Shown: one piece after another, positions 1 to 64,000 of the stretch | Position numbering within the stretch: position 1 is the stretch's first letter | Layout of the letters: each line of letters opens with the position of its first letter | From: Candidatus Bathyarchaeota archaeon | Lineage (GTDB): Archaea > Thermoproteota > Bathyarchaeia > Bathyarchaeales > Bathycorpusculaceae | Direction: 5' to 3' | NCBI GenBank assembly: GCA_963715865.1 | Contig: OY970280.1 | Coordinates: 768,001 to 832,000 of the forward strand | Length of the DNA: 64,000 bases | Notes under the pieces: model-generated | The model's database searches: none | Told to the model about the DNA's origin: nothing | The model's input: the letters and a program-made list of their open reading frames with translations, nothing else | Made by a program: the position numbers and the translations under genes

Positions 1-912
1 ATTAACGAGCGAGCATTCAAACTCGCAAAGCACAACGTGCAAATAAACGGTCTTGAAAAACTGGTCGCTGTTAAGCATAAGGATGCGAACTGCGTTTTAA
101 GCTGCCATGCCTCGCCTAAGAAACGGTTTGACATTGTTGATGTTGACCCGTTTGGCACTCCAGCGCCATACTTAGACTCAGCCATCCGAGCAATCCGCAA
201 TAACGGCTTGTTAGCTTCAACGGCAACCGACCTTGCGCCGCTGTGTGGAGTGCACGTTAAAGCCTGCATTCGCAAGTACGGCGGCAGACCCTTGCGAACG
301 GAGTATTGCCATGAGCTTGCTGTTCGGCTTTTAGCCGGTTGCACCGCCGCCTTAGCTGCAAAGCATGACATTGGCATTCGAGTGGTTTTTAGTCATAGCA
401 GTGAGCATTACATTCGAGTTTATGCTCAAATCGTGTATGGCGCAAAGAAGGCGGATGAAAGCGTCAAAAGCCTCGGCTGCATTCTGCATTGTTTCAATTG
501 TTCCCACCGAGAGACAACGCGCAACCCATTCGACAAAAGCATTGAAAAATGTCCTGAATGCGGCTCAAAAATGGACTACGCTGGTCCCCTGTGGCTGGGA
601 AACATCTTCGACCCTAACTTCTGCGAATCAATGATAAAAGAAAACAAAACGGTAGCTTTCAAGAACAGTGCTAAAATCGCAAAACTTCTCGCTTTAACCA
701 AAGACGAAGCCTCAGCACCCATAACATACTACGTACTTGACAAGTTAAGCGGAAAACTTGGCCTTCCATCCCCTTCCATACAAACCTTCGTCAATGCGCT
801 CTGCAACAGCGGTTTCCAAGCTTTTCCAACTCACTTTAACACGAGAGGAATTAGAACAGACGCTCCTGCCTTGGCAATGCATAAACTGCTCAAAGAAGCA
901 AGTGGTAGTTAG
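1..912 (+). CDS. trm1: tRNA (guanine26-N2)-dimethyltransferase Trm1, 5' end outside window
   Basis: Frame is open from base 1 (INERAFKLAKHNVQING...). Motifs DIVDVDPFGTPAPYLDSA, TATDLAPLCG, RKYG, HELAVR, CxxC...CPECG zinc site, GPLWLG, THF...GIRTDAP. Confidence 0.9.
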   Translation: MNERAFKLAKHNVQINGLEKLVAVKHKDANCVLSCHASPKKRFDIVDVDPFGTPAPYLDSAIRAIRNNGLLASTATDLAPLCGVHVKACIRKYGGRPLRTEYCHELAVRLLAGCTAALAAKHDIGIRVVFSHSSEHYIRVYAQIVYGAKKADESVKSLGCILHCFNCSHRETTRNPFDKSIEKCPECGSKMDYAGPLWLGNIFDPNFCESMIKENKTVAFKNSAKIAKLLALTKDEASAPITYYVLDKLSGKLGLPSPSIQTFVNALCNSGFQAFPTHFNTRGIRTDAPALAMHKLLKEASGS

Positions 913-987
913 ATAACAATTTTTTTGTAGCAACAAAAGTTTAAAGAGCAAAGCCACCAGTCCTTAAATTAACAAAAGTGAACAATC

Positions 988-1794
988 ATGAACGATAAAA
1001 TCACGATAATTGGCGCAGGCATGATGGGCGGCGCCATAATCAAAAGCCTACTGAAAGGCGGCTACCAAGGCAAAATAACAGCGGTTGATATTCAACCTGA
1101 AAGACTCAAGGAATTTGAAAATCTTGGCGTAAAAACGTCAACCGATAACAAAAAAGCCGCTGCAGATGCGGACATAATCTTCATCATTGTTAAACCAGGT
1201 GATGTAGAAAAGGTTCTCAAAGAAATCAGCCAAGAAATCAAGGACAAACTGTTGATTTCTGTAGCTGCAACTGTTCCGTTAAAGTTTTTGAAAAAGAATG
1301 CTCCTGACGCTAGGATAGTTCGCATTATGCCTAACCTTGGCGCTTTAGTGCAAGCAGCCTACACGGCTTACTGTTGCGAAGCAAACGTTACTCAAGAGGA
1401 CAAAGACAAAGTTAAAACTTTGCTTAACATGATGGGCATATGCGATGAAATCGACGAGAAATACATGGATGCAATAACCGCAATAAGCGGCAGTGGACCA
1501 GGATACTTGTCGATAATTATTGAGGCTTTGACTTATGCTGGATTAAAAGTTGGGTTACCGCGTAACATAGCGTTAACCAGTGCAGCCCAAACGGTAATGG
1601 GCACAGGCAAACTTATTATTGACTTGCATGAGGAACCATCAAAGATTAAGGATATGACAACAACTCCGGGCGGCACAACCATCGAAGCCATATACCAAAT
1701 TGAACAAAGCCAAATCAGACCAGCAATAATACGCGCAATCGAAGAAGCCACAAAGAAGAGCCAAGCAATCAGAGAAAAACTAAACTTAAACTAG
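988..1794 (+). CDS. proC: pyrroline-5-carboxylate reductase
   Basis: GAGMMGGA Rossmann motif, VKP, RIMPN, AISGSGPGY, TTPGGTTIEA. Confidence 0.95.
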   Translation: MNDKITIIGAGMMGGAIIKSLLKGGYQGKITAVDIQPERLKEFENLGVKTSTDNKKAAADADIIFIIVKPGDVEKVLKEISQEIKDKLLISVAATVPLKFLKKNAPDARIVRIMPNLGALVQAAYTAYCCEANVTQEDKDKVKTLLNMMGICDEIDEKYMDAITAISGSGPGYLSIIIEALTYAGLKVGLPRNIALTSAAQTVMGTGKLIIDLHEEPSKIKDMTTTPGGTTIEAIYQIEQSQIRPAIIRAIEEATKKSQAIREKLNLN

Positions 1795-1805
1795 CAAGAC
1801 CAGCC

Positions 1806-2462
1806 ATGTTTGAAGCGGTAATTTTCGACTGGGATGGCACCCTAGCCGACACACGACAAGCAATCGTTATCGCATTCCAAAAAGCCCTAAGCGAAATCAA
1901 CTGCAAAGTCAGCGATGGGTACATTGAACGCCGAATCGGAATTGGAGCAGCAGACACTTTCCGCGACACATTACGGTCAGCAAAAATGCAGTTTGGCGAA
2001 AAATTGATCCAGCACTTAATCGAACGCAAGAGCCATCTTGAAATCGAGCTAACAAACCAAGTGAAACTGTTCCCGGGCGCCAAAGAGCTCCTTGAAGCGT
2101 TACATGGCAAAGTGAAAATGGGTCTAGCATCAATGAATAACCGCTCAGTAATCATCCACTTGCTAAAAGCAAACGACTTGGGAAAATACTTTGATGCCGT
2201 TCTTACAGCCGAATCAATTTCACACTCAAAACCAGACCCAGAAATTTTCTTAAAAGCCGCGTCTAAACTGAAAACTATCCCTGAAAAATGCGTAGTTATC
2301 GAGGATTCGATTTTTGGTGTCAAAGCCGCTAAAGTGGCAAACATGAGTTGCATTGCGGTTCTAACAGGTGTTTATTCTAAACAAGAACTTGAAAGGGAAA
2401 AGCCCGATTTGATAGTTAAAACGTTAAAAGATAGGCAAATCCTGCCGTTTATTGTGCAGTAA
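1806..2462 (+). CDS. HAD-superfamily phosphatase (beta-phosphoglucomutase-like, subfamily IA)
   Basis: DWDGT motif I, KPDPEIF, EDSIFGVKAA. Confidence 0.9.
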   Translation: MFEAVIFDWDGTLADTRQAIVIAFQKALSEINCKVSDGYIERRIGIGAADTFRDTLRSAKMQFGEKLIQHLIERKSHLEIELTNQVKLFPGAKELLEALHGKVKMGLASMNNRSVIIHLLKANDLGKYFDAVLTAESISHSKPDPEIFLKAASKLKTIPEKCVVIEDSIFGVKAAKVANMSCIAVLTGVYSKQELEREKPDLIVKTLKDRQILPFIVQ

Positions 2463-2481
2463 TATAACCTTGTGGTAGTGT

Positions 2482-2537
2482 TTTGACAGTCACATAGCTT
2501 TAAGAATTTTTGAAATTAATATTAAATCACTGTCAAA
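2482..2537. promoter_or_regulatory. 9-bp inverted repeat around an AT-rich TATA-like segment upstream of the 2550 ORF
   Basis: TTTGACAGT (2482-2490) and ACTGTCAAA (2529-2537) are exact reverse complements. Confidence 0.3.
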
Positions 2538-2549
2538 CTGTGGGAAGGG

Positions 2550-2831
2550 ATGATATTCTTGAAGAATCTGCTTGCAAACAAAAAAACAAATCCTCCAGTA
2601 TTCCAAGTTCTGCTGCTAGACAATGATGCTAGCGAAGACGTTGAGGTTCAGGAGGCAAAACAGGTTGATTTTCTCCAAGTCAAGGAGCACCTGAAAAACG
2701 GCGGGTCAGTCTTCATTACAAGCAAAGGCTCGCAAAAACTAGTTTACCCCAAAGCCAAAGCGCAGCTAAACTATAGCAAATCAAGAAAAAACTATGGAGC
2801 CCTCTTCCGACAGCACCTGAGAAGTTCATAA
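2550..2831 (+). CDS. small hypothetical protein
   Basis: 93-aa ORF preceded by GGGAAGGG, with protein-like composition; no recognised domain. Confidence 0.6.
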   Translation: MIFLKNLLANKKTNPPVFQVLLLDNDASEDVEVQEAKQVDFLQVKEHLKNGGSVFITSKGSQKLVYPKAKAQLNYSKSRKNYGALFRQHLRSS

Positions 2832-3051
2832 ACGTGTGACGTGCATCCAGATTAAGATTCCCTTTACCCCCCTCTCTCTTCCGTATGTTTTTTTGGGTGC
2901 ACGCCACTCCTAGTTACTCTTAATGCGTTTGGCGCGTAAAAACTTGCTTTACGATTAGAAAAGAGGTATCTCTTTATTTTATAGATATAACTTGGGTTCT
3001 AAATGCATATGATAAGAAAATAAATTTTTAAAGATTAAAATGATAAGCGCC

Positions 3052-4122
3052 TTATTCTTTTCGCCTCAAAGCTTTAGGAACGTAGGCGCATCGTGGGTCT
3101 GAACCCAAAATATCTCCAGTATAAAACAAGGCTGAAGATCGGCAGCCGCCGCAAATCTCGCGGTACTCGCAAACGCCACATTTGCCCTTTATGTGGCTTT
3201 TATCTTTAACTTCAGCGAAAAACGCTGAATTTTGCATTTCAGCCCATATTTCCTTAAGCGACTTATCCTTAATGTTCCCAAGCCTGTAGACATCATTGTA
3301 ACTGCAGGGAATTGCATCGCCGTTTTCTGCAATGCTCATGAATTTGCCGAAGAAACATCTACCCAAGAAAAAGTTGTTGAACCAGTTATCAAAATCAGGC
3401 ATCCCTCGCTGCTTGGCCACTCGCGCGTAGAAGGGAATGTAAACGTTAATTCCTGGTTTTCCTTTATACTCTGAAGTCAAGTCGTAGAGTTTGTTGCAAA
3501 CCCACTCGTACTGCTGAGGTGAAGGGTCAGCTTTAAGGCTGCTCTTTTCTTTGCTGTAAGGGATAAAACCGTGAAAAACCACCCAGCGAGCATCATATTG
3601 ACGTGCTAAATCAAGAACATGCGTAATATCTTCCGTGTTAACGTTTGTTACGGATTCGCCTGCGTTGGCAAACGTGTATACAAGGCAGTTTAACAGTTTC
3701 TCGCGTGAAAACTTCTCTATCGCTGAAACCGCAGCTGCATAAGCGCCTTTTCCACGAATAGCATCATTTGTTTTCTCTGCGCCATCGATGCTGACAGAAA
3801 TTTTAACCGCGTTTTTAACAATGTTTTCAAAGGCTTTCTGGTCCATCAAGCGTCCATCAGTTATGATGCTTGTGTTCAAACCAAGCTTTCTAGCATAACT
3901 TATAACTTCGAAAAGGTCCTTTCTCAAAAACGGCTGTCCACCGGTAATTCCGAAGAAGCTTGCGCCAAAATCGTAAACTTCATCAACAATTTTCATGGCG
4001 CCTGCCGTGTCAACTTCGTCTGCAACAGCCGTTTTGCCCGCAGAAGTACAATGAACACAATTACTATTGCATGCGAAAGTGCAGCGCCAAGGAACAATGA
4101 ACAAGGGACCTTTACTTTTCAA
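3052..4122 (-). CDS. radical SAM/SPASM-domain protein (NirJ/AhbC-D/PqqE-like)
   Basis: CNSNCVHC (CxxxCxxC), TGGQPFLR, SIDG. SPASM Cys pattern C...GDAIPC...CGVCEYREICGGCR...DPRC. Confidence 0.9.
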   Translation of the reverse strand: MKSKGPLFIVPWRCTFACNSNCVHCTSAGKTAVADEVDTAGAMKIVDEVYDFGASFFGITGGQPFLRKDLFEVISYARKLGLNTSIITDGRLMDQKAFENIVKNAVKISVSIDGAEKTNDAIRGKGAYAAAVSAIEKFSREKLLNCLVYTFANAGESVTNVNTEDITHVLDLARQYDARWVVFHGFIPYSKEKSSLKADPSPQQYEWVCNKLYDLTSEYKGKPGINVYIPFYARVAKQRGMPDFDNWFNNFFLGRCFFGKFMSIAENGDAIPCSYNDVYRLGNIKDKSLKEIWAEMQNSAFFAEVKDKSHIKGKCGVCEYREICGGCRSSALFYTGDILGSDPRCAYVPKALRRKE

Positions 4123-4216
4123 GCTTCATCTCTCCGTGGCTTGTTAATATGCTATCCAAAACGACCATGTTATTTAACACTTCACATTCAACTGCCATTT
4201 TTTCTCATCCTACAAA

Positions 4217-5203
4217 TTATAGCTGATAGAGGTTTCCAACACTATTCCATACTAACGCATCTGGCAACGCTTGTGAAATGGCAAACATTGCTCGCCAACC
4301 AGTGCAGTGGGAAGGTACAATCAGTTCAGGGTTTATGCAAACTAACTCTTTAATAGGCAACTCGATTTTGTCTTCAAAGTCTTTTCCAGCCAAGTGAAAA
4401 CCACCCATAACAGCATAGACCTTCTCTACTCCGCTGATTTGCCTTGCATAGTTAATGGTGTTTATTATGCCTGCATGTGCACAGCCTGAGAGGATGACTA
4501 AGCCTTTTCCTTTAACGTTCATTACGATTGCACGGTCATCCATAATCAACGGGTCAGGTTGCCATGAACCGTTAACGAAGGATTTGTGATTCATAAGACC
4601 AGTTTCAAAGCTTGTTGTTCTCGGTATCTCACCTGTTACGCAAACACTGCTACCAGCTATCAGAAACGGTTGCTTTGTAAAGATAACTTTGGCTGAATTT
4701 AACTGTGCTTTATTTGGAAACTCAGCGTATTTCCTGATTGTTCCGTCTGAGTAAGCGGTTCTTCTATCTCTAAACATGTCTTCATGAACAATGATTGGCA
4801 AGCCCACTTTACCCACCGCTTTGACCGCTGATAACAAACCGCCGAAATGGTCGTAATGCCCATGAGACAAAACAATACAGCCAACTTCGCTTAGGCTCAT
4901 TCCCATCCTTTTGGCGTTTTCAATTATAGCTTCAGGGCTACCTCCAGTGTCAAATAGGATGCTCTCTGACTTGTCTTGGTTGAAAATTCTGATTAGCATT
5001 GAGAATCCATGTTCAGCAAATGGCAACTTGGCATGCTTGCTTGTCCATTCGCCGCCATACCGGTCTCTTGTCCATTGCATAAAGGATTGAACATGCTTAT
5101 TGTTTACAGTGGAAAGGAAATCTATTGAATTATCAACCAGGCTAATTATTTCCATGCGGTCAGTTTCTCTTATTTTAAAAGTTGAGGTTTTAGCTGCTTT
5201 CAA
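4217..5203 (-). CDS. metallo-beta-lactamase-fold hydrolase (COG1237)
   Basis: AEHGFS, LFDTG, LSHGHYDHFGG (HxHxDH), SGCAHAG, GGFHL, PSHCTG; TTG start. Confidence 0.87.
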   Translation of the reverse strand: MKAAKTSTFKIRETDRMEIISLVDNSIDFLSTVNNKHVQSFMQWTRDRYGGEWTSKHAKLPFAEHGFSMLIRIFNQDKSESILFDTGGSPEAIIENAKRMGMSLSEVGCIVLSHGHYDHFGGLLSAVKAVGKVGLPIIVHEDMFRDRRTAYSDGTIRKYAEFPNKAQLNSAKVIFTKQPFLIAGSSVCVTGEIPRTTSFETGLMNHKSFVNGSWQPDPLIMDDRAIVMNVKGKGLVILSGCAHAGIINTINYARQISGVEKVYAVMGGFHLAGKDFEDKIELPIKELVCINPELIVPSHCTGWRAMFAISQALPDALVWNSVGNLYQL

Positions 5204-5221
5204 TCGAGGAACACCTGCTTG

Positions 5222-5791
5222 TTATAGTGTGCCTTTGTAGTGGTTTGTTGCTGGGCAACCGACGCATTTCTGTGTTTCATATCGGTTGCAGGGATCACAG
5301 TCCACGTTGCATGGTGTGACCTTTTTTTCTTTGTGCGCTAGCGATTCTCTTATCTGAAGGAGCGGAGAAAAGTAAGTTTCGCTTACGGGATAGAATTCTG
5401 AGCGACGTATCCCTTTACTGCATCTGAGGGAACATTTTTCCATGGATATGCTCTCAAGGGTTTCTTGGGTTTCTGCAACGACAAGCGCTATCAAGTTGTA
5501 GCCGCCTACTGTTTTGAATATCTGGACTACTCTTGGGCACTCTTCGAATCGGTTGAGGAGGTCTTGCATTGCTTCTGCGCTTTCCATTTCCAGCATTACG
5601 ATTGCTGGATGCAGCTTGAGTACACTTGGATTGATTAGAGCTGATATTTTTATCGTTCCATTTTTTACGAGTTTTTCGAGCCGTTTCTTGGTTCCCATGC
5701 TTGTGAATCCAGTGGTTTTTGATAGTTCTTCAAGTGTTGTTCTTCCGTCTGCTTGAAGTTGTGTGATTATTTTCTTGTCAATCTCGTCCAA
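5222..5791 (-). CDS. Lrp/AsnC-family transcriptional regulator with C-terminal Cys cluster
   Basis: MDEIDKKIITQLQADGRTTLEELSK HTH; RAM-like G.YNLIA; tail CNVDCDPC..CVGC. Confidence 0.85.
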   Translation of the reverse strand: MDEIDKKIITQLQADGRTTLEELSKTTGFTSMGTKKRLEKLVKNGTIKISALINPSVLKLHPAIVMLEMESAEAMQDLLNRFEECPRVVQIFKTVGGYNLIALVVAETQETLESISMEKCSLRCSKGIRRSEFYPVSETYFSPLLQIRESLAHKEKKVTPCNVDCDPCNRYETQKCVGCPATNHYKGTL

Positions 5792-5803
5792 ACTAATCGC
5801 GCC

Positions 5804-5854
5804 TGTTTATTTTATAAACATAAACTATTAATAAGGTTTAGGTATTAAACTATT
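5804..5854. promoter_or_regulatory. candidate operator in the divergent Lrp / mrp promoter region
   Basis: 7-3-7 inverted repeat TGTTTAT-TTT-ATAAACA (5804-5820); direct repeat TAAACTATT at 5821 and 5846. Confidence 0.4.
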
Positions 5855-5876
5855 TCCACGTTAAACCGGTGAAAAA

Positions 5877-6836
5877 ATGAGGAATCTCACGAAGCAGATA
5901 AACGTTCCAGAAGAATGTGATGGAAAATGCGATTCATGCTCAACATCCGACGGATGCAACGACCAAAGAAAGAAACAATTTGAAGAAGAGCAAAAACTTA
6001 GACTTAAACTAAACAAGATTAAGCACAAGATAGCCATAATAAGCGGTAAAGGAGGCGTTGGCAAGAGCACCGTAACCGCAAACCTCGCCATGGCTTTTGC
6101 GATGCAAGGACACAAAGATAAAGTCGGTGTACTCGACGCAGATATTCACGGTCCGTGTATTCCAAAGATGCTAGGCCTCAAAGGACGAACGCTAATAGGT
6201 GGACCTGGTGGAATGTTGTTTCCAGTTACCGGCAGACTAGGGATAAAAGTTGTATCCATGGACTTTTTGCTTCCAAATGATGAGGCGCCAGTGATTTGGC
6301 GCGGTCCGTTAAAAATGAGAGTTATCCAGCAATTCTTATCTGATGTAACGTGGGGAGAACTCGACTATCTGTTCATAGACCTTCCGCCTGGAACCGGAGA
6401 TGAACCCCTTAGTGTTATGCAGTTGATTCCAGAAATGGACGGCGTAATAATAGTTACAATGCCCTCCGAAGTCTCTGAGGGAGTGGTTAAGAAGGCTGTT
6501 ACGTTCGCTAAACAGATAGGCGTTCCCATAATCGGCGTAGTTGAGAACATGAGTGGTTTTGTCTGTCCAGACTGCGGAGCAAAAGTAAACATTTTCAAAA
6601 CTGGTGGAGGCAAAAAGATAGCCGAAGACCTATCGGTTCCTTACCTCGGCAGTATTCCAATAGACCCTAAGGTGTGCAACGACTCAGATAATGGTGTGCC
6701 TTTCATAGCTGAAAACAAAGCTTCGCTTGCAACTAAAGCGTTCATGGAAATTGTCAAAAAGATTGAGCAATTCTTAGAAAATGAAGAAACTGCAAATGGA
6801 CACGCGAAAGGCCCGCGAAACCAAGGAAGTGATTAA
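5877..6836 (+). CDS. mrp: Mrp/NBP35 (ApbC) Fe-S carrier ATPase
   Basis: N-terminal CxxxCxxCxxxxxC, SGKGGVGKST, DADIHGP, WRGP, DLPPGTGD, ENMS..CPDC. Confidence 0.92.
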   Translation: MRNLTKQINVPEECDGKCDSCSTSDGCNDQRKKQFEEEQKLRLKLNKIKHKIAIISGKGGVGKSTVTANLAMAFAMQGHKDKVGVLDADIHGPCIPKMLGLKGRTLIGGPGGMLFPVTGRLGIKVVSMDFLLPNDEAPVIWRGPLKMRVIQQFLSDVTWGELDYLFIDLPPGTGDEPLSVMQLIPEMDGVIIVTMPSEVSEGVVKKAVTFAKQIGVPIIGVVENMSGFVCPDCGAKVNIFKTGGGKKIAEDLSVPYLGSIPIDPKVCNDSDNGVPFIAENKASLATKAFMEIVKKIEQFLENEETANGHAKGPRNQGSD

Positions 6837-7232
6837 ATGAAAATATGTGTAAGCGCAACAGCAAACAATTTAGAAGCCCAACTAGACCCTCGATTCGGTA
6901 GATGCGCCTACCTGCTAATTGTAGATTCTGAAACAATGCAGTTTGAAGCCATTCCAAACATGGCTGCGGGCGCAACAGGCGGTGCAGGGATTCAAGCAGC
7001 TCAAACAATAGCGAACAAGGGTGTCAAAGTGGTCATAACAGGAAATGTTGGACCTAACGCCTTCGGAGCGTTGTCAGCAGCTGGCATAGAAATTGTGACT
7101 GGCGCGTTTGGAACTGTCAGAGAGGTTGTTGAGAAGTTCAAGAGAGGCGAGCTGCAGAGAACTGGTGCACCTACTGTTGGTGGACATTTCGGAATGGGTA
7201 GAGGGCGAGGTGGAAGAAGATGGAGCGCATAA
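6837..7232 (+). CDS. NifB/NifX-family (Nitro_FeMo-Co, Orange-protein-like) protein
   Basis: DPRFGRCAY, GAGIQAAQ, GNVGPNAF; Gly/Arg-rich tail. Confidence 0.9.
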   Translation: MKICVSATANNLEAQLDPRFGRCAYLLIVDSETMQFEAIPNMAAGATGGAGIQAAQTIANKGVKVVITGNVGPNAFGALSAAGIEIVTGAFGTVREVVEKFKRGELQRTGAPTVGGHFGMGRGRGGRRWSA

Positions 7233-7291
7233 ACAAATTGAACGTAGTTAGACCAAGCAAACTAACATCTTTTGGCGAGGAGGTGAGGTAA

Positions 7292-7666
7292 TTGACAGAT
7301 AGAATAGTAATCCCTACGGAAGATCAAAATGGCTTGAACGCTCGTTTAGCAGAGCATTTTGGAAGAACTCCATATTATACCGTTGTTGACTTTGATGAGA
7401 ATGGTGAAGTTTCAAACGTTAAGACTGTTCCAAACGTTAGCGAACATGCTGGTGGAACTGGATACGCGCATGATCAAATCGTGGAGTTGAAGCCAAACGC
7501 GATCGTAGTTTACGGAATGGGACCGAGGGGATTGAGCACTTTCCAAAGCGCTGGAGTTGAAGTGTTAAAAGCCAATGCAAATACGGTCAGCGAAGTGGTT
7601 GCCGCGTATAAAGAAGACAAGCTCCAAGAGCTTACAGAAGGCTGCGAGCATGCACATCACCATTAA
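7292..7666 (+). CDS. NifB/NifX-family protein
   Basis: HFGRTPYY, GMGPRG, C-terminal CEHAHHH; TTG start after GGAGGTGA. Confidence 0.85.
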   Translation: MTDRIVIPTEDQNGLNARLAEHFGRTPYYTVVDFDENGEVSNVKTVPNVSEHAGGTGYAHDQIVELKPNAIVVYGMGPRGLSTFQSAGVEVLKANANTVSEVVAAYKEDKLQELTEGCEHAHHH

Positions 7667-7683
7667 GGCAGAAGCTGAGCGCG

Positions 7684-8139
7684 ATGACGTATGGTTGTGT
7701 AGGTGAGAGAACGTCAAGGAAACTATCAGAAGAAGAACTAAAACTGATGATAGAGTCAGGGTATTCCAAGAAAGCAATCGAACTATACATGAACAACGTT
7801 AACGTGGGAACATTGGAAACCCCAAGCGTTGCCACCACTTTTCTTGGTCCATGCGGCGACCTCGTTAAGCTATATCTAAGAATTAGCAGAAGGAACGTTA
7901 TAGAAGAAGCCAAGTTCTACTACCTAGGCTGTCCAGGTTCAGCTGCTTCGGCATCTGCAATGACCACGCTCCTGAAGGGCAAGACTCTTAATCAGGCAAA
8001 GAAGATGACAGAAGATGATTTATTGGTTGAACTTGGAGGTTTACCAAAGTCAAAGCTTGACTGTGCAAAACTATCCATAAAAACTCTGCGAAAAGCCATT
8101 GCTGAATACGAGAAACAAAAAGGTAGCTCAGAAATATAG
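7684..8139 (+). CDS. IscU/NifU-like Fe-S scaffold protein
   Basis: GPCGD, GCPGSAASAS, KLDCA: three conserved Cys; the usual His before the third Cys is Asp. Confidence 0.85.
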   Translation: MTYGCVGERTSRKLSEEELKLMIESGYSKKAIELYMNNVNVGTLETPSVATTFLGPCGDLVKLYLRISRRNVIEEAKFYYLGCPGSAASASAMTTLLKGKTLNQAKKMTEDDLLVELGGLPKSKLDCAKLSIKTLRKAIAEYEKQKGSSEI

Positions 8140-8183
8140 CCAATTTTCCATTTTTTCCTAAGTGTCTTTCAGGAGATAATTAA

Positions 8184-9020
8184 ATGATTGTGACAGTTGC
8201 TAGTGGTAAAGGAGGCACCGGAAAAACATCAGTAGCTGTGAACATGGCTCTTTCAGTAGGTAACGTTCAACTTCTAGACTGTGACGTTGAAGAACCGAAC
8301 GCCCATTTACTCTTACACCCAGACCTGCAAAAAATGGAGCCTGTTTACAGTTTGATTCCGCTTGTAAACGAAGAACTGTGCAGTCATTGCGGAGAATGTG
8401 CCAAATTCTGCCAGTGCAACGCTATATTTGCAACCGCCGAGAAAACTCTTGTCTTCCCAGAGCTTTGTCACAGCTGCGGCGGATGCGCCATGGTCTGTCC
8501 CAAAAAAGCAATCACTTGGGAAAAGCATAGAATTGGCGCTCTGAAGTTTGGTTCAGTTGGAGACTTGGAGCTTGTTTATGGGGAACTTGAAATAGGGAAG
8601 CCTATGGCGGTTCCAGTTATAAAGGCCGTCAAAAAGCAGATCAGAGAGGACGAAAATGTGATTCTTGATTCTCCACCTGGGACTTCGTGTCCTTTCGTGG
8701 AAACTGTTAGGGGTAGCGATTTCTGCGTTCTCGTGACTGAGCCTACGCCTTTTGGTCTGCACGACCTAAAGATAGCTATTGAGGTTTTGAAAAAAATTGG
8801 TATTCCTTTTGGTGTCGTCGTTAACCGTGCAGGCATCGGCGATAAAGCAGTTTACGATTACTGCAGAGAAGAGAGTATCCGCGTACTGCTGGAAATTCCC
8901 TATCAAAGAAGAATAGCGGAGCTCTATTCAAGAGGCGTTCCATTCAGCTTGGAAATGCCTGAATGGGAAGAGAAGTTTCAAACGCTCTACAGCGAAATAA
9001 GGAGGTCTGTCAGTCGATAA
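8184..9020 (+). CDS. MinD-superfamily P-loop ATPase with inserted 2x[4Fe-4S] ferredoxin (COG1149)
   Basis: SGKGGTGKT, DCDVEEPN, CxxCxxCxxxC twice, DSPPGTSCP, TEPTPFGLHD. Confidence 0.9.
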   Translation: MIVTVASGKGGTGKTSVAVNMALSVGNVQLLDCDVEEPNAHLLLHPDLQKMEPVYSLIPLVNEELCSHCGECAKFCQCNAIFATAEKTLVFPELCHSCGGCAMVCPKKAITWEKHRIGALKFGSVGDLELVYGELEIGKPMAVPVIKAVKKQIREDENVILDSPPGTSCPFVETVRGSDFCVLVTEPTPFGLHDLKIAIEVLKKIGIPFGVVVNRAGIGDKAVYDYCREESIRVLLEIPYQRRIAELYSRGVPFSLEMPEWEEKFQTLYSEIRRSVSR

Positions 9021-9880
9021 AGCAGTTAACGATTTTAAGCGGCAAGGGTGGTACTGGCAAAACATCAATAACCGCTTCGTTTGCTGTTCTGGCGAAAAAC
9101 GCTGTTGTGGCAGATTGCGATGTGGATGCACCTGACCTTCATATGCTTCTGCATCCTGAGGTAATTAAAACGCAAGAGTTCATAGGTTCAAAGGCGGCTG
9201 TCATTGACAAAGCAAAGTGTATTGACTGCGGTTTATGCAGAGAAAACTGCCACTTTAACGCCATAACCAGCGATTTGAAAGTTGACGTTATTGCCTGTGA
9301 GGGATGTGGTGTCTGTGCAGTCGCTTGCCCAGCTGATGCCATAGCTTTTATCCAAAGAATCTCTGGAAACGCCTACCTTTCAAAGACGAAATACGGCTTC
9401 ATGTCACACGCCCTGCTCCATCCAGGCGAATCCAATTCGGGAAAACTCGTCACTCTGGTCCGGCAAAACGCCAGAATTTTGGCTGAAAAAGAAGGATGTG
9501 ATTTGATTATAATTGATGGTTCACCGGGAATTGGCTGTCCTGTTATATCTTCTATTACAGGGGTGGATGCTGCATTGGTGGTTACGGAGCCTACCATGTC
9601 GGGCATCCATGATCTTGAAAGGGTCTTGACACTGCTTGATCACTTTAATGTTGCTCCTTTTGTTTGCGTAAACATGTACGATATAAACGTAGACAACACA
9701 AACAAAATCTTGAATTTCTGCAAAGAAAACGGAATTGGCGTTGTGGGTATTATTCCTTTTAATCCTGAAGTTACTCAGGCGATGGTTAACGGAAAAACCA
9801 TTGTTGAATACTCCCAAGAAAGCAATGCAGCAAAAGAAATAACGAGTATGTGGAAAAAGATTCTGCAATCTATGAACTGA
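9017..9880 (+). CDS. second COG1149 ATPase with ferredoxin insert; start probably non-canonical ATA at 9017 (alternative ATG at 8963)
   Basis: KQLTILSGKGGTGKT, DCDVDAPDL, two CxxCxxCxxxC, DGSPGIGCP, TEPTMSG; GGAGGT lies 10 nt before 9017. Confidence 0.85.
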   Translation: MKQLTILSGKGGTGKTSITASFAVLAKNAVVADCDVDAPDLHMLLHPEVIKTQEFIGSKAAVIDKAKCIDCGLCRENCHFNAITSDLKVDVIACEGCGVCAVACPADAIAFIQRISGNAYLSKTKYGFMSHALLHPGESNSGKLVTLVRQNARILAEKEGCDLIIIDGSPGIGCPVISSITGVDAALVVTEPTMSGIHDLERVLTLLDHFNVAPFVCVNMYDINVDNTNKILNFCKENGIGVVGIIPFNPEVTQAMVNGKTIVEYSQESNAAKEITSMWKKILQSMN

Positions 9881-9923
9881 AAAATAGCGCGATAATTCTC
9901 GTTTTCGAAGAGCAAGGAATAAG

Positions 9924-10265
9924 CTATTTCATTTCCGTATCGTTTTGCGTGTCCTTGTTTGGAGTAGACGTAACTATGTAGATTGGTCTTCCTTCACTGA
10001 GGGCTTGCGCCGCCTTCCTTCTTGCACTTTGAACAAGCCTCCAGATGGTCCCTCTTGAGATACTCATTCTTTGCCCAGCCTCTTCCTGTGACAAACCCTC
10101 CATGTCTACCAGCCTGAAGGCTTCAACTTCCGCAAATTCAATGAAAACTGGTTCCAAATTCCTTGACGGATTAGGCGTAAAGCTGGTTATGGGCGGAATA
10201 ACCCCTAAGGTAACGGGTTTTGGAAATCTCCCTCTTCTACCGTATCTGTGTCTTCCTCGCCACAT
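9924..10265 (-). CDS. DUF134 HTH protein
   Basis: GRRGRFPKP...EVEAFRLVDMEGLSQEEAGQRMSISRGTIWR; ATG at 10265 with AGGAG upstream. Confidence 0.85.
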   Translation of the reverse strand: MWRGRHRYGRRGRFPKPVTLGVIPPITSFTPNPSRNLEPVFIEFAEVEAFRLVDMEGLSQEEAGQRMSISRGTIWRLVQSARRKAAQALSEGRPIYIVTSTPNKDTQNDTEMK

Positions 10266-10303
10266 CGTAGATTTTCTCCTACTTCCAAATTGTTTGCTTT
10301 CGC

Positions 10304-10462
10304 TTAGTACGTTAATAGACTTTTGGTCTCTTCGAGAACCCACTCCAAGGCTTGTTTCGCTGCTTTTCTAGCGATGGTTTCAAACTCGGTGAATGGTCCA
10401 CCGGTTAGCGTCTCATTTTCAAGATCCCTTAAACGTTTTCTGATTTCTTGCTCTGTTCTCAT
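10304..10462 (-). CDS. 52-aa small protein missed by the ORF track
   Basis: Manual translation MRTEQEIRKRLRDLENETLTGGPFTEFETIARKAAKQALEWVLEETKSLLTY; co-oriented and just upstream of DUF134. Confidence 0.6.
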   Translation of the reverse strand: MRTEQEIRKRLRDLENETLTGGPFTEFETIARKAAKQALEWVLEETKSLLTY

Positions 10463-10604
10463 ATTCTTCACGTTTGATGCTTTGCCGAGTTACGCTCGGT
10501 TCATAAATCTTATGTTATGCAGAACTTTTATATATTTCTGTGCACTGTCACATTAATTGATTGTGTGCATAAACACAAAAATAATCTTGGAGGTGAAATT
10601 AAAA

Positions 10605-10970
10605 ATGGGATGGAGAAGAAGAGCATATTTTGATCAGTGTCTCGGCAGAGGACCCTTCAGCCACTTGCCACCATGGCAAAGACCAGGACGTGCATACGGC
10701 GGCAGAGGCTATGGCAGAGGATTGGGCGCTGACCCACGAGCATGTATAAGGTATCCGTGGCTCCCAAGATGGTGGTGGGCAGACCCAACATACGCATATC
10801 AGCTTCCAGCGCCTACGCCACAAGATGAAATAGCAGCGCTAGAAGACTCCAAAAAGGAAATTGAAGAAGAGAAAGCCAGCATAGAGCAAGAAATCAACGA
10901 CATAGAAACGCAGCTAAAAGAGCTAAAATCCAAGCTTGAACCAGAGAAAAAACAACCTACAGGACAGTGA
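10605..10970 (+). CDS. DUF5320-like protein (Gly/Arg-rich N-terminus, C-terminal coiled coil)
   Basis: GRGPFSHLPPWQRPG, GRGYGRG, coiled-coil tail; GGAGGTGA before ATG 10605. Confidence 0.72.
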   Translation: MGWRRRAYFDQCLGRGPFSHLPPWQRPGRAYGGRGYGRGLGADPRACIRYPWLPRWWWADPTYAYQLPAPTPQDEIAALEDSKKEIEEEKASIEQEINDIETQLKELKSKLEPEKKQPTGQ

Positions 10971-11043
10971 CAATGTCAAGTTTATTAGCCGAATGTTTCT
11001 CAACATTTCAATACTGCGAACGAAGAATTGGAGGCATAGAAAT

Positions 11044-11325
11044 TTGCTGTCAAAAATTCCAATAAATCTTGAAAGAATAGCAAAAGAAGACTTGGACAAA
11101 GAAATACTCAGAGCAGCAATAGTCGCTGAATTAGATGCTGTAAGCCTTTACGAACAGATGGCAGCGTTAACCGAAAATAAACACATAAAAACGGTCCTAT
11201 TGGATATAGCCAAGGAAGAAAAGACACATGTTGGAGAATTCCAAGCCCTGCTGCTGACGATTGACAAACAACAGGAAAAAGAATTGGCTGAAGGCAAAAA
11301 AGAAGTTGAAGAATTAATTAGTTAG
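11044..11325 (+). CDS. ferritin-like protein of encapsulated-ferritin (Flp/EncFtn) type, stand-alone
   Basis: EILRAAIVAELDAVSLYEQMA...LLDIAKEEKTHVGEF (ExxH ferroxidase ligands); TTG start after GGAGG. Confidence 0.83.
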   Translation: MLSKIPINLERIAKEDLDKEILRAAIVAELDAVSLYEQMAALTENKHIKTVLLDIAKEEKTHVGEFQALLLTIDKQQEKELAEGKKEVEELIS

Positions 11326-11497
11326 ATTGGTGCTAGGCGTAATTTGTCCAAGCAGCAAATTCTCCCCTTTCTTAGATAGCAATTAAGCTTTCACCCTTTA
11401 AATGATTAGATGCAGAGTTACCGTCTTAAAAAGAAAATAAGAGTGTATTTAGGCAGGTAAATATGCAGATACAGATGGAAACCTAGGAGGTTCATAG

Positions 11498-12763
11498 ATG
11501 AACGAGAAAAGAATACCCCTCAGAAAGGGAGAAGAAGCAGCGAGGCTTTCCACCATTATTCTTCTAACACTCGGTATTTTGAAAGGAATCACGTCCATTG
11601 CAAGTGGTAGCGTTGCCCTCTTGGCGGGCACAATCGACTCATTCTCGGATGTTTTCTCTTCAATAGCTGTGTGGGCTGGACTCAACATTGCAAAGAGAAA
11701 ACCGACCGAGAGATTTCCTTACGGATACTACAAGGCAGAAACTTTTGCGTTGCTAATAGTGTCTTTGATAATCGTGGCATCCAGCGTTTTGATCATGTTT
11801 GAGTCTTTTCAGAAGTTTTTTGAGGTCTATGTTATTTCATTTTCGGACCTAGCGCTTGCTGTGTCAGCGTTGTCAGCGGTTGTTTATTATCTGCTTGCTA
11901 AATACAAGGCGAGAGTAGGGCGCCAAATTGGTTCGCAAGCTTTGATCAGCGAAGGTTTGCATTCTATGGTAGACGTTTACGCTTCTGTGTTGGTTTTCGT
12001 TGGGGTTTTCCTGGGTGTATTTGGTTATCCGGTTGGTGAGGCTCTGATTGGCTTCATGATTGGTTTGTATGTGCTGGCAAGAGGATTATGGTTCGGAAAA
12101 GATGCAGTGCTGGTTTTGATGGATGTTTCACCCAGTCCACAAAGGGTCAAGGAAATGAGGGAAATAGCTGAAAGTGTTCACGGAGTTAGGGGGACCCATG
12201 AGATTAGGTTGCGAAAATCCGGTCCTGTGTTCTTTGGCGAGATGCATGTGGAATTGCAAGAAGGGCTATCTTTGGAAAGAGCGCACGTGATATCGGAGGA
12301 GGTTGAAGCAAGAATTAAGGAACATTTCAAAGACTTGGAGTTAGTTACTGTACATGTAGGGCTTGCGCATAGGAAAAAGACGAGGATTGCTATTCCAATA
12401 GTGGAAGACAAAGGCTTAGAATCATCGGTTAGTCTTCATTTTGGAAGTGCACCTTATTTTGCCTTCGTAGACGTTGAAGAAGGACAAATAGTAAGTTCCT
12501 ACGTTAAGGAGAATGAAGGAGCAAAATTGTCTCATAAGAAGGGCATACAAGCCGCCCACCTCTTGGTTGAAGAAAATGTTGATGTGGCACTGGCGGGGGA
12601 TGTTGGAGAAGGTCCATTCCACGTATTAGGAGACAATCTAATACAGATTTATTCTATCCCTAAATCTATGGAAATAAGAGAGGCAGTTAACCTCTTAAAT
12701 AAAACCTTGTTAGAAAGAATGACTTCGCCGACTGAAAAGTCTGATGAGGATAAAATTGAATGA
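11498..12763 (+). CDS. cation diffusion facilitator fused to a C-terminal NifB/NifX domain
   Basis: SVALLAGTIDSFSD, FPYGYYKAE, HSMVD, dimerisation domain, then HFGSAPYF...GEGPF. Confidence 0.9.
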   Translation: MNEKRIPLRKGEEAARLSTIILLTLGILKGITSIASGSVALLAGTIDSFSDVFSSIAVWAGLNIAKRKPTERFPYGYYKAETFALLIVSLIIVASSVLIMFESFQKFFEVYVISFSDLALAVSALSAVVYYLLAKYKARVGRQIGSQALISEGLHSMVDVYASVLVFVGVFLGVFGYPVGEALIGFMIGLYVLARGLWFGKDAVLVLMDVSPSPQRVKEMREIAESVHGVRGTHEIRLRKSGPVFFGEMHVELQEGLSLERAHVISEEVEARIKEHFKDLELVTVHVGLAHRKKTRIAIPIVEDKGLESSVSLHFGSAPYFAFVDVEEGQIVSSYVKENEGAKLSHKKGIQAAHLLVEENVDVALAGDVGEGPFHVLGDNLIQIYSIPKSMEIREAVNLLNKTLLERMTSPTEKSDEDKIE

Positions 12764-13045
12764 CAACCAAGCATTTTGCCAATCAAAATTAAAACTTAAC
12801 TCTGGACAGCACATGACCCACATGGCAACTGGTCTTTCCCTAACACAAGGCTGGAAGATTAGGCAAGCAATCACAAGGTCGAGATTTCAAATATGATGAT
12901 AAATGTATAATGACTAATTCCACTCGAAGAAAGCGGACTAAGTGATAGACTTATGAGAACATTCACTATGAATGCTAATTATCTAAAACATAAACAGCTA
13001 AGCTTAAATTGTAAGCATACTAAGAAAGGGGCTGGTGAATAAGAA

Positions 13046-13462
13046 ATGCCCAAAGTTAAGGCAAAAGCAACATGGGTTGAGAACGTTCGCTCAATCGTAG
13101 ATAACCAAAGAACTCATAGCGTCGTCTGCGACCTCTCGACGGTTGCGGGCGGAACCGACAGTGGTCCTACAGCGTTAGAATTGACTTTAATGGCTTTAGC
13201 TGACTGCGGCGTAACCATTTTCGCGGATGTTTGCAAAAAAAGCAACATCCAACCAGACAAAGTTGATGTTACTGTTGAAGCTGAAAAATCTCCAGATTCA
13301 CCAATCATAACTGGTGTCAGCATGAAAGTTAACGTTTCATCGAAGACGAGGAAAGAACTTTTAGACGCTGCTTGGAGAAGAACTGAAGCAAACTGTCCAG
13401 TGCTGTCTATTTTCAAGGAACCTATATCCGTTAAGGTTGAGTTTGAAGCAAAACAAGAATAA
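13046..13462 (+). CDS. OsmC-family protein
   Basis: GGTDSGPTALELTLMALADC...NCPV (two conserved Cys). Confidence 0.85.
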   Translation: MPKVKAKATWVENVRSIVDNQRTHSVVCDLSTVAGGTDSGPTALELTLMALADCGVTIFADVCKKSNIQPDKVDVTVEAEKSPDSPIITGVSMKVNVSSKTRKELLDAAWRRTEANCPVLSIFKEPISVKVEFEAKQE

Positions 13463-13483
13463 ATTTGTTTTTTTTCTTTTTTT
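13463..13483 (+). terminator. oligo-T archaeal terminator after osmC
   Basis: ATTTGTTTTTTTTCTTTTTTT immediately after the stop codon. Confidence 0.5.
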
Positions 13484-13489
13484 AACTGC

Positions 13490-13603
13490 CTGGAGATTAA
13501 AGCAGTCGCCAACATTTACGTTATTGATATTGCAGCGTTATTCTTGTTTACTCTTGTATTTCTAGCCATAGCTACTGCTGTACTCAAAAAAAGACTCACC
13601 TGA
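13490..13603 (+). pseudogene. possible 3' remnant of a membrane protein (ABC-2 permease-like last helix)
   Basis: Start-less frame ...YVIDIAALFLFTLVFLAIATAVLKKRLT* is a clean TM helix with a basic tail. Confidence 0.3.
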
Positions 13604-13710
13604 CAACAAGTTAACCTGTGGCGGTTTGCCAAGCGCAACTTAAATTGAGATTAGCAGCAATAGTTCTGAAAGAAAAGTGACAACAGACATTTTACGGCTC
13701 TAAATGTAAA

Positions 13711-14091
13711 TCACGGATTGGTAGGTTGCCATTTTGTAAAATAGAGTTTATCTCCTTCCTTGAAGGCGCGGATTAATTCACAGTGTCGAAGAATCGCAAA
13801 TTGCTGCTCTAACTCTTCAGGTTTTATCTTAACCACCGTCAATAGTTCTTCTTTAGTGATTTTTCCGTGCTCCCCAATTGTGCGGTAAATCTTCTCCTGT
13901 AGCTCGGTTAGGCCAGAGGCACCTGTTTGGCCCAACTGTTTTCGGACGGACAAAGCTGATGCCACCGCCATAGGATCACAAGCTTTAGGTGGGTTTGTCA
14001 CGTAAATGTAACAATCTTCACATAAGATTTTTCCGTGAAAATCATAACTTTCTCCTTCTTTAAGAAGTAAACCGCAACGCTCACATTGCAT
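13711..14091 (-). CDS. zinc-finger (CxxC...CxxC) plus winged-HTH hypothetical protein
   Basis: MQCERCG...LCEDCY, ACDPMAV, C-terminal wHTH-like segment. Confidence 0.75.
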   Translation of the reverse strand: MQCERCGLLLKEGESYDFHGKILCEDCYIYVTNPPKACDPMAVASALSVRKQLGQTGASGLTELQEKIYRTIGEHGKITKEELLTVVKIKPEELEQQFAILRHCELIRAFKEGDKLYFTKWQPTNP

Positions 14092-14224
14092 GACCCATAA
14101 ACCCTCTGACGTTATTTACGGTTTCCATGTATATTTCAATTGTTATCCATCATCAAAAAATTCAACACTTTTGCTTTGTGTTGTAAACAGTTAGGTTATA
14201 CTAAGCGCAACCATGCACATTCAG

Positions 14225-16642
14225 CTATGGTAACAATCTTGTTTTCAACTGGTCATTTAATACAATACCGAAAGCAAAGAACCATGCTAATGCTATAACA
14301 ACGTAAATCGCGGGTATTGGAGCCAATCCCGGTATGCCGACAATTGAAATCAGCGAGGAGATAACTATATCTACTATAACTGCTGTTAAGAGAGGTTTGC
14401 TTGGTTTTGACTTATAGAAGTTACCTCTCTCTCGCACCACAAATATGGTAAACAACCCTCCGAACAATAACATGTCAAAGACGAACGTGTTTAGCTGAGC
14501 AATGTTAGACAGTTCCAAGTATGATAACCCTAAATAGAGGAGACCGAGGGATTCAGCAACAATAAAAATGCCCAGCATGATGGATGCCTTTACCAAGGCA
14601 GTGATATTCCAAGTCTCAGGCTTTTCTGATGGCCTCACGTTGTCAGTGGCAAGTGAAATCGTAACAAAGTCCACCAAGAACAAAAGCAAAACAACTTGAA
14701 AAGCATCTACAACAAATAGTCCAGTCAAAAGGAAAGCTAAGACCACAAATAGCACTATTTGGAATGTTTTAACTACTTTGTTAAGTATCCACGTCACAAT
14801 TCTCTGATAAATCATTCTCCCAGTCGTAACGAGGTCTAGAATGTTGGTTAGTCCAGGTTCTGTTAAAACTACACTTGCCGCACCTTTTGCGACATCGGTT
14901 GCGTTGCTTACCGCTATTCCGACTTCTGCCTGTTTTAGCGCCGCGGCATCGTTTATGCCGTCTCCAGTCATTCCAACTACATGTAGGTTAGCCTGTAAGC
15001 CTCTGACTATTTGATACTTACCAGCGGGGTAAATTTCTGCGAAGCCATCGCTTTTTTCAACAATTTCCGTAGCCACTAGGGCATCTTTGTTTGCTGTTTC
15101 TTTTATGTCAGGCGTGCGTGTTATTTTATCACCTAAATGTATTTCTTGGGCTATTTGTTTTGCAATCGGTAACGCGTCTCCAGTCAGCATTTTGATGGAT
15201 ATTCCTAACGCTCGAAGTTTATCTATCATTTTTGCAGAGTCAGGTCTTGGTTTATCATAGAGCGCCACTAACCCAACGAGACCCATTTTTGACTCTTCGC
15301 GGCTTACTGCAACAGCTATAATTCTGTATCCCTTGTTGGCGAAAGCGTCCATTTTTGCCTCAAGATCAGCAAGTTCTTTTCCTTCAATTTCGCACAATGG
15401 CGCTATTGCAGAGACTGCTCCTTTAGCAACTCTTAATTTCCCACCCTGCTTCTCTACAATTGCCTCTGTTCTTCGAGTAGAAGGGTCAAAGGGCATGAAT
15501 TCCTTTTGAATGTAACCATCTAACGGTATGTTTCTTTCATGAGCTGCCGCTAAGAAAGCCATGTCAATGGGGTCTTGGTTTGCTTTTTGTGAGGCTAAGG
15601 CGCCAAACAGCAGGGCGTCATCTTTTTTATAGTTGTTAATTTCCAGTACGTCTGCTACGGTTAGCATGTTTAAGGTGAGCGTTCCTGTTTTGTCAACGCA
15701 TAGAACATCCATGAGGGCGGCGTCTTCAGAGGCGCTGAGTCGAGTAACTAAGACCCCTTTCTTTGCGAGTTCTAATGAGCCTAGCGCCATTGTAATCGTG
15801 AACATGGTGGGCAATGCGACGGGTATTGCTGATACAAGCAATATTAGCGCCAGCGACAACATATCCAGGAGATTTATGCCGCGTATCCATGATACAGCGA
15901 AAGCTACGAGAAGTAGGGAGACAACCAAAATTAGAAGCCACTTCATTAATCCTGTGATGACCGCTTCCATGTGGAGCCTAGGTTTGGCTAGTTGGACGAG
16001 CTGGGCTGTTTTTCCAAAATAGGTGTGTATTCCAGTGGATGTTACCACGCTTGTGGCTTCTCCCTTTCGTATTATGGAACCAGAGTAAATGATTTCGCCC
16101 TTTTTCTTTTCAAGGGGCATGGATTCTCCAGTGATAGCTGATTGGTCTACGGTGACTTCTGCATCTATTATTTTGAGGTCAGCGGGAACAAAATCACCTG
16201 ACCTTACTCTAATAATATCGCCAGGAACTAAATCGGCGGCTGATATGGTTGACCACGTTTTGTCTCTCAGGACTCTTGTTTGCAGTTGCAGTTTTTGCTT
16301 GAGCGCTTTGACTGCTCTTGTTGCTTGCTGTTCTTGAGCAAACCCTAAAATGGCATTTACAAGCAGTAGTGCGGTTATTATGTAGAGGTCTAAGTATTTG
16401 CCTAAAACGAACGAGAGTACTATTGCTATTTCAAGCATCCAAGCTGTTAAACCCCAGAAACGTTTTAGAAATCCAATTAAGGGATTTTGCCGTTTTTCTG
16501 CTACTTCATTGCGGCCATACTGGTCTATTCTTCGTTTCGCTTCAATGTCGGTTAAACCTGTAACTGGATCAGCTTGTAATTGCTTCAGAGTTTCATCGAC
16601 GGGGAGAGCAGCAAAGCTATCTGAGCTTCTTTTTTCTTCCAT
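14225..16642 (-). CDS. P-type ATPase of the plasma-membrane H+-ATPase (P3A) subfamily
   Basis: TGES, IPVALP, CVDKTGTLT, PFDP...KGA, DxPRPDS, MLTGD, MTGDGINDAAALK. Confidence 0.92.
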   Translation of the reverse strand: MEEKRSSDSFAALPVDETLKQLQADPVTGLTDIEAKRRIDQYGRNEVAEKRQNPLIGFLKRFWGLTAWMLEIAIVLSFVLGKYLDLYIITALLLVNAILGFAQEQQATRAVKALKQKLQLQTRVLRDKTWSTISAADLVPGDIIRVRSGDFVPADLKIIDAEVTVDQSAITGESMPLEKKKGEIIYSGSIIRKGEATSVVTSTGIHTYFGKTAQLVQLAKPRLHMEAVITGLMKWLLILVVSLLLVAFAVSWIRGINLLDMLSLALILLVSAIPVALPTMFTITMALGSLELAKKGVLVTRLSASEDAALMDVLCVDKTGTLTLNMLTVADVLEINNYKKDDALLFGALASQKANQDPIDMAFLAAAHERNIPLDGYIQKEFMPFDPSTRRTEAIVEKQGGKLRVAKGAVSAIAPLCEIEGKELADLEAKMDAFANKGYRIIAVAVSREESKMGLVGLVALYDKPRPDSAKMIDKLRALGISIKMLTGDALPIAKQIAQEIHLGDKITRTPDIKETANKDALVATEIVEKSDGFAEIYPAGKYQIVRGLQANLHVVGMTGDGINDAAALKQAEVGIAVSNATDVAKGAASVVLTEPGLTNILDLVTTGRMIYQRIVTWILNKVVKTFQIVLFVVLAFLLTGLFVVDAFQVVLLLFLVDFVTISLATDNVRPSEKPETWNITALVKASIMLGIFIVAESLGLLYLGLSYLELSNIAQLNTFVFDMLLFGGLFTIFVVRERGNFYKSKPSKPLLTAVIVDIVISSLISIVGIPGLAPIPAIYVVIALAWFFAFGIVLNDQLKTRLLP

Positions 16643-16843
16643 TTAGACATATTCACCATAGAGCTAATAATGAATTAATTTACGGTAGTTATTATCAAAG
16701 AAAACACCTGCTCTATAAAGCTCTGATGTAATTTTTTGTTGGTCAGGAGAAGCTTTGCAGTAAATTGTTTTAGCAATCATTAACAATTTTCGGTAAATAC
16801 TTTAATAGTCACGCAACAAAAAAGGGCAACATAAGTTAAGGTT

Positions 16844-17068
16844 ATGAATGTTGGCTGGAGAGACTGGAGTAAAAGCGATATTATCTATGGAATTGTTGTT
16901 CCTGTTATCGTGGTTTTAGTGATTGTTGGTCTCTCTAGGGTAAGTTCCATTGTAGGGTTTAGCTTTTCTGGCTCTTCTGGCATCATAATAGGAATCATCA
17001 TGGAGCTTGAAGAGTTGACTGTTATTGCTGTAGTTCCGCTTTTGCTTGGGTTGATTTGGAACCTTTAA
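16844..17068 (+). pseudogene. truncated membrane protein
   Basis: Two TM segments, ending PLLLGLIWNL*AG. From memory related proteins continue WN(K/R)WAGG, so the TAA would replace a Trp codon; the frame closes again 5 codons later. Confidence 0.4.
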
Positions 17069-17144
17069 GCAGGCTACGTCTAGCACTGTTGTGTTCCAAA
17101 AGAGTTATTACTTTATTAAAGATGATAAGAATTGGGGAAGGAGG

Positions 17145-17318
17145 ATGGATGAGGAAAGGCTAGTGGGCACTAGCCAATTTGTTTGTGATCATGAAAAACA
17201 AAGATTATACACGCAAAAATGCTTTGACATACTCAATGGTTTTGAGTTGACTTTTACTCGATGCATTAACTGCCACAAAATTATTAGTTTAGAAGCAAAG
17301 AAACTTGCAAATCACTAA
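17145..17318 (+). CDS. small Cys/His protein (57 aa), possible zinc binder
   Basis: VCDH...KC...RCINCHK; ATG 17145 after GGAAGGAGG. Confidence 0.55.
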   Translation: MDEERLVGTSQFVCDHEKQRLYTQKCFDILNGFELTFTRCINCHKIISLEAKKLANH

Positions 17319-17332
17319 ATTCTTAGCTGTGT

Positions 17333-17740
17333 TTACTGGCTTTTGGCATAAAGATAAAGCGGCCCCTCTTGTAGCAAATCCAAAACCCGCTGCGTTTGAG
17401 TAGTAGATAACTTACATGTTTTAGGCTCGTTTAGAAACGGAAGCTTTTCAGGTGCATTTTGAATTATATGAAGGTCTTCCCAATTTACCTTGATATCTTC
17501 AGACGGTATGTGGTCATCAACATCCATAACCCAAGTGCCAGCATCCAATTCATCTCCGCCTTCAGTTAAAGCTGTAAAGGGTCCAAGCAGACTCTTATCA
17601 TCAACGTTATAGAGGAAAATTACTGAACCCTCCTTAATTTCAGTGGGCTTGGTTTTCTTATCTGCGCAAGTGTAACGTTGCCTGCTGAGACATAGCTGCC
17701 GAGATGGCGTATTGCAAAAAAGAACGTATCCTTCATACAT
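17333..17740 (-). CDS. DCD (development and cell death)/EVE-like domain protein
   Basis: GYVLFCN..S...CL.R......IKEGSVIFLYN....LLGPF.A..EGG..LD..TW matches the remembered plant DCD consensus; ATG at 17740. Confidence 0.68.
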   Translation of the reverse strand: MYEGYVLFCNTPSRQLCLSRQRYTCADKKTKPTEIKEGSVIFLYNVDDKSLLGPFTALTEGGDELDAGTWVMDVDDHIPSEDIKVNWEDLHIIQNAPEKLPFLNEPKTCKLSTTQTQRVLDLLQEGPLYLYAKSQ

Positions 17741-18200
17741 AACTCTATAGAACCTTCTTCTAGTTGTAAGTCTCTCGGCGTTTATTTCCTTTTTCTTTTT
17801 CCATAAACCATTAACAAGATTAATACACATGTTGGTTCTGCACTGAATCCACAAGGATATTTATTTTTGATAAACTCTTATGAACAAAGCACAGCTTACC
17901 TCAATTGTTTACTTTTTCTCTAATCAAGCTAAAAAGAGCCTCTAAGTTTAGAGATTGACAAAAATGGTTAAGAAAACACGTGTTCTCAAGGCTTCATATT
18001 TCGCAGTAATCTTATTTTTAACAATAGTTATGCTGCTCGCAGCAGAAACACATGTAGAAAGTTTTGTTAATTATAAACTGCCAACCCACATTACCCTATA
18101 CTACAATACCCTAAACACAATACACGCAGATAATGGCAAACAAGGAAACAACATCGGTTTCACGGTTTTAGCTGACCAAGAGCAAGCACCATTGGATGAT

Positions 18201-18537
18201 CCAACTCCCACTCCAACGCCAACTTCAACCCCTACTCCGACCCCTTCACCAACTCCGACCCCAAGTCCAACACCCAGCCCTACGCCAACACCAACGCCGT
18301 CTCCAACGCCATCACCGACGCCTACACCTACGCCAACTCCAACGCCAAGCCCTACTCCGAGCCCAACCCCTACACCAACGCCCACGCCATCGCCAACGCC
18401 CACTCCTACGCCTTCACCATCACCAACCCCTACACCAACTCCAACGCCCACTCCTACACCAACTCCGACTCCAACAGCCACCCCAAGACCATCGCCAACA
18501 CCAACCCCTAACCCAACGCCCACACCAACACCTGCTC
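18201..18537 (+). repeat. (Pro-Thr/Ser)n low-complexity repeat
   Basis: About 110 codons alternating CCN and ACN/TCN, synonymously diversified. Confidence 0.95.
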
Positions 18538-18849
18538 CTTCAGCGACATTGTCGAATGGTTATGTAGCTCCATTATCAGGAACCACCGCTACAAACTTCT
18601 CCTATTATGTCAATTACTATGACCCGAGTGGAGCGAGTCCTTCCTTGCCATACGTTATCATCGATAACACGCCTCATTCGATGACTGTCTACAGCGGTTC
18701 TGGCTCTAACGGTATCTACCGCTATTCAACAACTCTTTCCCTAGCTCCCATACATACTACTTCATGTTCACAAGCAGTTCATCAGGCCAAATAACGGCAC
18801 TAGGTTGGCCACTTCAGTTTTCAGGTCCAACCGTAACAGGGCCTGAGCC

Positions 18850-19095
18850 GTCCCCTAGTCCAACACCAACAGCCATGCCTACCCCGACGCCTTCGCCATC
18901 ACCTTCACCAACCGCTACGCCAACGCCAACTGATTCACCAACGCCCCAACCAACACAGAACCCAACACCCACACCTCAACAAGCTAATCCTATGACCACA
19001 CCCACCCCCACTAATTCACCTTCGCCCAGTCCTTCGCCATCGCCAACGCCTGAACCTACACCACCTCAAACAACAAGTCCTTTGCCTACCCCGAC
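18850..19095 (+). repeat. second Pro/Thr/Ser-rich linker
   Basis: [22 protein letters not shown]... Confidence 0.9.
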
Positions 19096-19318
19096 TGCTA
19101 TCATCAACCCAAACGAATTTTATGCAAGCAGCAGTACCTTTCCTCTATGGGCAGTAGCTGCCGCAGCCATTATTGGGGTCACATTATTGGCAACGTTTTT
19201 GATTGGGAAAAACCAACAGTCCACGGAATCGGCAGATGATTTTAATTACGAATAATGCCCTAACAATGCAGGATTTAGAAAATTATTAAAGCTAGATTTG
19301 ATTGCTAACTCGTATTAG

Positions 19319-20710
19319 GTGGAATGCGCTTTCAAGGCTCTTTCAGTAGCAAAATTCGGCGGCAGCCTCTTAGACGCAGAAGGCAAAGGAATCCCAAAAA
19401 TCATAAAACGAATAAAAGAAATCAACGAAAAAGACCGATTTGGTCCAATCGTTGTTTTTTCAGCGCCTACGGGCTGCACTGACGCGCTTATAGGGATAGG
19501 TGAATCCTATGCGCGGTCAACACCGCTTCCTCTGGAGCCTGTTTTTGAAGTTTATGGACGAATTGCGAAGGCTCACGTTAAAGGCAAATGGCATGAGCAA
19601 GCGGTAAATGAATTGGCTAATTACAAGGCGTTAACAAAGGCTACTCTTGACTCGGTTAATAAACGTTTCAGCGGCAACATTAAAGCAAGAATCCTCACTT
19701 TAGGTGGAGAACTCGCAATGTCCACCTTGGGAGATTACATTTTGAAAAGCCACGGCTTAGATTCCTGCTGCGTATCGCTGCAAGATTGGCCCATTGTAAC
19801 TGACGACAATTTTGAGGATGCCATGCCGAATTACGAGTTAAGCAAAAAAAGAATTCACACATTAATCGAACCGCTGGAAGACGGCAAAATAGTTTCTTTA
19901 GCAGGCTTCTTAGGGGTTACAGCTGATGGTCTTGAAACCATATTGGGAAGAGGCGGTTCGGATTTAACGGCAGTTTTCACTTCCTGCCTCTTGAAAGATC
20001 TGTACAATACTGAAACACTATTGTACAAAGATTTACCAGTACAAAGCGCTGACCCGAAAGTGGTGCGTGGACAGAAGACTGAGTATGTTAAAGCGCTTAC
20101 TTATAATGAGGCTCATAAAGCTTCAATGATGGGTATGAAAATAGTGCAGAGCCCTGCAATAGCCATGGCCAGACGCTTCATGCAACCCTTGATGGTGGTG
20201 CCAATCGACGAGCCTGAAATGTACTCGGTAATTGAGTCTGAAACAAGCGGAGGAGAAATAGTGAAATGCTTAACAGGCAAATCCGGCTGCGCAATTCTAT
20301 CAATGAATGACGAGAAAAGCAGGTCACTGGAAGATTCCTTGAGAATATGGGAAAGAAGAAACGACTTCATGGATTTAGGCGCCGAAACTATGGAGACAGG
20401 TGAAAGGATCCGCGATTTCCTCTTCTTAGACTCAGACTTCTTAAAGAAAAACGAGGAAAAACTAAAGGGCTTTGACGAAAACATGAAGGTAGAATACGGC
20501 TTAGGCGTAGTCACCCTCATCGGCGACAGAATGAAGGATTCGCCAGGCGTAGCTTCATTAGCCATCAGCGCAATATCAGGCATTAACATTAAACGCGGCA
20601 TCTTTGCTCCTCACACCTCACAAATAATACTTGTGGTTGAAGAAAAGAATGTTAACGCAACCGTTGCAGCCATCCACCTAAAGAAACAAGAAATGAACAA
20701 GATACACTAA
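19319..20710 (+). CDS. lysC: aspartate kinase with C-terminal ACT-like domain
   Basis: AKFGGS, GGELAMS, AGFLG, LGRGGSDLTA, SADPK, LTYNEA, VTLIG..MKDSPGVA. Confidence 0.82.
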   Translation: MECAFKALSVAKFGGSLLDAEGKGIPKIIKRIKEINEKDRFGPIVVFSAPTGCTDALIGIGESYARSTPLPLEPVFEVYGRIAKAHVKGKWHEQAVNELANYKALTKATLDSVNKRFSGNIKARILTLGGELAMSTLGDYILKSHGLDSCCVSLQDWPIVTDDNFEDAMPNYELSKKRIHTLIEPLEDGKIVSLAGFLGVTADGLETILGRGGSDLTAVFTSCLLKDLYNTETLLYKDLPVQSADPKVVRGQKTEYVKALTYNEAHKASMMGMKIVQSPAIAMARRFMQPLMVVPIDEPEMYSVIESETSGGEIVKCLTGKSGCAILSMNDEKSRSLEDSLRIWERRNDFMDLGAETMETGERIRDFLFLDSDFLKKNEEKLKGFDENMKVEYGLGVVTLIGDRMKDSPGVASLAISAISGINIKRGIFAPHTSQIILVVEEKNVNATVAAIHLKKQEMNKIH

Positions 20711-21195
20711 CCACAAGTTCATTTTGCCTTCAAATAAGTGGAGCCATATTTTTTCACGCGCTATTTTCTAAACGTCAAGGAAGCAACAGAAAGGAAAAAT
20801 GTTTAACTTTTTAGGTAACTATTCAATTTCGAAGAGTTTTTTATCGATTTTATAACCCAATAACATCCAATTAACATCAAAACACCCTTTTTACTCCTCA
20901 TCAAACATTAAAAAGTCATCATCCAACCAGCTTGCGTTTCTTAACACCAACAGCAATCGCATGGAACAGCGCACGACCGCAGTTGACTAGTGAACCTAGC
21001 GTATTGTATAGATAAAAACGGTTGTTGAAATAGAAAAAAAGAGTTTTCTTCTAGAGAATATTATTTATATATCCATTATGTAAACACTGTTTAAGCAAGT
21101 GCTCTGGGGAGAGAGCGAGGCCAAAGGGAGAAGGTGTAACCAGCATATCAACTAAGGTTCTTATCCGCTCCTGTCAGGGAGGGAATTGAATAGAG

Positions 21196-21582
21196 ATGGT
21201 TATGGACCAAAAAGCATTAGTTGACGAACTTAAAACAGAATGGAAAAAACTCTGGCAAGAAAGAGTCGATGACAAAGTCCGGGCCGAAGGCATAGCCATC
21301 CACGACTATTCAATGCTATATGTTGATGGAGGAACAATCATCCATGCAACAAGAGACTACAAAGGATTAAACTTCAAAGACATCTTACAACAACACCAAA
21401 TAGAAAACGCCGAAAGATACATTCCTCCAAGCCAGGCAGTCGGAGGATGGAATAAATTTGTCAAAACTCAAATCACAAAACAGCAGCCCCACAAAAAGAA
21501 GCGCGCTGAGGTTTACCTCGCTGAGAAAACTGAAAAGAGACGGCAGCCTAAAAAAGGCGGCAGAGGCTGGCTCCACAAATAG
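21196..21582 (+). CDS. hypothetical protein, paralogue A of 54475..54963
   Basis: LVDELKTEWKKLWQERVDDKVRAEG...GTIIHATRD...VGGWNKFVKT...QPKKGGRGWLH. Confidence 0.8.
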   Translation: MVMDQKALVDELKTEWKKLWQERVDDKVRAEGIAIHDYSMLYVDGGTIIHATRDYKGLNFKDILQQHQIENAERYIPPSQAVGGWNKFVKTQITKQQPHKKKRAEVYLAEKTEKRRQPKKGGRGWLHK

Positions 21583-21671
21583 TTTTTTTTCAATAGCTAA
21601 CTAAAAATTAACCATCAACATTCGCAACCATTTCAATATTCACGTTATTTGAAGTTATTGAGGAATTCATC

Positions 21672-21971
21672 TTGGCCAATTATAGGCGAAAACTAGACAT
21701 AATAGCTGATATACTTCAAGTTGCCAGTTCAGATGCCAAAAAAACGCATATAATGTTCAAAGCCAACTTGAGCTATAAAGTCTTAACCAGATACTTATCT
21801 GAAACTCTCGAAGCATCACTAATAAGCTTTGAGCATGAAAGGCAATGTTACGTATTGACCCCTAAAGGCGTCGATTTCCTAGCGACGTACAAATCATATA
21901 GCCGTAGCAGCAAACATGTTAAAGACACAAAGATGTTCTTGGAGAACCTTTGCCAAACAAAGGATTTGTGA
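21672..21971 (+). CDS. winged-HTH transcriptional regulator (COG3432/HTH_45)
   Basis: RRKLDIIADIL...KKTHIMFKANLSY..L..YL...Y.LT.KG. Confidence 0.85.
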   Translation: MANYRRKLDIIADILQVASSDAKKTHIMFKANLSYKVLTRYLSETLEASLISFEHERQCYVLTPKGVDFLATYKSYSRSSKHVKDTKMFLENLCQTKDL

Positions 21972-22033
21972 GCAAGCAAAAAAGTGTTTTCTTGGAAAAT
22001 GGAGAATTTTCCAATCAAGCTTAGATTGAAGGA

Positions 22034-22783
22034 ATGTCTTTAATGCAAGATCCAAACTTAAAATATCAGTCTATAAGTGTAATTGTTCCTGCTCATAACG
22101 AAGAGGCAACTATTGCAGAAACAATCATCCGACTTTCTAGATTACAAAAAGAGTTACCAGACATGGAAATAATCGTTGTTGATGATGGATCAACAGATAA
22201 TACCCAACAAAAAGTGCAATCCTTTAGCAACGTCATCTACATTAGGCATGCTAAAAACGAAGGTAAAGGCGCAGCTTTGGCTACAGGCATCAAAGCCTCA
22301 TCGGGAGAAGTCATCGTAGTTCAAGACGCAGATTTAGAATATTTTCCAGAAAAAATCCCAGAGCTTGTAAAACCAATTCTCGCTCAAGAGGCTGATGTCA
22401 TTTATGGAACCCGTGTTTCAAAAGGAATCCCAGAAGGAATGAGCTCTTCTCACTATGTTGGCAATAGGCTCCTTTCTCTTGCTACAACTATGATGTACGG
22501 TGTTAAACTTACCGATGTCATGACTGGATATAAGGCTTTTAGACGAAAAGTCGTTAACCCTTGCGGATTAGAAAGTAAAGGCTTTGATGTAGAAGTAGAG
22601 TTGACTGTCTTAGCTTTGTGTAATGGCTGGAGGTTTAAAGAAATTCCACTAGAATATCGCTACCGTCAAAGAGGTACTTCAAAGATTCGCTTCAAAGACG
22701 GCTTCACATGTTTACGGCAACTTTTTTTGGGGCGGTTTGAATACTCATACTTGTCATTTGTTGAAAACTTGACGAAAAAATAA
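22034..22783 (+). CDS. GT2 glycosyltransferase, DPM1/polyprenol-phosphate-sugar synthase-like
   Basis: VPAHNEE, VDDGSTDNT, GKGAAL, QDADLEY, LTDVMTGYKAF, GFDVEVE. Confidence 0.9.
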   Translation: MSLMQDPNLKYQSISVIVPAHNEEATIAETIIRLSRLQKELPDMEIIVVDDGSTDNTQQKVQSFSNVIYIRHAKNEGKGAALATGIKASSGEVIVVQDADLEYFPEKIPELVKPILAQEADVIYGTRVSKGIPEGMSSSHYVGNRLLSLATTMMYGVKLTDVMTGYKAFRRKVVNPCGLESKGFDVEVELTVLALCNGWRFKEIPLEYRYRQRGTSKIRFKDGFTCLRQLFLGRFEYSYLSFVENLTKK

Positions 22784-22793
22784 TGGTTTTAGC

Positions 22794-22815
22794 TTGATTA
22801 ATACGTATTACTAAA
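22794..22815. promoter_or_regulatory. 22-bp motif copy 1 (palindromic core TAATACGTATTA)
   Basis: TTGATTAATACGTATTACTAAA; 21/22 identical to 33500..33521; intergenic, 65 nt before ATG 22881. Confidence 0.6.
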
Positions 22816-22880
22816 GCTGAGTGTTTTTTAAATAAAATAAATTCTTTTAATATCAAATCCATTTTCAAACAAATAACAAA

Positions 22881-23018
22881 ATGGTCTACACATCTAAAGT
22901 GGTACTCGCCATAGGAGCTCACCCCTATGACATAGAATCAGGCTGCCGAGGAACACTATGCCAAGTAGCTAAAAACGGCGCCAAAATCATGGTTCAACTT
23001 TTTTCAAGCCTTTTCTAA
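22881..23018 (+). pseudogene. 5' relic of a PIG-L/LmbE-family deacetylase
   Basis: MVYTSKVVLAIGAHPYDIESGCRGTL... versus family consensus VLAIGAHPDDIE.GCGGTL; stops after 45 aa. Confidence 0.75.
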
Positions 23019-23140
23019 GCAGGTTTGCCTTGATACGCAAACGATGATACTATTACAAAAGACTTTTCTATCAGCCTCACCTGACGCCGAATATGCAATC
23101 TATTCCTTGATAAAAACTAAGCATGCGGAATGAAGCATAA

Positions 23141-24346
23141 ATGAAGGTCCTCTTCTTAGGTGCTGCACATCAATTCTCTTGGCCAGGAGGGGAGGCAAAT
23201 GTTGCTAGGATATTACGCTCCGCGCTCTCGGAACGAGGCATGGATATCCATGCTGCCTCCTTATCCCGCTCAGCAACAAATCAGAAGTTCCCTCACCTGT
23301 CGTCAGCCACACCTATGTCAGTAGTAGACCCAGGAATTGTTAATCTGTACCGACGATACATACAAAAAACCAAGCCTAACGTAGTCCTCACATGCTACGA
23401 TTATGACCTTTCAGCGTTCTGGGCAAGTGTACTTTCTGGAACTCCAACGATCGCTCAAACCTTGAGCCCATGGCCTGTATGCCCAAAAGATGACCTATTC
23501 ATCTCAACCAAGCAAACTCGTTGTGAAGGCCCAAACTTGATCTGCGGACAATGCCTAGCTCGAATATCAGAAAACCAAAGAATGAAATCGCTTTCCACCT
23601 CTTCAGTTGGGCAAGTACCTTTGTCGGTTCTTTCAGTTATGAAAATTAACAAAGTCAGACGCATGATATCTAAGCTGAACTGTGCTTCAGCCATAGTCGC
23701 GGATAATCTGTTTCTAAAAAACAAAATGGTACAAATCGGTTATGACCCACAAAAAGTCCACATGATTTATAACGGCGTAAATGCGAACAAGAGCAAATCA
23801 GCAACAGATGCGCACAAACCAAAAACAGTTCTGTTCCTAGCTTATCAACCCACCGAACACAGACGAACACTAAAAGGTTGCCATCATTTTGTTCAACTTG
23901 CAAGAAACCTAAAGCCCGAATTTCGAGACGTACAGTTTCTATGGGTAGGTCGGGAAGGAACTCAAACAAATGACAGCTTTGACACTATAAGTTACATTTG
24001 GAAAGACCAAGAGCTTCAAGAAACCTACGAATCATGCTACATATTCCTCTTACCATCCCTGTGGCCGGAAACAATGAGCTATGCCGCTCAAGAAGCAATG
24101 GCTCACGGAAAACCCGTGGTAGCATACGACACAGGAGCAAACAAAGAAGCAATAATCCACAATGAAACCGGCATGCTGGCAGAATGGGGAAACATCGCCC
24201 AATTAACATCTCACGTCAGAACATTACTACTTGATGAGAAAGCAGCCAAACGCATTGGAAACAACGCCAGAAAACTAGCACAGGCAAAGTTTAGCATAGA
24301 GCAAATGGCAAATAACTATGAAAAACTGATAGAAGAAATCGCATAA
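23141..24346 (+). CDS. GT4 glycosyltransferase
   Basis: IYNGV, LLPSLWPETMSYAAQEAMAHGKPVV. Confidence 0.9.
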   Translation: MKVLFLGAAHQFSWPGGEANVARILRSALSERGMDIHAASLSRSATNQKFPHLSSATPMSVVDPGIVNLYRRYIQKTKPNVVLTCYDYDLSAFWASVLSGTPTIAQTLSPWPVCPKDDLFISTKQTRCEGPNLICGQCLARISENQRMKSLSTSSVGQVPLSVLSVMKINKVRRMISKLNCASAIVADNLFLKNKMVQIGYDPQKVHMIYNGVNANKSKSATDAHKPKTVLFLAYQPTEHRRTLKGCHHFVQLARNLKPEFRDVQFLWVGREGTQTNDSFDTISYIWKDQELQETYESCYIFLLPSLWPETMSYAAQEAMAHGKPVVAYDTGANKEAIIHNETGMLAEWGNIAQLTSHVRTLLLDEKAAKRIGNNARKLAQAKFSIEQMANNYEKLIEEIA

Positions 24347-24357
24347 ACACCTTTGAG

Positions 24358-25518
24358 GTGGTTAAGATTTTGAACACAATTCCTTTGTATAAACCTCAAA
24401 ACGCATTAGGCAACGAAGAAATAGACGCAGTTAGAGAAGTCCTCAAATCAGGATGGCTAACCCTAGGTCCAAAAACAATCCAGTTTGAAATAGCCTTCGC
24501 AAAATATATAAAAGTAAAATACGGCGTTGCCACGAACTCGTGCACGTCTGCTATGTACTTGGCTCTAGACGGTTTGGGAATAGGCAAAGGTGATTCCGTT
24601 GTCGTTCCAGTCAACACTTTTGTTGCTACAGCAAACGTTGTTCGATGGCGTGGAGCCGAACCTGTTTTCTGTGACGCAGGCGAAGACGGAGAAATTGACC
24701 CAGTTAAGTTGGCGAATATTCTTGAAACGAATGAAAACGTCAAATGTGTGATACCTGCACATATTTACGGTTTCCCCTGCAACATGAAAGTCATCAGTCG
24801 ATTGACCAAGAAACATGGCGTGAGAATGATCGAGGACTGTGCGCAAGCCCATGGTGCGACATTCGGAGACAAAAAAGTTGGCAGCTTCGGCGACGCTGGA
24901 TGTTTCAGCTTCTACGCAACAAAAAACATAACAACAGGCGAAGGCGGAATACTCGTAACAAGCAACAAAAACGTGCAAAAAAGAGCCTTATTTGTGAGAA
25001 ACCACTGTCAAACCAAAACCCCAACTGAAAAGGCCGCTGACTGGCACTATGACGTTACCGATCTTGGCTTTAACTTCCGAATGAGCGAAATCGAAGCTGC
25101 GATAGGACTTACACAAATGAAGAAACTTGACCTCATCACAAAATATAGGAGGGAACTTGCAGGGAAGTACAAGAAAGCACTGGAAGAGATCGAAGGTATC
25201 AAGATGCTCCATGACCCTGGCGATAGTCTATGCCACGGCGTTTTTCATTTGCTGGAAGTAAAGGTTGAAAAACCATACCCATTAACTAGAGACGAACTGT
25301 ACAGCCATTTACGAAAAAGAGGCATAATCACCGGAGTGCACTATATTCCTCTGCACAACTTTTCTTATTACAGAAGAACCACAAAATACAAGAAGGGAGA
25401 TTTCCCATGCGCCGAAGCATTATTCTCAAAAATTTTGTCACTTCCAATGTTTCCGTTCATGACAGAACAGGAATTTCAAACCATAATCGAAGCCCTAAAG
25501 GCAAAGGCACTCAAATAG
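24358..25518 (+). CDS. DegT/DnrJ/EryC1/StrS PLP aminotransferase, ArnB/PseC/Per-like (probable 4-aminotransferase)
   Basis: SGWLTLGPKT, NSCTSA, EDCAQAHGA, FSFYATKNITTGEGG, GFNFRMSE. Confidence 0.9.
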   Translation: MVKILNTIPLYKPQNALGNEEIDAVREVLKSGWLTLGPKTIQFEIAFAKYIKVKYGVATNSCTSAMYLALDGLGIGKGDSVVVPVNTFVATANVVRWRGAEPVFCDAGEDGEIDPVKLANILETNENVKCVIPAHIYGFPCNMKVISRLTKKHGVRMIEDCAQAHGATFGDKKVGSFGDAGCFSFYATKNITTGEGGILVTSNKNVQKRALFVRNHCQTKTPTEKAADWHYDVTDLGFNFRMSEIEAAIGLTQMKKLDLITKYRRELAGKYKKALEEIEGIKMLHDPGDSLCHGVFHLLEVKVEKPYPLTRDELYSHLRKRGIITGVHYIPLHNFSYYRRTTKYKKGDFPCAEALFSKILSLPMFPFMTEQEFQTIIEALKAKALK

Positions 25519-25577
25519 TTGCCACCGCATAGTGGAGAATTTGCTAAAATAAAAAGCCATAACCTTGTCTGAAATTA

Positions 25578-26693
25578 GTGAAATTAATGGAAAATACAAT
25601 AAATTATGTAGGTTGGGCAACTCCCAACAACAACTTGGGCGATGAGGCACTATACAGAATTAATCAAGACATTTTTGCCAAATACAATTTTAAGCTGCGT
25701 CGAATAACTGATCCGCGCAGGCAGAAACATAGTCAGACATCGCTTGTCAGTGGAGGTACCTGCCTACCTTTAATTGCTATGTATATGCGACCTACAAAAT
25801 ACGCATACGTTTTTGGCACAGGTGTCTTAGACCCATTGTTTTACGGTCCGTTTGATCCAGAGTTAATCGACAGATTCAAGTTACTCCATTTTAGGTTTAT
25901 CGGCGTAAGAGGCAATATTTCAAGAGCACGCTTGAGAGGCTGGGGAATAGATTCCGAAGTGATAGGCGATCCAGGCTTATCCCTAAAACCTACAAAAGTC
26001 TCAGAAAAGTGCAACAACAAAATTGCTATAAACATCGGCGCAGGCGATCCCAAATTCTCTTGGAAAGCCCAAGATAGAGTGATCACAGAGTTGAGCAAAG
26101 TCTGCAAGGTCTTGAAAGCTGAAGGCTACGAACTGGTTCTCATTCCATTCTGGAAAAACAACATGGAGGATGTCGAAAATCTTTCCAAACTGGTAGATGC
26201 CGGCATCTTTGAAAAATGGGTAGATGCCGAAGCGACCATGAATCTGATTTCAACCTGTAAAATATTTATCGGCGAGAAACTGCATTCTCTGGTTTTTAGC
26301 GCTGCCGCAAACACACCCTTTATCGGACTCGCCTATTCACCAGAACACTTCGATTTTGCAGACAGCGTGGGCTTTTCAGAATTCACCATGCCTACCACTG
26401 AAATCACAGCTGAAAAGATAATTGCAATGTTCCATGACCTCATCAACAACTACGAGACAATACAAGACAAGTTAGCGGGGCGCGTCAACGAATATCGCGA
26501 AAAGCAGCGCAAATTTGCAGCCAGAATAAGCTCAGATTTAGAATCTCTCCCAGAAGATAAATGGGCCATTCAAAACAACTTTGGAAACACGCTACTGCTG
26601 CGAGCAGACAAGCAATTTTACACAAAAACGGGCAAAATATGGAATGTTTGGAATAGGGCTGTTTTCTCGCAACTAATGCCTTACCTGATTTAA
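25578..26693 (+). CDS. polysaccharide pyruvyl transferase family protein
   Basis: NNLGDEAL, SGGT, IGVRG..S, GDPGL, EKLHSLVFSAA. Confidence 0.8.
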   Translation: MKLMENTINYVGWATPNNNLGDEALYRINQDIFAKYNFKLRRITDPRRQKHSQTSLVSGGTCLPLIAMYMRPTKYAYVFGTGVLDPLFYGPFDPELIDRFKLLHFRFIGVRGNISRARLRGWGIDSEVIGDPGLSLKPTKVSEKCNNKIAINIGAGDPKFSWKAQDRVITELSKVCKVLKAEGYELVLIPFWKNNMEDVENLSKLVDAGIFEKWVDAEATMNLISTCKIFIGEKLHSLVFSAAANTPFIGLAYSPEHFDFADSVGFSEFTMPTTEITAEKIIAMFHDLINNYETIQDKLAGRVNEYREKQRKFAARISSDLESLPEDKWAIQNNFGNTLLLRADKQFYTKTGKIWNVWNRAVFSQLMPYLI

Positions 26694-26710
26694 AAACGAA
26701 TTAAGAAATA

Positions 26711-28000
26711 TTGCATATGGTAAGCATGAAAACAACAAATATGTTGTATATGCCGATGAGCCACTATGAAGAGGACGGTAAGATGAAAAATCTGCTGATT
26801 ATAACTGCGGATACGGATGATTACAACAAAAACGTGGGCGATTACGGTCGTTACCCCTATATGGTAAAACACTTCAGTAACAGATATCGTATCCAAATAC
26901 TGAATTATTATGCTACTCAGGGGCATGAGCGCATAACTAAAAAGCTCTTGCATCCAACCAAAGAAAATGAAGAAGGAACACCAATCAAAACATTAGGCGT
27001 CAAGCTGCTATTTGAAGTTCTTCCTCTCAAATCTCAAATGTTTGATCGATACCTTTCTCCTTTATTTTTTACGTTTTTACAACCGTTCTTTGTTGTTTTG
27101 ATAGCTTTTAAGCGCTTAGGTAAGAATGACATTTGTATTGCAGGGGGATTGTGGGGAGGAATAATTGGATATGCTTTAAAATGTTTAGGTAAAACAGACT
27201 GTCTGGTTTATGAGGATTTGGACCTTTTTCCTTATTTTTGGGATAACAAGTTATTCCAAATTACGCTGTATGCTATTGAGAAATTTGTGGTGAAAAAAGC
27301 CGATTTAGTGGTAAGTGTAAGTGATGCGTTAGCAGAATTAAGAAGGCTTCAAGGTGCTAAGAACGTAATAGTTGTACCAAATGGCGTAGATTACAATTTA
27401 TTCAGCAAAGGGCAGAGCAAAAAAGAGCATGTTCCAACCTTGGTGTATGTGGGTGGTCTAGTAAATTATCAAGGGGTTGATTTGCCGATAAGGTGCTTGC
27501 CAGAACTAGCTAAAGCCTTTCCTAATATTAGATTTCTTATTTTAGGTACAGGTCCATTTGAGAATGAGCTTAGAGTATTAATTAAAAATCTTGAACTTGA
27601 ACGGGCTGTCTTCCTTTTAGGCGGGCAAAAACATGAGAAACTACCAGATTATTTTTCCGAATCAGATATTGCAGTAGCAACAGCCAAACCGAGAATTTTA
27701 ACTCGATATTCCGCGCCTTATAAGATTCCGGAGTATATGGCAGCAGGCTTACCCATTATAACAACCAAGATGGACGAACGACAAGAATTGCAAAATAAAT
27801 TAAAAGGAATTATTTCAATTAACTTGCGGGAAAGAGATTTCAAAGATGTTGTCTTGAATCTTTTTTCAGACGCTGAACTTTATAGAGAATTATCTGAAAA
27901 GGCTATAAGAACTGCAAAAGAATCTGATTGGACTGATTGTTTCAAGATTGAATTTGATGAAATAGAAAAAACCTTTGAAAAAAAGACTCTTGAGAAATGA
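26711..28000 (+). CDS. GT4 glycosyltransferase (probable start ATG 26783)
   Basis: VPNGVD, LVYVGGLVNYQG, PYKIPEYMAAGLPII. Confidence 0.88.
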   Translation: MHMVSMKTTNMLYMPMSHYEEDGKMKNLLIITADTDDYNKNVGDYGRYPYMVKHFSNRYRIQILNYYATQGHERITKKLLHPTKENEEGTPIKTLGVKLLFEVLPLKSQMFDRYLSPLFFTFLQPFFVVLIAFKRLGKNDICIAGGLWGGIIGYALKCLGKTDCLVYEDLDLFPYFWDNKLFQITLYAIEKFVVKKADLVVSVSDALAELRRLQGAKNVIVVPNGVDYNLFSKGQSKKEHVPTLVYVGGLVNYQGVDLPIRCLPELAKAFPNIRFLILGTGPFENELRVLIKNLELERAVFLLGGQKHEKLPDYFSESDIAVATAKPRILTRYSAPYKIPEYMAAGLPIITTKMDERQELQNKLKGIISINLRERDFKDVVLNLFSDAELYRELSEKAIRTAKESDWTDCFKIEFDEIEKTFEKKTLEK

Positions 28001-28201
28001 TTGGTTTTTTATGGTATTAATAGAGCCTTCAATAATTAAGGTATTAGATTTGGAAAACATCCACGGGTATTCTGAAATCTTGGTTTAATTAATAAATGAA
28101 TTGTGTCATTGATTTTACTATTGAAGAGTATGAGGCTGCTCTTCCCGAGATTTTTCTTACTTTACAACAAACTTGGCTTTTGTCAGCCCTAGGCGGAGAA
28201 A

Positions 28202-29029
28202 ATGAACGCACGAACAGAAAATCCATACATTAAAATGCTTAGAATGGTTTCTTTTGATATACGCAATTTTGATCCTTTTCTCCTTACCACTTATTTTGAT
28301 CTGCTACGCGGTTCAATACGCACTAGAGTTTCCAAGGAAGCCAATTTCTCATCAGAAAGATTCTTTTGGACTCGTTTTTTTCATGAGCGGAAAAAAAGGT
28401 TTGGTTATGTGATGAGATGTAAATCAGCTTCTGTTTGTTCTCCAACTACGGAAGCTATCCTCTCAGCGTTAGCAAAGCTTGAAAAATCTTTTCCAGCTCC
28501 ACTCTTGCTTATTGATGTGGGTGCTGGTCCATTTTCAGCCTTTAATATTGACAGTCTGGTCAATCGAAGCGATTTGAAAATAGTGACTGTTGATCCGTTA
28601 GCAGATTTTTATAAGGAGTTGCATAGAAAATTCCAAACGAACTATGCTTCGAATCTTGTAAAGGGTTATGGGGAGGCCTTAGATGAGCATTTTGAAAAAG
28701 ACCGCTTTCATCTAGCCATCACTGAAAATGCACTTGATCATGCGATGAACCCTAAGCTTTTCATAAGAAAATTATTCGACATCGTTAAACCTGGAGGCTA
28801 CTTGATACTAACTGGATATGTTAATAATGGCTCGATTGAAAAGTGGCAAGGGTTGCACAAATGGGATATTGAAGTGATGAACGGAGAATTGATTCTTTCG
28901 AATCAATCTAAGACAACTTATGAGAATATTTTTTCTGGCCTTAATGTTTCTCCCATCAAGAGAATCATAAAGAAAGGGGACATTGACACATATTATTTTA
29001 CTTATGTTAAGAACGATAATACCAAATAA
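28202..29029 (+). CDS. class I SAM-dependent methyltransferase
   Basis: LIDVGAGP, NALDH, VKPGGYL. Confidence 0.82.
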   Translation: MNARTENPYIKMLRMVSFDIRNFDPFLLTTYFDLLRGSIRTRVSKEANFSSERFFWTRFFHERKKRFGYVMRCKSASVCSPTTEAILSALAKLEKSFPAPLLLIDVGAGPFSAFNIDSLVNRSDLKIVTVDPLADFYKELHRKFQTNYASNLVKGYGEALDEHFEKDRFHLAITENALDHAMNPKLFIRKLFDIVKPGGYLILTGYVNNGSIEKWQGLHKWDIEVMNGELILSNQSKTTYENIFSGLNVSPIKRIIKKGDIDTYYFTYVKNDNTK

Positions 29030-29044
29030 AACAATCAAATTCGA

Positions 29045-30478
29045 ATGCCCTCTCAAAGGACTAATTCTGACTCGTGCGTGAGTTCTGAAACTAACAGGAA
29101 GAATTTCCTTATTTTGGTCAGGAGCGACAAACAACAAAAACATGTGGATCTTATGAAGATTTACATCACAAATGATGGATGTGAAGTAGGTAAGCTTTAC
29201 TCCTCATACATACAACAACTTTTTCTGAAGACTAACCCACGAATAGTTAACACATCAGATCCAAAAGAAGCCGACCTAATCCTCTTCTATGCTTGTGGAC
29301 TAACCGCAACCAAAGAAGAACAATCACTACGCATAATCGAAGTTATTAAGTCCATGATGAAACCCTCAGCAAGACTTCTTGTTTGGGGCTGCCTCTCAAA
29401 ACAAAACCCCGAATCGCTTAAAAACAAATACTCTGGTCCCATGCTTGGGCCCTCAGATATGAATTTCTTTGAGGAAATTTTGAGACAAACAACAAACGAA
29501 CCTAAATGCTCGAACATAAATCAAATTCCAGACGCCAACTTCCCCTTAAAGGGAGAAGCGCTTCAACCCATTTCATCAACTAAGCAAAACATCATGTACC
29601 GTGTTTTCGGTGACCTCGATGGATACCTAAGCCAACTATTCTTCAAAGCAAATTCCTCCATTTTCTACTTAAGAGTCGCCGAAGGCTGTACATCCCATTG
29701 CACCTACTGCAGTGAGCGGCTCGTTTGGGGAACAGTGAAGAGCAAGCCAATCGAAAAGGTAATCTCTGAATTTGAAAGCGGCCTAGAAAAAGGATACACT
29801 AACTTCTTTCTCTGCGCAGAAGACTTCGGAGCCTACGGAGTGGATATCGGCTTAAAGGCGACCGATTTGCTTAAACAGCTTGTTGACGTTGGCAACGATA
29901 AAAATTATAAAATAATCATCAATGAACTAAGCCCTCCTTACTTAAAAAATATGTTACCAGATTTTGAAAAAATCTTCAGTACTGGAAAGATAAGCACACT
30001 AGGCGTTCAAGTTGAGTCCGGTAGCAACAGGGTTCTCAAACTAATGGGCCGACAATATAAAGCAGAAGAATGGAGAAACCTCATGCTTCGCATTAATAGA
30101 AATTTCCCCAGCATCGACCTCTCAACTCATTTTATGGTCGGTTTTCCTACGGAGACAGAAGAAGACTTTAACGCTACAATGAAACTACTCGACTTTCCGT
30201 TACTTCTTAAAGATATTCTAATATTCAAGTTCTCACCTAGACCAAACATCCCAGCGGCGAGGCTGTCTGGACAAATATCTCAAAGCGTCATCGAACTCAG
30301 GGCAAGAAGACTGCAAAGAAAGTTTTGGTATACATATCCTTTGAATTTAGCAATTCGTTATCCATATTCTCTTATCAAGAAACCAGCACGCTCCTTCAAT
30401 GACCTAAATCATCAATCACCTCCATACAAGCTAAATACCGAAACTACAAGTGTCCATGCGAAACTCAAAGGATCCTAA
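29045..30478 (+). CDS. methylthiotransferase-like (MiaB/RimO-type) radical SAM protein without TRAM domain; probable start ATG 29153
   Basis: UPF0004-like N-domain with three Cys (DGC, YAC, WGC), EADLI, AEGCTSHCTYC, EDFGAYGVD, GVQVESGS.RVLKLMGR, MVGFPTETEEDF, FKFSPRP; no TRAM beta-barrel at the C-terminus. Confidence 0.82.
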   Translation: MPSQRTNSDSCVSSETNRKNFLILVRSDKQQKHVDLMKIYITNDGCEVGKLYSSYIQQLFLKTNPRIVNTSDPKEADLILFYACGLTATKEEQSLRIIEVIKSMMKPSARLLVWGCLSKQNPESLKNKYSGPMLGPSDMNFFEEILRQTTNEPKCSNINQIPDANFPLKGEALQPISSTKQNIMYRVFGDLDGYLSQLFFKANSSIFYLRVAEGCTSHCTYCSERLVWGTVKSKPIEKVISEFESGLEKGYTNFFLCAEDFGAYGVDIGLKATDLLKQLVDVGNDKNYKIIINELSPPYLKNMLPDFEKIFSTGKISTLGVQVESGSNRVLKLMGRQYKAEEWRNLMLRINRNFPSIDLSTHFMVGFPTETEEDFNATMKLLDFPLLLKDILIFKFSPRPNIPAARLSGQISQSVIELRARRLQRKFWYTYPLNLAIRYPYSLIKKPARSFNDLNHQSPPYKLNTETTSVHAKLKGS

Positions 30479-31898
30479 GAATTTTCAATCCAGTATTTAT
30501 CTAATCAACAAAGAATTAAGGAGCAATAAAACCTTGAAAACAATCAATGCTTTTGGAGAAGAATACTACTCATATGAGCACCAGAAAATCTTCGAAGAGT
30601 TCCTTTCAAATGCACAATCTCAAAATCTAAACATAAAAGTCATAAAGCAGTTGTTTCTAAAGCCTTATCTTCCAGCTACGGAAATCTGCAAAGAATTTGG
30701 AACCAGCAAAACCGAACTTATAAAAACCTATGACTTCATCAGGTCCTTTTACAAAAGCAAAGAACTGTTCGCATATTCTCCATATCCATACTTGGTTAAT
30801 GTCCTAGGACAGTTATCAAAGGATGCCGAACGGATTCAAACAATACTCAGAGGAGAAAGACCTTTTCCACCATCCGATAGTTTGGAACTGTTTATCAGCG
30901 AATCTTGCAACGCAAAATGCAAATTCTGCTACAGAAACGACAACATATATCACCATAAAGACAAAACTCTAACAGATTCAGAATATGCCCAATTAATAAA
31001 CAATTTCGCCGATCTAAATGGTCAAAATCTTGATGTAACCGGCGGTCTTGAACCCCTGCTCAGCCGTTCCCTGCTCGGTATCCTAAAAACTGGAGTAGAA
31101 CGCAAACTAAACGTCCATTTGTACACCAATGGAATTGCACTTGGCAAAGACAGAAAGATTACCGAACAAATAATGAAAATAAAAAGAGTCAGAATCAGCC
31201 TCAACTCAACTAACAGCAAAAACTACAAAGAAGTCATGGGAGTGGACAAGTTCGAGCGAGTAATAGAAAATTTGCGACAACTCGCTGAAACCAAAAGAAA
31301 AACCAAATCAAACGTCCAAATCGGCGTTGGATTCGCAATATTCAAACAAAACTACACATGCATTCCTGAAGCTCTAGAACTAGCCCAAAAACTTGAACTT
31401 GACTTTTTAGACCTAAGAGCAGTCGAAGTAACCAATGTAGAAAGACTCGACCAGCAACAAAGAACAGAATTGCAGTCTATCCTTAATGAAGTAAGACGAA
31501 AAAAAATGCGAAACGAATACGGCGCATTAAACGTAAGCATCGCAGACACATTCAACACAGTTATCAACCCTGAAAATGATTGCATGAAATACGTGAAAGA
31601 AGACTTAGTAAAGGAACTCTGGCACTTCAGAGTCACGGTGACACCTTATGGCAAGGTCTACGCTTTAAACTTCATCGGCCAACCTTCAAGAGAGGACGAT
31701 CGGTTCCTGCTAGGACAAATAAGAGAAAACAAAGATCTTTCAAGCATACTAAGCAATGGAAAGAATATTCCTTATGACGAAAATTCCTTGGTTGCTCACG
31801 ACATGACTCTAATGATGGCACTTTCTAAGATAGCCTCTGACTTAGAGTTTGGAATTAACCTAGAAGAAAACCCATTCAATTGGAATAGCCTACCTTGA
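30450..31898 (+). CDS. DesII-like radical SAM enzyme (NDP-4-amino-4,6-dideoxyhexose ammonia-lyase homologue)
   Basis: CNAKCKFC. Collinear matches to remembered S. venezuelae DesII along the whole length: TGGLEPL, YTN..AL, RISL...Y, FERVIENL, DFLDLR, L.QQQRTELQ.IL, V...G.VY, R+L.G.+. Confidence 0.72.
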   Translation: MSMRNSKDPKNFQSSIYLINKELRSNKTLKTINAFGEEYYSYEHQKIFEEFLSNAQSQNLNIKVIKQLFLKPYLPATEICKEFGTSKTELIKTYDFIRSFYKSKELFAYSPYPYLVNVLGQLSKDAERIQTILRGERPFPPSDSLELFISESCNAKCKFCYRNDNIYHHKDKTLTDSEYAQLINNFADLNGQNLDVTGGLEPLLSRSLLGILKTGVERKLNVHLYTNGIALGKDRKITEQIMKIKRVRISLNSTNSKNYKEVMGVDKFERVIENLRQLAETKRKTKSNVQIGVGFAIFKQNYTCIPEALELAQKLELDFLDLRAVEVTNVERLDQQQRTELQSILNEVRRKKMRNEYGALNVSIADTFNTVINPENDCMKYVKEDLVKELWHFRVTVTPYGKVYALNFIGQPSREDDRFLLGQIRENKDLSSILSNGKNIPYDENSLVAHDMTLMMALSKIASDLEFGINLEENPFNWNSLP

Positions 31899-32050
31899 CC
31901 GCTCTTATGGGAAAGATGCTCTCGCGCTCATTCTAAGAAATGTGATTCCAAAACAACGCCAACACGCTATGATAACCGAAACATCAAGGAAACTCAAGGG
32001 AAACTTCTTAAGGCAATGAGTTCAGCCAAACCTGAGGTCATCAAAACCAA

Positions 32051-33139
32051 ATGATTCCATTCATAGACTTCAAACGAGAACTTGCCGAGATAGGCGATAA
32101 AGTAGCCGATGCCATGCTAACGGTTCAAAAGAGCGGCCAATTTATCTTAGGCGAAAATCTAAAAGAATTTGAAAGAGAATTCTCTAGCTATATAGAAGCT
32201 CGATATGGAATCGGTGTAAACTCTGGCTCCGATGCATTATACTTGACCGTAAAAGCACTAGGAATCTCCAAAAACGACGAAGTCATCACCGTTTCACATA
32301 CCATGAGTTCCACCGTTGACGCAATAAGCAGAAATGGAGCCAAACCCATCTTCGTTGACATCGATCCCGAAACCTTTACAATGGACGCAACAAAAGTCGA
32401 AACTAAAATCTCAAACAAGACACAAGCGATAATACCCGTACACCTCTACGGTCACCCAGCAAACATGACTCCACTACTCAAAATAGCAAACGAGCACAAT
32501 ATACCGATAATCGAAGATGCTTGCCAAGCCCACGGCTCAGAATACTGCAATAAAAAAGTGGGAAACATCGGAGACGTCGGCTGCTTTAGTTTTTACCCAA
32601 CAAAAAACCTCGGCGCCTATGGTGATGCTGGCATGATAACCACCAACAACAAAGAGCTAGCAGAAGAACTGACAAAAATGAGAAACTACGGCCAATCCGC
32701 AAGATACAGCCATGACTTCATAGGCGTAAACAGTCGACTAGACGAAATCCAAGCTGCAATATTACGCGTGAAATTGCGAAAACTCGACGAATGGAATGAA
32801 AGAAGAAGAAGAACTGCCAAACTCTACAACGAACTCCTAAGCAACGCTAACGTAACAACGCCCATCGAAAGAGAATACGCAAAGCATGTGTATCACTTAT
32901 ACGTGATAACCCATAACGAACGAGACAAGCTTCAGAATCATTTAACGGAAAAAGGAATTCAGACACTAATACACTATCCAATTCCAGTACATCAACAGAA
33001 GGCGTACGCAACAAAAGTAAAGCTTCCAATAACCGAGAAAACTTGCGGCAAAATCCTCTCTCTGCCCATTCATCCATGGCTAGACGAAGACGAAGTCAGA
33101 AAGATAGCCGACTGTATTAACGAATACTGCAGAAACTAA
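32051..33139 (+). CDS. DegT-family aminotransferase, DesV/FdtB/QdtB-like (probable 3-aminotransferase)
   Basis: [70 protein letters not shown]. Confidence 0.9.
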
Positions 33140-33499
33140 AACAAAGCTACAATCGGCATTTTTTATACCACTTGAAATTCCGCTTCGTCCTTCACCAAAC
33201 TTGGTAATCACATTCGGGGTTATTCGCCAAGATATCCAGGGGCGAAGCTCCATTTAAAGTCTCAAATCCATAAGAACACGCGCGCAAATCAACTAACATA
33301 ACTGTGGGAACGCCAAACCCAAGAGAAGGATGTGAACTTGCCAAACAAAGTGAAAAGCGTCTTCGCATTCAACTGGGCATCCTTCCTGCGCTCACCTAAC
33401 TGCTAAACAACAGCGCCCGATTCCTGCTACTATTCATCTTTTGATTAGCAATGTAATATTGGTGGTAGTGGGATTTTTGGGTTTTAACTAAATTTAACA

Positions 33500-33521
33500 T
33501 TGATTAGTACGTATTACTAAA
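33500..33521. promoter_or_regulatory. 22-bp motif copy 2
   Basis: TTGATTAGTACGTATTACTAAA, 80 nt before ATG 33602. Confidence 0.6.
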
Positions 33522-33601
33522 CCAGATATACCGTTCTCGCCTATTTCACATATTTTTAGAAATTTTGCAAAAAAACCAAATTATTTTTTAGGGAATCAAA
33601 A

Positions 33602-34387
33602 ATGGAAACAATTGATAAATCTGAAATTTTCTTTATCGTATTAGCTAGAACACAAGAGGGCGTTGCAGAAAAAGCAGTTGAACTAAGAAAGCTTGGTATG
33701 CCATTTATTGTTATTTGCGGGGAAAAAATGAATCATCCAAATGTGGTTTACAGACAGAAAAAAGGTAAATTTGATGCAATAAATTTTGCCGCCAAATTTA
33801 TCAATAAAGATATTAAAATTGTATGTTTGAATGATGTTGATACTAAAATATTTAATTTCGAAAAGGCTCTTGAATCAATGCGTGGTACGAATGCTGGTTT
33901 AGCTTTCTGCAAAGTTAAGGTTAATGGCGGACCTCAGGTTCAATTTTACTCTTTAATGGACAAAATAAGACGATACGTACCGATTACATCAAGCGGCGAA
34001 CTTATGTTAATTCGAAAAAAAGTGTTCGATAAAATTTTACCCATTCCGCCTTGCAAAACAGAAGATAATTACGTTTCATTCAAGGCTGCAGAGCTCGGTT
34101 ACAATGTTCTTTTCTGTGAAGATTGCTGGGTAGAAACAAAAAGAACACAAACATTGGAAGAAGAATCACAGTATAAAACTCGAACTGTAACTGGTATCTA
34201 CCAAGCTCTCTCCTTTACTAAAACTGATCCTTTGGTTCGCGTCTTTTACCTTGGCCTTCCTCTTATTACTCCGCTTTTGCTACTTCAAGGTAAAAGGGGC
34301 GCGGCTTGGACTAAGGGAATAATTCAAGGGTTCACAAATTTTCTTAGAGGTGATAGTGCAGGAGCATTCGAAAAAATTGCGGGTTAA
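33602..34387 (+). CDS. GT2-like glycosyltransferase
   Basis: GKFDAIN, LNDVD (DxD), SSGELM, EDNY, C-terminal hydrophobic helix. Confidence 0.72.
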   Translation: METIDKSEIFFIVLARTQEGVAEKAVELRKLGMPFIVICGEKMNHPNVVYRQKKGKFDAINFAAKFINKDIKIVCLNDVDTKIFNFEKALESMRGTNAGLAFCKVKVNGGPQVQFYSLMDKIRRYVPITSSGELMLIRKKVFDKILPIPPCKTEDNYVSFKAAELGYNVLFCEDCWVETKRTQTLEEESQYKTRTVTGIYQALSFTKTDPLVRVFYLGLPLITPLLLLQGKRGAAWTKGIIQGFTNFLRGDSAGAFEKIAG

Positions 34388-34426
34388 CCAAAAGCCAGTA
34401 GTTAACATTTTTTAGAGGAAGTCATA

Positions 34427-35350
34427 TTGGAATCTCTTGAGAAGTATCCTTTTGTCTCAATTATTGTAGTAGTACTAAACATGGCAAGCATGATTGGTGC
34501 ATGTCTATCATCGCTGATTTCTCTTGACTATCCAAAAGATAGATACGAAATTATAGTTATCGATGGTGGGTCTACTGATGGCACGCTGAAAATTTGCAAA
34601 GACTTTGGCGTACAATGCTTTATCGAGAAAAAAAGAGGACGCGGCTTAGCTAGAAATGCAGGAGTCAAAAAGGCTAAAGGAGAAATTATTGCGTTTATTG
34701 ATGCAGATTGCAAAGCTTATAAAAATTGGCTTTCAATCCACGTTTCAAACCACTCTGATAAAACGATTGGTGCAGTTACAGGGTCAGTTATCGACCCATA
34801 TTTAGTCACGAGCACTAAATCTGCAATTATGGCTCATTATGTAAGTTTTGCTGAATTCGACGAAGCATTAAAACGAAATTACACCTATCATGCGCCAACT
34901 TGCAATACCAGCTTTAAAAGGAGCGTATTACAGGTCGTTAATTTTTTTTATGAAGAACTCGATGCTTATGAGGATTTTCTTTTAAGCAGAAAAATCACAG
35001 ATGCAGGTTATAAAATTCTTTTTGAACCACAAGCTAAAATTCTCCATTTCGGAATACGTGATGACTTAAAATTTGAATCATATTTGCGTAGGGAATGGAA
35101 AAATGGAGAAGCTCATTTTAAAGCTCAAGCAATCAACAAAAACATGTTCGGTAGGATTCCAATGAACCCGCTGGCATCATCTATTTTTGCACCATCAATA
35201 ATGATGGCAAGAATCGCACGTGAATCATATAAATTACTTCGAATTCCTAATTTTGCCAGACATGCAATTACATGCATACCTTATTTGTTGAGCGGAGGTT
35301 TCGTGTGGAGTTGCGCTTACGTCAAAATGTCCTTTTCCCAGAATAAATGA
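34427..35350 (+). CDS. GT2 glycosyltransferase
   Basis: VIDGGSTDGT, ARNAG, FIDADC, EDFLL. Confidence 0.9.
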   Translation: MESLEKYPFVSIIVVVLNMASMIGACLSSLISLDYPKDRYEIIVIDGGSTDGTLKICKDFGVQCFIEKKRGRGLARNAGVKKAKGEIIAFIDADCKAYKNWLSIHVSNHSDKTIGAVTGSVIDPYLVTSTKSAIMAHYVSFAEFDEALKRNYTYHAPTCNTSFKRSVLQVVNFFYEELDAYEDFLLSRKITDAGYKILFEPQAKILHFGIRDDLKFESYLRREWKNGEAHFKAQAINKNMFGRIPMNPLASSIFAPSIMMARIARESYKLLRIPNFARHAITCIPYLLSGGFVWSCAYVKMSFSQNK

Positions 35351-35370
35351 GAAGTTATGGTTAAAATTAA

Positions 35371-36534
35371 ATGATAGTTATAATTTTCAGTCCTGGTTTT
35401 CCTCCGTGGAATATTGGAGGAGAAGAGTATTACGCTTACTATCAAGCTATAGAACTGAGAAAGTTAGGAAACGAAGTTTATGTAATTGCCAGCAATATTG
35501 GCAACACGGCCAATTCTAAAGGTAAGCCACCCACGTTTTATTCATTACGTGCTCGTTTGTCCTTGGCAAGGCCTCAAATGCTTCGGTATGCATTTACCAG
35601 TATCTCTGTATTTTTCTCGTTTTTGAAATTACACTTAAGGCCTCATGTAATTCACGCTCATGATCCATACGGTGAAGGCCTGGCCGCGGTAATAGTCAAG
35701 AAAATCTTTAGGATTCCAGTGGTAATTACGTGGCATGCTGCAGAACTCGTAGACAAGGGTGCCAGGTTCTCAATTGTTGGAGATACCTGCCGACGAATCG
35801 TCTTAAAAAATGCTAATTGTATAATTGTAAACTCTGAGCTATTCAAAGAGCTAGCGATCAACAATGTTGGAGGTAAAAATTTAATTTCCAAGATTTGCGT
35901 GGTTTCACCAGGTGTTGATGTTAATAGATTCAATCCCCTGAATAATAACTCCTCTAAATCAATAGCGTTTATCCCTTCAGATTCTCAGGTTATACTCGCG
36001 GTTTGTCGTCTGGAAAAAATAAAAGGTCTCGATATTCTAATTAGGGCTACACCGCACGTTTTAAAAGAATTTCCAAAAGCCCGGTTTATCTTAGTAGGAT
36101 CTGGAAATGAAAGAACATATCTTGAAAGACTTTCACAAGAATTAAACGTGCATAACAATATTATCTTCACCGGTGCTGTATCAGACGAATTACTTCCAGC
36201 TTATTACTCAATATGCGATATTTTTACAGTTCCAACGCAAGGCGAAGGCTTTGGAATGGCATTTCTTGAAGCCTGGTCATCTGGTAAGCCAATTATCGTT
36301 ACTGCACATGCCCCCGAAATAGCGAAACTTGTGCAAAAGCATGGGAGTGGTTTCGTTGTGGCTGATGATCCGCAAGAACTCGCTAAAGCAATTATTAAGC
36401 TCCTATCAAATCCGACACTTAAAAGTAGGATGGGAAAAATCGGCAGGCAAATTGCTTTAACCGAGTATTCATGGGAAAAAACAATTTTTACCATTTATCA
36501 AAGGTATCAAACTGTTTTAAGGCGAGACAATTGA
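35371..36534 (+). CDS. GT4 glycosyltransferase
   Basis: PPWNIGGEE, SPGVD, EKIKG, EGFGMAFLEAWSSGKP. Confidence 0.9.
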   Translation: MIVIIFSPGFPPWNIGGEEYYAYYQAIELRKLGNEVYVIASNIGNTANSKGKPPTFYSLRARLSLARPQMLRYAFTSISVFFSFLKLHLRPHVIHAHDPYGEGLAAVIVKKIFRIPVVITWHAAELVDKGARFSIVGDTCRRIVLKNANCIIVNSELFKELAINNVGGKNLISKICVVSPGVDVNRFNPLNNNSSKSIAFIPSDSQVILAVCRLEKIKGLDILIRATPHVLKEFPKARFILVGSGNERTYLERLSQELNVHNNIIFTGAVSDELLPAYYSICDIFTVPTQGEGFGMAFLEAWSSGKPIIVTAHAPEIAKLVQKHGSGFVVADDPQELAKAIIKLLSNPTLKSRMGKIGRQIALTEYSWEKTIFTIYQRYQTVLRRDN

Positions 36535-37673
36535 AAATAGCTATGCTCGTTGAAAATCCTCTTTTCTTCGGTGGCGGAGAAATTCATGCTTATGAAATAG
36601 CAAAAAATCTTTTAAAATTCGGGCATAAAGTTGATTTTATTCAACTTTACGGTTTTCCTAGAAAACGCGAATTCGGTTCATCCCAAGAATTGAGTCCGTC
36701 AAGATGGGTACCTCTCCCGAATTCTAGATTTACAAATTTCATATATGCTCGAATTTTGTGGTCTTATAGCTTTCTTACGGTTCCTTTGGTTTTAAGGGAA
36801 TTATTCAAAGGTAAATATGATATTGTGCATGTGCATGGATTTGGTTATTCCTCTCTATTGATATCGGCGGTTATAGCAAAAAGAAGTAACCATTCCAAAG
36901 TATTCTGTACACTTCATAATGATTTGCTTCATCATGTTGACCACAAAGTTATGCAGATACTTTCTCAATATGTAGATCAGTTTATTGCAGTCAGCTCTTC
37001 AATCCAGAAGAGGTGGCAGATCCTTTACAATTCAGATCCATTGTTAATTCCAAACGGTGTTGATGTTTCCCGTTTTAACCGCAAAGTTGATGGTTCTTTA
37101 ATAAGGAAACGTTTGGGAATAGAGAGCAAGTACGTTGTACTATCAATTGGGCGGTTATCCAGCCAAAAAGGCATTAAATACCTTGTTCAGGCGTCATCTT
37201 CCCTCAAAAAGGATATACCTAATCTAATCGTTCTGATCTGTGGGCGCGGTGAAGAGGAAGCTTATCTGAAAAAAATGGTCAAAGACCTTGAATTAGACGG
37301 GATAATCAAGTTTTTAGGATATATTCCGTCCGATGAGCTTCCGATGTACTATGCTGCCTGTGACGTCTTCGTTCTTCCTTCAGTTTTCGAAACATTTGCG
37401 CTTACATTACTCGAAGCTTTAAGTGTTGGAAAACCAACAGTATGCGCTAAAGTAGGCGGTGCAAAAGAAATTGCTAGCCAATTTGAAATTAACTATTATT
37501 CTAAACTTGTTAAACCTGAAGATTCTGAGGATTTGGCGAAAGGTATTTTATGGTATTTTAGTCATCCTGAATTTTCGACGATTAATCGCAAGAAAATTGT
37601 TAATCGGAAATTAAAAATCTATTCGTGGGAAAATATTTCACTAAAAATAAATGAGCTCTATGAGCAGTCGTGA
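36531..37673 (+). CDS. GT4 glycosyltransferase (TTG start overlapping the upstream TGA)
   Basis: GGGEIH, IPNGVD, GRLSSQKG, ETFALTLLEALSVGKP. Confidence 0.9.
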   Translation: MKIAMLVENPLFFGGGEIHAYEIAKNLLKFGHKVDFIQLYGFPRKREFGSSQELSPSRWVPLPNSRFTNFIYARILWSYSFLTVPLVLRELFKGKYDIVHVHGFGYSSLLISAVIAKRSNHSKVFCTLHNDLLHHVDHKVMQILSQYVDQFIAVSSSIQKRWQILYNSDPLLIPNGVDVSRFNRKVDGSLIRKRLGIESKYVVLSIGRLSSQKGIKYLVQASSSLKKDIPNLIVLICGRGEEEAYLKKMVKDLELDGIIKFLGYIPSDELPMYYAACDVFVLPSVFETFALTLLEALSVGKPTVCAKVGGAKEIASQFEINYYSKLVKPEDSEDLAKGILWYFSHPEFSTINRKKIVNRKLKIYSWENISLKINELYEQS

Positions 37674-37775
37674 GCAAGCAAATAGCATTTTCTAAAACTT
37701 GGTTACCTCCGAGACTACCGTGATTAAGCAAGCAAACCTTAGCTTCAAAGTATAATTTCAAAAGCGTGATCAGCA

Positions 37776-39533
37776 ATGTCGAAAAAAACTGCGTTAAAAA
37801 GCAGAGTTAGCCTAAAGATTCTTTCGATTTCGCTGACTACAATCGGCATAATGCTACTGATATGGTATCTAAGATTTGTCGAAACTGGGCTATCAATTTG
37901 GCTACTTTATGCGGGTGTGGCAACATTAAGCATTGGGAACATGCTAGCCTTTGTCACTCTTGAAAGTAAATCAAAGAATATTCATTTCATACTTGTTCTC
38001 TTTCTGACAACCATTTTTTTAGCAAACATGTATACCGTACGTTTTGACTCACTACAGGGATCAGACATATTATATGAGTATACAACGGCTAGAACAACAC
38101 TTCAACAAGGAACATGGTCATTGGCACGCTCGCCATTCGAGAACTATTTTTCAGCAATTTCAGTTTCGCTAGTTCCCGCCCTCTTATCTCAGATAAGTGG
38201 GCTTAATCTATTTTTGATTTTTGAAGTAGTTCTTCAACTAGTGGCGGCTTTACTTCCTATAATTATTTTTATAACAGTTAAAGAAGTTTTCAAAAATACA
38301 CGTCTTGCTGGCTTGTCTTCGTTACTATTCAGTCAACTATACTTTAATTTCACTTTGCTTCCTTCATTAATGCGCCAATACGTTGCAGAAATTACGCTTG
38401 TTCTATCAATGTTTATTTTAATAAGAATGTATCAAAAGAAATCCTCAAAACTTTGGGCTTGGACGCTTCTTTTATCAATATCATTATTTGGTGTTGCCGC
38501 TTTTCACTATACAGTGGCTTATTGGGCAGTTGCTATTTTTCTTGCAATCTTTATTTTCGAATCATTACTTTCTTTCTTCCCTAAAAAACTCTTGAAAATT
38601 TTCAAATTTTCTACAGTGATTAAACAGCGACAGATATTTCGTGCTGAATATCTGTTGTTATTTTTTGTTTTCCTTGCTTTTTGGACAATAACAACAAATC
38701 TTGTACCTTTTTTGACCGACGTTCATAATCAAATTTATTTACTATCTGGAGGCACACCTGCCGCTTCGGGGCAATACCAAGTTGGATGGTTATCAGGTAG
38801 CACAGTAGGATTAACTACTACTGCTTGGTTTATTTGGGAGGCCGGATTGGGTGTCTTAGGTTTCATCTATTTTATGTTTAAAGTTCCTAAACAAACAAGG
38901 CATGTCCCCTGGATAATAGCTGCCTTAGTTATGTTTGCTGCGGTAGCAATCTGGATTAGTCCTTCCTTTTCTGGCGGTTTAATTTATCTGGACAGAGTTT
39001 ATTTAATTGGTTCTATCTTTTTTACTGCATTTGCAGCAGGTTTACTTCTGAAAATAAATTCTAAATTGAAGGTAGTAGTCATTATATTTCTTCTTATAAA
39101 TCTACCAGTTAATATGCTTATAATTCCCAACCAAAGATACGTTTTGTACCACAAAGAAAGCGATGTCGCTCCTGCGGATGAAATGTTAGCGAATATTGTC
39201 CGTCAACCTTCCATGGTTTTGGCGAACTGGTTAAATCTTCATCCATCTACAAACGCATCAGATACTATTTACACAGATAGTGTTACTGGTCCCCGATCAC
39301 TATACTCCTTGAACTACAACTACACAATTGTCCCACTTTCATTTATACCCACAGATCTTAATGAAACAGGTCTTTTTTTCTTTCATTATCTTAACCTAGA
39401 GTATGGATTATGGCAAACTAGCGAACGGACTAACGCAAATATTGATGTGCAAAACACTTTGAATGATACAACGATTGTTTATAATAACGGCCAAGCAATG
39501 TTAGCGTATATACAACAACCGGAGAATCCCTAA
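37776..39533 (+). CDS. multi-pass membrane protein, DUF2206-like (GT-C-like polymerase/transferase candidate)
   Basis: About 12-14 TM helices, GSDILYEY loop, RQYVAE, FHYT, YLDRVY, extracellular C-terminal domain. Confidence 0.65.
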   Translation: MSKKTALKSRVSLKILSISLTTIGIMLLIWYLRFVETGLSIWLLYAGVATLSIGNMLAFVTLESKSKNIHFILVLFLTTIFLANMYTVRFDSLQGSDILYEYTTARTTLQQGTWSLARSPFENYFSAISVSLVPALLSQISGLNLFLIFEVVLQLVAALLPIIIFITVKEVFKNTRLAGLSSLLFSQLYFNFTLLPSLMRQYVAEITLVLSMFILIRMYQKKSSKLWAWTLLLSISLFGVAAFHYTVAYWAVAIFLAIFIFESLLSFFPKKLLKIFKFSTVIKQRQIFRAEYLLLFFVFLAFWTITTNLVPFLTDVHNQIYLLSGGTPAASGQYQVGWLSGSTVGLTTTAWFIWEAGLGVLGFIYFMFKVPKQTRHVPWIIAALVMFAAVAIWISPSFSGGLIYLDRVYLIGSIFFTAFAAGLLLKINSKLKVVVIIFLLINLPVNMLIIPNQRYVLYHKESDVAPADEMLANIVRQPSMVLANWLNLHPSTNASDTIYTDSVTGPRSLYSLNYNYTIVPLSFIPTDLNETGLFFFHYLNLEYGLWQTSERTNANIDVQNTLNDTTIVYNNGQAMLAYIQQPENP

Positions 39534-39534
39534 G

Positions 39535-39765
39535 ATGGCGTTTGACATATTAACGCTATTAACGTCGCCATTGATGTATACACTGGCTTTTCTTTCGTTC
39601 ACAGCTGTTCTTTTCTTTCTGTTGGGAAAGTTTCATCAATCTTTCTTTAGAGGCTTCTCTCTGCTTGATAGAGAAAAACTTGTTCTTGTGAGCAACATTT
39701 TTTCTGTTGCCAGTATAATATTATCAATTTATATTATCTATATGCAATACATGCTTTTGTTTTAG
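39535..39765 (+). CDS. small two-TM membrane protein
   Basis: Two hydrophobic helices; starts 1 nt after the upstream stop. Confidence 0.55.
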   Translation: MAFDILTLLTSPLMYTLAFLSFTAVLFFLLGKFHQSFFRGFSLLDREKLVLVSNIFSVASIILSIYIIYMQYMLLF

Positions 39766-39788
39766 TAAAAAACCAATGGTGAAAAAAA

Positions 39789-40166
39789 TTGTATAAACGA
39801 TTTTGGCTTATCTTAGCTGTAACTATACTCACTGATGTTACAGTCTTGAAAATAAGCGAATTTTCTGTTTTTATACCTTTACGTTGGGTTATTAGCCTTA
39901 TTTTTTCTTTAGTTCTTCCTGGTTATTGCTTGCTTGAAGCCTTGTTTTCCCCTAATGAAATCGACTTAGTGGTTAAGGCTTGTTTAAGTGTTATTTTGAG
40001 TTTCTGTCTTCTTGCGTTAGTTGGATTGCTTATAAACTATCTATTCGGCAATATTACTCTTTTAAACTTGATGATTTTCATCTCTTTTGAAATAATAATT
40101 TTAGCTACAATCGGTGGCCTCAAGCATTCACGATTTCAAGCCACTAGAAACATCATAGTCGATTAA
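39789..40166 (+). CDS. DUF1616 N-terminal membrane part
   Basis: LIFSLVLPGY.L..ALF...+D....LSV.LS pattern. Confidence 0.65.
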   Translation: MYKRFWLILAVTILTDVTVLKISEFSVFIPLRWVISLIFSLVLPGYCLLEALFSPNEIDLVVKACLSVILSFCLLALVGLLINYLFGNITLLNLMIFISFEIIILATIGGLKHSRFQATRNIIVD

Positions 40167-40501
40167 GGCACTGTTAACCTGAAAGAAGAATATAATAACC
40201 GATGGGTCAAAATGAATATGATGGCATATTTAGCAAGGGTCTATTTCGCTATAGGTGGTTCATAAACTGCTTTAAGCCGCTTGCTCAAGATTCATTAACT
40301 CATGACTTCAATGCAAGAGGGGTCGTCGGGAATGTTGCGAGTTCTAGTTTGACTGGTGTCTGGAGTGCTAATGCGTTGAGTAAAGTTAAGTGCGGGATGA
40401 TATCCATAAAAGTTAAAGGAACCCTTTTATGCGGGGAATGTGAGAAATACAATTTTCAAAATTAACTTCGAAAATTCAGGATTAAGGCTGTTGAGACTTG
40501 T

Positions 40502-41227
40502 ATGGTAAACCTAAAACGTTTTAAATTGAACAGCGATAAACAAGTATTAATAGCTGGAATAGTTTGCTCTGTTGTCTTATTATCTTTTGTAGTGTATGTT
40601 TTTACGTTACCGGCACCAACTCAGCCCATTTTTCCCATGTGGGTTGTTGAACAAAACGGTGCGATTCCAAGTTCAGAGATGAACATAACCTTAGGGAATC
40701 AATCTGGACTTTTAATTGGCGTTCAAAATCAAATGGGGAAGCTTCAGTACTGTTCGATTGTGGTAAAATTTAGGAATTTATCTTCCCCCCCGCCGGTCTC
40801 TGCCAATGCAACTGTTCAAAGCAAAGCAAGCCCTCTCCATCCTATAATGAGTTTTAGCTTAGTGCTCACCAATAATGAAACATGGGTAACACCGTTTAAC
40901 TTTAAGTTCCTCTGGGAAGGCAACATTGACAACAGCTACACTATCAATTCAGTGGTGATAAATGACCAAAGTTATAATTTAACCGAGCCCATACAAAACG
41001 GAAACTTGCAAAATTCTTCATACCAATTTTTGTTTGAACTCTGGACGAAGAATACACCAGAAGAGAACTATAATTTTTCGGGAATATGGGTATCTTCTCC
41101 ATTCTTAATATTTAATCAAAATATAAGCCTAACTTCTACTTCGACTCCAGAACCAACGCCAACTTCGATGATTAATGTTGATTTTTCTGCTACTGACTCT
41201 GTTTCATCAATCAAAGATGTACTATAA
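40502..41227 (+). CDS. DUF1616 C-terminal-like exported domain with N-terminal TM
   Basis: TM helix then ...IGVQNQMGKLQY.S+.V, ETW..PF.F, YQFLFELW; many N-x-S/T sites. Confidence 0.55.
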   Translation: MVNLKRFKLNSDKQVLIAGIVCSVVLLSFVVYVFTLPAPTQPIFPMWVVEQNGAIPSSEMNITLGNQSGLLIGVQNQMGKLQYCSIVVKFRNLSSPPPVSANATVQSKASPLHPIMSFSLVLTNNETWVTPFNFKFLWEGNIDNSYTINSVVINDQSYNLTEPIQNGNLQNSSYQFLFELWTKNTPEENYNFSGIWVSSPFLIFNQNISLTSTSTPEPTPTSMINVDFSATDSVSSIKDVL

Positions 41228-41385
41228 AGTCTACAACCATAATACAAACAGTTAGGTTTTCTCCACTAACGTAATGTTGCAAAGGCACCCTACGATGACG
41301 ATAAACCGTTCTTGGTATTATACTTTCTATGTATGGGTGTCCGTCAGACTCACAGAAGTTCATTGGGATCAAAATATAAGTAACA

Positions 41386-42135
41386 TTGGCACATAAGAAG
41401 CAAAAATATGGTGTTGACCCTATGAAATTGAACTCAATAGTAAGGTACTCAATAGTTATGATTACTGCTGAGGTTGGCATACTTCTTTTCGTGTTGTCTT
41501 TCTATTATTTTCCATCGAATATTCTTATGATTTTGACAGGCTTAACCCTTATAATTTCGGCTGTTTCCTTTGCTTATACAACTTCTACTAGGATGGTACA
41601 AGCAAGAGTTATAACATCACAAATAAGTAGTTTAACTTTGACTCTTAATCGCCTACTTAAGGAGGCAGGATACGAAGGAAAAACTTGTTTCTTGCCCCCT
41701 CAATTACCGGGGGAACCGCCTGTTCAGTTAATAGGTAGTAAACCTATTATTCCCACTGGTCTTCATCTTGAATCAATTTTTGAGAAAGAAACTGGGGTTG
41801 ATTTTTTTTCAATCGACCTTAAGCAATTAGAAGAGCTTTTAGTGAAAGTGATTGTCGATAAGCTCGAAATTGCTAGCGGATTCGGAATTTTAGATAAAGA
41901 CGGAGTCATATACATTCGGATGAAGGGTTTTGCATTGTATGAATTTTACAATTACTTGCAGGAGACGACTTCTCAAGATTACTTATCGCTGAGTCCTACT
42001 GTTAGTGCCTTAGCATGCGCTATTGCTAAAGCTACCAAAAAAGCCGTTTGGATTGACCAAGTTTTTCTTAGAAAACAAAATCTTGAAATTAAATTTAGGT
42101 ATGGTTCCACAGATGTAGGGGTAAAGATTCCTTGA
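41386..42135 (+). CDS. membrane-anchored hypothetical protein of archaeal glycan loci
   Basis: Two N-terminal TMs, PTG..L...FE, C-terminal SP.VSALACAIAKAT (V4R-like). Confidence 0.65.
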   Translation: MAHKKQKYGVDPMKLNSIVRYSIVMITAEVGILLFVLSFYYFPSNILMILTGLTLIISAVSFAYTTSTRMVQARVITSQISSLTLTLNRLLKEAGYEGKTCFLPPQLPGEPPVQLIGSKPIIPTGLHLESIFEKETGVDFFSIDLKQLEELLVKVIVDKLEIASGFGILDKDGVIYIRMKGFALYEFYNYLQETTSQDYLSLSPTVSALACAIAKATKKAVWIDQVFLRKQNLEIKFRYGSTDVGVKIP

Positions 42136-42177
42136 CTTTCTCAATAAAGCGTTATTAGATATGAAAACAAAAAAAGG

Positions 42178-42930
42178 ATGTGGCTGGTAACTTTTATGGG
42201 CAAGCTTTTCTCTTCAGGACCACAGCCTTGGTCAGAAACTCCGTGGCTGGAAAGAAGTAAATTCTTTGATTATCTTTTTATGCGCTTTCTTGAATTTAAC
42301 GATGCTAAAGTAAATGGTGTCTGTGTTGACATAGGTTGTGGAGACGATAGGTCTATTGGCAACGCTTTGTTTCTTTTAAAGTATTTCTCGGAAGTAGTCT
42401 GTACTGATTTAAACAAGCAAGGACTAAAAAATCATCAAGAAAAATCTAAAAAGCTAAGAAAGCAAACTGCATATGTGGTTGCAGATGCGCAGCATTTACC
42501 TTTTAAAAATGAATCAGTCGATGGAGTCTCTGCTTTTTCATTAATTGAGCATTTGCCTAAGCAGATTGAATTTATTGGTGAAGTGAGGCGTATACTTGTG
42601 GATGATTCATTGTTCATACTGCAATTTCCTAACAGACAATTTCCACTTGAAGTCCATACTGGTGTACCTTTTCCAAGCATTATTCCGATAAAAGTACAAA
42701 AGCGGTGGGGTCAGTTTATGTATGGATGGATTGATTTCGAGCTGAATAGCCTTACGAAGAAGGCAGCCATAAAATTATGCGAGATGTCGTTTAAGTCGAT
42801 CTCCATTCAAAATGTCAATTTTACCGAAAATCTGATTCCAATTAAATTTAGAGTAATTAAAAAGGTTTTGGAAAAATCAGGTTTTCTTAAATTTGTTCCA
42901 ATGGGTTACTTTTTCATTTGCACTACCTGA
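42178..42930 (+). CDS. class I SAM-dependent methyltransferase (Methyltransf_11)
   Basis: VDIGCG, ADAQHLPF, LIEHL, PNRQFP.E.HT. Confidence 0.85.
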   Translation: MWLVTFMGKLFSSGPQPWSETPWLERSKFFDYLFMRFLEFNDAKVNGVCVDIGCGDDRSIGNALFLLKYFSEVVCTDLNKQGLKNHQEKSKKLRKQTAYVVADAQHLPFKNESVDGVSAFSLIEHLPKQIEFIGEVRRILVDDSLFILQFPNRQFPLEVHTGVPFPSIIPIKVQKRWGQFMYGWIDFELNSLTKKAAIKLCEMSFKSISIQNVNFTENLIPIKFRVIKKVLEKSGFLKFVPMGYFFICTT

Positions 42931-42984
42931 CGCAGTAAAGTTGCCAATATTAGGGACATTTGGGTTAACCGATGAAGGAGAAGG

Positions 42985-44412
42985 TCAAGAAGAAAGCGGA
43001 TCAGTTCCAGAATCGCTTACTCCAACATTTCCATGCAGGTAAACTTGCGTGCAATGACCTAAGCTTACTTTTGTCCCACTTATTCCGGTGAAATTGCTGT
43101 AAAGTATGCGAACGTAATGTGAGTTCTGCACATAGTCCGTGACACCGTTTGCACCAGATAAAGTCACGTTTAGAATGTTAACGTTCAATGCTGACACGAG
43201 GCATATAGCGCCATTATAGTCAGTTGGAGAGTTAATTGAACCTCCAGAAATAGTGACGTTGTTTGCTCCAATCCATATGGCGTTTGAACTCAGAATGGTG
43301 TTATTTATGAATTGAACGTTAAAAGTCTGAGAATTTGTGTAAGTTGCTAAAGGAAGGTTGCAGTTAGATACTGTGTTGTTGGTGACGATGTTGTTGTTTG
43401 AATTTAAAATGTGTATTCCTGCACTTTCACCTATATTGTTCTGCCCGTTCACTATGTTGTTAGCAATCAGGGTATTATTCCTAGTTGAAGCTAAATCATC
43501 TTCGCATGCTGAAACGTTATTGTTTAAAATATTGATGTTTTGACTCCATTCTGCCGCGATTCCCCAGTGGCTTGCTCCAGAATATTGAGTAACGTTTGAA
43601 ACGGTGTTTCCTTTGATAGTTACATTATTAACATACCAAGAGTTTATACCAACATCTTGACCCCCATTTACAACACAACTTTCTACGGTAGTATTACTGT
43701 AAAAGCTTGCGTCATTGCCTTCAATCGTAATTGGATTATCGCCAGCGTTTATCACCGTACAATTGTAGACATATCCATTACTTACTTGGCGTAAGTCAAT
43801 GCCTTGGCCTATTACATTTTGTAAAACAAGATTTTTGACGATAATATTACTGTAAACTGCACCATAAAATGATATGCCAAAGTACTGACTAAAGTAACTA
43901 CCCCATGTGCTTGTTCCACGGTGATCTACTAATGTACCTTTATTTCCATTCCAGTTACCTCCGTCGACAACAAAGTTTTGCACGTTTGATTTCGTAACAA
44001 GAAGTGAAATACTTGCTCCAAGACTTGATGGGGTGTTTTGGTAAATTGTTGCTGAGGATGAAACTTGAAGGTATACGCCAGTTTGTGCGATTAAGGGGGT
44101 ATTTAATCGGAACGACCCATTTCCTATTTTTACTGTTCCGCCTCCGTTTTGGCTCGCGGTTTGCATGGCATCATTGATTAGTTTTGAGGCATAATTGGGG
44201 TCGGTAGCGTATGTTTGCTGATTTCCTTGATTGACAGCGTAATATGTGCCGTTGCTGTATTGACCGATATAATAGGTGTTCACTGAGTAAGAGTATGATA
44301 TCTGACCTGTGCTACTTATTGAAATGCTTACATTCAGTGCTGAAAGTGCCAAAGGAGATAATAAAAGGACTAACAGCACTGCTAGAATGGCTAAAGCCAC
44401 ATTTTGTCTCAT
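42985..44412 (-). CDS. secreted right-handed parallel beta-helix protein (pectate-lyase-3-like) with pilin-like N-terminal strand
   Basis: Signal peptide, then ALNVSISISSTGQI; INDAM..A..NGGGTVKI..G.F; repeated N+TI.NN.V beta-helix coils. Confidence 0.8.
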   Translation of the reverse strand: MRQNVALAILAVLLVLLLSPLALSALNVSISISSTGQISYSYSVNTYYIGQYSNGTYYAVNQGNQQTYATDPNYASKLINDAMQTASQNGGGTVKIGNGSFRLNTPLIAQTGVYLQVSSSATIYQNTPSSLGASISLLVTKSNVQNFVVDGGNWNGNKGTLVDHRGTSTWGSYFSQYFGISFYGAVYSNIIVKNLVLQNVIGQGIDLRQVSNGYVYNCTVINAGDNPITIEGNDASFYSNTTVESCVVNGGQDVGINSWYVNNVTIKGNTVSNVTQYSGASHWGIAAEWSQNINILNNNVSACEDDLASTRNNTLIANNIVNGQNNIGESAGIHILNSNNNIVTNNTVSNCNLPLATYTNSQTFNVQFINNTILSSNAIWIGANNVTISGGSINSPTDYNGAICLVSALNVNILNVTLSGANGVTDYVQNSHYVRILYSNFTGISGTKVSLGHCTQVYLHGNVGVSDSGTDPLSS

Positions 44413-44645
44413 TTAAAGTCGGTATCTTACAGTTTCAGATATAATTAAATCTTTGTGCGGATGTGTTTAACAGATAAACAGTTTAAATAGTCTGTGACAT
44501 TTTTTAAATTTGAAAATAAATCAAACAAACTAAATAATTTGAAATAAGGGTAAATCCAGTTAGATCTTTCTTGGTTTTTGATATGTTACGGGTCACACTT
44601 CCGCGGTTGGAAGCTTTCAGTTGTTTCTAGGGAAGATGCTTTCAA

Positions 44646-44826
44646 CCATGTATGTTCATAGGCATATTTTGGACCTAGAAAAAATACGAAACCGTAATAG
44701 ACTTTAAATCTTCAGCAAAAATACTTCTAGCTTCGTCGATTGCAGCCATGATCACGTACCTCTTCTTGTATTTTCTCAACATGGCTTATTGGATTCAGCT
44801 TGTAACTGGTTTAGTCCTTTTTTGCG
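44646..44826 (+). pseudogene. relic of a Wzx-type oligosaccharide flippase C-terminal region
   Basis: PCMFIGIFWT*KKYETVIDFKSSAKILLASSIAAMITYLFL...WIQLVTG; in-frame TAG at 44676; no 5' part. Confidence 0.6.
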
Positions 44827-44887
44827 GAGCTGGAAAAAGCCTAGTGCCTAATCCAGCAGCTGGAATGATAACTTTACGAATCGCCAA
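44795..44887 (-). pseudogene. galU: 5' relic of UTP-glucose-1-phosphate uridylyltransferase
   Basis: TTG-AIRKVIIPAAGLGTRLFPA then unrelated sequence; GAGGT 10 nt upstream; stop after 30 aa. Confidence 0.75.
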
Positions 44888-45471
44888 TACCCTGTTTACC
44901 TCTTCCCTTCTCATTTCTCACCCGTCCGTTAAATACAATATGAATAAAAAATATGAATTGCTAAATAGTTGCTAGAATAACTTGAAATCAGGACACCCTC
45001 GTCAGGGCATTGTAGATACGATGATTATGAACGAAAATGGAATTCGCAGGAACTTGCCCGTCTATTATAGTCGATAATGTTCAATTAACCCTTTCGGGAC
45101 TGCTTTCCACGCTTCGGAAACTACGCGGGTTGTAAGTAGTATTTTGCCTGATTTCTGCAGATGAAAAAATAGACGTAAATATCATCAAATATATTTACTA
45201 CCAAAACATAAGTAAGAATTCCCATATATTCGTTTGAGGAGTAATTTAGGAGAAGAAGAGCACGGTATGAGGAGAAATCAGCTAGCAGTAGCGAATATGC
45301 TCTGCTTTTCAGCAAAGGTTGACATATCCCAGTTTTTGAACTATTCAAGCTCTGAAAACGTCGCTTACACCATGATACCCGACTCTCCAACTACAACCAG
45401 ACATAATAACCCCTACCTCTATGCCAAGAGCCCAAATCTAAGTCAACAAAAACCATCAGGATGAAAGAAAC

Positions 45472-48400
45472 ATGAAAAAACTACAAATCCTAATAATCGC
45501 ATTTCTAATTTCGTTATCAATATGCGCATTCGCGAGTATGCAAGCCAAAGCTGTGGGACAGTACCAGGTGACGTTCTCCAGTTCTGTTCTTGGTGCTGAT
45601 GCTACTGGAAACTTGGTGAGTTTCAGCGTTAGTGGCGGCTCATATTCTGGTGCTACTAGTCCGATTGACGTTCCTGGCGGTTCCATCTTGGTTGATGACG
45701 GTGCGACCGTTATCTACAGCTTCGTTAATCCTGTAGCGAGCACATTTACTGGCGAGCAGTATCGGCTTGACAGTGTTACTGGTTCTACTTCTCCAATTAC
45801 TGTTACTGGCGACACCACGGTTACTGGCAATTATGTGGCTCAGTATTTGTTGACTGACTCTTTGGATTCTGGTGCGGTTAATTCTATTACTGCTTCTCCG
45901 ACTGGTGATTCTTGGTATGACAGCGGGACGACGGTTATTGTGGTTTTGAATAATGTTTGGGATGCTTCTTCCTCTACACGGACCAACTTGTTCAGCTACA
46001 CTGTTGATTCTACTCCTACGCCGGTGACTAGAAGCAATACTGGTACGGTTACTGTTCCTGATATCGTCATGAGTGCTGCTCACAGTATCAGTGATGCTTC
46101 TAAGACTCAGTATTTGTTGACGGTTACTGGTGGAAACGGCATAACTTATGGGACTGCTTCGCCTACTGGTGACCAATGGTATGACTCGGGCACAAGCACA
46201 ACAGTCTCTTCGAATTGGGTTTGGGGTACTTCTGGCTCAATGCGTACTACGTTGACAAACTGGAACCTTGATGGTGGTTCTAACCAGAACCCGGCTAGGG
46301 CTAATTCTGGAACCCTAACAACTAGCTCTGTTGCTATGTCCGCAGCTCACACGGTCAACTTCATTTCAACTATGCAGTACTATCTGACGGTTACTGGTGG
46401 AAACAGCATAACTTATGGCGCTGCGTCGCCGACATCGGACAACTGGTATGATTCTGGTACTTTTACGACGGTTAGTTCCAACGGAATTTATAACCGAGCA
46501 AGCGGAACTGGAACTCGCGTTTCATCATGGAACATTGACAGCGGCTCAAACACTAATGTAGCAACAACTGGAATCGTTTCGACATCTTCCGTCTCGATGT
46601 CAACATATCACACTGTAAACTTCAACACGGTTACTCAATATCAAGTGACGCTGGATACTGGTGCAACCAGTGCGCTTTCATCTATTACTTCACCAACAAT
46701 AAGTGGAGATAATTATTGGTATGACAGTGGCACTACAGTTACAATTGCTCTCAATGGTGTCTATGGAAGAGGTAGCGGCGCAGGAACAAGAATCACAGGA
46801 TATGAACTTAATAGCGGTTCAAACAATCCTGAATCTACAACGGGTACGTTTAACGCTTTTAGTGGTGCTATTTCAAATCACGAATATGTTACGACGGCAA
46901 CTGTAACTCAATACCAAGTAACTTTAGATTCAGGTGCTACATTAGCTCTAAACTCTATCACGACCCCAACAATAAGTGGCGACAACTATTGGTACGACTC
47001 AGGCACATCAGTTACTTTGGTTCTTAACGGAGTCTATGGCAGGTCTGGAGGCTCAGGAACGAGAATCAGCGGATACAAAATTAACGCTGGCTCCAATAAC
47101 CCTGAATCCACAACCGGCGCTTTCGTCGTCCTTAATGCATTAAGCATCAGTTCAGCCCAGTCGATAACAACCACAACCGTGACACAGTTCTTTTTGACGG
47201 TGACTGGTGGCAACGGAATCACTTATGGGGCTGCACCCACAATTTCAGGCGATACAGGTTGGTATGACTCTGGAACTTCCACGACCGTTTCGTCCAATTG
47301 GGTCTGGAACATAGTAGCTGGTCAAAGTCGAACTGCACTTACAAATTATGCTATTGATTCTACGAATCAAAATCCTACACGATCAAACACAGGAACTTTA
47401 ACGACCTCTTCTATTTCTATGACTACATTTCACACAGTTGCGTTCGCTTTGACAACACAATATTATCTCTCTGTCAGTGGGGGAAACGGTGTTTCTTATG
47501 GAACCGCTTCACCTACCAACGATAATTGGTACGATTCAGGCAGTTCTACTACTGTTTCGTCTAACTGGGAGTGGAATGTGGTTTCTGGTCAGTCCAGAAC
47601 AGCGATAAACAATTATGCGATAGATGGCTCGAACCAGAATCCTGCGAGGCAAGGCTCTGGTACATTAACTACTTCTTCAATCATCATGTCCACTTACCAT
47701 ACCGTCGTTTTTGCATCCACAACTCAGTACTATCTGATGGACGCGACGATTTCTGGTTCTGAATACTCGATCACGGCTTCTCAGACGAATGATGGCTGGT
47801 ATGACAGTGGAACTAACGTTTACGTGGTGTTGAACAATGTTTGGGGTGTCTTGGATGGGAGCAGAAGCAACCTTGTTAGTTACACGGTTGACACTACGAC
47901 TACGATGGTTTCTAGGAGTGGCAGTGGGACCGTTTCGGTGCCGGCCATAATGATGAGTGCCGCTCATTCAGTTAGCGATGCAGCTCAGACTCAATACCAG
48001 TTGACGCTTTCTTACTCTGTAAGCGACGGCGGTTCTGGTTATTCTGCCCCCTCGTTTACGGCTAATCAGTTTGGTTCTCTGTACGGTCAGACTTTGACGA
48101 CTTCTGCTGCAGGTTACTGGTTTGACGCTGGCTCTTCGTGGACTGAGACAAATCCGTTGGGAGGTTCAGGAGGAACTGAGCGTTGGCAGACTAACCAGGC
48201 AGTTTCTGGCTCCGTTAGTTCCGCTCAAACCCTTGCTTTCGTTTATTATCATCAGTATCAGGTGACTTTTGCTGTTAGTCCTTCTGGAAGTGGATCAACA
48301 TCTCCTGCTGGTGCCAATGTTTGGGAGGCTGCTAGTTCTCTTGGCATATCTGCCACAGCAAACAGTTTTTATGTGTTCTCAAATTGGACAAGCAGCACTG

Positions 48401-49626
48401 GGTCAATTACATTTAGCAACGCAACCTCTGCATCTACGACCGCGACCATAAGTGGATCTGGAGTAATTACAGGTAACTTTTCACCTGTTTCGGATCACTT
48501 TTTCTTTAACCAAATTGGTTCTCAGATTGCGGGCACGTCGTTTACTGTAACGATTACGGATGAGGATTCTTCAGGGGGAACCATTACAAGCTATAGTGGC
48601 ACGCCGACTTTCACGTATTCTGCTGGATCTGTTACTCCGTCTTCTGCGACTGGCGGCTTCTCGAATGGAGTTTGGACCGGTTCAGTTACGGTGACTGTTG
48701 CTGGTTCAGGCGTTACTATTACAGCTACTGATGGTAGTCATACTGGGACGAGTAACTCGTTTACGGTAAATCATGCTGTTGCAGTCGCTAACGTTGTGAT
48801 TTCTCCTGCTGGTTCATCAGTTACAGCTGGGGCATCTAAGACTTATTCGGCTACGGCTTCTGACGCTTACGGTAACACATGGGATGTGACTTCTTCAACG
48901 ACTTGGAGCATAAGCTCTAGCGCGGGCGGTTCATGGAGCAGTAACGTTTACACTTCTGCGACTGCTGGTGCCTGGACAGTTACGGGCACTTATGCTTCTA
49001 CGGCTTACACTGCTGGTTTGACGGTGAATCCGGCTGGTCTGGATCATTTTGTCTTTAATGCTGTTGCGGCTCAGACTGCTGGTTCAGCTTTCAGCATAAC
49101 GGTTACTGCTGTTGATGCGTATGGCAACACGGTTACAGGCTATACTGGTACGCCGTCTTTGACGGTTTCTGCTGGGTCGATTAGTCCTGGCACTATGAAT
49201 GCTTTCGTTAACGGTGTAGGCTCGACTACGGTCACGGTGACTACTGCGGGTTCAAGCGTTACTATCACGGCTACTGATGGTGGTCATTCTGTGACGAGTA
49301 ACTCGTTTACAGTGACGGCTGCACCAACTCCTACTCCAACAGCAACGCCATCACCCTCACCAACTGCCACTCCGACCCCTACACCAACTCCAACACCTAT
49401 ACCTACAGCTACTCCTACTCCCACGATACCGTTACCTACTCAAACTCCATCAGCAACACTGCCGCCAGCACCATCATTAGGACTTGTGATTATCGTCGTC
49501 ACAACCGTCGCCGAAATCATTGTAATATTCACAGTAATAGCCATCAAACGTTCAAGACGAAAACCTGGCAACGCCCGTTTTTACACAGACAAGCTGACAA
49601 TTATTATATTCCAATCCTTGCAATAA
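45472..49626 (+). CDS. 1384-aa modular cell-surface protein (WYDSG repeats, InlB-B-like repeat, Ig-like domains, PT linker, C-terminal TM anchor)
   Basis: Sec signal peptide; eight ~90-aa QY..T...WYDSG modules; two DHF.F....Q.AG..F.+T+T Ig-like repeats; PT stalk; hydrophobic helix followed by KRSRRK. Confidence 0.88.
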   Translation: MKKLQILIIAFLISLSICAFASMQAKAVGQYQVTFSSSVLGADATGNLVSFSVSGGSYSGATSPIDVPGGSILVDDGATVIYSFVNPVASTFTGEQYRLDSVTGSTSPITVTGDTTVTGNYVAQYLLTDSLDSGAVNSITASPTGDSWYDSGTTVIVVLNNVWDASSSTRTNLFSYTVDSTPTPVTRSNTGTVTVPDIVMSAAHSISDASKTQYLLTVTGGNGITYGTASPTGDQWYDSGTSTTVSSNWVWGTSGSMRTTLTNWNLDGGSNQNPARANSGTLTTSSVAMSAAHTVNFISTMQYYLTVTGGNSITYGAASPTSDNWYDSGTFTTVSSNGIYNRASGTGTRVSSWNIDSGSNTNVATTGIVSTSSVSMSTYHTVNFNTVTQYQVTLDTGATSALSSITSPTISGDNYWYDSGTTVTIALNGVYGRGSGAGTRITGYELNSGSNNPESTTGTFNAFSGAISNHEYVTTATVTQYQVTLDSGATLALNSITTPTISGDNYWYDSGTSVTLVLNGVYGRSGGSGTRISGYKINAGSNNPESTTGAFVVLNALSISSAQSITTTTVTQFFLTVTGGNGITYGAAPTISGDTGWYDSGTSTTVSSNWVWNIVAGQSRTALTNYAIDSTNQNPTRSNTGTLTTSSISMTTFHTVAFALTTQYYLSVSGGNGVSYGTASPTNDNWYDSGSSTTVSSNWEWNVVSGQSRTAINNYAIDGSNQNPARQGSGTLTTSSIIMSTYHTVVFASTTQYYLMDATISGSEYSITASQTNDGWYDSGTNVYVVLNNVWGVLDGSRSNLVSYTVDTTTTMVSRSGSGTVSVPAIMMSAAHSVSDAAQTQYQLTLSYSVSDGGSGYSAPSFTANQFGSLYGQTLTTSAAGYWFDAGSSWTETNPLGGSGGTERWQTNQAVSGSVSSAQTLAFVYYHQYQVTFAVSPSGSGSTSPAGANVWEAASSLGISATANSFYVFSNWTSSTGSITFSNATSASTTATISGSGVITGNFSPVSDHFFFNQIGSQIAGTSFTVTITDEDSSGGTITSYSGTPTFTYSAGSVTPSSATGGFSNGVWTGSVTVTVAGSGVTITATDGSHTGTSNSFTVNHAVAVANVVISPAGSSVTAGASKTYSATASDAYGNTWDVTSSTTWSISSSAGGSWSSNVYTSATAGAWTVTGTYASTAYTAGLTVNPAGLDHFVFNAVAAQTAGSAFSITVTAVDAYGNTVTGYTGTPSLTVSAGSISPGTMNAFVNGVGSTTVTVTTAGSSVTITATDGGHSVTSNSFTVTAAPTPTPTATPSPSPTATPTPTPTPTPIPTATPTPTIPLPTQTPSATLPPAPSLGLVIIVVTTVAEIIVIFTVIAIKRSRRKPGNARFYTDKLTIIIFQSLQ
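45841..47991 (+). repeat. eight tandem ~270-nt WYDSG modules
   Basis: Module starts at 45841, 46108, 46375, 46636, 46909, 47185, 47458, 47725. Confidence 0.85.
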
Positions 49627-49643
49627 GACGCAGAGGGAATTGT

Positions 49644-50051
49644 ATGATCGTTAGAAGTAATATTAATCCTTTCGCTAAAATTTGATATCCTGACCTCGTC
49701 AACATATACGATAGTTATGTAGGTGAAGGCACCAAAATAGCAAGCTTCGTCGAGATAGGCAACGCCAGAATTGGAAGGAATTGCAAGATCGAGGCTTTCT
49801 CTTTCTTGCCTCCTGGGACAGTGATTGAGGATAACGTTTTCATCGGTCCTCATGTAATAATAACAAACGACCGCTACCCAGATGCAAAAAGCAAAACTTG
49901 GAAAAAAGAGCCCGTCACAGTTAAAAAAGGCGCAAGTATAGGCGCAGGCAGTATTTTAATTGCTGGTGTTACTGTAGGTGTTACTGTAGGCGAAAACGCT
50001 ATAGTTGGTGCAGGCAGCATCGTGCCGCGTGATGTACCCGACGCCACTTAG
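49644..50051 (+). pseudogene. hexapeptide-repeat sugar N-acetyltransferase (WxcM/QdtC-like), inactivated
   Basis: MIVRSNINPFAKI*YPDLVNIY...KIASFVEIG...FIGPHVIITND..P; in-frame TGA at 49683; 12-nt tandem duplication GGTGTTACTGTA (49965-49988); premature stop before the GNPA-like tail. Confidence 0.8.
49722..49776 (+). repeat. 55-bp inverted repeat, left arm
   Basis: 51/55 identical to the reverse complement of 51374..51428, including 31 contiguous bp. Confidence 0.9.
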
Positions 50052-50088
50052 ATTCTTAGCGGGAATACAGGCAATTTTTCCAAACTTC

Positions 50089-50409
50089 TTACATTAGGCG
50101 GAAATTCACTGTCTTCGAGATTCGGCGTTTATTCAGCCAACCCATCCGTGAAAGTTGATTTAAATAGTTGCTTTCAATTGCTCGGCATCGCCCCGTAAGA
50201 TTTGATACGTCCACCGCGTTGCATTCGCCTTTAGAAGCCACAATAACGTAGGTCCTCCTTAAGTGATCAGGCAAAGTGATTAGTGAGGATTCAGGTACGC
50301 CTACGGGCTGTTGCCTCCAACCTGAGAAGCTGTTTTCAATATCGTCGAGGCGGTGACGTATACTCATCATCTCTTTGAATATGCTTTCAAGAACCGATCT
50401 CCGAACCAT
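50089..50409 (-). CDS. winged-HTH regulator with N-terminal coiled coil
   Basis: LITLPDHLRRT...A.DV...TGR.RAIESNYLNQL.RMG. Confidence 0.8.
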   Translation of the reverse strand: MVRRSVLESIFKEMMSIRHRLDDIENSFSGWRQQPVGVPESSLITLPDHLRRTYVIVASKGECNAVDVSNLTGRCRAIESNYLNQLSRMGWLNKRRISKTVNFRLM

Positions 50410-50768
50410 TTTTTCCCCTCATTTTTCCCTTCATTTCATATCAACCAACCAAGCGAAAGTACACAGAAAAAATGATTTAACATTTTTTGAGAACACAACT
50501 TAAGCGATTTGTCAACCAAACTTGGAAAGATGCGAAGCCAACTTCGCAGGATTGCAAAGACAAACTCGCAAGAACGTTTTGACATGCAAAAAAATCTAAA
50601 TTCAACAAAACAGTGCGTTCCTTCTTCCTGTTACTGATGATCCAAAGATGCTTCCTTTTTAGATTAAAGAACACCGAACCGGTCGGTTGTGTAAATACCT
50701 CTTTTCACGTAGCCAATACAAACTTTTTTCCTATTCGTGCAAAAAAAAGATAAGGTTAGAATTTTGGC

Positions 50769-51269
50769 TTAGCCTGTTCCATATATTAATATCTGGACGC
50801 TGAAAGATGTGATTCCAGTTATGCTAGAAGACACTGACAGCGTAATTGCCGCCGCAGTGGATTGCCCAGGTGCCAGCAAGGCGCCTTCTTTGTCCCAAGT
50901 TATTGTTAATGGTCCATTCGCGTTTGTTGGGTTCCAGTTGCTTGTCGCCATACTAAGCGTCAACGAAACTCCGCCTCCCGTATTTTTGACGTAAACTGTT
51001 CTGGTTATTGTTCCCCCTGGCGATACTGAACCCCAGTCTATAGTTGTCATAGGAACGGTGCAAGCACTATCAGAGTACACGCTTAAGCTCGATGAGAGAG
51101 CGTTTGAAGTGGCGGATATGCCCGATGAGGTGCCCGATGAGGTGACGATTGACCCTGATGAATTTATGCTTGTCCTTACGCTAATTGCGCCGAAAGCAGT
51201 TAAGGTCAAAGCTAATTCGACTAAAACTATCGCTATTATTGTTACCCTTGAGAATTTTCTCTGTGCCAT
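50769..51269 (-). CDS. secreted TasA/bundling-pilin-like beta-sandwich subunit 1
   Basis: Signal peptide, AISVRTSINSSGSI, VYSDSAC, IDWGSVSPGG, VYVKNTG, ends GTG. Confidence 0.75.
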   Translation of the reverse strand: MAQRKFSRVTIIAIVLVELALTLTAFGAISVRTSINSSGSIVTSSGTSSGISATSNALSSSLSVYSDSACTVPMTTIDWGSVSPGGTITRTVYVKNTGGGVSLTLSMATSNWNPTNANGPLTITWDKEGALLAPGQSTAAAITLSVSSSITGITSFSVQILIYGTG

Positions 51270-51373
51270 ATTATATCCTCATATGGCAAAGGTGCATTGT
51301 GAGTCTAAGAATTTCATTGTATAAGAGAACAACAAAAATACACATGCCACTTCTTCAAATCTCCCGCACAAGG

Positions 51374-51428
51374 TTTCAATTCTGGCGTTGCCTATCTCGA
51401 CGAAGCTCGCTATTTTCGTGCCTTCCCC
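51374..51428 (-). repeat. 55-bp inverted repeat, right arm (fragment of the acetyltransferase gene)
   Basis: Encodes GEGTKIASFVEIGNARIE on the minus strand. Confidence 0.9.
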
Positions 51429-51847
51429 AAAGTGCTAATATGCTCTATGGCGTTAACCTGAAGACAAAAAGAAGTTTCCACTGTAAGCATTAAGCGCAAA
51501 CTTCTTCAAGGCTCTAAGCATTCACAGGATGCTCAACAGTTATAACTTTGCCAAGCGTGACTTTGACTATACTATTGTAGAATTGCTAAACAACCTCTTT
51601 TCAGGCTCAAGGCTTCTTTTGCTGGCTCGATTGTCTGGACAATTGCTTTAGCGTTTGTTTGGACAAAAGAATTTAGTAAAGTTAAGAAATACGCGAACGT
51701 TCGAATAGTAACTACTCTGTTGTCTGCCGCTCTTATCGAAAATGGAACCTGAATCATTCTCGTTTGTCTTCCGGGTTCTGAGACGAAGCATCAAACCTTG
51801 GAATTACGTTTAGATAAAACAAAAAAGGAAAGAACGTGGCGGCGCTT

Positions 51848-52315
51848 TTAGCCTGTTCCTGATATCGTGATTGTGTTGCTGAAGCTCGTAATGCCAGTTA
51901 TGCTAGAAGACACGGTCAACGTTATCGTGGCAGCTACTGACTGTCCAGCTGAGAGTTGCGTCCCTTGCTGATTCCAACTTATGGTTATGTAGGTGCTTGC
52001 TCCTGAAGGGCTCCAGCTGCTTGCGGTCAAGCTTAGAGTCATCGTGCCGGTGCCTGTGTTCTTAACATAGACGGCTTGAGTGGCGGTGCCTCCGGCTGCT
52101 ACGGATCCCCAGTTTATCGAAGTTATGTTGGTAGCGCAGTTGCTGTCGGAGTACACTCCTATGTTTGGGGACGTTGTGATTGTTCCAGAGGAGGAGACGT
52201 TCTGACTGACGTTTATTGCTGCTAATGTTAAGGCTGCCAGCGCGAACGCGGCTACTGTTAAGACGACTACCACTAATTTTGAGGTTTTAGCCATTGCCAT
52301 GAGGTATTTCACCAT
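51848..52315 (-). CDS. secreted TasA/bundling-pilin-like beta-sandwich subunit 2
   Basis: Signal peptide, AINVSQNVSSSGTI, VYSDSNC, INWGSVAAGG, VYVKNTG, ends GTG; clear paralogue of 50769..51269. Confidence 0.75.
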   Translation of the reverse strand: MVKYLMAMAKTSKLVVVVLTVAAFALAALTLAAINVSQNVSSSGTITTSPNIGVYSDSNCATNITSINWGSVAAGGTATQAVYVKNTGTGTMTLSLTASSWSPSGASTYITISWNQQGTQLSAGQSVAATITLTVSSSITGITSFSNTITISGTG

Positions 52316-52329
52316 TGTTACAAGACGTG

Positions 52330-52344
52330 TATTAAGACTTAATA
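52330..52344. promoter_or_regulatory. 7-1-7 inverted repeat overlapping the TATA-like box of the pilin-like gene
   Basis: TATTAAG-A-CTTAATA, 15-29 nt upstream of ATG 52315. Confidence 0.4.
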
Positions 52345-52644
52345 AACATTACTTTATAACAGTTCACAGGGTACACCCGTTCATCACAAATACAAATTAA
52401 ATGGCGAGAAAACAAGTTTAATGAGACAAAAGAACTGCTAAAAGCACCTTCTATGTACAACACAACCACAACCACTCTTAACACAAAAAACGCAAAATGC
52501 TGCGAGCCAACACCAATCTTTTGAGTCAATCACGTAAAAATTCTTGTACAGGCGCATATCAGATATAACATTCATCATTCTAAAAGGGTAAGTAACTCAT
52601 CAGCATAACATAATACAGGAATAACCCGACAAAGAGGAAAAAAG

Positions 52645-52980
52645 ATGTTAAAGAAAGAACTCTTGTTCTTTTCTGCGATAATTCTGATGGGCTTCTTAGA
52701 CTGGTTAACAACAGTCACAGGAGTTCTCTTCTTCGGAGCAACAGAAGTCAACCCTCTACTCTTCGGACTAACAAGATCAAGCATGATACTCTTCAGCGCA
52801 GTAAAACTCTCAGCAGTCGTACTCGCAGGCTTCGCATTCTACAAAGCAGCAGCCATAAGCAGACCCACAACTAACGACTGGCACTTCATAAAAAGATTCC
52901 TAGACGGAGGATATTCACTAACCTTTCTCGCCCTCACCGCAGTAGTTGCCAACAACATGATAGCAGTCTTCAGACTGTAA
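52645..52980 (+). CDS. DUF5658-like small membrane protein
   Basis: D.LTT..G....GA.E.NP motif, three TM helices. Confidence 0.7.
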   Translation: MLKKELLFFSAIILMGFLDWLTTVTGVLFFGATEVNPLLFGLTRSSMILFSAVKLSAVVLAGFAFYKAAAISRPTTNDWHFIKRFLDGGYSLTFLALTAVVANNMIAVFRL

Positions 52981-53160
52981 ACACCAACAGAAAAACACCC
53001 ACTGAAAACCGACACCATTAACCTATTGAATCCCAAGGATCTTTTTATTTACGAATCCAACGAAAATACCCAAAAAAAACCAAAAGACAGAACAACCCAC
53101 ATAAAAGAAAAACCCAAAACAACAAAACAGTTAAGTTTTAACACGATTATATGAAGAATC

Positions 53161-54081
53161 ATGAAAAAGGTCCTAGTTACAGGCGGAGCAGGCTTCATCG
53201 GCTCGAATCTAGTTCCGCGCCTCATAGAAAAAGGGCACTCTGTAATTGTACTTGACAATTTGTCGTCTGGGAAACTGGAGAACCTGAGTAGCGTCCGAAA
53301 TAACCCTAATTTTTGCTTTATACAAGGCGACATCCGTGATAAAACAGCGGTGCATGAGGCATTTTGCAGGGTTGATGCAGTTGTGCATTTAGCTGCTTTG
53401 ATCGATGTTTCAGCCTCAGTAATTGATCCTTCAAAGACCCATGAGGTTAACGTTACAGGCACTTTAAATATGCTTCAAGCAGCAGAAAACAAAGTTGATC
53501 GGTTTGTTTTCGCTTCTTCTACAGCCGTGTATGGGAATACTGAAGCCTTGCCCATTAAAGAGACTGAAGTTCTTAGGCCAATTTCTCCTTATGCAGCGTC
53601 AAAAGTTGCAGGCGAAAGCTATTGCAGCGCTTTTACAGGCTGCTACGGCTTAGACGCGGTTGCTTTGAGGTTTTTTAACGTGTATGGACCTAGAAACGAG
53701 AATAGTCCTTACAGCGGGGTTATTACAAAATTTCTCAGAAAAGCTTGCAACAATGAGGTTTTAACTATTGAAGGGGATGGAGAACAAACCAGAGACTTTA
53801 TTCATGTGAGCGATGTTGCTGAGGCGTTAGTGTTAGCTCTAGAGCGTAAACAGTTGCAGGGTGAGGTTTTTAATATCTGTACGGGTGTGCCTACGAGTGT
53901 AAATCAGCTTGTTAATGTTTTAAGGAGTGTTACAGGCAAAAATCTATGCGTAAAACATGACTCGCCTAGGCAAGGCGATATTCGAGAAAGCTTTGGGGAT
54001 CCCGCTAAAGCAATGGATAAACTTGGTTTTAAGTCTAAAATAAGCTTGAAGAAAGGATTAGAGATGTTGCTCAAAACGTAA
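53161..54081 (+). CDS. NAD-dependent epimerase/dehydratase (extended SDR, GalE/WbpP-like)
   Basis: GGAGFIGS, HLAA, ASSTAVYG, YAASK, RFFNVYGP, DG.QTRDFIHV. Confidence 0.92.
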   Translation: MKKVLVTGGAGFIGSNLVPRLIEKGHSVIVLDNLSSGKLENLSSVRNNPNFCFIQGDIRDKTAVHEAFCRVDAVVHLAALIDVSASVIDPSKTHEVNVTGTLNMLQAAENKVDRFVFASSTAVYGNTEALPIKETEVLRPISPYAASKVAGESYCSAFTGCYGLDAVALRFFNVYGPRNENSPYSGVITKFLRKACNNEVLTIEGDGEQTRDFIHVSDVAEALVLALERKQLQGEVFNICTGVPTSVNQLVNVLRSVTGKNLCVKHDSPRQGDIRESFGDPAKAMDKLGFKSKISLKKGLEMLLKT

Positions 54082-54474
54082 AGAGAACTTATGCCTTTGT
54101 AAAGCTTTAATTCAAGTTTAGATAGAGGATTTCTAAAAAAACATGTGCCCCATAATCAATATAAGGTCCGTTTGAAAAACAGGCAAAAATAGCTCCAATC
54201 AACAACCCACCCAAAGAGAGATAGCACCTAAAATCAGATTTTGGAAGTACAATTCTAGAATATCATGCCGCTACGCGTTAAGTCGCAGGGTTCAAGCAAA
54301 AAACTAAACCCATCCAATTTCATTCCTCGTGCCGTCATCATTCTCCACCAGAAAAGGAGATGGCGAGCACCTAAACCTAACTCCGCAAACCAAAATCCCG
54401 TTACCAGCTCCGACCACCACACCAACCCCAACCCAGCAAGCACTTCAATCAGCATCTATATTGATAGCAAACGA

Positions 54475-54963
54475 TTAGGTTGCGTGAAGCCAACCGCGCC
54501 CGCCTTTCTTAGGCTGCTGAACCCCCCGTTTCTCAGGAACATAAGAAGCAACACGCTTATCACTCTGAGGTCTGCGACCGGTGATTTCTGTTTTTATGAA
54601 CTTATTCCAGCCTCCCACATGCGCATCTGGCTGAACGAAACGATCAGGGTCTTCAACCAGATGCTGCTCAAGAATCTCTCTAAAATGTAACGCCTTAAAA
54701 TCTCTAGTCGCGTGAATGATGGTGCCCCGTTCCACACGCAAACTAACATAATCATTCACCGAAACTCCCTCAGCCCTCACCTTATCGGCATAGCGCTCAC
54801 TCCATAAAAGCTTCCACTGAACCTTAAGCTCCTCAACCAATTTCTTCTGCTCTTCAACTCTGCCCTCACGGGAACCACCAATAAAAGCCTGAGCTGAATG
54901 GCGTAACCTGTCCAATTTATCCCCTCTTTCTCCACTCACATTTCGCCGAGACCTATTTAACAA
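54475..54963 (-). CDS. hypothetical protein, paralogue B of 21196..21582 (true start uncertain, probably near 54850)
   Basis: LVEELKVQWKLLWSERYADKVRAEG...GTIIHATRD...VGGWNKFIKT...QPKKGGRGWLH. Confidence 0.78.
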   Translation of the reverse strand: MLNRSRRNVSGERGDKLDRLRHSAQAFIGGSREGRVEEQKKLVEELKVQWKLLWSERYADKVRAEGVSVNDYVSLRVERGTIIHATRDFKALHFREILEQHLVEDPDRFVQPDAHVGGWNKFIKTEITGRRPQSDKRVASYVPEKRGVQQPKKGGRGWLHAT

Positions 54964-55316
54964 TTATTCTAGAACAAGATGATTTTTCTATAATCACTAT
55001 AGAAAAAACAACAGCTTATACAAAAACTATAAACTCAAAAGCCGAGTCAAAACATATCGGCGCGAGTTTAAGTGAATTTCAGGAATTTCAGGAACTACTA
55101 ATGGATTTTGTTAATCGTGATTCCAATAGTGCTACGTAACCAGTTTAGTTCTGACTGGAAAAAAATGGTTTTTGAGCGTTGCCGCCGGTGGAAACCTTTT
55201 ACGATAAAGCAGCAAGAAACCCCACGACCTCAGAGGGTGAAAGCAACCATGTTTGTTTGTGTTCTATAAGCTAGAAAGAAAATGCACACAACAGTTTTTA
55301 GAAATCAAAAATGAAT

Positions 55317-55394
55317 TGGTGGACCGGGCGGGATTTGAACCCGCGGCTTCCGCGTTGCGAACGCGGCGATCATACCAGGCTGATCTACCGGCCC
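55317..55394 (-). tRNA. tRNA-Ala(CGC), intron-less, CCA encoded
   Basis: GGGCCGG/CCGGTCC acceptor stem with G3:U70, anticodon arm CCGCG-TTCGCAA-CGCGG, T-loop GGTTCAAATCC, 3' ACCA. Confidence 0.97.
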
Positions 55395-55717
55395 GTTCAG
55401 GCGCTTTTCTGAAAAAATACCATATTTAGCACATTTAGAGCTTTCGGTCAAAAAGAATCTTCTTCAAAAATAGAGTAAGGTTAGTGGTGGATTGAAACTA
55501 GCATGCCAGCAAAAGCTTACCCTTCACCATATCCGTGTTCTAGTCTGCCGTGAGTTCTGCGGTAAGAAAACTCGTGTTCTTCTTTGCCGTTGCCAAACTG
55601 GTTTATGTGTTTTTGCAGGTCTGCTTTTGTTAAAAATATGCAAGCGCAGTGAGGGCACTTGTAGTATATGTTGTTGTTTGCTTCTTCCGCCATTTTTTCC
55701 CCTTCTATTTCATGGTT

Positions 55718-58700
55718 TCAGTGGATGTTAATGTATATTCTTTTGCCATCTAACTCGGATTCGTGCCATTCTGCTTCAACTTCGCTACGACTGCCATGCA
55801 AATACACTTTCCTAGACCGTACCAAACCAGCCATCTCCTCCAAATACGGTTCCAAGAGTGTCATGCTTTCAGCTTCCAATTCGGCAATGTGAACCGACTC
55901 TAAAACATCCGTCGGCACAAAACCCATCTCTTTGCGCAATGCTTGGACACGGCGCGCCAAATCGCGCATTATGCCTTCACCCAACAGAGTTTCGTCCCGT
56001 TGCCCGCTTACGAACACGGTTATGTCGCCTTCTTGGCTGGAAACCCAGTTTTCGCCTCCAACGTACTCTGGAACCTGCGCTGTGTATTCTGCGGCTTTCA
56101 CGTTTGTAAGCTCTAAGAACAGTGGCTCAAGATGCTTTAGGGCTTCAAGTGTTTTTTCTGGCGCAACCACGATTGCTTTGCTAAGTGGCCACCTGCGCTT
56201 CAGCTTTCCCTGTTGCCTTGCAGCATAAGCTATTGAAACAGCCTTAAGCAGAATCTCAAATTGCGCTTCGAGGGTTATGTTGCGGATTTTCTCGTTTGGC
56301 ACAGGCCAAGAAGCGAAATTCACTGATTCGGGCAGTTTCGGTTCAAGTTGCCTGTAAACTTTCTGGTACAATGCCTCACTCAGATAAGGCGTGACTGGAT
56401 TGAAGAGCAACGTTACCGTCTTCAGCGCATGATGCAGCAGTGCATAGATGGTTTGACGTCTCTCAAGAGTTTCAGGCTCGTCAGTCCAAAGTTCCTTTCG
56501 TATCATGGGCACGTACAGCCTGCTTAATGTTTCAATCACGAAATCATCCAAAACTGCAACGGCAGCGTTGAATTCGCATCTTTCAAGCTTATTGGTGTAA
56601 TCTCCGATTTTCTCTTGCAGTTTAGACAAGAGCCACAAGTCAGCTGCCTGAAGCTGATTCGCCTTGAAAACCCAATCTAACGTGTACTTTCTGGGATTAA
56701 ACTCGTCAAAAGTTGCATTTTGCATAAAGAACCTGCTCAAATGATAAAGCGTAGACAAAACTTGGTATGGTCGACGATTTAGTTCCTGCATGTCAAAATT
56801 CATAAAATCAATCGGCGAACATTTGCGCATCATGTAAAAACGGCACAGGTCAGCCGAGTTCTTCTCCAATAGCTTGTTGGTTTCGACCACGTTGCCTAAG
56901 CTTTTGCTCATTTTTCTGCCTTTAGCGTCCTGCGTTAAACCCTGAAACAAAAATGCCTTATATGGCCCTGTCGGTTTTCCAGTTAAAATAACGTATTCAA
57001 GCAGCAGGGAGTTTGCCCAGCCTCGAGTTTGGTCAATACCTTCAGTTAAGAAGTCTGTTGGCACAAACTTCTCAACTTCTTCATCTGAGAAGCGCGCGTA
57101 TGGCGAAGCGCCACTGTTGTGCCAAGTGTCCAGCACGAAATCTTCGCGGCGCATGGTTCCGCTGCATTTTTCGCATTTAAGTGTGATTCGGTCAACCCAT
57201 GGCTTGTGCAACTCGAAGTTTTCTGGAATCGTTTCCAGCGCGTTTTCTATGAGTTCTTTTTTGCTTGCAACTAGACGCTTATTGCCGCATTTTTCGCATG
57301 CCCAAATTGGCAGCGGTGTGCCCCAGATGCGTTCTCGGCTTATGCACCATGGCTTTCCTTCTTTGAGGAAGCTTAGGAAACGGTTTTTTGGTTCTTCAAA
57401 AAAGTACTCAATTTTTTCGGCAGCCTCAAGCACTTTGCTGTTTACCTTGTCTGTTCGTAAAAAGTACTCTTTTCTTGCTAGCCAAACTAGTTTGTGGTGT
57501 GAACGCCAGCAAGTTGGGTACTCATGTTTCACCTTTGCGACTTTAACGAAAGCGTTGCGGTTGCGCAGTTCCTCAACCACCAAGTAATCAGTATCACGAG
57601 CAAAGACACCGACGAATGTGCCCGCGTCTTTGGTGAATTTTACTTCATCATCAAAGGGAGCGAAAATGGGAACTCCTCTCCGCTGAGCTGCCCAAAAATC
57701 GTCTTCGCCGTTTCCAGGCGAAAGATGGACAACGCCTGTGGCGGTGTTAACGTCAACGAAGTCTTCGCCTATAACTTTGTGCACTAAGGGATGTTTGGTT
57801 TCGAGTTCTGCTTGTTTGGGAATTATGTCTTTTAGTGGGTAATCGTATGCTGTTCCTTCCAAACTTTTGCCCAAAATGGATTCGGTGATTTCATATTTTG
57901 TTATTCCGAGTTCCGCCATGACTGGCTCAACGCGTTGCTTCACCATTACCCAGATTTCTTCGCCGACTTTCACTTTCACGTATTCGGCATTTGGCTGAAC
58001 AGCAAGCATAGTGTCTGTTATTATAGTGAAGGGCATCGTTGTCCAAACAAGGAAAAACTCGTTTTTGCTGCCTGCGACTTTGAATTTAAAGTATAATGAG
58101 GGGTCTTCAACTTCTTTGTAGCTGCCTTCGTAACCGACTTCTGCGCTGCTAAGCGAGGTTTGGCAACCTGGGCAATAAGCTACAACGTAATGTCCTTCTT
58201 CGAGGAGGTTTTGTTCCCATGCGCGTTTGAGAATTTGCCACTCGCGCTCAATGTACTCGTCTTTGTATGTCCAGTAAGCTTTCTCTTGGTTGATGAATAC
58301 GCCTAAGTTTGTGTCGGCTTCAAGCCACATCTGGTGGTAGCGCATGATGGCTTTTTTGCACTCTTCAATGAAGCGTTCTTGACCAACACGCTCGACAAGT
58401 TCACGCTTGTTTTTAACGCCAAGGAGCTTCTCAACCTCGAGTTCCACGGGTAAGCCTTGGCAATCCCATCCAGCCCAAAACGGCATGTAGTAGCCTTGCA
58501 TGGTTTTCAATCGGTAACGAATATCCTTCATTACTCGTCCACGAGCATGCCCGATGTGTGGGATTCCGTTTAGTGTTGGTGGACCTTCAACGTAGCCTAA
58601 GATTGCTTTAGCATCCTTTTCGATAAGTTCCAGTTTGTCGCGGATTTGGTTTTTTGTCCAGAATTCGCGGATTTCTTTTTCTAGTTCAAGCGGATTGTAG

Positions 58701-58771
58701 TTTGTTGGTAAGCTTTGGTTTGAGTCGGCTTCTTCGTTTTGGGCAGTCACTTTTTCATTCCCGTACCGCAA
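55718..58771 (-). CDS. ileS: isoleucyl-tRNA synthetase (archaeal/eukaryote type); start may be GTG 58750
   Basis: EGPPTLNG.PHIGH, GWDCQGLPVE, WTTMPFT, WCISRER.WGTPLP, EG.DQTRGW, KMSKS. Confidence 0.95.
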   Translation of the reverse strand: MRYGNEKVTAQNEEADSNQSLPTNYNPLELEKEIREFWTKNQIRDKLELIEKDAKAILGYVEGPPTLNGIPHIGHARGRVMKDIRYRLKTMQGYYMPFWAGWDCQGLPVELEVEKLLGVKNKRELVERVGQERFIEECKKAIMRYHQMWLEADTNLGVFINQEKAYWTYKDEYIEREWQILKRAWEQNLLEEGHYVVAYCPGCQTSLSSAEVGYEGSYKEVEDPSLYFKFKVAGSKNEFFLVWTTMPFTIITDTMLAVQPNAEYVKVKVGEEIWVMVKQRVEPVMAELGITKYEITESILGKSLEGTAYDYPLKDIIPKQAELETKHPLVHKVIGEDFVDVNTATGVVHLSPGNGEDDFWAAQRRGVPIFAPFDDEVKFTKDAGTFVGVFARDTDYLVVEELRNRNAFVKVAKVKHEYPTCWRSHHKLVWLARKEYFLRTDKVNSKVLEAAEKIEYFFEEPKNRFLSFLKEGKPWCISRERIWGTPLPIWACEKCGNKRLVASKKELIENALETIPENFELHKPWVDRITLKCEKCSGTMRREDFVLDTWHNSGASPYARFSDEEVEKFVPTDFLTEGIDQTRGWANSLLLEYVILTGKPTGPYKAFLFQGLTQDAKGRKMSKSLGNVVETNKLLEKNSADLCRFYMMRKCSPIDFMNFDMQELNRRPYQVLSTLYHLSRFFMQNATFDEFNPRKYTLDWVFKANQLQAADLWLLSKLQEKIGDYTNKLERCEFNAAVAVLDDFVIETLSRLYVPMIRKELWTDEPETLERRQTIYALLHHALKTVTLLFNPVTPYLSEALYQKVYRQLEPKLPESVNFASWPVPNEKIRNITLEAQFEILLKAVSIAYAARQQGKLKRRWPLSKAIVVAPEKTLEALKHLEPLFLELTNVKAAEYTAQVPEYVGGENWVSSQEGDITVFVSGQRDETLLGEGIMRDLARRVQALRKEMGFVPTDVLESVHIAELEAESMTLLEPYLEEMAGLVRSRKVYLHGSRSEVEAEWHESELDGKRIYINIH

Positions 58772-59161
58772 AATACGCTAAAAGAGTATATAAAAGTATA
58801 AAGTGCCTTTGCGGAAGAGGGCATAGAACCCTAGTGCTCGGTAGAAACTTCCCTCGAGCGCAATTTATACTTTGATGTTCTGCTTGATTCTTGTGGCATG
58901 TGAGTTTTCAGCGGCAGCTGGAAGAGGGGTAGGCGCATTTTGTTTGGGCGTTTGAGTAACAAAATGAGGGGAGGGGGAGGGGTAGGAGGTTTACTTTTGC
59001 CTCTGCCACCTTGATGTGGTCATGAACCTTTTTTTAAGTAAGCTTAGCTTACCAGATCGTTGTGAGGCAGCTTTGCAGTCTGTACTATAGCTGCAACAAG
59101 CCTGGTGGCAATAGTTAAGATTATAGAGCAGTCATTAACCGCTTGAAGACCTAGTTACCGT

Positions 59162-61237
59162 TTACTTCTTTTGGGGCAGACGTATAATGAATTTCGTGCC
59201 CTTGCCTTGTTCACTTTCAAACGATACAGTGCCACCGAGAGCCTCAGTCATGCGTTTAACCACAGCTAAACCGAAACCTTGACCCTTCGGTTTAGTTGTG
59301 AACAACGGCGTGAATAGTTTAGGCTTGATTTCTTCGGGAACGCCAACGCCTGTATCTTGGACTACGATAACCGTGTCACCTGCTTCTTTGTATGCGTGTA
59401 TGACGAGTTTTCCGCCTTCCGGCATGGCTTGAACCGCATTATTCACCAAGTTGCTTAAGATGCGCTTCAACAACTCAGGGTCAGCATCTAATTTCTTCGC
59501 TTGTTTCTCCACTTTGAGGGCGGCATCGATGTTTTCTGGAACGCCATTCTTAAACAGCACCTCTTGACAGAGCCTCTCAAAATCTGTTTCCTGCAAAGTT
59601 GGCTTAATCGGTTTAGCATAGTCCTGCAGGTCTTGGACAATCTTGTTAATGTACTCAACGTTCTTCTCAATGCCCTCAAGGCTTTCTTTCATGCTGTCTT
59701 TCGCCTCACCTTCAGGCATCAAAGCCAAATCAGACTTAACCAAGTACACGTCGCTGGCAATCCCCTGCAAAGGATTGCGAATGTCATGACCCACCATGCC
59801 TGCAGTTGTGCCGATAGCGGCTAAACGCTCAGCGTCTTTGAGTTGCTTGGTTCTCTCTTCAACCGCCTTCTCTAAGTTTTTGGCGTATTCATCGATTTTT
59901 TGCTCGTTTTCTACGCGTTCAACAAAATCTGCTGCTTGACGAACCAACAAATCAAGCAATCGCAAATTAAACTCATCAGGTTTATGTGAGGTTTGATAAT
60001 ATGTAGTGATAACGCCTAAGAATTTGCCAGAACGAGTAAAAAGTGGTGTGGACTGAACAGCCCTAACTCCCGCTTCCAATAGAACTTTCAACGCAGGAGT
60101 ATTGACAAATATGGGACTTTGGGTTACGTCATCAAAAATTACACGCTTTTTACTTCTCATTGCCTCGCCATAGACAGTATGACCGTCAGCATTAATGCAC
60201 TTGAAAAAGTCCAAATAAGACTGTTTAAACCCACGCTGAGAAACAAATCTTAATGTGTTATCCTCATTGAGTAGTTGCATAGTGCCCATGTCAGCATGGG
60301 TGATTTCTATCGCAGAATTAACGATTCCGTCGAGTAATGCTTGCATTTTGTCTTGGCTTACAAAACGCATGCTGATTTCTTGCAGCTTAGATAGCCCTGC
60401 CAACTCTTCTGCTAAGCGATTTTTAGTAGCGGTTAGTTCTTCTTCAGCTTTCTTGCGTTCGGCAATTTCCCCCTCCAAATCGGCTTTAGAAGCAGTCGTC
60501 GTTTTTAAATTCGCTGCCATTTGGTTGAAAGATTTGGATACTTCGCCGATTTCATCTTTTTTATCCGCTTTAATTGAATAGTCGAGATTTCCAGAACCGA
60601 TAACTGCTATTCCAGCTTGCAAATCAGAAATTGACTTCAAAGTGTTACGGTAAGTTATGAGATAATTTGTGATGAAGTAGGCACCAAACAATCCTAACAA
60701 GGCAAAAATGAGTATAATTTCTGTCAAGTTTAGTTGGTCAACTTGATTGCGAATAGCTTGTGATAACTGCTGTGCGTCAAAGGCAAGAGCTTGGTTCTGC
60801 ACCGCCATTCGACTCCAATCAGTCTGAAATGCTGGCAGAACCCTCACACTAACGTTCATAGGCTCATTTTCAAGATACGAAACCACATCAGTCCAGACAC
60901 TGTTTAACTGCTGCGCATCGCCTTTAACATTGTTAAGCAGCATTTGCTGCTCTGGGCTGGAAGGATTTAATTTTGAAAGGTCATTGGAAAGCGAAGAAAA
61001 CGCTGATTGCCACATAGTAAGCTGTGAATTTTCTTGATAAAGGAAGTAATCATTCGAAATATAAGCGAGATTGCTGGCTCTAGTTTGAATGTCTAGTGCA
61101 ATCGCTTCCTGACTGCTCAACTGGGCTGTTTGTTGCTCAGTAATAATTACTGAAGCGGTGATAACGGCAAGTATGATTATGAAGATTGCGATGCTTATGC
61201 GAAACTGATTCTTAATTTTCATCTTTCGTCGCCTCAA
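59162..61237 (-). CDS. membrane sensor histidine kinase (extracellular domain, HAMP, GAF, HisKA, HATPase)
   Basis: Two TMs, DEIGEVSKSFNQM, GAF (GTMQL...VQSTPL), GHDIRNPL, NLVNNAVQAM, DTGVG, GQGFGL. Confidence 0.92.
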   Translation of the reverse strand: MRRRKMKIKNQFRISIAIFIIILAVITASVIITEQQTAQLSSQEAIALDIQTRASNLAYISNDYFLYQENSQLTMWQSAFSSLSNDLSKLNPSSPEQQMLLNNVKGDAQQLNSVWTDVVSYLENEPMNVSVRVLPAFQTDWSRMAVQNQALAFDAQQLSQAIRNQVDQLNLTEIILIFALLGLFGAYFITNYLITYRNTLKSISDLQAGIAVIGSGNLDYSIKADKKDEIGEVSKSFNQMAANLKTTTASKADLEGEIAERKKAEEELTATKNRLAEELAGLSKLQEISMRFVSQDKMQALLDGIVNSAIEITHADMGTMQLLNEDNTLRFVSQRGFKQSYLDFFKCINADGHTVYGEAMRSKKRVIFDDVTQSPIFVNTPALKVLLEAGVRAVQSTPLFTRSGKFLGVITTYYQTSHKPDEFNLRLLDLLVRQAADFVERVENEQKIDEYAKNLEKAVEERTKQLKDAERLAAIGTTAGMVGHDIRNPLQGIASDVYLVKSDLALMPEGEAKDSMKESLEGIEKNVEYINKIVQDLQDYAKPIKPTLQETDFERLCQEVLFKNGVPENIDAALKVEKQAKKLDADPELLKRILSNLVNNAVQAMPEGGKLVIHAYKEAGDTVIVVQDTGVGVPEEIKPKLFTPLFTTKPKGQGFGLAVVKRMTEALGGTVSFESEQGKGTKFIIRLPQKK

Positions 61238-62262
61238 CCGATAATGTTTACTGATTCAGGCTCTACGGATTTTAAGCCATTTACGTATGTGCAATTCAAG
61301 AAATTAGGAACAGCTGTTGCGTTGGTAAAGTTGTTTTGTATTAGCCAGCGTGATTCATCTTGCATAGCCAAAATAAGAGATTGATCAAGCGAAAGCGAAA
61401 ATCTGTATTGGGACCAAACCTCCTCGACGTATGCAGCAGTAAGGTTGAGGCGATTCTGCAGGATGATTTTTGCTTCAGCTGGGTGATAAATAATATATTG
61501 CTCAGCCTGAGCGAGCGAATTCAAGAATCGCTTTACCAATTCTGGATTGCTGGATATCCAATTGTTTGTGCTGACGGCGCAGTCAAACGCCGCCTGCCCA
61601 CTTTGGGCATCCCACATGACTGTGCTGTTACCTAGCCGATTTTCAATTGCTCCAACATAAGGCTGCCAAGCAACCACGGCGTCAACTGCTCCGTTTTCTA
61701 AGGCATCTTCTACTTGTGAAGGAGTAACATTAACAAGGCTTATTTGGTCAAGATCCATGCCGTTTAGCTCAAGAAATCTGCCAAGATAAAACTCTGACGC
61801 CGTTTGCACCGACAAACCAACTTTTTTTCCTGCTAGGTCTGTAACGTTTTCGATTCCTCGGTCTTTGTTGCCAACGATATAAATCTGTAGGAATTTATCG
61901 ATAACCCCGAAGGTCTGGATGCTCTGGTTTGCCAACGCATTATTGGCAACGACGAACTCGGTTGCTGTGGCAACGTTTACTTCGCCATTTAGCATTCCAT
62001 TAACCGCAGCTGAACCGGAAGCGTAATCTTTGATAGTTACGTTGAGCCCATTTGCCGCAAAGTAGCTTTGGTTTTCAGCAACGTAGACTAGGAGGTTAAC
62101 CTGATTAGGCTCCATTCCAACAATGAGTGATTCAACGTTTCCTACGTAGCCGCGCTGGGAATTGAGGTAAAGAAAAGAACCGAGCACTAATGCCACGATT
62201 AAGACGATAACTGTTAATATTATTGAAAACCGTTTTAGTGGTCTTATGTTAATTTGAGTCAT
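61234..62262 (-). CDS. NMT1/SsuA-type substrate-binding protein
   Basis: N-terminal TM anchor, GYF..NGLNV...YASG, DLAGKKVG, DA+.AWQPY; 4-nt overlap with the kinase gene. Confidence 0.85.
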   Translation of the reverse strand: MTQINIRPLKRFSIILTVIVLIVALVLGSFLYLNSQRGYVGNVESLIVGMEPNQVNLLVYVAENQSYFAANGLNVTIKDYASGSAAVNGMLNGEVNVATATEFVVANNALANQSIQTFGVIDKFLQIYIVGNKDRGIENVTDLAGKKVGLSVQTASEFYLGRFLELNGMDLDQISLVNVTPSQVEDALENGAVDAVVAWQPYVGAIENRLGNSTVMWDAQSGQAAFDCAVSTNNWISSNPELVKRFLNSLAQAEQYIIYHPAEAKIILQNRLNLTAAYVEEVWSQYRFSLSLDQSLILAMQDESRWLIQNNFTNATAVPNFLNCTYVNGLKSVEPESVNIIG

Positions 62263-62568
62263 ATGAACTTCACATTAGATTACAGCGCATAAATAGCTAT
62301 TAAAAATAACCAAAGCCACTAGTTCATATTAACCTTTTCAATCTCTGACAATATCTGCTTGAGAAGCTACTGATTATACTTCAATTATCGCTCTGACTAC
62401 CCTTTTTCCTTGTGTTTGAACAGATTTTTCAGTGGCCTCATATCAAAAAGTAAACTCAAAGAAATCGGCAATTTCTACAGCAGCAAACCAAGCAATCTAA
62501 CTTATATCTAAAAGTAAGTTAACATTAGCTAATCAAACGAAGAAACACCAATTAAAGAAGTGCACTGA

Positions 62569-63765
62569 ATGGGAAAGTTTCGGTTAGCCGTCTTCAACAC
62601 TCAGCCGCCTCACTTGTACTTTGGAGGAGTGGAAAGGCGGATAATCGAAACAGCCAAGCGACTGCAAAACCAAGCGGACATCACCGTTTACAGCGGCACT
62701 AAAGCAGGCTTCAAAAAACCCGAGGCTATTGATGGCGTAAGGTTGGTTCCGTGTTTTTCAACGGATAAGCTTTTTCCATTGGATAACTGGTTTTTCAACA
62801 GAAGCATAGCCAAAAAAGCAGTCGCTATCAACGCTGATATTTATGAAGCCCACGCGGTAAGCGGCTATGGACTTTTAAAAGCGTTAAACAAGCAAGGCAT
62901 CAAAAAGCCATTCGTACATACGATTCACGGTGTCCTCGCTGACGAATATGAACAAGCAAGAGAAAACGAGTATCAATCATTCAGGAGCAGGATTGCTAAC
63001 TATTTCATGCATCGGCTTGCCAAATTAGAAGGAGAAACAGCGAAAAACGCAAAGCTAATAGTCACAATAAGCAAATACTCGCTTGAAAAAATAGAGAATC
63101 ATTATGGTGTTGACGCAGCAAAGGTCAGGATTGTTCCAAACGGCGTTGACACAGAAAAATTCAAGCCAGTTGCAGAGACAGACAGAGAGGGGAGTAGGAG
63201 ACGGTTTGGGTTAGGCAGTGAGCCCTGCGTGCTTTTTGTAGGCAGTTTAATACCTCGGAAAGGCTTGCCTTTTCTGGTTGAAGCAGCAAAAAAAATCGTC
63301 AAAAAATACAGTGAAACCAAGTTTGTAATCGTCGGTGAAGGACCATTAAAAAACCGACTGCTCAGTAACCTTGCGACTGCTAATCTTTCAGGCAACTTCA
63401 CGTTTTTAGGCAACGTTAAAGAGGATATGCTTCCAACCTTGTATAATTGCGCTGACGTGCTTGCTTTGCCGTCAATTCAGGAAGGGCAAGGCATAGTGCT
63501 GCTTGAAGCGCAAGCATCAGCTAAGCCCGTTGTGGCTTTTGACGTTGGCGGAGTCAACGAAGCCGTTCGCAACGGCGAAACAGGTTTACTTGTTAAGCGA
63601 GGCAGCAGTGAAGAGTTGGCGGATGCGTTGTTGAAGCTTCTTTCAGACAAGGCTTTACGTGAAAAAATGGGCGCTAACGGTCGAAGATTTGTTACTGAAA
63701 ACTTTACTTGGGATATTTGTGCTCAAAAAATGCTTAACGTTTACCATGAAGCGTTAGCAATATGA
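62569..63765 (+). CDS. GT4 glycosyltransferase
   Basis: FGGVERR, HTIHG, VPNGVD, EGQGIVLLEAQASAKPVV. Confidence 0.92.
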   Translation: MGKFRLAVFNTQPPHLYFGGVERRIIETAKRLQNQADITVYSGTKAGFKKPEAIDGVRLVPCFSTDKLFPLDNWFFNRSIAKKAVAINADIYEAHAVSGYGLLKALNKQGIKKPFVHTIHGVLADEYEQARENEYQSFRSRIANYFMHRLAKLEGETAKNAKLIVTISKYSLEKIENHYGVDAAKVRIVPNGVDTEKFKPVAETDREGSRRRFGLGSEPCVLFVGSLIPRKGLPFLVEAAKKIVKKYSETKFVIVGEGPLKNRLLSNLATANLSGNFTFLGNVKEDMLPTLYNCADVLALPSIQEGQGIVLLEAQASAKPVVAFDVGGVNEAVRNGETGLLVKRGSSEELADALLKLLSDKALREKMGANGRRFVTENFTWDICAQKMLNVYHEALAI

Positions 63766-64000
63766 GACGTTGACTGATTTTGCTAACTTTTTAAAGTCGT
63801 ACTCGCTCATCCACTCGGTTTTAAGGTACAAGCAGATTCTTTCCTCGCTCAAGCCGAGGCGTCTTGCTTCTTGAACGGTGTAACGGTAAGCTTCAATCTC
63901 TGTGGGGCGTTCAACATATTCGTATCTTGGGTCAAAGAGTTCTTTGCCTTCGATAAACTGTTTAACATGGTATAACTCATGGATTAGGTCCAAGTAAATG
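63754..64000 (-). CDS. C-terminal part of an HExxH (zincin-like) protein, 5' end outside window
   Basis: Frame open to the window edge: IYLDLIHELYHVKQ...PTEIEAY. Confidence 0.7.
   Translation of the reverse strand, partial: IYLDLIHELYHVKQFIEGKELFDPRYEYVERPTEIEAYRYTVQEARRLGLSEERICLYLKTEWMSEYDFKKLAKSVNVSYC

Follow-up and report, generated by a model that had tools for sequence, protein, structure and literature searches.

Organization of the locus

We analysed a 64,000-nucleotide stretch of DNA (the window) whose host is an archaeon, as the initial annotation had claimed, and an uncultured one from peat or sediment; a full-length archaeal SSU rRNA establishes this, and the nearest relatives are Bathyarchaeia MAGs. 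Positions 23141-33139 are proposed to form one operon within an archaeal surface-glycan island, with the following features.

22787-22820, no strand assigned: palindromic site (direct-repeat family D2, palindrome I4) with core TTGATTA[AG]TACGTATTACTAAA, 5' of the operon
23141-24346, + strand: GT4 glycosyltransferase, operon gene 1 (Glycos_transf_1, E 1.8e-22)
24358-25518, + strand: DegT aminotransferase AT1 of the DesI/ArnB/PseC (probable C4) type (PF01041, E 2.5e-114)
25578-26693, + strand: polysaccharide pyruvyl transferase, PT (PF04230, 89.7 bits against a cut-off of 25.3)
26711-28000, + strand: GT4 glycosyltransferase (Glycos_transf_1, E 1.6e-21)
28202-29029, + strand: class I SAM methyltransferase, not DesVI-like (Methyltransf_11, E 3.9e-07)
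29153-30478, + strand: TRAM-less MiaB/RimO-like (MTT-like) radical SAM enzyme (UPF0004 and Radical_SAM)
30534-31898, + strand: DesII-like radical SAM enzyme, DES (homology and fold match; probable start placed by homologues)
32051-33139, + strand: DegT aminotransferase AT2 of the QdtB/DesV (C3) type (PF01041, E 1.5e-121)
33493-33526, no strand assigned: second copy of the palindromic site (family D2), upstream of the next glycosyltransferase operon

The two D2 copies (n = 2) are 82% identical over 34 nt and bracket the operon. The genes named by the initial annotation were all found on the plus strand (24358-25518, 28202-29029, 30450-31898 and 32051-33139); the same range also holds the pyruvyl transferase, the second GT4 glycosyltransferase and the MiaB-like enzyme, none of which it had mentioned. 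The first GT4 gene has an ortholog at the equivalent position in locus L011 (573 bits), and the second lies outside the conserved module of relatives. The open reading frame of the MiaB-like enzyme opens at 29045, with ATG 29153 as its probable start. The true start of DES is probably TTG 30534 rather than GTG 30450, where the frame opens: AAGGAG precedes TTG 30534 at 30518-30523, and DES homologues start there too. With this start, the apparent overlap of 29 nt between DES and the preceding gene probably does not exist.

Relationship of DES to DesII

The reference enzyme DesII is the dTDP-4-amino-4,6-dideoxy-D-glucose ammonia-lyase of Streptomyces venezuelae (PDB entries 8HZV and 8HZY; model TIGR04426; SFLD 'DesII-like' subgroup), and DesII sequences for comparison were taken from annotated Streptomyces plasmids. 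When a profile of 40 DES family members was aligned by hhalign with two annotated Streptomyces desII genes, the match reached a probability of 99.4% (E 4e-21, 396 columns) and paired residues 69-470 of P0001 with DesII 59-478, covering the N- and C-terminal domains as well as the radical SAM core. With homology to DesII along its whole length, past this core, DES fits the broad SFLD subgroup. The computed alignment reproduced the motifs that the initial annotation had listed for DesII, namely the N-terminal KPYLP..E....FG, C153/C157/C160, GGLEPL (198-203), YTNGIAL (225-231), R248.S250, F268.RV.ENL, D318F..LR323, the V...G.VY hairpin and the C-terminal tail D451...L458...D464...G468. The DES residues C153/C157/C160, G198-E201 and R248/S250 align with C141/C145/C148, G187-E190 and R238/S240 of DesII; the radical SAM cluster cysteines, GGLEPL and the ribose-motif R248/S250 are invariant in the 40 family members. 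As in DesII, there are no extra cysteines for an auxiliary cluster, a point in which closer relatives outside the family differ.

DesII is also the top PDB match of DES by sequence (E 8e-14 for the single sequence and 2e-24 for the profile; MoaA about 1e-6). In the structural comparison that the initial annotation had recommended, the AF2 model of DES (mean pLDDT 85) matched DesII best, with a Foldseek TM of 0.70 to 8hzv_A over the whole length (482 columns); the next fold reached 0.47. Identity to DesII is only 17-23%, and TIGR04426, although the best NCBIfam match, gave 81.1 bits against a cut-off of 450 (80.8 bits in a scan of the host's own genome; 96 bits for the family representative P0060). 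The resemblance to DesII described in the initial annotation holds as homology along the whole length, but DES is not a DesII equivalog, on account of this score and of the missing counterparts of E408 and D456. Judged by sequence, DES is a distant DesII relative.

A tungsten-cofactor maturase model all but ties with TIGR04426 on DES (80.7 bits), with MoaA models next, which would suit an enzyme that acts not on sugars but, for example, in peptide or cofactor maturation, and that lies in the glycan island by chance. We regard this as extremely improbable, since the matches to the maturase, MoaA and other radical SAM enzymes are confined to the core (about 200 residues) and the match to DesII extends over all three domains, and since DES adjoins DegT genes in every locus examined.

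At E<1e-30 the DesII-like superfamily has 115 representatives. Of the representative clusters, more than 100, none of them characterised, are closer to the DES family than DesII is, and true DesII is absent from the best 150 of an exhaustive representative search. In large proteins with a DesII-like domain, Pfam found Radical_SAM, SPASM (P0072) and a class I methyltransferase (P0071 and P0076); with these domains alone they give no Rosetta-stone clue.

Aminotransferases and precursor supply

AT1 and AT2 are both full-length PF01041 proteins that retain the catalytic lysine. In AT1 this residue lies within SFYATKNITTGEGG, of the form K-N-I-x-x-G-E-G-G; form and gap equal those of the annotated DesI of locus L026. 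PseC is the best curated model for AT1 (363 bits; cut-off 423.5), ahead of ArnB (264 bits) and DesI (181 bits; cut-off 650). Motif form and HMM ranking together make AT1 a probable C4 aminotransferase, and the motif agrees with the ArnB/PseC type first given to the upstream DegT gene. A DegT with the DesI-form motif is found in the same operon as DES here and adjoins DES in L055, L034, L035 and L036.

AT2 carries its lysine in a 15-residue motif and is about 70% identical to PDB entry 7b0d (549 bits), on which no functional paper was found in the literature. Among the characterised PDB matches, the C3 enzymes QdtB (348 bits), DesV (319), WlaRG (312) and WbpE (285) outrank all C4 enzymes. Fold, lysine and closest characterised relatives thus point to a C3 NDP-sugar aminotransferase, as the initial DesV/FdtB-type label had implied.

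The initial annotation had rightly cautioned that the window contains no 4,6-dehydratase: its sole SDR (53161-54081), considered for this role, was rejected as GalE-like. The genome search that it proposed did find RmlB above cut-off (C1:487556-488503; 466 bits against 365) with RmlA adjacent (C1:489437-490141; NTP_transferase, 190 bits). The pair (C1:487556-490141) lies outside the window, about 280 kb from the operon. The genome encodes both the nucleotidyltransferase and the 4,6-dehydratase for a dTDP-6-deoxyhexose precursor. The substrate of PseC is a UDP-HexNAc; no PseB-type dehydratase to serve a PseC-like AT1 was found in the genome, where only generic SDR cross-matches (<=83 bits) occurred.

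Conservation of the gene trio

Several independent loci from archaea and bacteria conserve a trio of DES and two DegT genes, one per motif type: the Bathyarchaeia loci L011, L013, L014, L029, L030 and L058, the alphaproteobacterial L034, and also L055, L056 and L057. In Bathyarchaeia, the alphaproteobacterial MAG and unassigned metagenome contigs, DES lies between a DegT with the DesI/ArnB/PseC motif and one of the QdtB/DesV type; in the Planctomycetota loci the AT2-type DegT alone stands beside DES. An AT2-type DegT adjoins DES wherever a flanking DegT is seen, save in the truncated contigs L035 and L036, and the two form the most constant pair. The trio is linked in L056 to rmlA-like, rmlC-like and SDR genes, and relatives carry acyltransferases (Acetyltransf_6, Hexapep or GNAT) beside the module.

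The DES family also occurs in bacteria, and the pathway is not specific to archaea. Among 300 genomes searched across the class, including 14 of the same genus, no further DES ortholog appeared at E<=1e-60, and the module is therefore patchy. Its recurrence in several bacterial phyla suggests that the probable product of the trio is an unusual 3-amino-4-deoxy sugar destined for surface glycans, and comparative genomics supports a putative DesI/DesII/DesV logic. Public pipelines already auto-name DES relatives 'TDP-4-amino-4,6-dideoxy-D-glucose deaminase', so the DesII resemblance itself is not new, and the module is a variant of a known pathway logic. In the literature we found no relevant report of DesII homologues in archaea or in O-antigen/polysaccharide contexts.

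Proposed pathway and alternatives

In the reading that we favour, on which our own confidence is evenly poised, AT1, DES and AT2 would form a sequential nucleotide-sugar tailoring module with DES as a radical deaminase. We infer the substrate, nucleotide carrier, regiochemistry and deamination as follows. AT1 would aminate C4 of an NDP-4-keto-6-deoxyhexose, likely dTDP-4-keto-6-deoxyglucose supplied by RmlA and RmlB, whose genes lie outside the window. By homology and synteny, DES would then abstract H-3 via a 5'-deoxyadenosyl radical and eliminate the C4 ammonium, releasing an NDP-3-keto-4,6-dideoxyhexose. AT2 would aminate C3 to give an NDP-3-amino-3,4,6-trideoxyhexose, and the glycosyltransferases of the island may afterwards put this sugar onto a lipid-linked glycan. 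Several observations count against the proposal: the TIGR04426 score and identity given above, the loss of E408 and D456, the more than 100 uncharacterised clusters nearer to the DES family than DesII, the Planctomycetota loci with an AT2-type DegT alone, and the distance to the 4,6-dehydratase. In addition, AT1 matches PseC best, yet no PseB-type dehydratase was found in the genome, and the putative regiochemistry of AT1 is read from motif form and HMM ranking.

The active-site carboxylates of DesII are E408 and D456, and the D456A variant is inactive (PMC11434129). HMMER, hhalign and MAFFT agree in aligning E408 with F408 and D456 with V448 of DES; within the family the former position is Phe or Leu and the latter is Leu in over 90% of members. 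The invariant H450-D451 of DES aligns with F458-D459 of DesII, one helical turn further on, and His450-Asp451 could replace Glu408 and Asp456. DES lacks the two DesII residues to which binding of the C4 ammonium has been ascribed, and this would also fit a radical SAM C3-dehydrogenase. Such an enzyme would turn the 3-hydroxyl of an NDP-sugar into a ketone and so feed AT2; AT1 would then either install a second amino group, for a 3,4-diamino sugar, or be used for another sugar. DesII itself dehydrogenates TDP-quinovose, that is, when C4 carries OH (PMC11434129), and both the constancy of the AT2-type DegT and DES pair and the Planctomycetota loci, which have no type-A DegT nearby, point in the same direction. 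We nevertheless think a dehydrogenase unlikely: most full-context loci have both DegT types, which plain 3-oxidation does not need; the DesII study reports that protonation of the 4-amino group works against oxidation and promotes elimination; and in L013 NAD-dependent WbpB-like oxidoreductases already adjoin the module.

The very large sequence distance from DesII, the differing catalytic residues and the size of the uncharacterised superfamily also leave room for other radical chemistry on amino sugars, with a coincidental DesI/II/V order; the reaction might be epimerisation, AprD4-like dehydration, C-C rearrangement or C-methylation-independent chemistry. The alphaproteobacterial locus, which additionally has a TPP enzyme and an FAD oxidoreductase, lends this some weight, TPP enzymes of such a kind being typical of branched-sugar chemistry. 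A route from 4-amino through 3-keto to 3-amino, however, predicts exactly the association with one DegT per motif type that recurs across phyla, and no partner gene points to a different acceptor; we judge such chemistry to have a rather low probability, similar to that of the dehydrogenase.

Desosamine, the N,N-dimethylated 3-amino-3,4,6-trideoxyhexose of macrolide producers, would be the end product if the pathway were taken literally, and the island does contain two class I methyltransferases (28202-29029 and 42178-42930). The former has no PDB sequence match at E 1e-3, DesVI (3bxo) and other solved methyltransferases included, in keeping with the first impression that it is not DesVI-like. 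With no DesVI-like N,N-dimethyltransferase found, in a structure comparison that covered the methyltransferase at 28202-29029, the product would not be desosamine; the acyltransferases beside the module in relatives and the scores of the DesI, DesII and PseC models, all far under their cut-offs, likewise make this outcome very improbable.

Pyruvyl transferase and MiaB-like enzyme

PT is present in every Bathyarchaeia locus examined and in several adjoins the TRAM-less MiaB-like gene. The MiaB-like enzyme scores 210.6 bits with TIGR00089 (cut-off 251), and its match ends at profile position 357 (1-357 of 429), which indicates that the TRAM domain is missing. Although the six cysteines (C46, C84 and C116, and C215/C219/C222) are conserved, it thus falls outside the MiaB/RimO family as defined. 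A separate full-length housekeeping MTTase is encoded elsewhere in the genome, so that this is a second paralogue. Functional coupling to DES was rejected as the default, because the TRAM-less family occurs in many archaeal glycan loci with or without DES and bacterial DES loci lack it. PT and the MiaB-like enzyme probably constitute a separate archaeal tailoring sub-module outside the three-step path. We found no relevant report in the literature of TRAM-less methylthiotransferases in polysaccharide synthesis.

Implications

The broadest reading is one that we put forward only as a speculation with little likelihood: the trio would be a widespread, uncharacterised route of archaea and bacteria (anaerobes) to 3-amino-3,4-dideoxy sugars in surface glycans, with a His-Asp dyad in place of the DesII apparatus, accompanied in Bathyarchaeia by a MiaB-like enzyme acting on a sugar or lipid-linked glycan, perhaps with the adjacent PT. 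To our knowledge, no other member of the DesII radical SAM subgroup has been characterised, and DesII itself has been met only in the biosynthesis of macrolide sugars. Should the trio act in the three steps proposed above, radical 4-deoxygenation with amination would be a general surface-glycan diversification tool of uncultured anaerobes (Bathyarchaeia, Planctomycetota, Alphaproteobacteria and others), and DesII could be compared in mechanism with a natural variant that carries other acid/base residues. The proposed route would also predict 3-amino-3,4,6-trideoxyhexoses in archaeal glycans, from which we know of no report of such sugars. In the broadest reading, the MiaB-like enzyme would be the first radical SAM enzyme of the methylthiotransferase type to act on a carbohydrate. 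The operon also points to a large TRAM-less family confined to archaeal glycan clusters.

Comparison with known systems

PT resembles the CsaB- and WcaK-type pyruvyl transferases in exceeding the PF04230 cut-off but scores only 63 bits with their equivalog models, far under the cut-off of 213. The MiaB-like enzyme shares with MiaB, RimO and MtaB a UPF0004 domain with three cysteines and a CX3CX2C motif, which fits two Fe-S clusters; it differs in the absence of TRAM, in scoring under the family cut-off and in belonging to a family of archaeal glycan clusters. AT1 departs from DesI in score, its best model being PseC, whereas AT2 is a full-length PF01041 protein with the catalytic lysine for which QdtB and DesV rank highest among characterised structures. 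DES has the three domains of DesII (N-terminal helical, radical SAM core, and C-terminal hairpin with helices), its single [4Fe-4S] site (CX3CX2C), the identical GGLEPL, YTN..AL and R.S ribose motifs, a retained acidic residue (D451, D459 in DesII) with the D...G tail, and a partner DegT with the DesI-type lysine motif. It has Phe/Leu in place of E408 and Val/Leu in place of D456, and its family has invariants of its own (H450, N407, Q411, R394 and D366); it has no DesVI partner, and it resides in the surface-glycan islands of uncultured archaea and bacteria, whereas DesII belongs to macrolide clusters.

Genome context and operon organization

The source genome is a single 2.35 Mb contig (G000:C1, with the window at 768001-832000) that carries a full-length archaeal SSU rRNA gene (1478 bits). 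Among named genomes, the nearest that share this gene cluster belong to Bathyarchaeota/Bathyarchaeia MAGs. On the + strand, an island of approximately 22-44 kb (22000-44000) has a GC content of 0.35-0.40, compared with 0.42-0.48 in the flanks, and holds genes for glycosyltransferases, an AglJ/Dol-P-hexose-synthase-like GT2 enzyme, membrane proteins and sugar-tailoring enzymes. Within it, the stretch of interest belongs to a same-strand run of genes (23141-33139, +).

Genes of the same-strand run
23141-24346, + strand, GT4 glycosyltransferase
24358-25518, + strand, DegT aminotransferase (AT1)
25578-26693, + strand, pyruvyl transferase (PT)
26711-28000, + strand, GT4 glycosyltransferase
28202-29029, + strand, class I methyltransferase
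29153-30478, + strand, MiaB-like radical SAM enzyme
30534-31898, + strand, DesII-like radical SAM enzyme (DES)
32051-33139, + strand, DegT aminotransferase (AT2)

The genes named in the initial annotation are all present; the pyruvyl transferase and the MiaB-like enzyme had been overlooked. Homologues of DES start at residue 29 of the 30450-31898 ORF, where a TTG codon (30534) is preceded by AAGGAG at 30518-30523. This makes the 29 nt overlap with the upstream gene probably a longest-ORF artefact, and the start probably needs correction from 30450 to TTG 30534. The same argument puts the probable start of the MiaB-like gene at ATG 29153.

A palindromic site (core TTGATTA[AG]TACGTATTACTAAA) occurs on either side of the run, at 22787-22820 and 33493-33526. 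The two copies are intergenic and 82% identical over 34 nt; each precedes one of two consecutive glycan operons, and together they form a candidate operator pair for a regulator common to both. Among 300 other genomes sampled from the class, 14 of them congeneric, none yielded a DES orthologue. This absence from congeners and the low GC content give the glycan island the look of a strain-variable, possibly horizontally acquired element, and the patchy distribution of the DES module is, in our view, what one would expect of a variable island of surface-glycan genes.

Homology of DES to DesII

The 30450-31898 product does resemble DesII, to a degree far exceeding chance. Its best sequence match among solved structures is DesII (PDB entries 8hzv/8hzy), with an E value of 8e-14 for the single sequence (residues 139-434), improving to 2e-24 with a 40-member family profile (profile positions 44-405); other radical SAM enzymes, MoaA among them, match the core only (~1e-6). 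The AlphaFold2 model (mean pLDDT 85, pTM 0.85) fits DesII with a TM-score of 0.70 over 482 columns, the next fold being SuiB at 0.47. Two annotated desII genes from Streptomyces plasmids served as the DesII reference, and the hhalign alignment of the family profile with them (99.4% probability, E = 4e-21) runs for 396 columns, spanning the N-terminal helical domain through to the C-terminal helices. The whole-length resemblance proposed from the sequence is thus borne out, and every DesII motif listed in support of it falls in aligned columns. One of the reference genes adjoins an annotated DesI in a macrolide cluster. On the Streptomyces sp. RerS4 plasmid (L025:301-7083), the annotated desII, a DegT-like aminotransferase and a methyltransferase adjoin ovoA (5-histidylcysteine sulfoxide synthase), a non-macrolide context that is unusual for a true DesII-clade gene.

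Divergence of the active site

Judged by its sequence, DES is not DesII in the strict sense. Identity to DesII is 17-23%, and the DesII-specific equivalog model TIGR04426 gives 81 bits against a cut-off of 450, nearly tied with a tungsten-cofactor maturase model (80.7 bits). An exhaustive search across 1.8 billion representatives gave 115 clusters that fitted the family profile at E<1e-30, and true DesII was absent from the best 150 matches.

From the DesII structure, E408 was proposed as the general base; the E408A and E408Q mutants are still active and D456A is dead (PMC11434129). Three independent alignments agree in placing F408 of DES opposite E408 and V448 opposite D456, a position occupied by Leu in >90% of the family. 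The pair His450-Asp451, a candidate replacement for E408 and D456, is invariant across the family, and D451 corresponds to D459 of DesII and to a Glu in the wider superfamily, indicating that the acidic position is ancient. Family-specific invariants are H450, N407, Q411, R394 and D366. DES family members and DesII alike lack the extra cysteines of closer non-family relatives, which argues that the family has no auxiliary cluster.

The closest of these relatives (protein representatives P0063-P0074, P0080, P0092, P0138 and others) are domains within very large proteins of 700 to 7,800 aa, one of them annotated as Candidatus Omnitrophota. The extra conserved cysteines in these and other relatives, a hairpin Cys and a CxxxxC before the last helix, suggest an auxiliary cluster there.

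Neighbouring enzymes and proposed route

AT2 is a full-length DegT enzyme with its catalytic Lys kept. Its top solved relative is PDB entry 7b0d (~70% identical over the whole length), followed by QdtB, DesV, WlaRG and WbpE, four enzymes that we take to be C3-aminotransferases, and the initial DesV-type assignment stands. Entry 7b0d, on which no publication was found in the literature, was deposited as 'Glutamine--scyllo-inositol transaminase', a name that looks automatic; it is a close structural template for AT2. AT1 also keeps the catalytic Lys, in the form SFYATKNITTGEGG; the annotated DesI on the Streptomyces plasmid shares its one-residue gap. Among curated models AT1 scores best with PseC (363 bits, cut-off 423.5), ArnB, LegC and WecE, presumably all C4 enzymes; the DesI model gives 181 bits (cut-off 650). 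The DesI-like form of the lysine motif and these models make AT1 likely, but not proven, to be a C4 aminotransferase. The earlier ArnB/PseC-type label agrees with these models, PseC itself scoring below its cut-off.

As initially observed, the window has no 4,6-dehydratase, its sole SDR being GalE-like. A search of the source genome located a bona fide RmlB (466 bits) adjoining RmlA, ~280 kb upstream, and found no PseB-type dehydratase. The 28202-29029 methyltransferase had been described as not DesVI-like, and indeed no similarity to DesVI or any other solved methyltransferase was detected. Since a DesVI-like enzyme is lacking and relatives of the cluster carry acyltransferases instead, literal desosamine is a highly improbable product.

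In the best-supported reading, AT1 would aminate C4 of an NDP-4-keto-6-deoxyhexose, DES would eliminate the C4 amine by a radical mechanism to give a 3-keto-4,6-dideoxy sugar and AT2 would aminate C3. Homology, fold, motifs and synteny are the observations behind this route; we infer which substrate and nucleotide carrier are used, the regiochemistry of the steps and the deamination itself. Our confidence in it is held at about even because the equivalents of E408 and D456 are missing and the sequence distance is great. One of its two main rivals, in which DES transforms an amino sugar by a different radical reaction, is improbable, although less so than a desosamine product.

Distribution of the DES family

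The family has ~58 members in a 90%-clustered database, most near 450 aa, and many have been auto-named 'TDP-4-amino-4,6-dideoxy-D-glucose deaminase' by the JGI pipeline. Beyond Bathyarchaeia, members at 39-43% identity occur in MAGs of Planctomycetota, Brocadiaceae, Alphaproteobacteria, Myxococcales and Verrucomicrobiota. Neighbouring genes were mapped in 17 DES loci. Both DegT forms, K-N-[IV]-x-x-G-E-G-G and K-N-L-G-x-x-G-D-[AG]-G, surround DES in L011, L013, L014, L029, L030, L034, L055, L056, L057 and L058, that is, in every locus with enough flank except the Planctomycetota ones. In two truncated contigs (L035 and L036), K-N-[IV]-x-x-G-E-G-G is the sole form. K-N-L-G-x-x-G-D-[AG]-G is the sole form in the three Planctomycetota/Brocadiaceae loci (L031-L033), of which L031 has a methyltransferase after DES. 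These three loci are best fitted by the other main rival, a DesII-type C3 dehydrogenation feeding AT2, which we consider unlikely as the general role of DES next to the three-step deamination route.

L056 additionally carries NTP-transferase, RmlC-family and SDR genes. In the alphaproteobacterial locus (L034:3812-7166), the trio of DES and two DegT enzymes has as neighbours an FAD oxidoreductase and a TPP enzyme of three domains. This TPP enzyme is reminiscent of the YerE-type enzymes, which make branched-chain sugars.

MiaB-like enzyme and pyruvyl transferase

In all Bathyarchaeia loci examined the trio comes with a PS_pyruv_trans gene, and usually also with a radical SAM gene of MiaB/RimO-like type. 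The 29153-30478 protein keeps all six cluster cysteines and lacks the TRAM domain; a normal full-length methylthiotransferase is encoded elsewhere in the genome. The TRAM-less family is large, with 376 proteins (E<=1e-20) spread over Bathyarchaeia, Jordarchaeaceae and Methanomicrobiales; its members, of ~400-425 aa, keep all six cysteines, and the tRNA methylthiotransferase name given to it by pipelines is probably wrong. It also occurs in archaeal glycan clusters without a nearby DesII-like gene.

TRAM-less MiaB-like genes in such clusters
L059:7001-8221
L060:7001-8188
L061:3718-4926
L062:7001-8242

The gene adjoins a pyruvyl transferase in L062, L011, L014 and L058, and neither gene is among the mapped neighbours in bacterial DES loci. 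Given this absence and the clusters devoid of DES, we treat the two as a putative archaeal tailoring sub-module, separate from the DesII-like step. Eight or more other ORFs (440-500 aa) cross-match the MiaB-family model weakly (33-59 bits) and cluster near both contig ends (G000:C1:499-2541 and 2309489-2353279); they probably represent paralogues that are B12-binding or otherwise of the radical SAM type.

Comparison with known systems

The logic of the pathway is already known from macrolide producers, and the DesII resemblance is already present in automatic annotation and in the SFLD 'DesII-like' subgroup (PMC9477430). Our literature search found no paper that describes a pathway of this kind, either from archaea or from a surface-glycan setting of any sort. 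What is new is that the trio is conserved outside Actinomycetota, that the active site of DES diverges and that, in archaea, the trio is associated with a TRAM-less MiaB-like family.

Follow-up and report, generated by a model that had tools for sequence, protein, structure and literature searches.

Organization of the locus

The locus, from a peat Bathyarchaeon, lies in the window (the whole 64,000-nt stretch of DNA that was analysed) and contains two paralogous genes for small secreted proteins, S1 and S2, the gene for a secreted beta-helix protein, BH, and neighboring regulatory, surface-protein, membrane-protein and glycan genes. The features, with the basis of each assignment in brackets, are:

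25578..37673, forward strand: surface-glycan gene cluster (window annotation)
39789..41227, forward strand: DUF1616 membrane protein, read as two ORFs, 39789-40166 and 40502-41227 (Pfam, neighborhood)
42985..44412, reverse strand: BH, 475-aa secreted right-handed beta-helix protein (Pfam Beta_helix; AF2; Foldseek)
44299..44340, reverse strand: BH N-terminal strand motif ALNVSISISSTGQI (motif search; undocked in the model)
45472..49626, forward strand: giant, repeat-rich surface protein of 1384 aa; Pro/Thr stalk, membrane anchor at the C-terminus (ORF)
49722..49776, no strand assigned: left arm of an inverted repeat, 55 nt (repeat search)
50089..50409, reverse strand: TrmB-like winged-helix (wHTH) regulator, downstream of S1 (weak Pfam TrmB match)
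50769..51269, reverse strand: S1, 166-aa paralog of S2 (ORF; sequence comparison)
51147..51188, reverse strand: S1 N-terminal strand motif AISVRTSINSSGSI (motif search)
51374..51428, no strand assigned: right arm of the inverted repeat, 55 nt (93% complementary to the left arm)
51848..52315, reverse strand: S2, 155-aa secreted Ig-like protein (ORF; AF2 pLDDT 91; family searches)
52178..52219, reverse strand: S2 N-terminal strand motif AINVSQNVSSSGTI (motif search; family N-terminus profile)
52645..52980, forward strand: DUF5658 small membrane protein, divergent from S2 (Pfam; neighborhood)

The glycan cluster encodes a pyruvyl transferase, GT4 and GT2 glycosyltransferases, a methyltransferase, two radical-SAM enzymes, and a DegT aminotransferase. 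The regulator gene and S1 are bracketed by the 55-nt inverted repeat.

The combination of S genes, the wHTH regulator, the giant surface protein, DUF1616, and glycan genes recurs in other genomes. In L007, a 75%-identical homolog of the regulator adjoins an S gene; S genes of the congeneric G038 are adjoined by both a regulator homolog and DUF5658. The C-terminal 400 aa of the giant surface protein are 56% identical to a 1260-aa Big_3_5 protein that in L006 lies beside three S genes. DUF1616 adjoins BH in L024/L025, and in L007 it lies near an S gene. In L023, the first 4 nt of a strand-bearing BH gene, whose product has a linker after the strand, also belong to an S gene, and contig_42719 carries S genes, the giant surface protein, DUF1616, BH, and glycan genes together. 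Linkage of the S and BH genes to each other and to a surface-glycan cluster is supported in several genomes, in agreement with the earlier note, which had placed its fibre-candidate genes together with EPS genes.

The S family

S1 and S2 are paralogs (51% identity, phmmer E about 1e-31). In S2, a signal peptide (residues 1-32) is followed by an N-terminal strand (about 33-46) and a seven-strand core (52-154); in S1, a Ser-rich linker of about 20 residues separates strand and core. Comparison of the two proteins upheld the common beta-rich domain proposed from the DNA, with the I.WGSV..GG....VYVKNTG pattern, a VYSDS.C segment containing the single Cys, and a terminal GTG. Judged by sequence, this is a large, uncharacterised, and wholly unannotated family of predicted small surface proteins of Bathyarchaeia. 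It was found in 51 of 81 sampled genomes of the order, each carrying 1-7 copies, often clustered (the host genome has six paralogs), and comprises about 200 clusters at 50% identity (E up to 1e-30). The same pattern, several paralogs per genome, is formed by the major and minor subunits of pilus systems.

In many members a full strand is not recognisable, and the protein consists of membrane segment, stalk, and core; in P0183, P0176, and P0279 the membrane segment is followed by a long Pro/Thr stalk and the core. The core is also fused to Dockerin_1 or embedded in S_layer_C proteins. Thus, the S domain appears to work in non-fibre settings as well.

Fold of the S domain

The AF2 model of S2 is a seven-strand Ig sandwich of about 105 residues. 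Entire MSP/PapD-like domains align to S2 residues 50-155, and in the model the core looks complete without the N-terminal strand. With seven strands and this complete look, the core offers no obvious missing-strand groove like that of chaperone-usher pilins. Among the matches listed, the nearest folds are non-polymerising modules (ASH, MSP, chaperone domain 1, Cox11), and known donor-strand pilins stand at background level; self-complemented FimA matched weakly (E 4e-4, TM 0.35-0.43).

Sequence searches point in the same direction. Sub-threshold Pfam matches are to HYDIN_VesB_CFA65-like_Ig, ASH, DUF7507, and choice_anch_D, with further sub-threshold NCBIfam matches to PapD-like/ASH/MSP domains, and the family profile matched a single entry among PDB sequences, an ASH-domain protein. 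The S proteins have the F/W-G-x-V-x-x-G...V-x-[IV]-x-N-x-G pattern in common with the PapD-like/ASH/MSP superfamily (HYDIN/CEP192 ASH, choice-of-anchor D), and the seven-strand s-type sandwich together with the FG.V..G....v.v.N.G signature places them in the PapD-like/ASH Ig superfamily. As modelled, the core is a small PapD/ASH-type Ig sandwich and not a jelly roll. Two differences from the superfamily can be observed: (i) PapD-like/ASH/MSP domains usually reside within larger proteins or chaperones, whereas the S domain stands alone and is secreted, and (ii) a conserved free N-terminal strand following a signal peptide is absent from them, whereas S has this extra strand.

A strand shared with a beta-helix protein

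In S1, S2, and BH, a hydrophobic N-terminal segment is immediately followed by the motif A[IL][SN]V...[IV][SN]S[ST]G.I, which lies directly after a conserved signal-peptidase-I site in each. The three ORFs and the motif positions substantiate what the earlier note had seen, one motif common to three secreted proteins after the signal peptide, with an unrelated beta-helix following it in the third. BH matches Pfam Beta_helix (PF13229) with E 1.7e-12, its AF2 model has pLDDT 90, and its Foldseek matches (E 1e-8 to 1e-5) are AlgE4/AlgE6 epimerases, GH28, tailspikes, PfbA, and RbmB. By its predicted structure, BH resembles polysaccharide epimerases, lyases, and glycosidases.

A survey for other carriers of the motif, suggested earlier, covered all six-frame ORFs of the 2.35-Mb genome. 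The strict regular expression matched only S1, S2, and BH, and a looser one added two paralogs elsewhere in the genome. For a non-circular estimate of chance, an HMM built from S-family N-termini of other organisms only was run against 10,559 six-frame stop-to-stop frames of at least 60 aa. BH was the top non-family ORF (E 0.015, 15 bits), the next ORF having E 0.12. On its own, the match suggests only modest statistical significance, but two observations strengthen it. The motif follows the cleavage site in BH exactly as in the S proteins, and at least 11 BH homologs in other metagenomes carry the I.S[ST]G.I half-motif N-terminally.

The strand comprises 14 residues and is amphipathic, with I/V/T/I/S/G/I on one face and Ser/Asn, often with N-glycosylation sequons, on the other; G44 is invariant across the family. 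Its distance from the core varies. In a paralog from G038, the strand is followed by TPTSTPAPTPPPSTPTPTP and then the core, P0222 and P0281 have long linkers, and the longest linker found by pattern detection among family members is 85 residues; the linkers are Ser- or Pro/Thr-rich. These sequences support a strand that is separable from the S core.

A similar arrangement is seen in BH. The model gives residues 22-42 no secondary structure and a pLDDT below 50, against 90 or more for the helix, and in the BH relative P0149 the strand is followed by a Pro/Thr linker and then the helix. Some BH homologs have no strand, so the strand is not part of the helix fold. In BH the strand keeps the same buried-face residues without a partner in cis, which implies a partner in trans. 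Taken together, the data support the N-terminal strand as a conserved, portable unit of small Ig-like paralogs and an unrelated beta-helix protein. No strand-bearing BH orthologs were found in the 80 other genomes of the order; hence, S proteins would mostly work without BH.

A different explanation, possible though rather unlikely, is that S1 and S2 stay monomeric, as Ig-like proteins that are secreted or sit at the surface (e.g., glycan-binding or S-layer-associated). The N-terminal strand would then be an intramolecular first edge strand, and the start of BH would reflect a lineage preference after the signal peptide (efficient cleavage, sequons, Ser/Thr richness) and not binding. It agrees with the complete core and its non-polymerising structural neighbors, with the dockerin and S_layer_C contexts, with the E value of only 0.015 for BH, and with the N-x-S/T sequon found in 79 of 123 motifs, although a third of the motifs have none. 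It also agrees with the AF2 monomer of S2, in which the strand packs against its own domain (pLDDT about 95). However, TafA, a known donor-strand subunit, is likewise modelled 'closed', with the strand folded back (PMC11821415), so the self-docked strand decides nothing. Unexplained by monomeric S proteins are (i) the buried-face residues and invariant Gly in BH, where the strand is undocked or Pro/Thr-linked, (ii) the tolerance of S paralogs for Pro-rich linkers, which range from 20 to about 85 residues, and (iii) the restriction of the motif, genome-wide, to the S/BH gene set when it could have been general among secreted proteins.

Export and processing

G/A/S occupies position -1 in 116 of 120 sequences and T/A/V/S occupies -3 in 117 of the 120, giving a conserved (T/A)-x-(G/A/S) pattern; the sequence of the signal peptide h-region is variable. 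Only one archaeal signal peptidase I is encoded in the genome (C1:1613854, some 0.8 Mb from the locus), and this general enzyme would process S and BH at the predicted site. No anchor, initiator, or dedicated peptidase was identified for the S proteins.

The hydrophobic segment could instead be an uncleaved signal anchor, with S and BH tethered as type-II membrane proteins and the strand serving as a juxtamembrane contact for a common partner (e.g., DUF1616 or the giant surface protein, both recurring neighbors). The stalked members P0183, P0176, and P0279 fit this scheme, and a few members carry the JGI name FlaG/FlaF-like, FlaG/FlaF proteins being known to retain an uncleaved N-terminal helix. 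We consider it improbable: about 97% of 120 members keep small residues at -1 and -3, immediately ahead of the strand, a pattern that looks like a signal-peptidase-I site, of which a mere anchor has no need. The variable h-region also argues against it.

That the S proteins are archaeal type IV pilins, keeping the N-terminal helix as filament core after a prepilin peptidase cut, is very improbable. The model does combine an N-terminal helix with a beta-sandwich, the Sulfolobus Aap pilin is among the Foldseek matches, the genome has a prepilin peptidase and three T2SSE ATPases, and P0297 has a canonical KA|LSPVIAT pilin start before its core. But P0297 is the only one of 268 family sequences with a [KR][GA]-type class III site, which is absent from the other 267. 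The conserved cleavage pattern follows the hydrophobic segment and does not precede it, the h-region is again variable, and none of the six paralogs has a pilus ATPase or platform gene nearby (the T2SSE genes are at 0.84, 1.08, and 1.17 Mb).

Comparison with known strand-donating systems

The earlier note had described the subunits as TasA/bundling-pilin-like, which is not borne out: no sequence relationship was found, and the modelled core is an Ig sandwich rather than the jelly roll of about 200 residues that typifies TasA. The '+.PG...+.N.G' pattern on which the comparison drew is real, but it is not specific to TasA; the sub-threshold Pfam matches mark it as a generic ASH/PapD-like Ig signature. 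Divergent TasA or AbpA homologs forming a TasA-type fibre are hardly credible, even though a Sec signal, an N-terminal strand, and a beta-rich body make a loosely similar layout, and the x-phi-x-S-G-[ST]-phi pattern of the S strand resembles the TasA/camelysin start. PF12389 (Peptidase_M73) gave no match on S1/S2 at E up to 0.1 and none genome-wide at E up to 1, with the Bacillus subtilis control matched. TIGR04088, the SipW-cognate signal, did not match S1, S2, or BH; across the genome it has one above-cut-off match, within a cytoplasmic aminotransferase. The 50 matches listed by VIA-align or Foldseek for the S model do not include TasA, which leaves room for it further down, and the PDB search with the family profile yielded only the ASH-domain protein. 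A SipW-like peptidase is indeed absent from the window, as noted before. With no PF12389, no TIGR04088, and no adjacent SipW-type peptidase, TasA/camelysin family membership of S1/S2 is largely refuted.

Several likenesses to these systems concern layout. TasA-TapA-SipW of Bacillus subtilis and AbpA-AbpB of Pyrobaculum comprise Sec-secreted matrix or fibre subunits polymerising by an N-terminal donor strand; TapA and AbpB present the same strand on a second protein, as BH may do; archaeal bundling pili are processed by general signal peptidase, as proposed for S; and the systems are associated with biofilm or EPS, S/BH lying beside a glycan cluster (PMC9674648, PMC10151520, PMC9245690). In contrast to the non-homologous TasA/AbpA jelly rolls, S has a much smaller Ig-type core, and the strand-bearing partner is a beta-helix enzyme-like protein, not a TapA-like sandwich.

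Tafi/DUF1102, with Sec-dependent DUF1102 relatives in Thermococcales and Archaeoglobales, TafA/TafE pilins, and the TafC tip, also consists of small beta-sandwich paralogs of about 150-200 aa. Its N-terminal strand is at the mature terminus, models of the monomer show the strand folded back, and the tip and other proteins have only the N-terminal donor region of the pilin (about 40 residues) in common with it, joined to an unrelated distal domain (PMC11821415, PMC12337348). BH and its relatives likewise carry the S strand on an unrelated body, an analogy of layout only. There is no sequence relationship, PF06510 matching nothing in the proteins or genome; a TafD-type dedicated peptidase and a DUF5305 (TafG) partner were not found here; and Tafi uses Tat export, whereas Sec export is predicted for S. 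In both TapA/TasA and TafC/TafA, a tip or initiator protein carries the donor strand of the subunits (PMC11821415, PMC10151520), and the S/BH layout parallels them.

Sulfolobus threads (Saci_0406) and Pyrodictium cannulae (CanA) are chaperone-free donor-strand filaments of Sec-secreted, heavily glycosylated, beta-rich subunits with, as in the S locus, no dedicated machinery (PMC9715654; 10.1101/2024.12.30.630787). No detectable sequence or specific structural similarity to S was found, and no counterpart of their isopeptide or Ca2+ features was identified in S, which has the single conserved Cys.

A possible strand-mediated assembly

The best reading, to which we assign a probability of roughly 0.4, is chaperone-free, strand-mediated assembly of S subunits with BH tethered through the same strand. 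S proteins would leave the cytoplasm through Sec, and the general signal peptidase I would cleave them at (T/A)-x-(G/A/S), so that the mature protein would start with the 14-residue amphipathic beta-strand, followed by the core directly or via a flexible linker. The strand may act as an intermolecular plug, adding to the sheet edge of a neighboring S domain (donor-strand or edge-strand swapping), and such swapping would join subunits, with no need of a chaperone, into a thin fibre or short chain. BH, probably a polysaccharide-modifying or polysaccharide-binding enzyme, could be tethered to an S subunit at one end by its free N-terminal strand. Encoded beside the surface-glycan cluster, the unit probably acts on or in the glycan made by that cluster. 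Precedents for Sec- or Tat-dependent archaeal donor-strand filaments without dedicated chaperones are ABP, threads, Tafi, and cannulae (PMC9245690, PMC9715654, PMC11821415, PMC12337348).

A bolder version, which we hold to be speculative and on balance unlikely, is that Bathyarchaeia possess a new class of chaperone-free strand-swap fibre built of PapD/ASH-type Ig subunits unrelated to TasA, AbpA, thread, or Tafi pilins. Such a fibre would be a modular rack for polysaccharide-active beta-helix enzymes and other cargo plugged in via the transferable 14-residue strand, possibly locked by the single Cys.

Bathyarchaeia are among the most abundant archaea of anoxic sediments and peat and are mostly uncultured. 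We know of no experimental data on their cell surface and of no surface appendage described for them. Should the shared strand prove to be a docking or donor element, archaeal strand-donation filaments would gain a structurally distinct member, and enzymes could be displayed in a simple way on a fibre or envelope with no need of sortases, cohesins, or lipid anchors, a prediction that is cheap to test with recombinant protein. Even without a fibre, the new family, its processing site, and the recurring surface-glycan locus may guide annotation.

A shared N-terminal motif in three secreted proteins

The source genome is a single contig of 2.35 Mb with a G+C content of 43%. The closest named protein relatives of the window come from Candidatus Bathyarchaeota/Bathyarchaeia MAGs, and a peat metagenome run contains DNA near-identical to it, in pieces matching at 99% or more; among the public runs listed, none of RNA contained it. 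The three proteins of interest are encoded by the following open reading frames (ORFs).

Secreted proteins of the window that carry the motif
50769-51269, minus strand: S1, ORF of 166 aa, small secreted protein of the S family
51848-52315, minus strand: S2, ORF of 155 aa, small secreted protein of the S family
42985-44412, minus strand: BH, ORF of 475 aa, secreted beta-helix protein

Each protein starts with a basic n-region, continues with a hydrophobic segment, and then has the 14-residue motif, AISVRTSINSSGSI, AINVSQNVSSSGTI or ALNVSISISSTGQI. S1 and S2 are paralogs (51% identity), each with a single Cys, located within VYSDS.C, and a GTG at the C-terminal end. Genome-wide, a strict motif pattern retrieves only S1, S2, and BH; relaxing it brings in two S paralogs, and phmmer two more distant ones. 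When an HMM was trained solely on S-family N-termini from other organisms and run against 10,559 six-frame stop-to-stop frames of at least 60 aa, BH was the top non-family ORF (E 0.015, runner-up 0.12), which gives modest support to its motif being more than a chance likeness. The BH motif also occupies the same position relative to the predicted cleavage site as in the S proteins. The observation of the earlier note that three secreted proteins have this motif in common is confirmed, and the body of the third is indeed an unrelated right-handed beta-helix (Pfam E 1.7e-12).

BH resembles mannuronan C5-epimerases, GH28 enzymes, phage tailspikes, the PfbA adhesin, and the RbmB matrix lyase, likenesses that mark it as a putative polysaccharide-active or polysaccharide-binding protein. 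At least 11 BH homologs drawn from other metagenomes have the second half of the motif (phi-x-S-[ST]-G-x-phi) directly behind the signal peptide, and other homologs are without it. The 80 other sampled genomes yielded no BH ortholog at E ≤1e-30. Across the class, a profile of the N-terminal motif matched in just 6 of 151 genomes, being too short and specific for a census of cargo proteins.

The S family and its N-terminal strand

The S family, which has no characterised member, comprises at least 419 clusters at 90% identity in a word-indexed search. An exhaustive profile search of representatives at 50% identity yielded 198 with E ≤1e-30 and 3190 with E ≤1e-3, the weaker-scoring part of the latter certainly including generic ASH-like domains. 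The family is present in 51 of the 81 sampled genomes of the order (34 of 46 genera), in one to seven copies that are often clustered. Exactly one Cys past residue 30 is found in 153 of 197 members of normal length.

The residue preceding the motif is Gly, Ala, or Ser in 116 of 120 members, and the residue two positions further back is Thr, Ala, Val, or Ser in 117 of them. Small residues at -1 and -3 are the classic rule for signal peptidase I, and this pattern argues that the motif is very probably the mature N-terminus of S proteins. The other reading of the same N-terminus, an uncleaved signal anchor, appears improbable and ranks behind both strand-mediated assembly and a monomeric surface protein, which are weighed below. 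Within the motif, positions 2, 4, 6, 8, 10, 12, and 14 follow the alternation I/V/T/I/S/G/I with an invariant Gly, odd positions are Ser or Asn, and 79 of 123 motifs contain an N-x-S/T sequon.

In P0297, a metagenomic member of the family and the sole such case in 268 sequences, the S core is preceded by a canonical type IV pilin start of the archaeal kind (KNAKA|LSPVIATIILIAVTV), with an S-type signal, in frame, and part of a strand upstream of it. A distant paralog in the window genome (ILTVTQQITSTGQI; C1:1698487-1698948, or L020:7485-7895 on the minus strand) lies about 1.6 kb from a Phage_tube_2 match (E 1.4e-16), and Uroviricota is the label of some clusters of the family in the ESM Atlas. 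Archaeal viruses or prophages may make use of the S domain as well.

Fold of the S subunits

The AlphaFold2 (AF2) model of S2, built from a 56-sequence alignment (pLDDT 91), has the signal peptide as a helix, followed by the motif strand (39-48), which docks on its own domain, and by seven core strands (52-154). Foldseek against the PDB gave weak matches (TM 0.3-0.43), the best being self-complemented FimA. Pfam and NCBIfam matches of S proteins are all sub-threshold (HYDIN_VesB_CFA65-like_Ig, ASH, DUF7507, Cep192_D4, and choice_anch_D). On the modelled structure, the S subunits appear to be PapD/ASH-type Ig domains rather than TasA- or AbpA-like jelly rolls. Neither the S and BH proteins nor searches of the genome yielded a genuine match to PF12389 (TasA/camelysin), TIGR04088 (SipW-cognate signal), DUF1102, or DUF5305 (Tafi-type pilin and partner). 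The earlier proposal of TasA/bundling-pilin-like subunits is therefore not borne out, and true TasA homology is the least likely of all the explanations considered, far behind assembly or a monomeric protein. Two apparent leads were discarded. The DUF1102 suggestion from protein-atlas embedding (0.89) was dropped, this family being absent from the proteins and the genome. The sole genome match to TIGR04088 above the cut-off (C1:5259-5324, locus L008, 25.4 bits) is a false positive within a cytoplasmic aminotransferase (GLAGAATLAAFNDTEF), a caution for applying that model to six-frame translations.

Complex prediction for a homotrimer of mature S2 (residues 33-155, alignment supplied) scored 0.00 in two runs, which is no answer and bears neither way on assembly. 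In the ESM Atlas, the S core fold also occurs in Bathyarchaeota proteins of 214 aa with Dockerin_1 (95% of members) and of 652 aa with S_layer_C (rmsd 1.2 over 106 residues). These occurrences hint at a cohesin-dockerin-like display system and an S-layer link in the lineage.

The strand as a separable unit

In S1, about 20 Ser-rich residues separate the strand from the core, and in a paralog from the congeneric genome G038 a Pro/Thr-rich stretch (TPTSTPAPTPPPSTPTPTP) takes this place. Other members have long low-complexity linkers, of which the longest detected has 85 residues, or duplicated strands. In the AF2 model of BH the helix reaches pLDDT ≥90, while residues 22-42, with the whole motif inside, fall below 50 and have no secondary structure. 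The relative P0149 has 14 residues between strand and beta-helix; longer BH relatives have a different sequence after the strand, and some orthologs lack the strand. Part of the earlier interpretation is upheld, namely a portable strand carried by two beta-rich proteins and an unrelated beta-helix, given the linkers, the undocked strand of the BH model, and P0149. Since the buried-face pattern is kept but there is no partner in cis, the strand should have a partner in trans. The sole surface known to accommodate it would, according to the S2 model, be the S domain.

Gene neighbourhood

Neighbours of the S genes in the window are genes for a TrmB-like wHTH regulator, an anchored surface protein of 1384 aa, BH, a methyltransferase, and DUF1616, together with a 12-kb glycan cluster. 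On contig_42719, three S genes adjoin a homolog of the giant surface protein and are followed by a flippase, glycosyltransferases, DUF1616, and a strand-bearing BH of 738 aa. At locus L007, an S gene precedes a 75%-identical regulator, with DUF1616 and glycan genes nearby. The linkage of S and BH genes to surface-glycan genes, noted earlier for the window, is thereby seen to recur. On another contig a strand-bearing BH gene begins with a 4-nt overlap with an S gene, which is called without a signal peptide, and the cluster in G038 consists of three S genes, the regulator, and DUF5658.

Of the other S paralogs in the genome, the two whose surroundings were compared (1.666 and 1.698 Mb) stand alone, one of them amid hydrogenase-maturation genes, with no assembly machinery nearby. 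The pilus ATPases, the prepilin peptidase, and the single signal peptidase I of the genome are all away from S genes. That the S proteins are type IV pilins is very unlikely, far more so than either assembly through the strand or a monomeric state.

Several other features of the locus were observed. The giant surface protein (45472-49626) has no Pfam match; its signal peptide (89% identity over 27 aa) and its C-terminal 400 aa (56% identity) recur in a Big_3_5 protein of 1260 aa that another genome encodes next to S genes, and the middle repeats differ. DUF1616 is represented by two ORFs (39789-40166 and 40502-41227; profile positions 3-124 and 157-271), and an ORF of 87 aa lies between them. 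The two are either distinct genes or parts of one that is split or pseudogenised; versions in relatives have 181 and 293 aa. A 55-nt inverted repeat (49722-49776 and 51374-51428, 93% complementary) flanks the regulator and S1, its left arm immediately upstream of a hexapeptide-acetyltransferase fragment (49806-50051). Contigs of related peat strains skip 51343-51668, including the right arm. A search for inversion of the flanked segment detected no strand-flipped joint among contigs from four peat metagenome runs, although these contigs are short and inversion may escape them.

Proposed strand-mediated assembly

Assembly through the strand is unproven on four counts: the sandwich of the core is complete, the nearest folds are non-polymerising, the domain also works strandless in other architectures, and strand-bearing BH proteins are rare. 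The main rival holds that the S proteins are monomeric Ig- or lectin-like proteins of the surface and that their first strand stays within the molecule, as docked in the S2 model, the likeness of BH arising from secretion or glycosylation constraints. We regard this rival as rather unlikely, though clearly ahead of the remaining alternatives.

The layout of the S and BH proteins, known here from sequences and models, matches archaeal and bacterial strand-donation filaments. TapA presents a TasA strand (PMC10151520); TafC and other haloarchaeal proteins resemble TafA only in its N-terminal region of some 40 residues (PMC11821415); and archaeal bundling pili (ABP), threads, and cannulae form with no dedicated chaperone (PMC9245690, PMC9715654, 10.1101/2024.12.30.630787). 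This match favours a model, to which we assign a probability of roughly 40%, in which the S subunits would join one another through the N-terminal strand and BH would be tethered to them by the same element.
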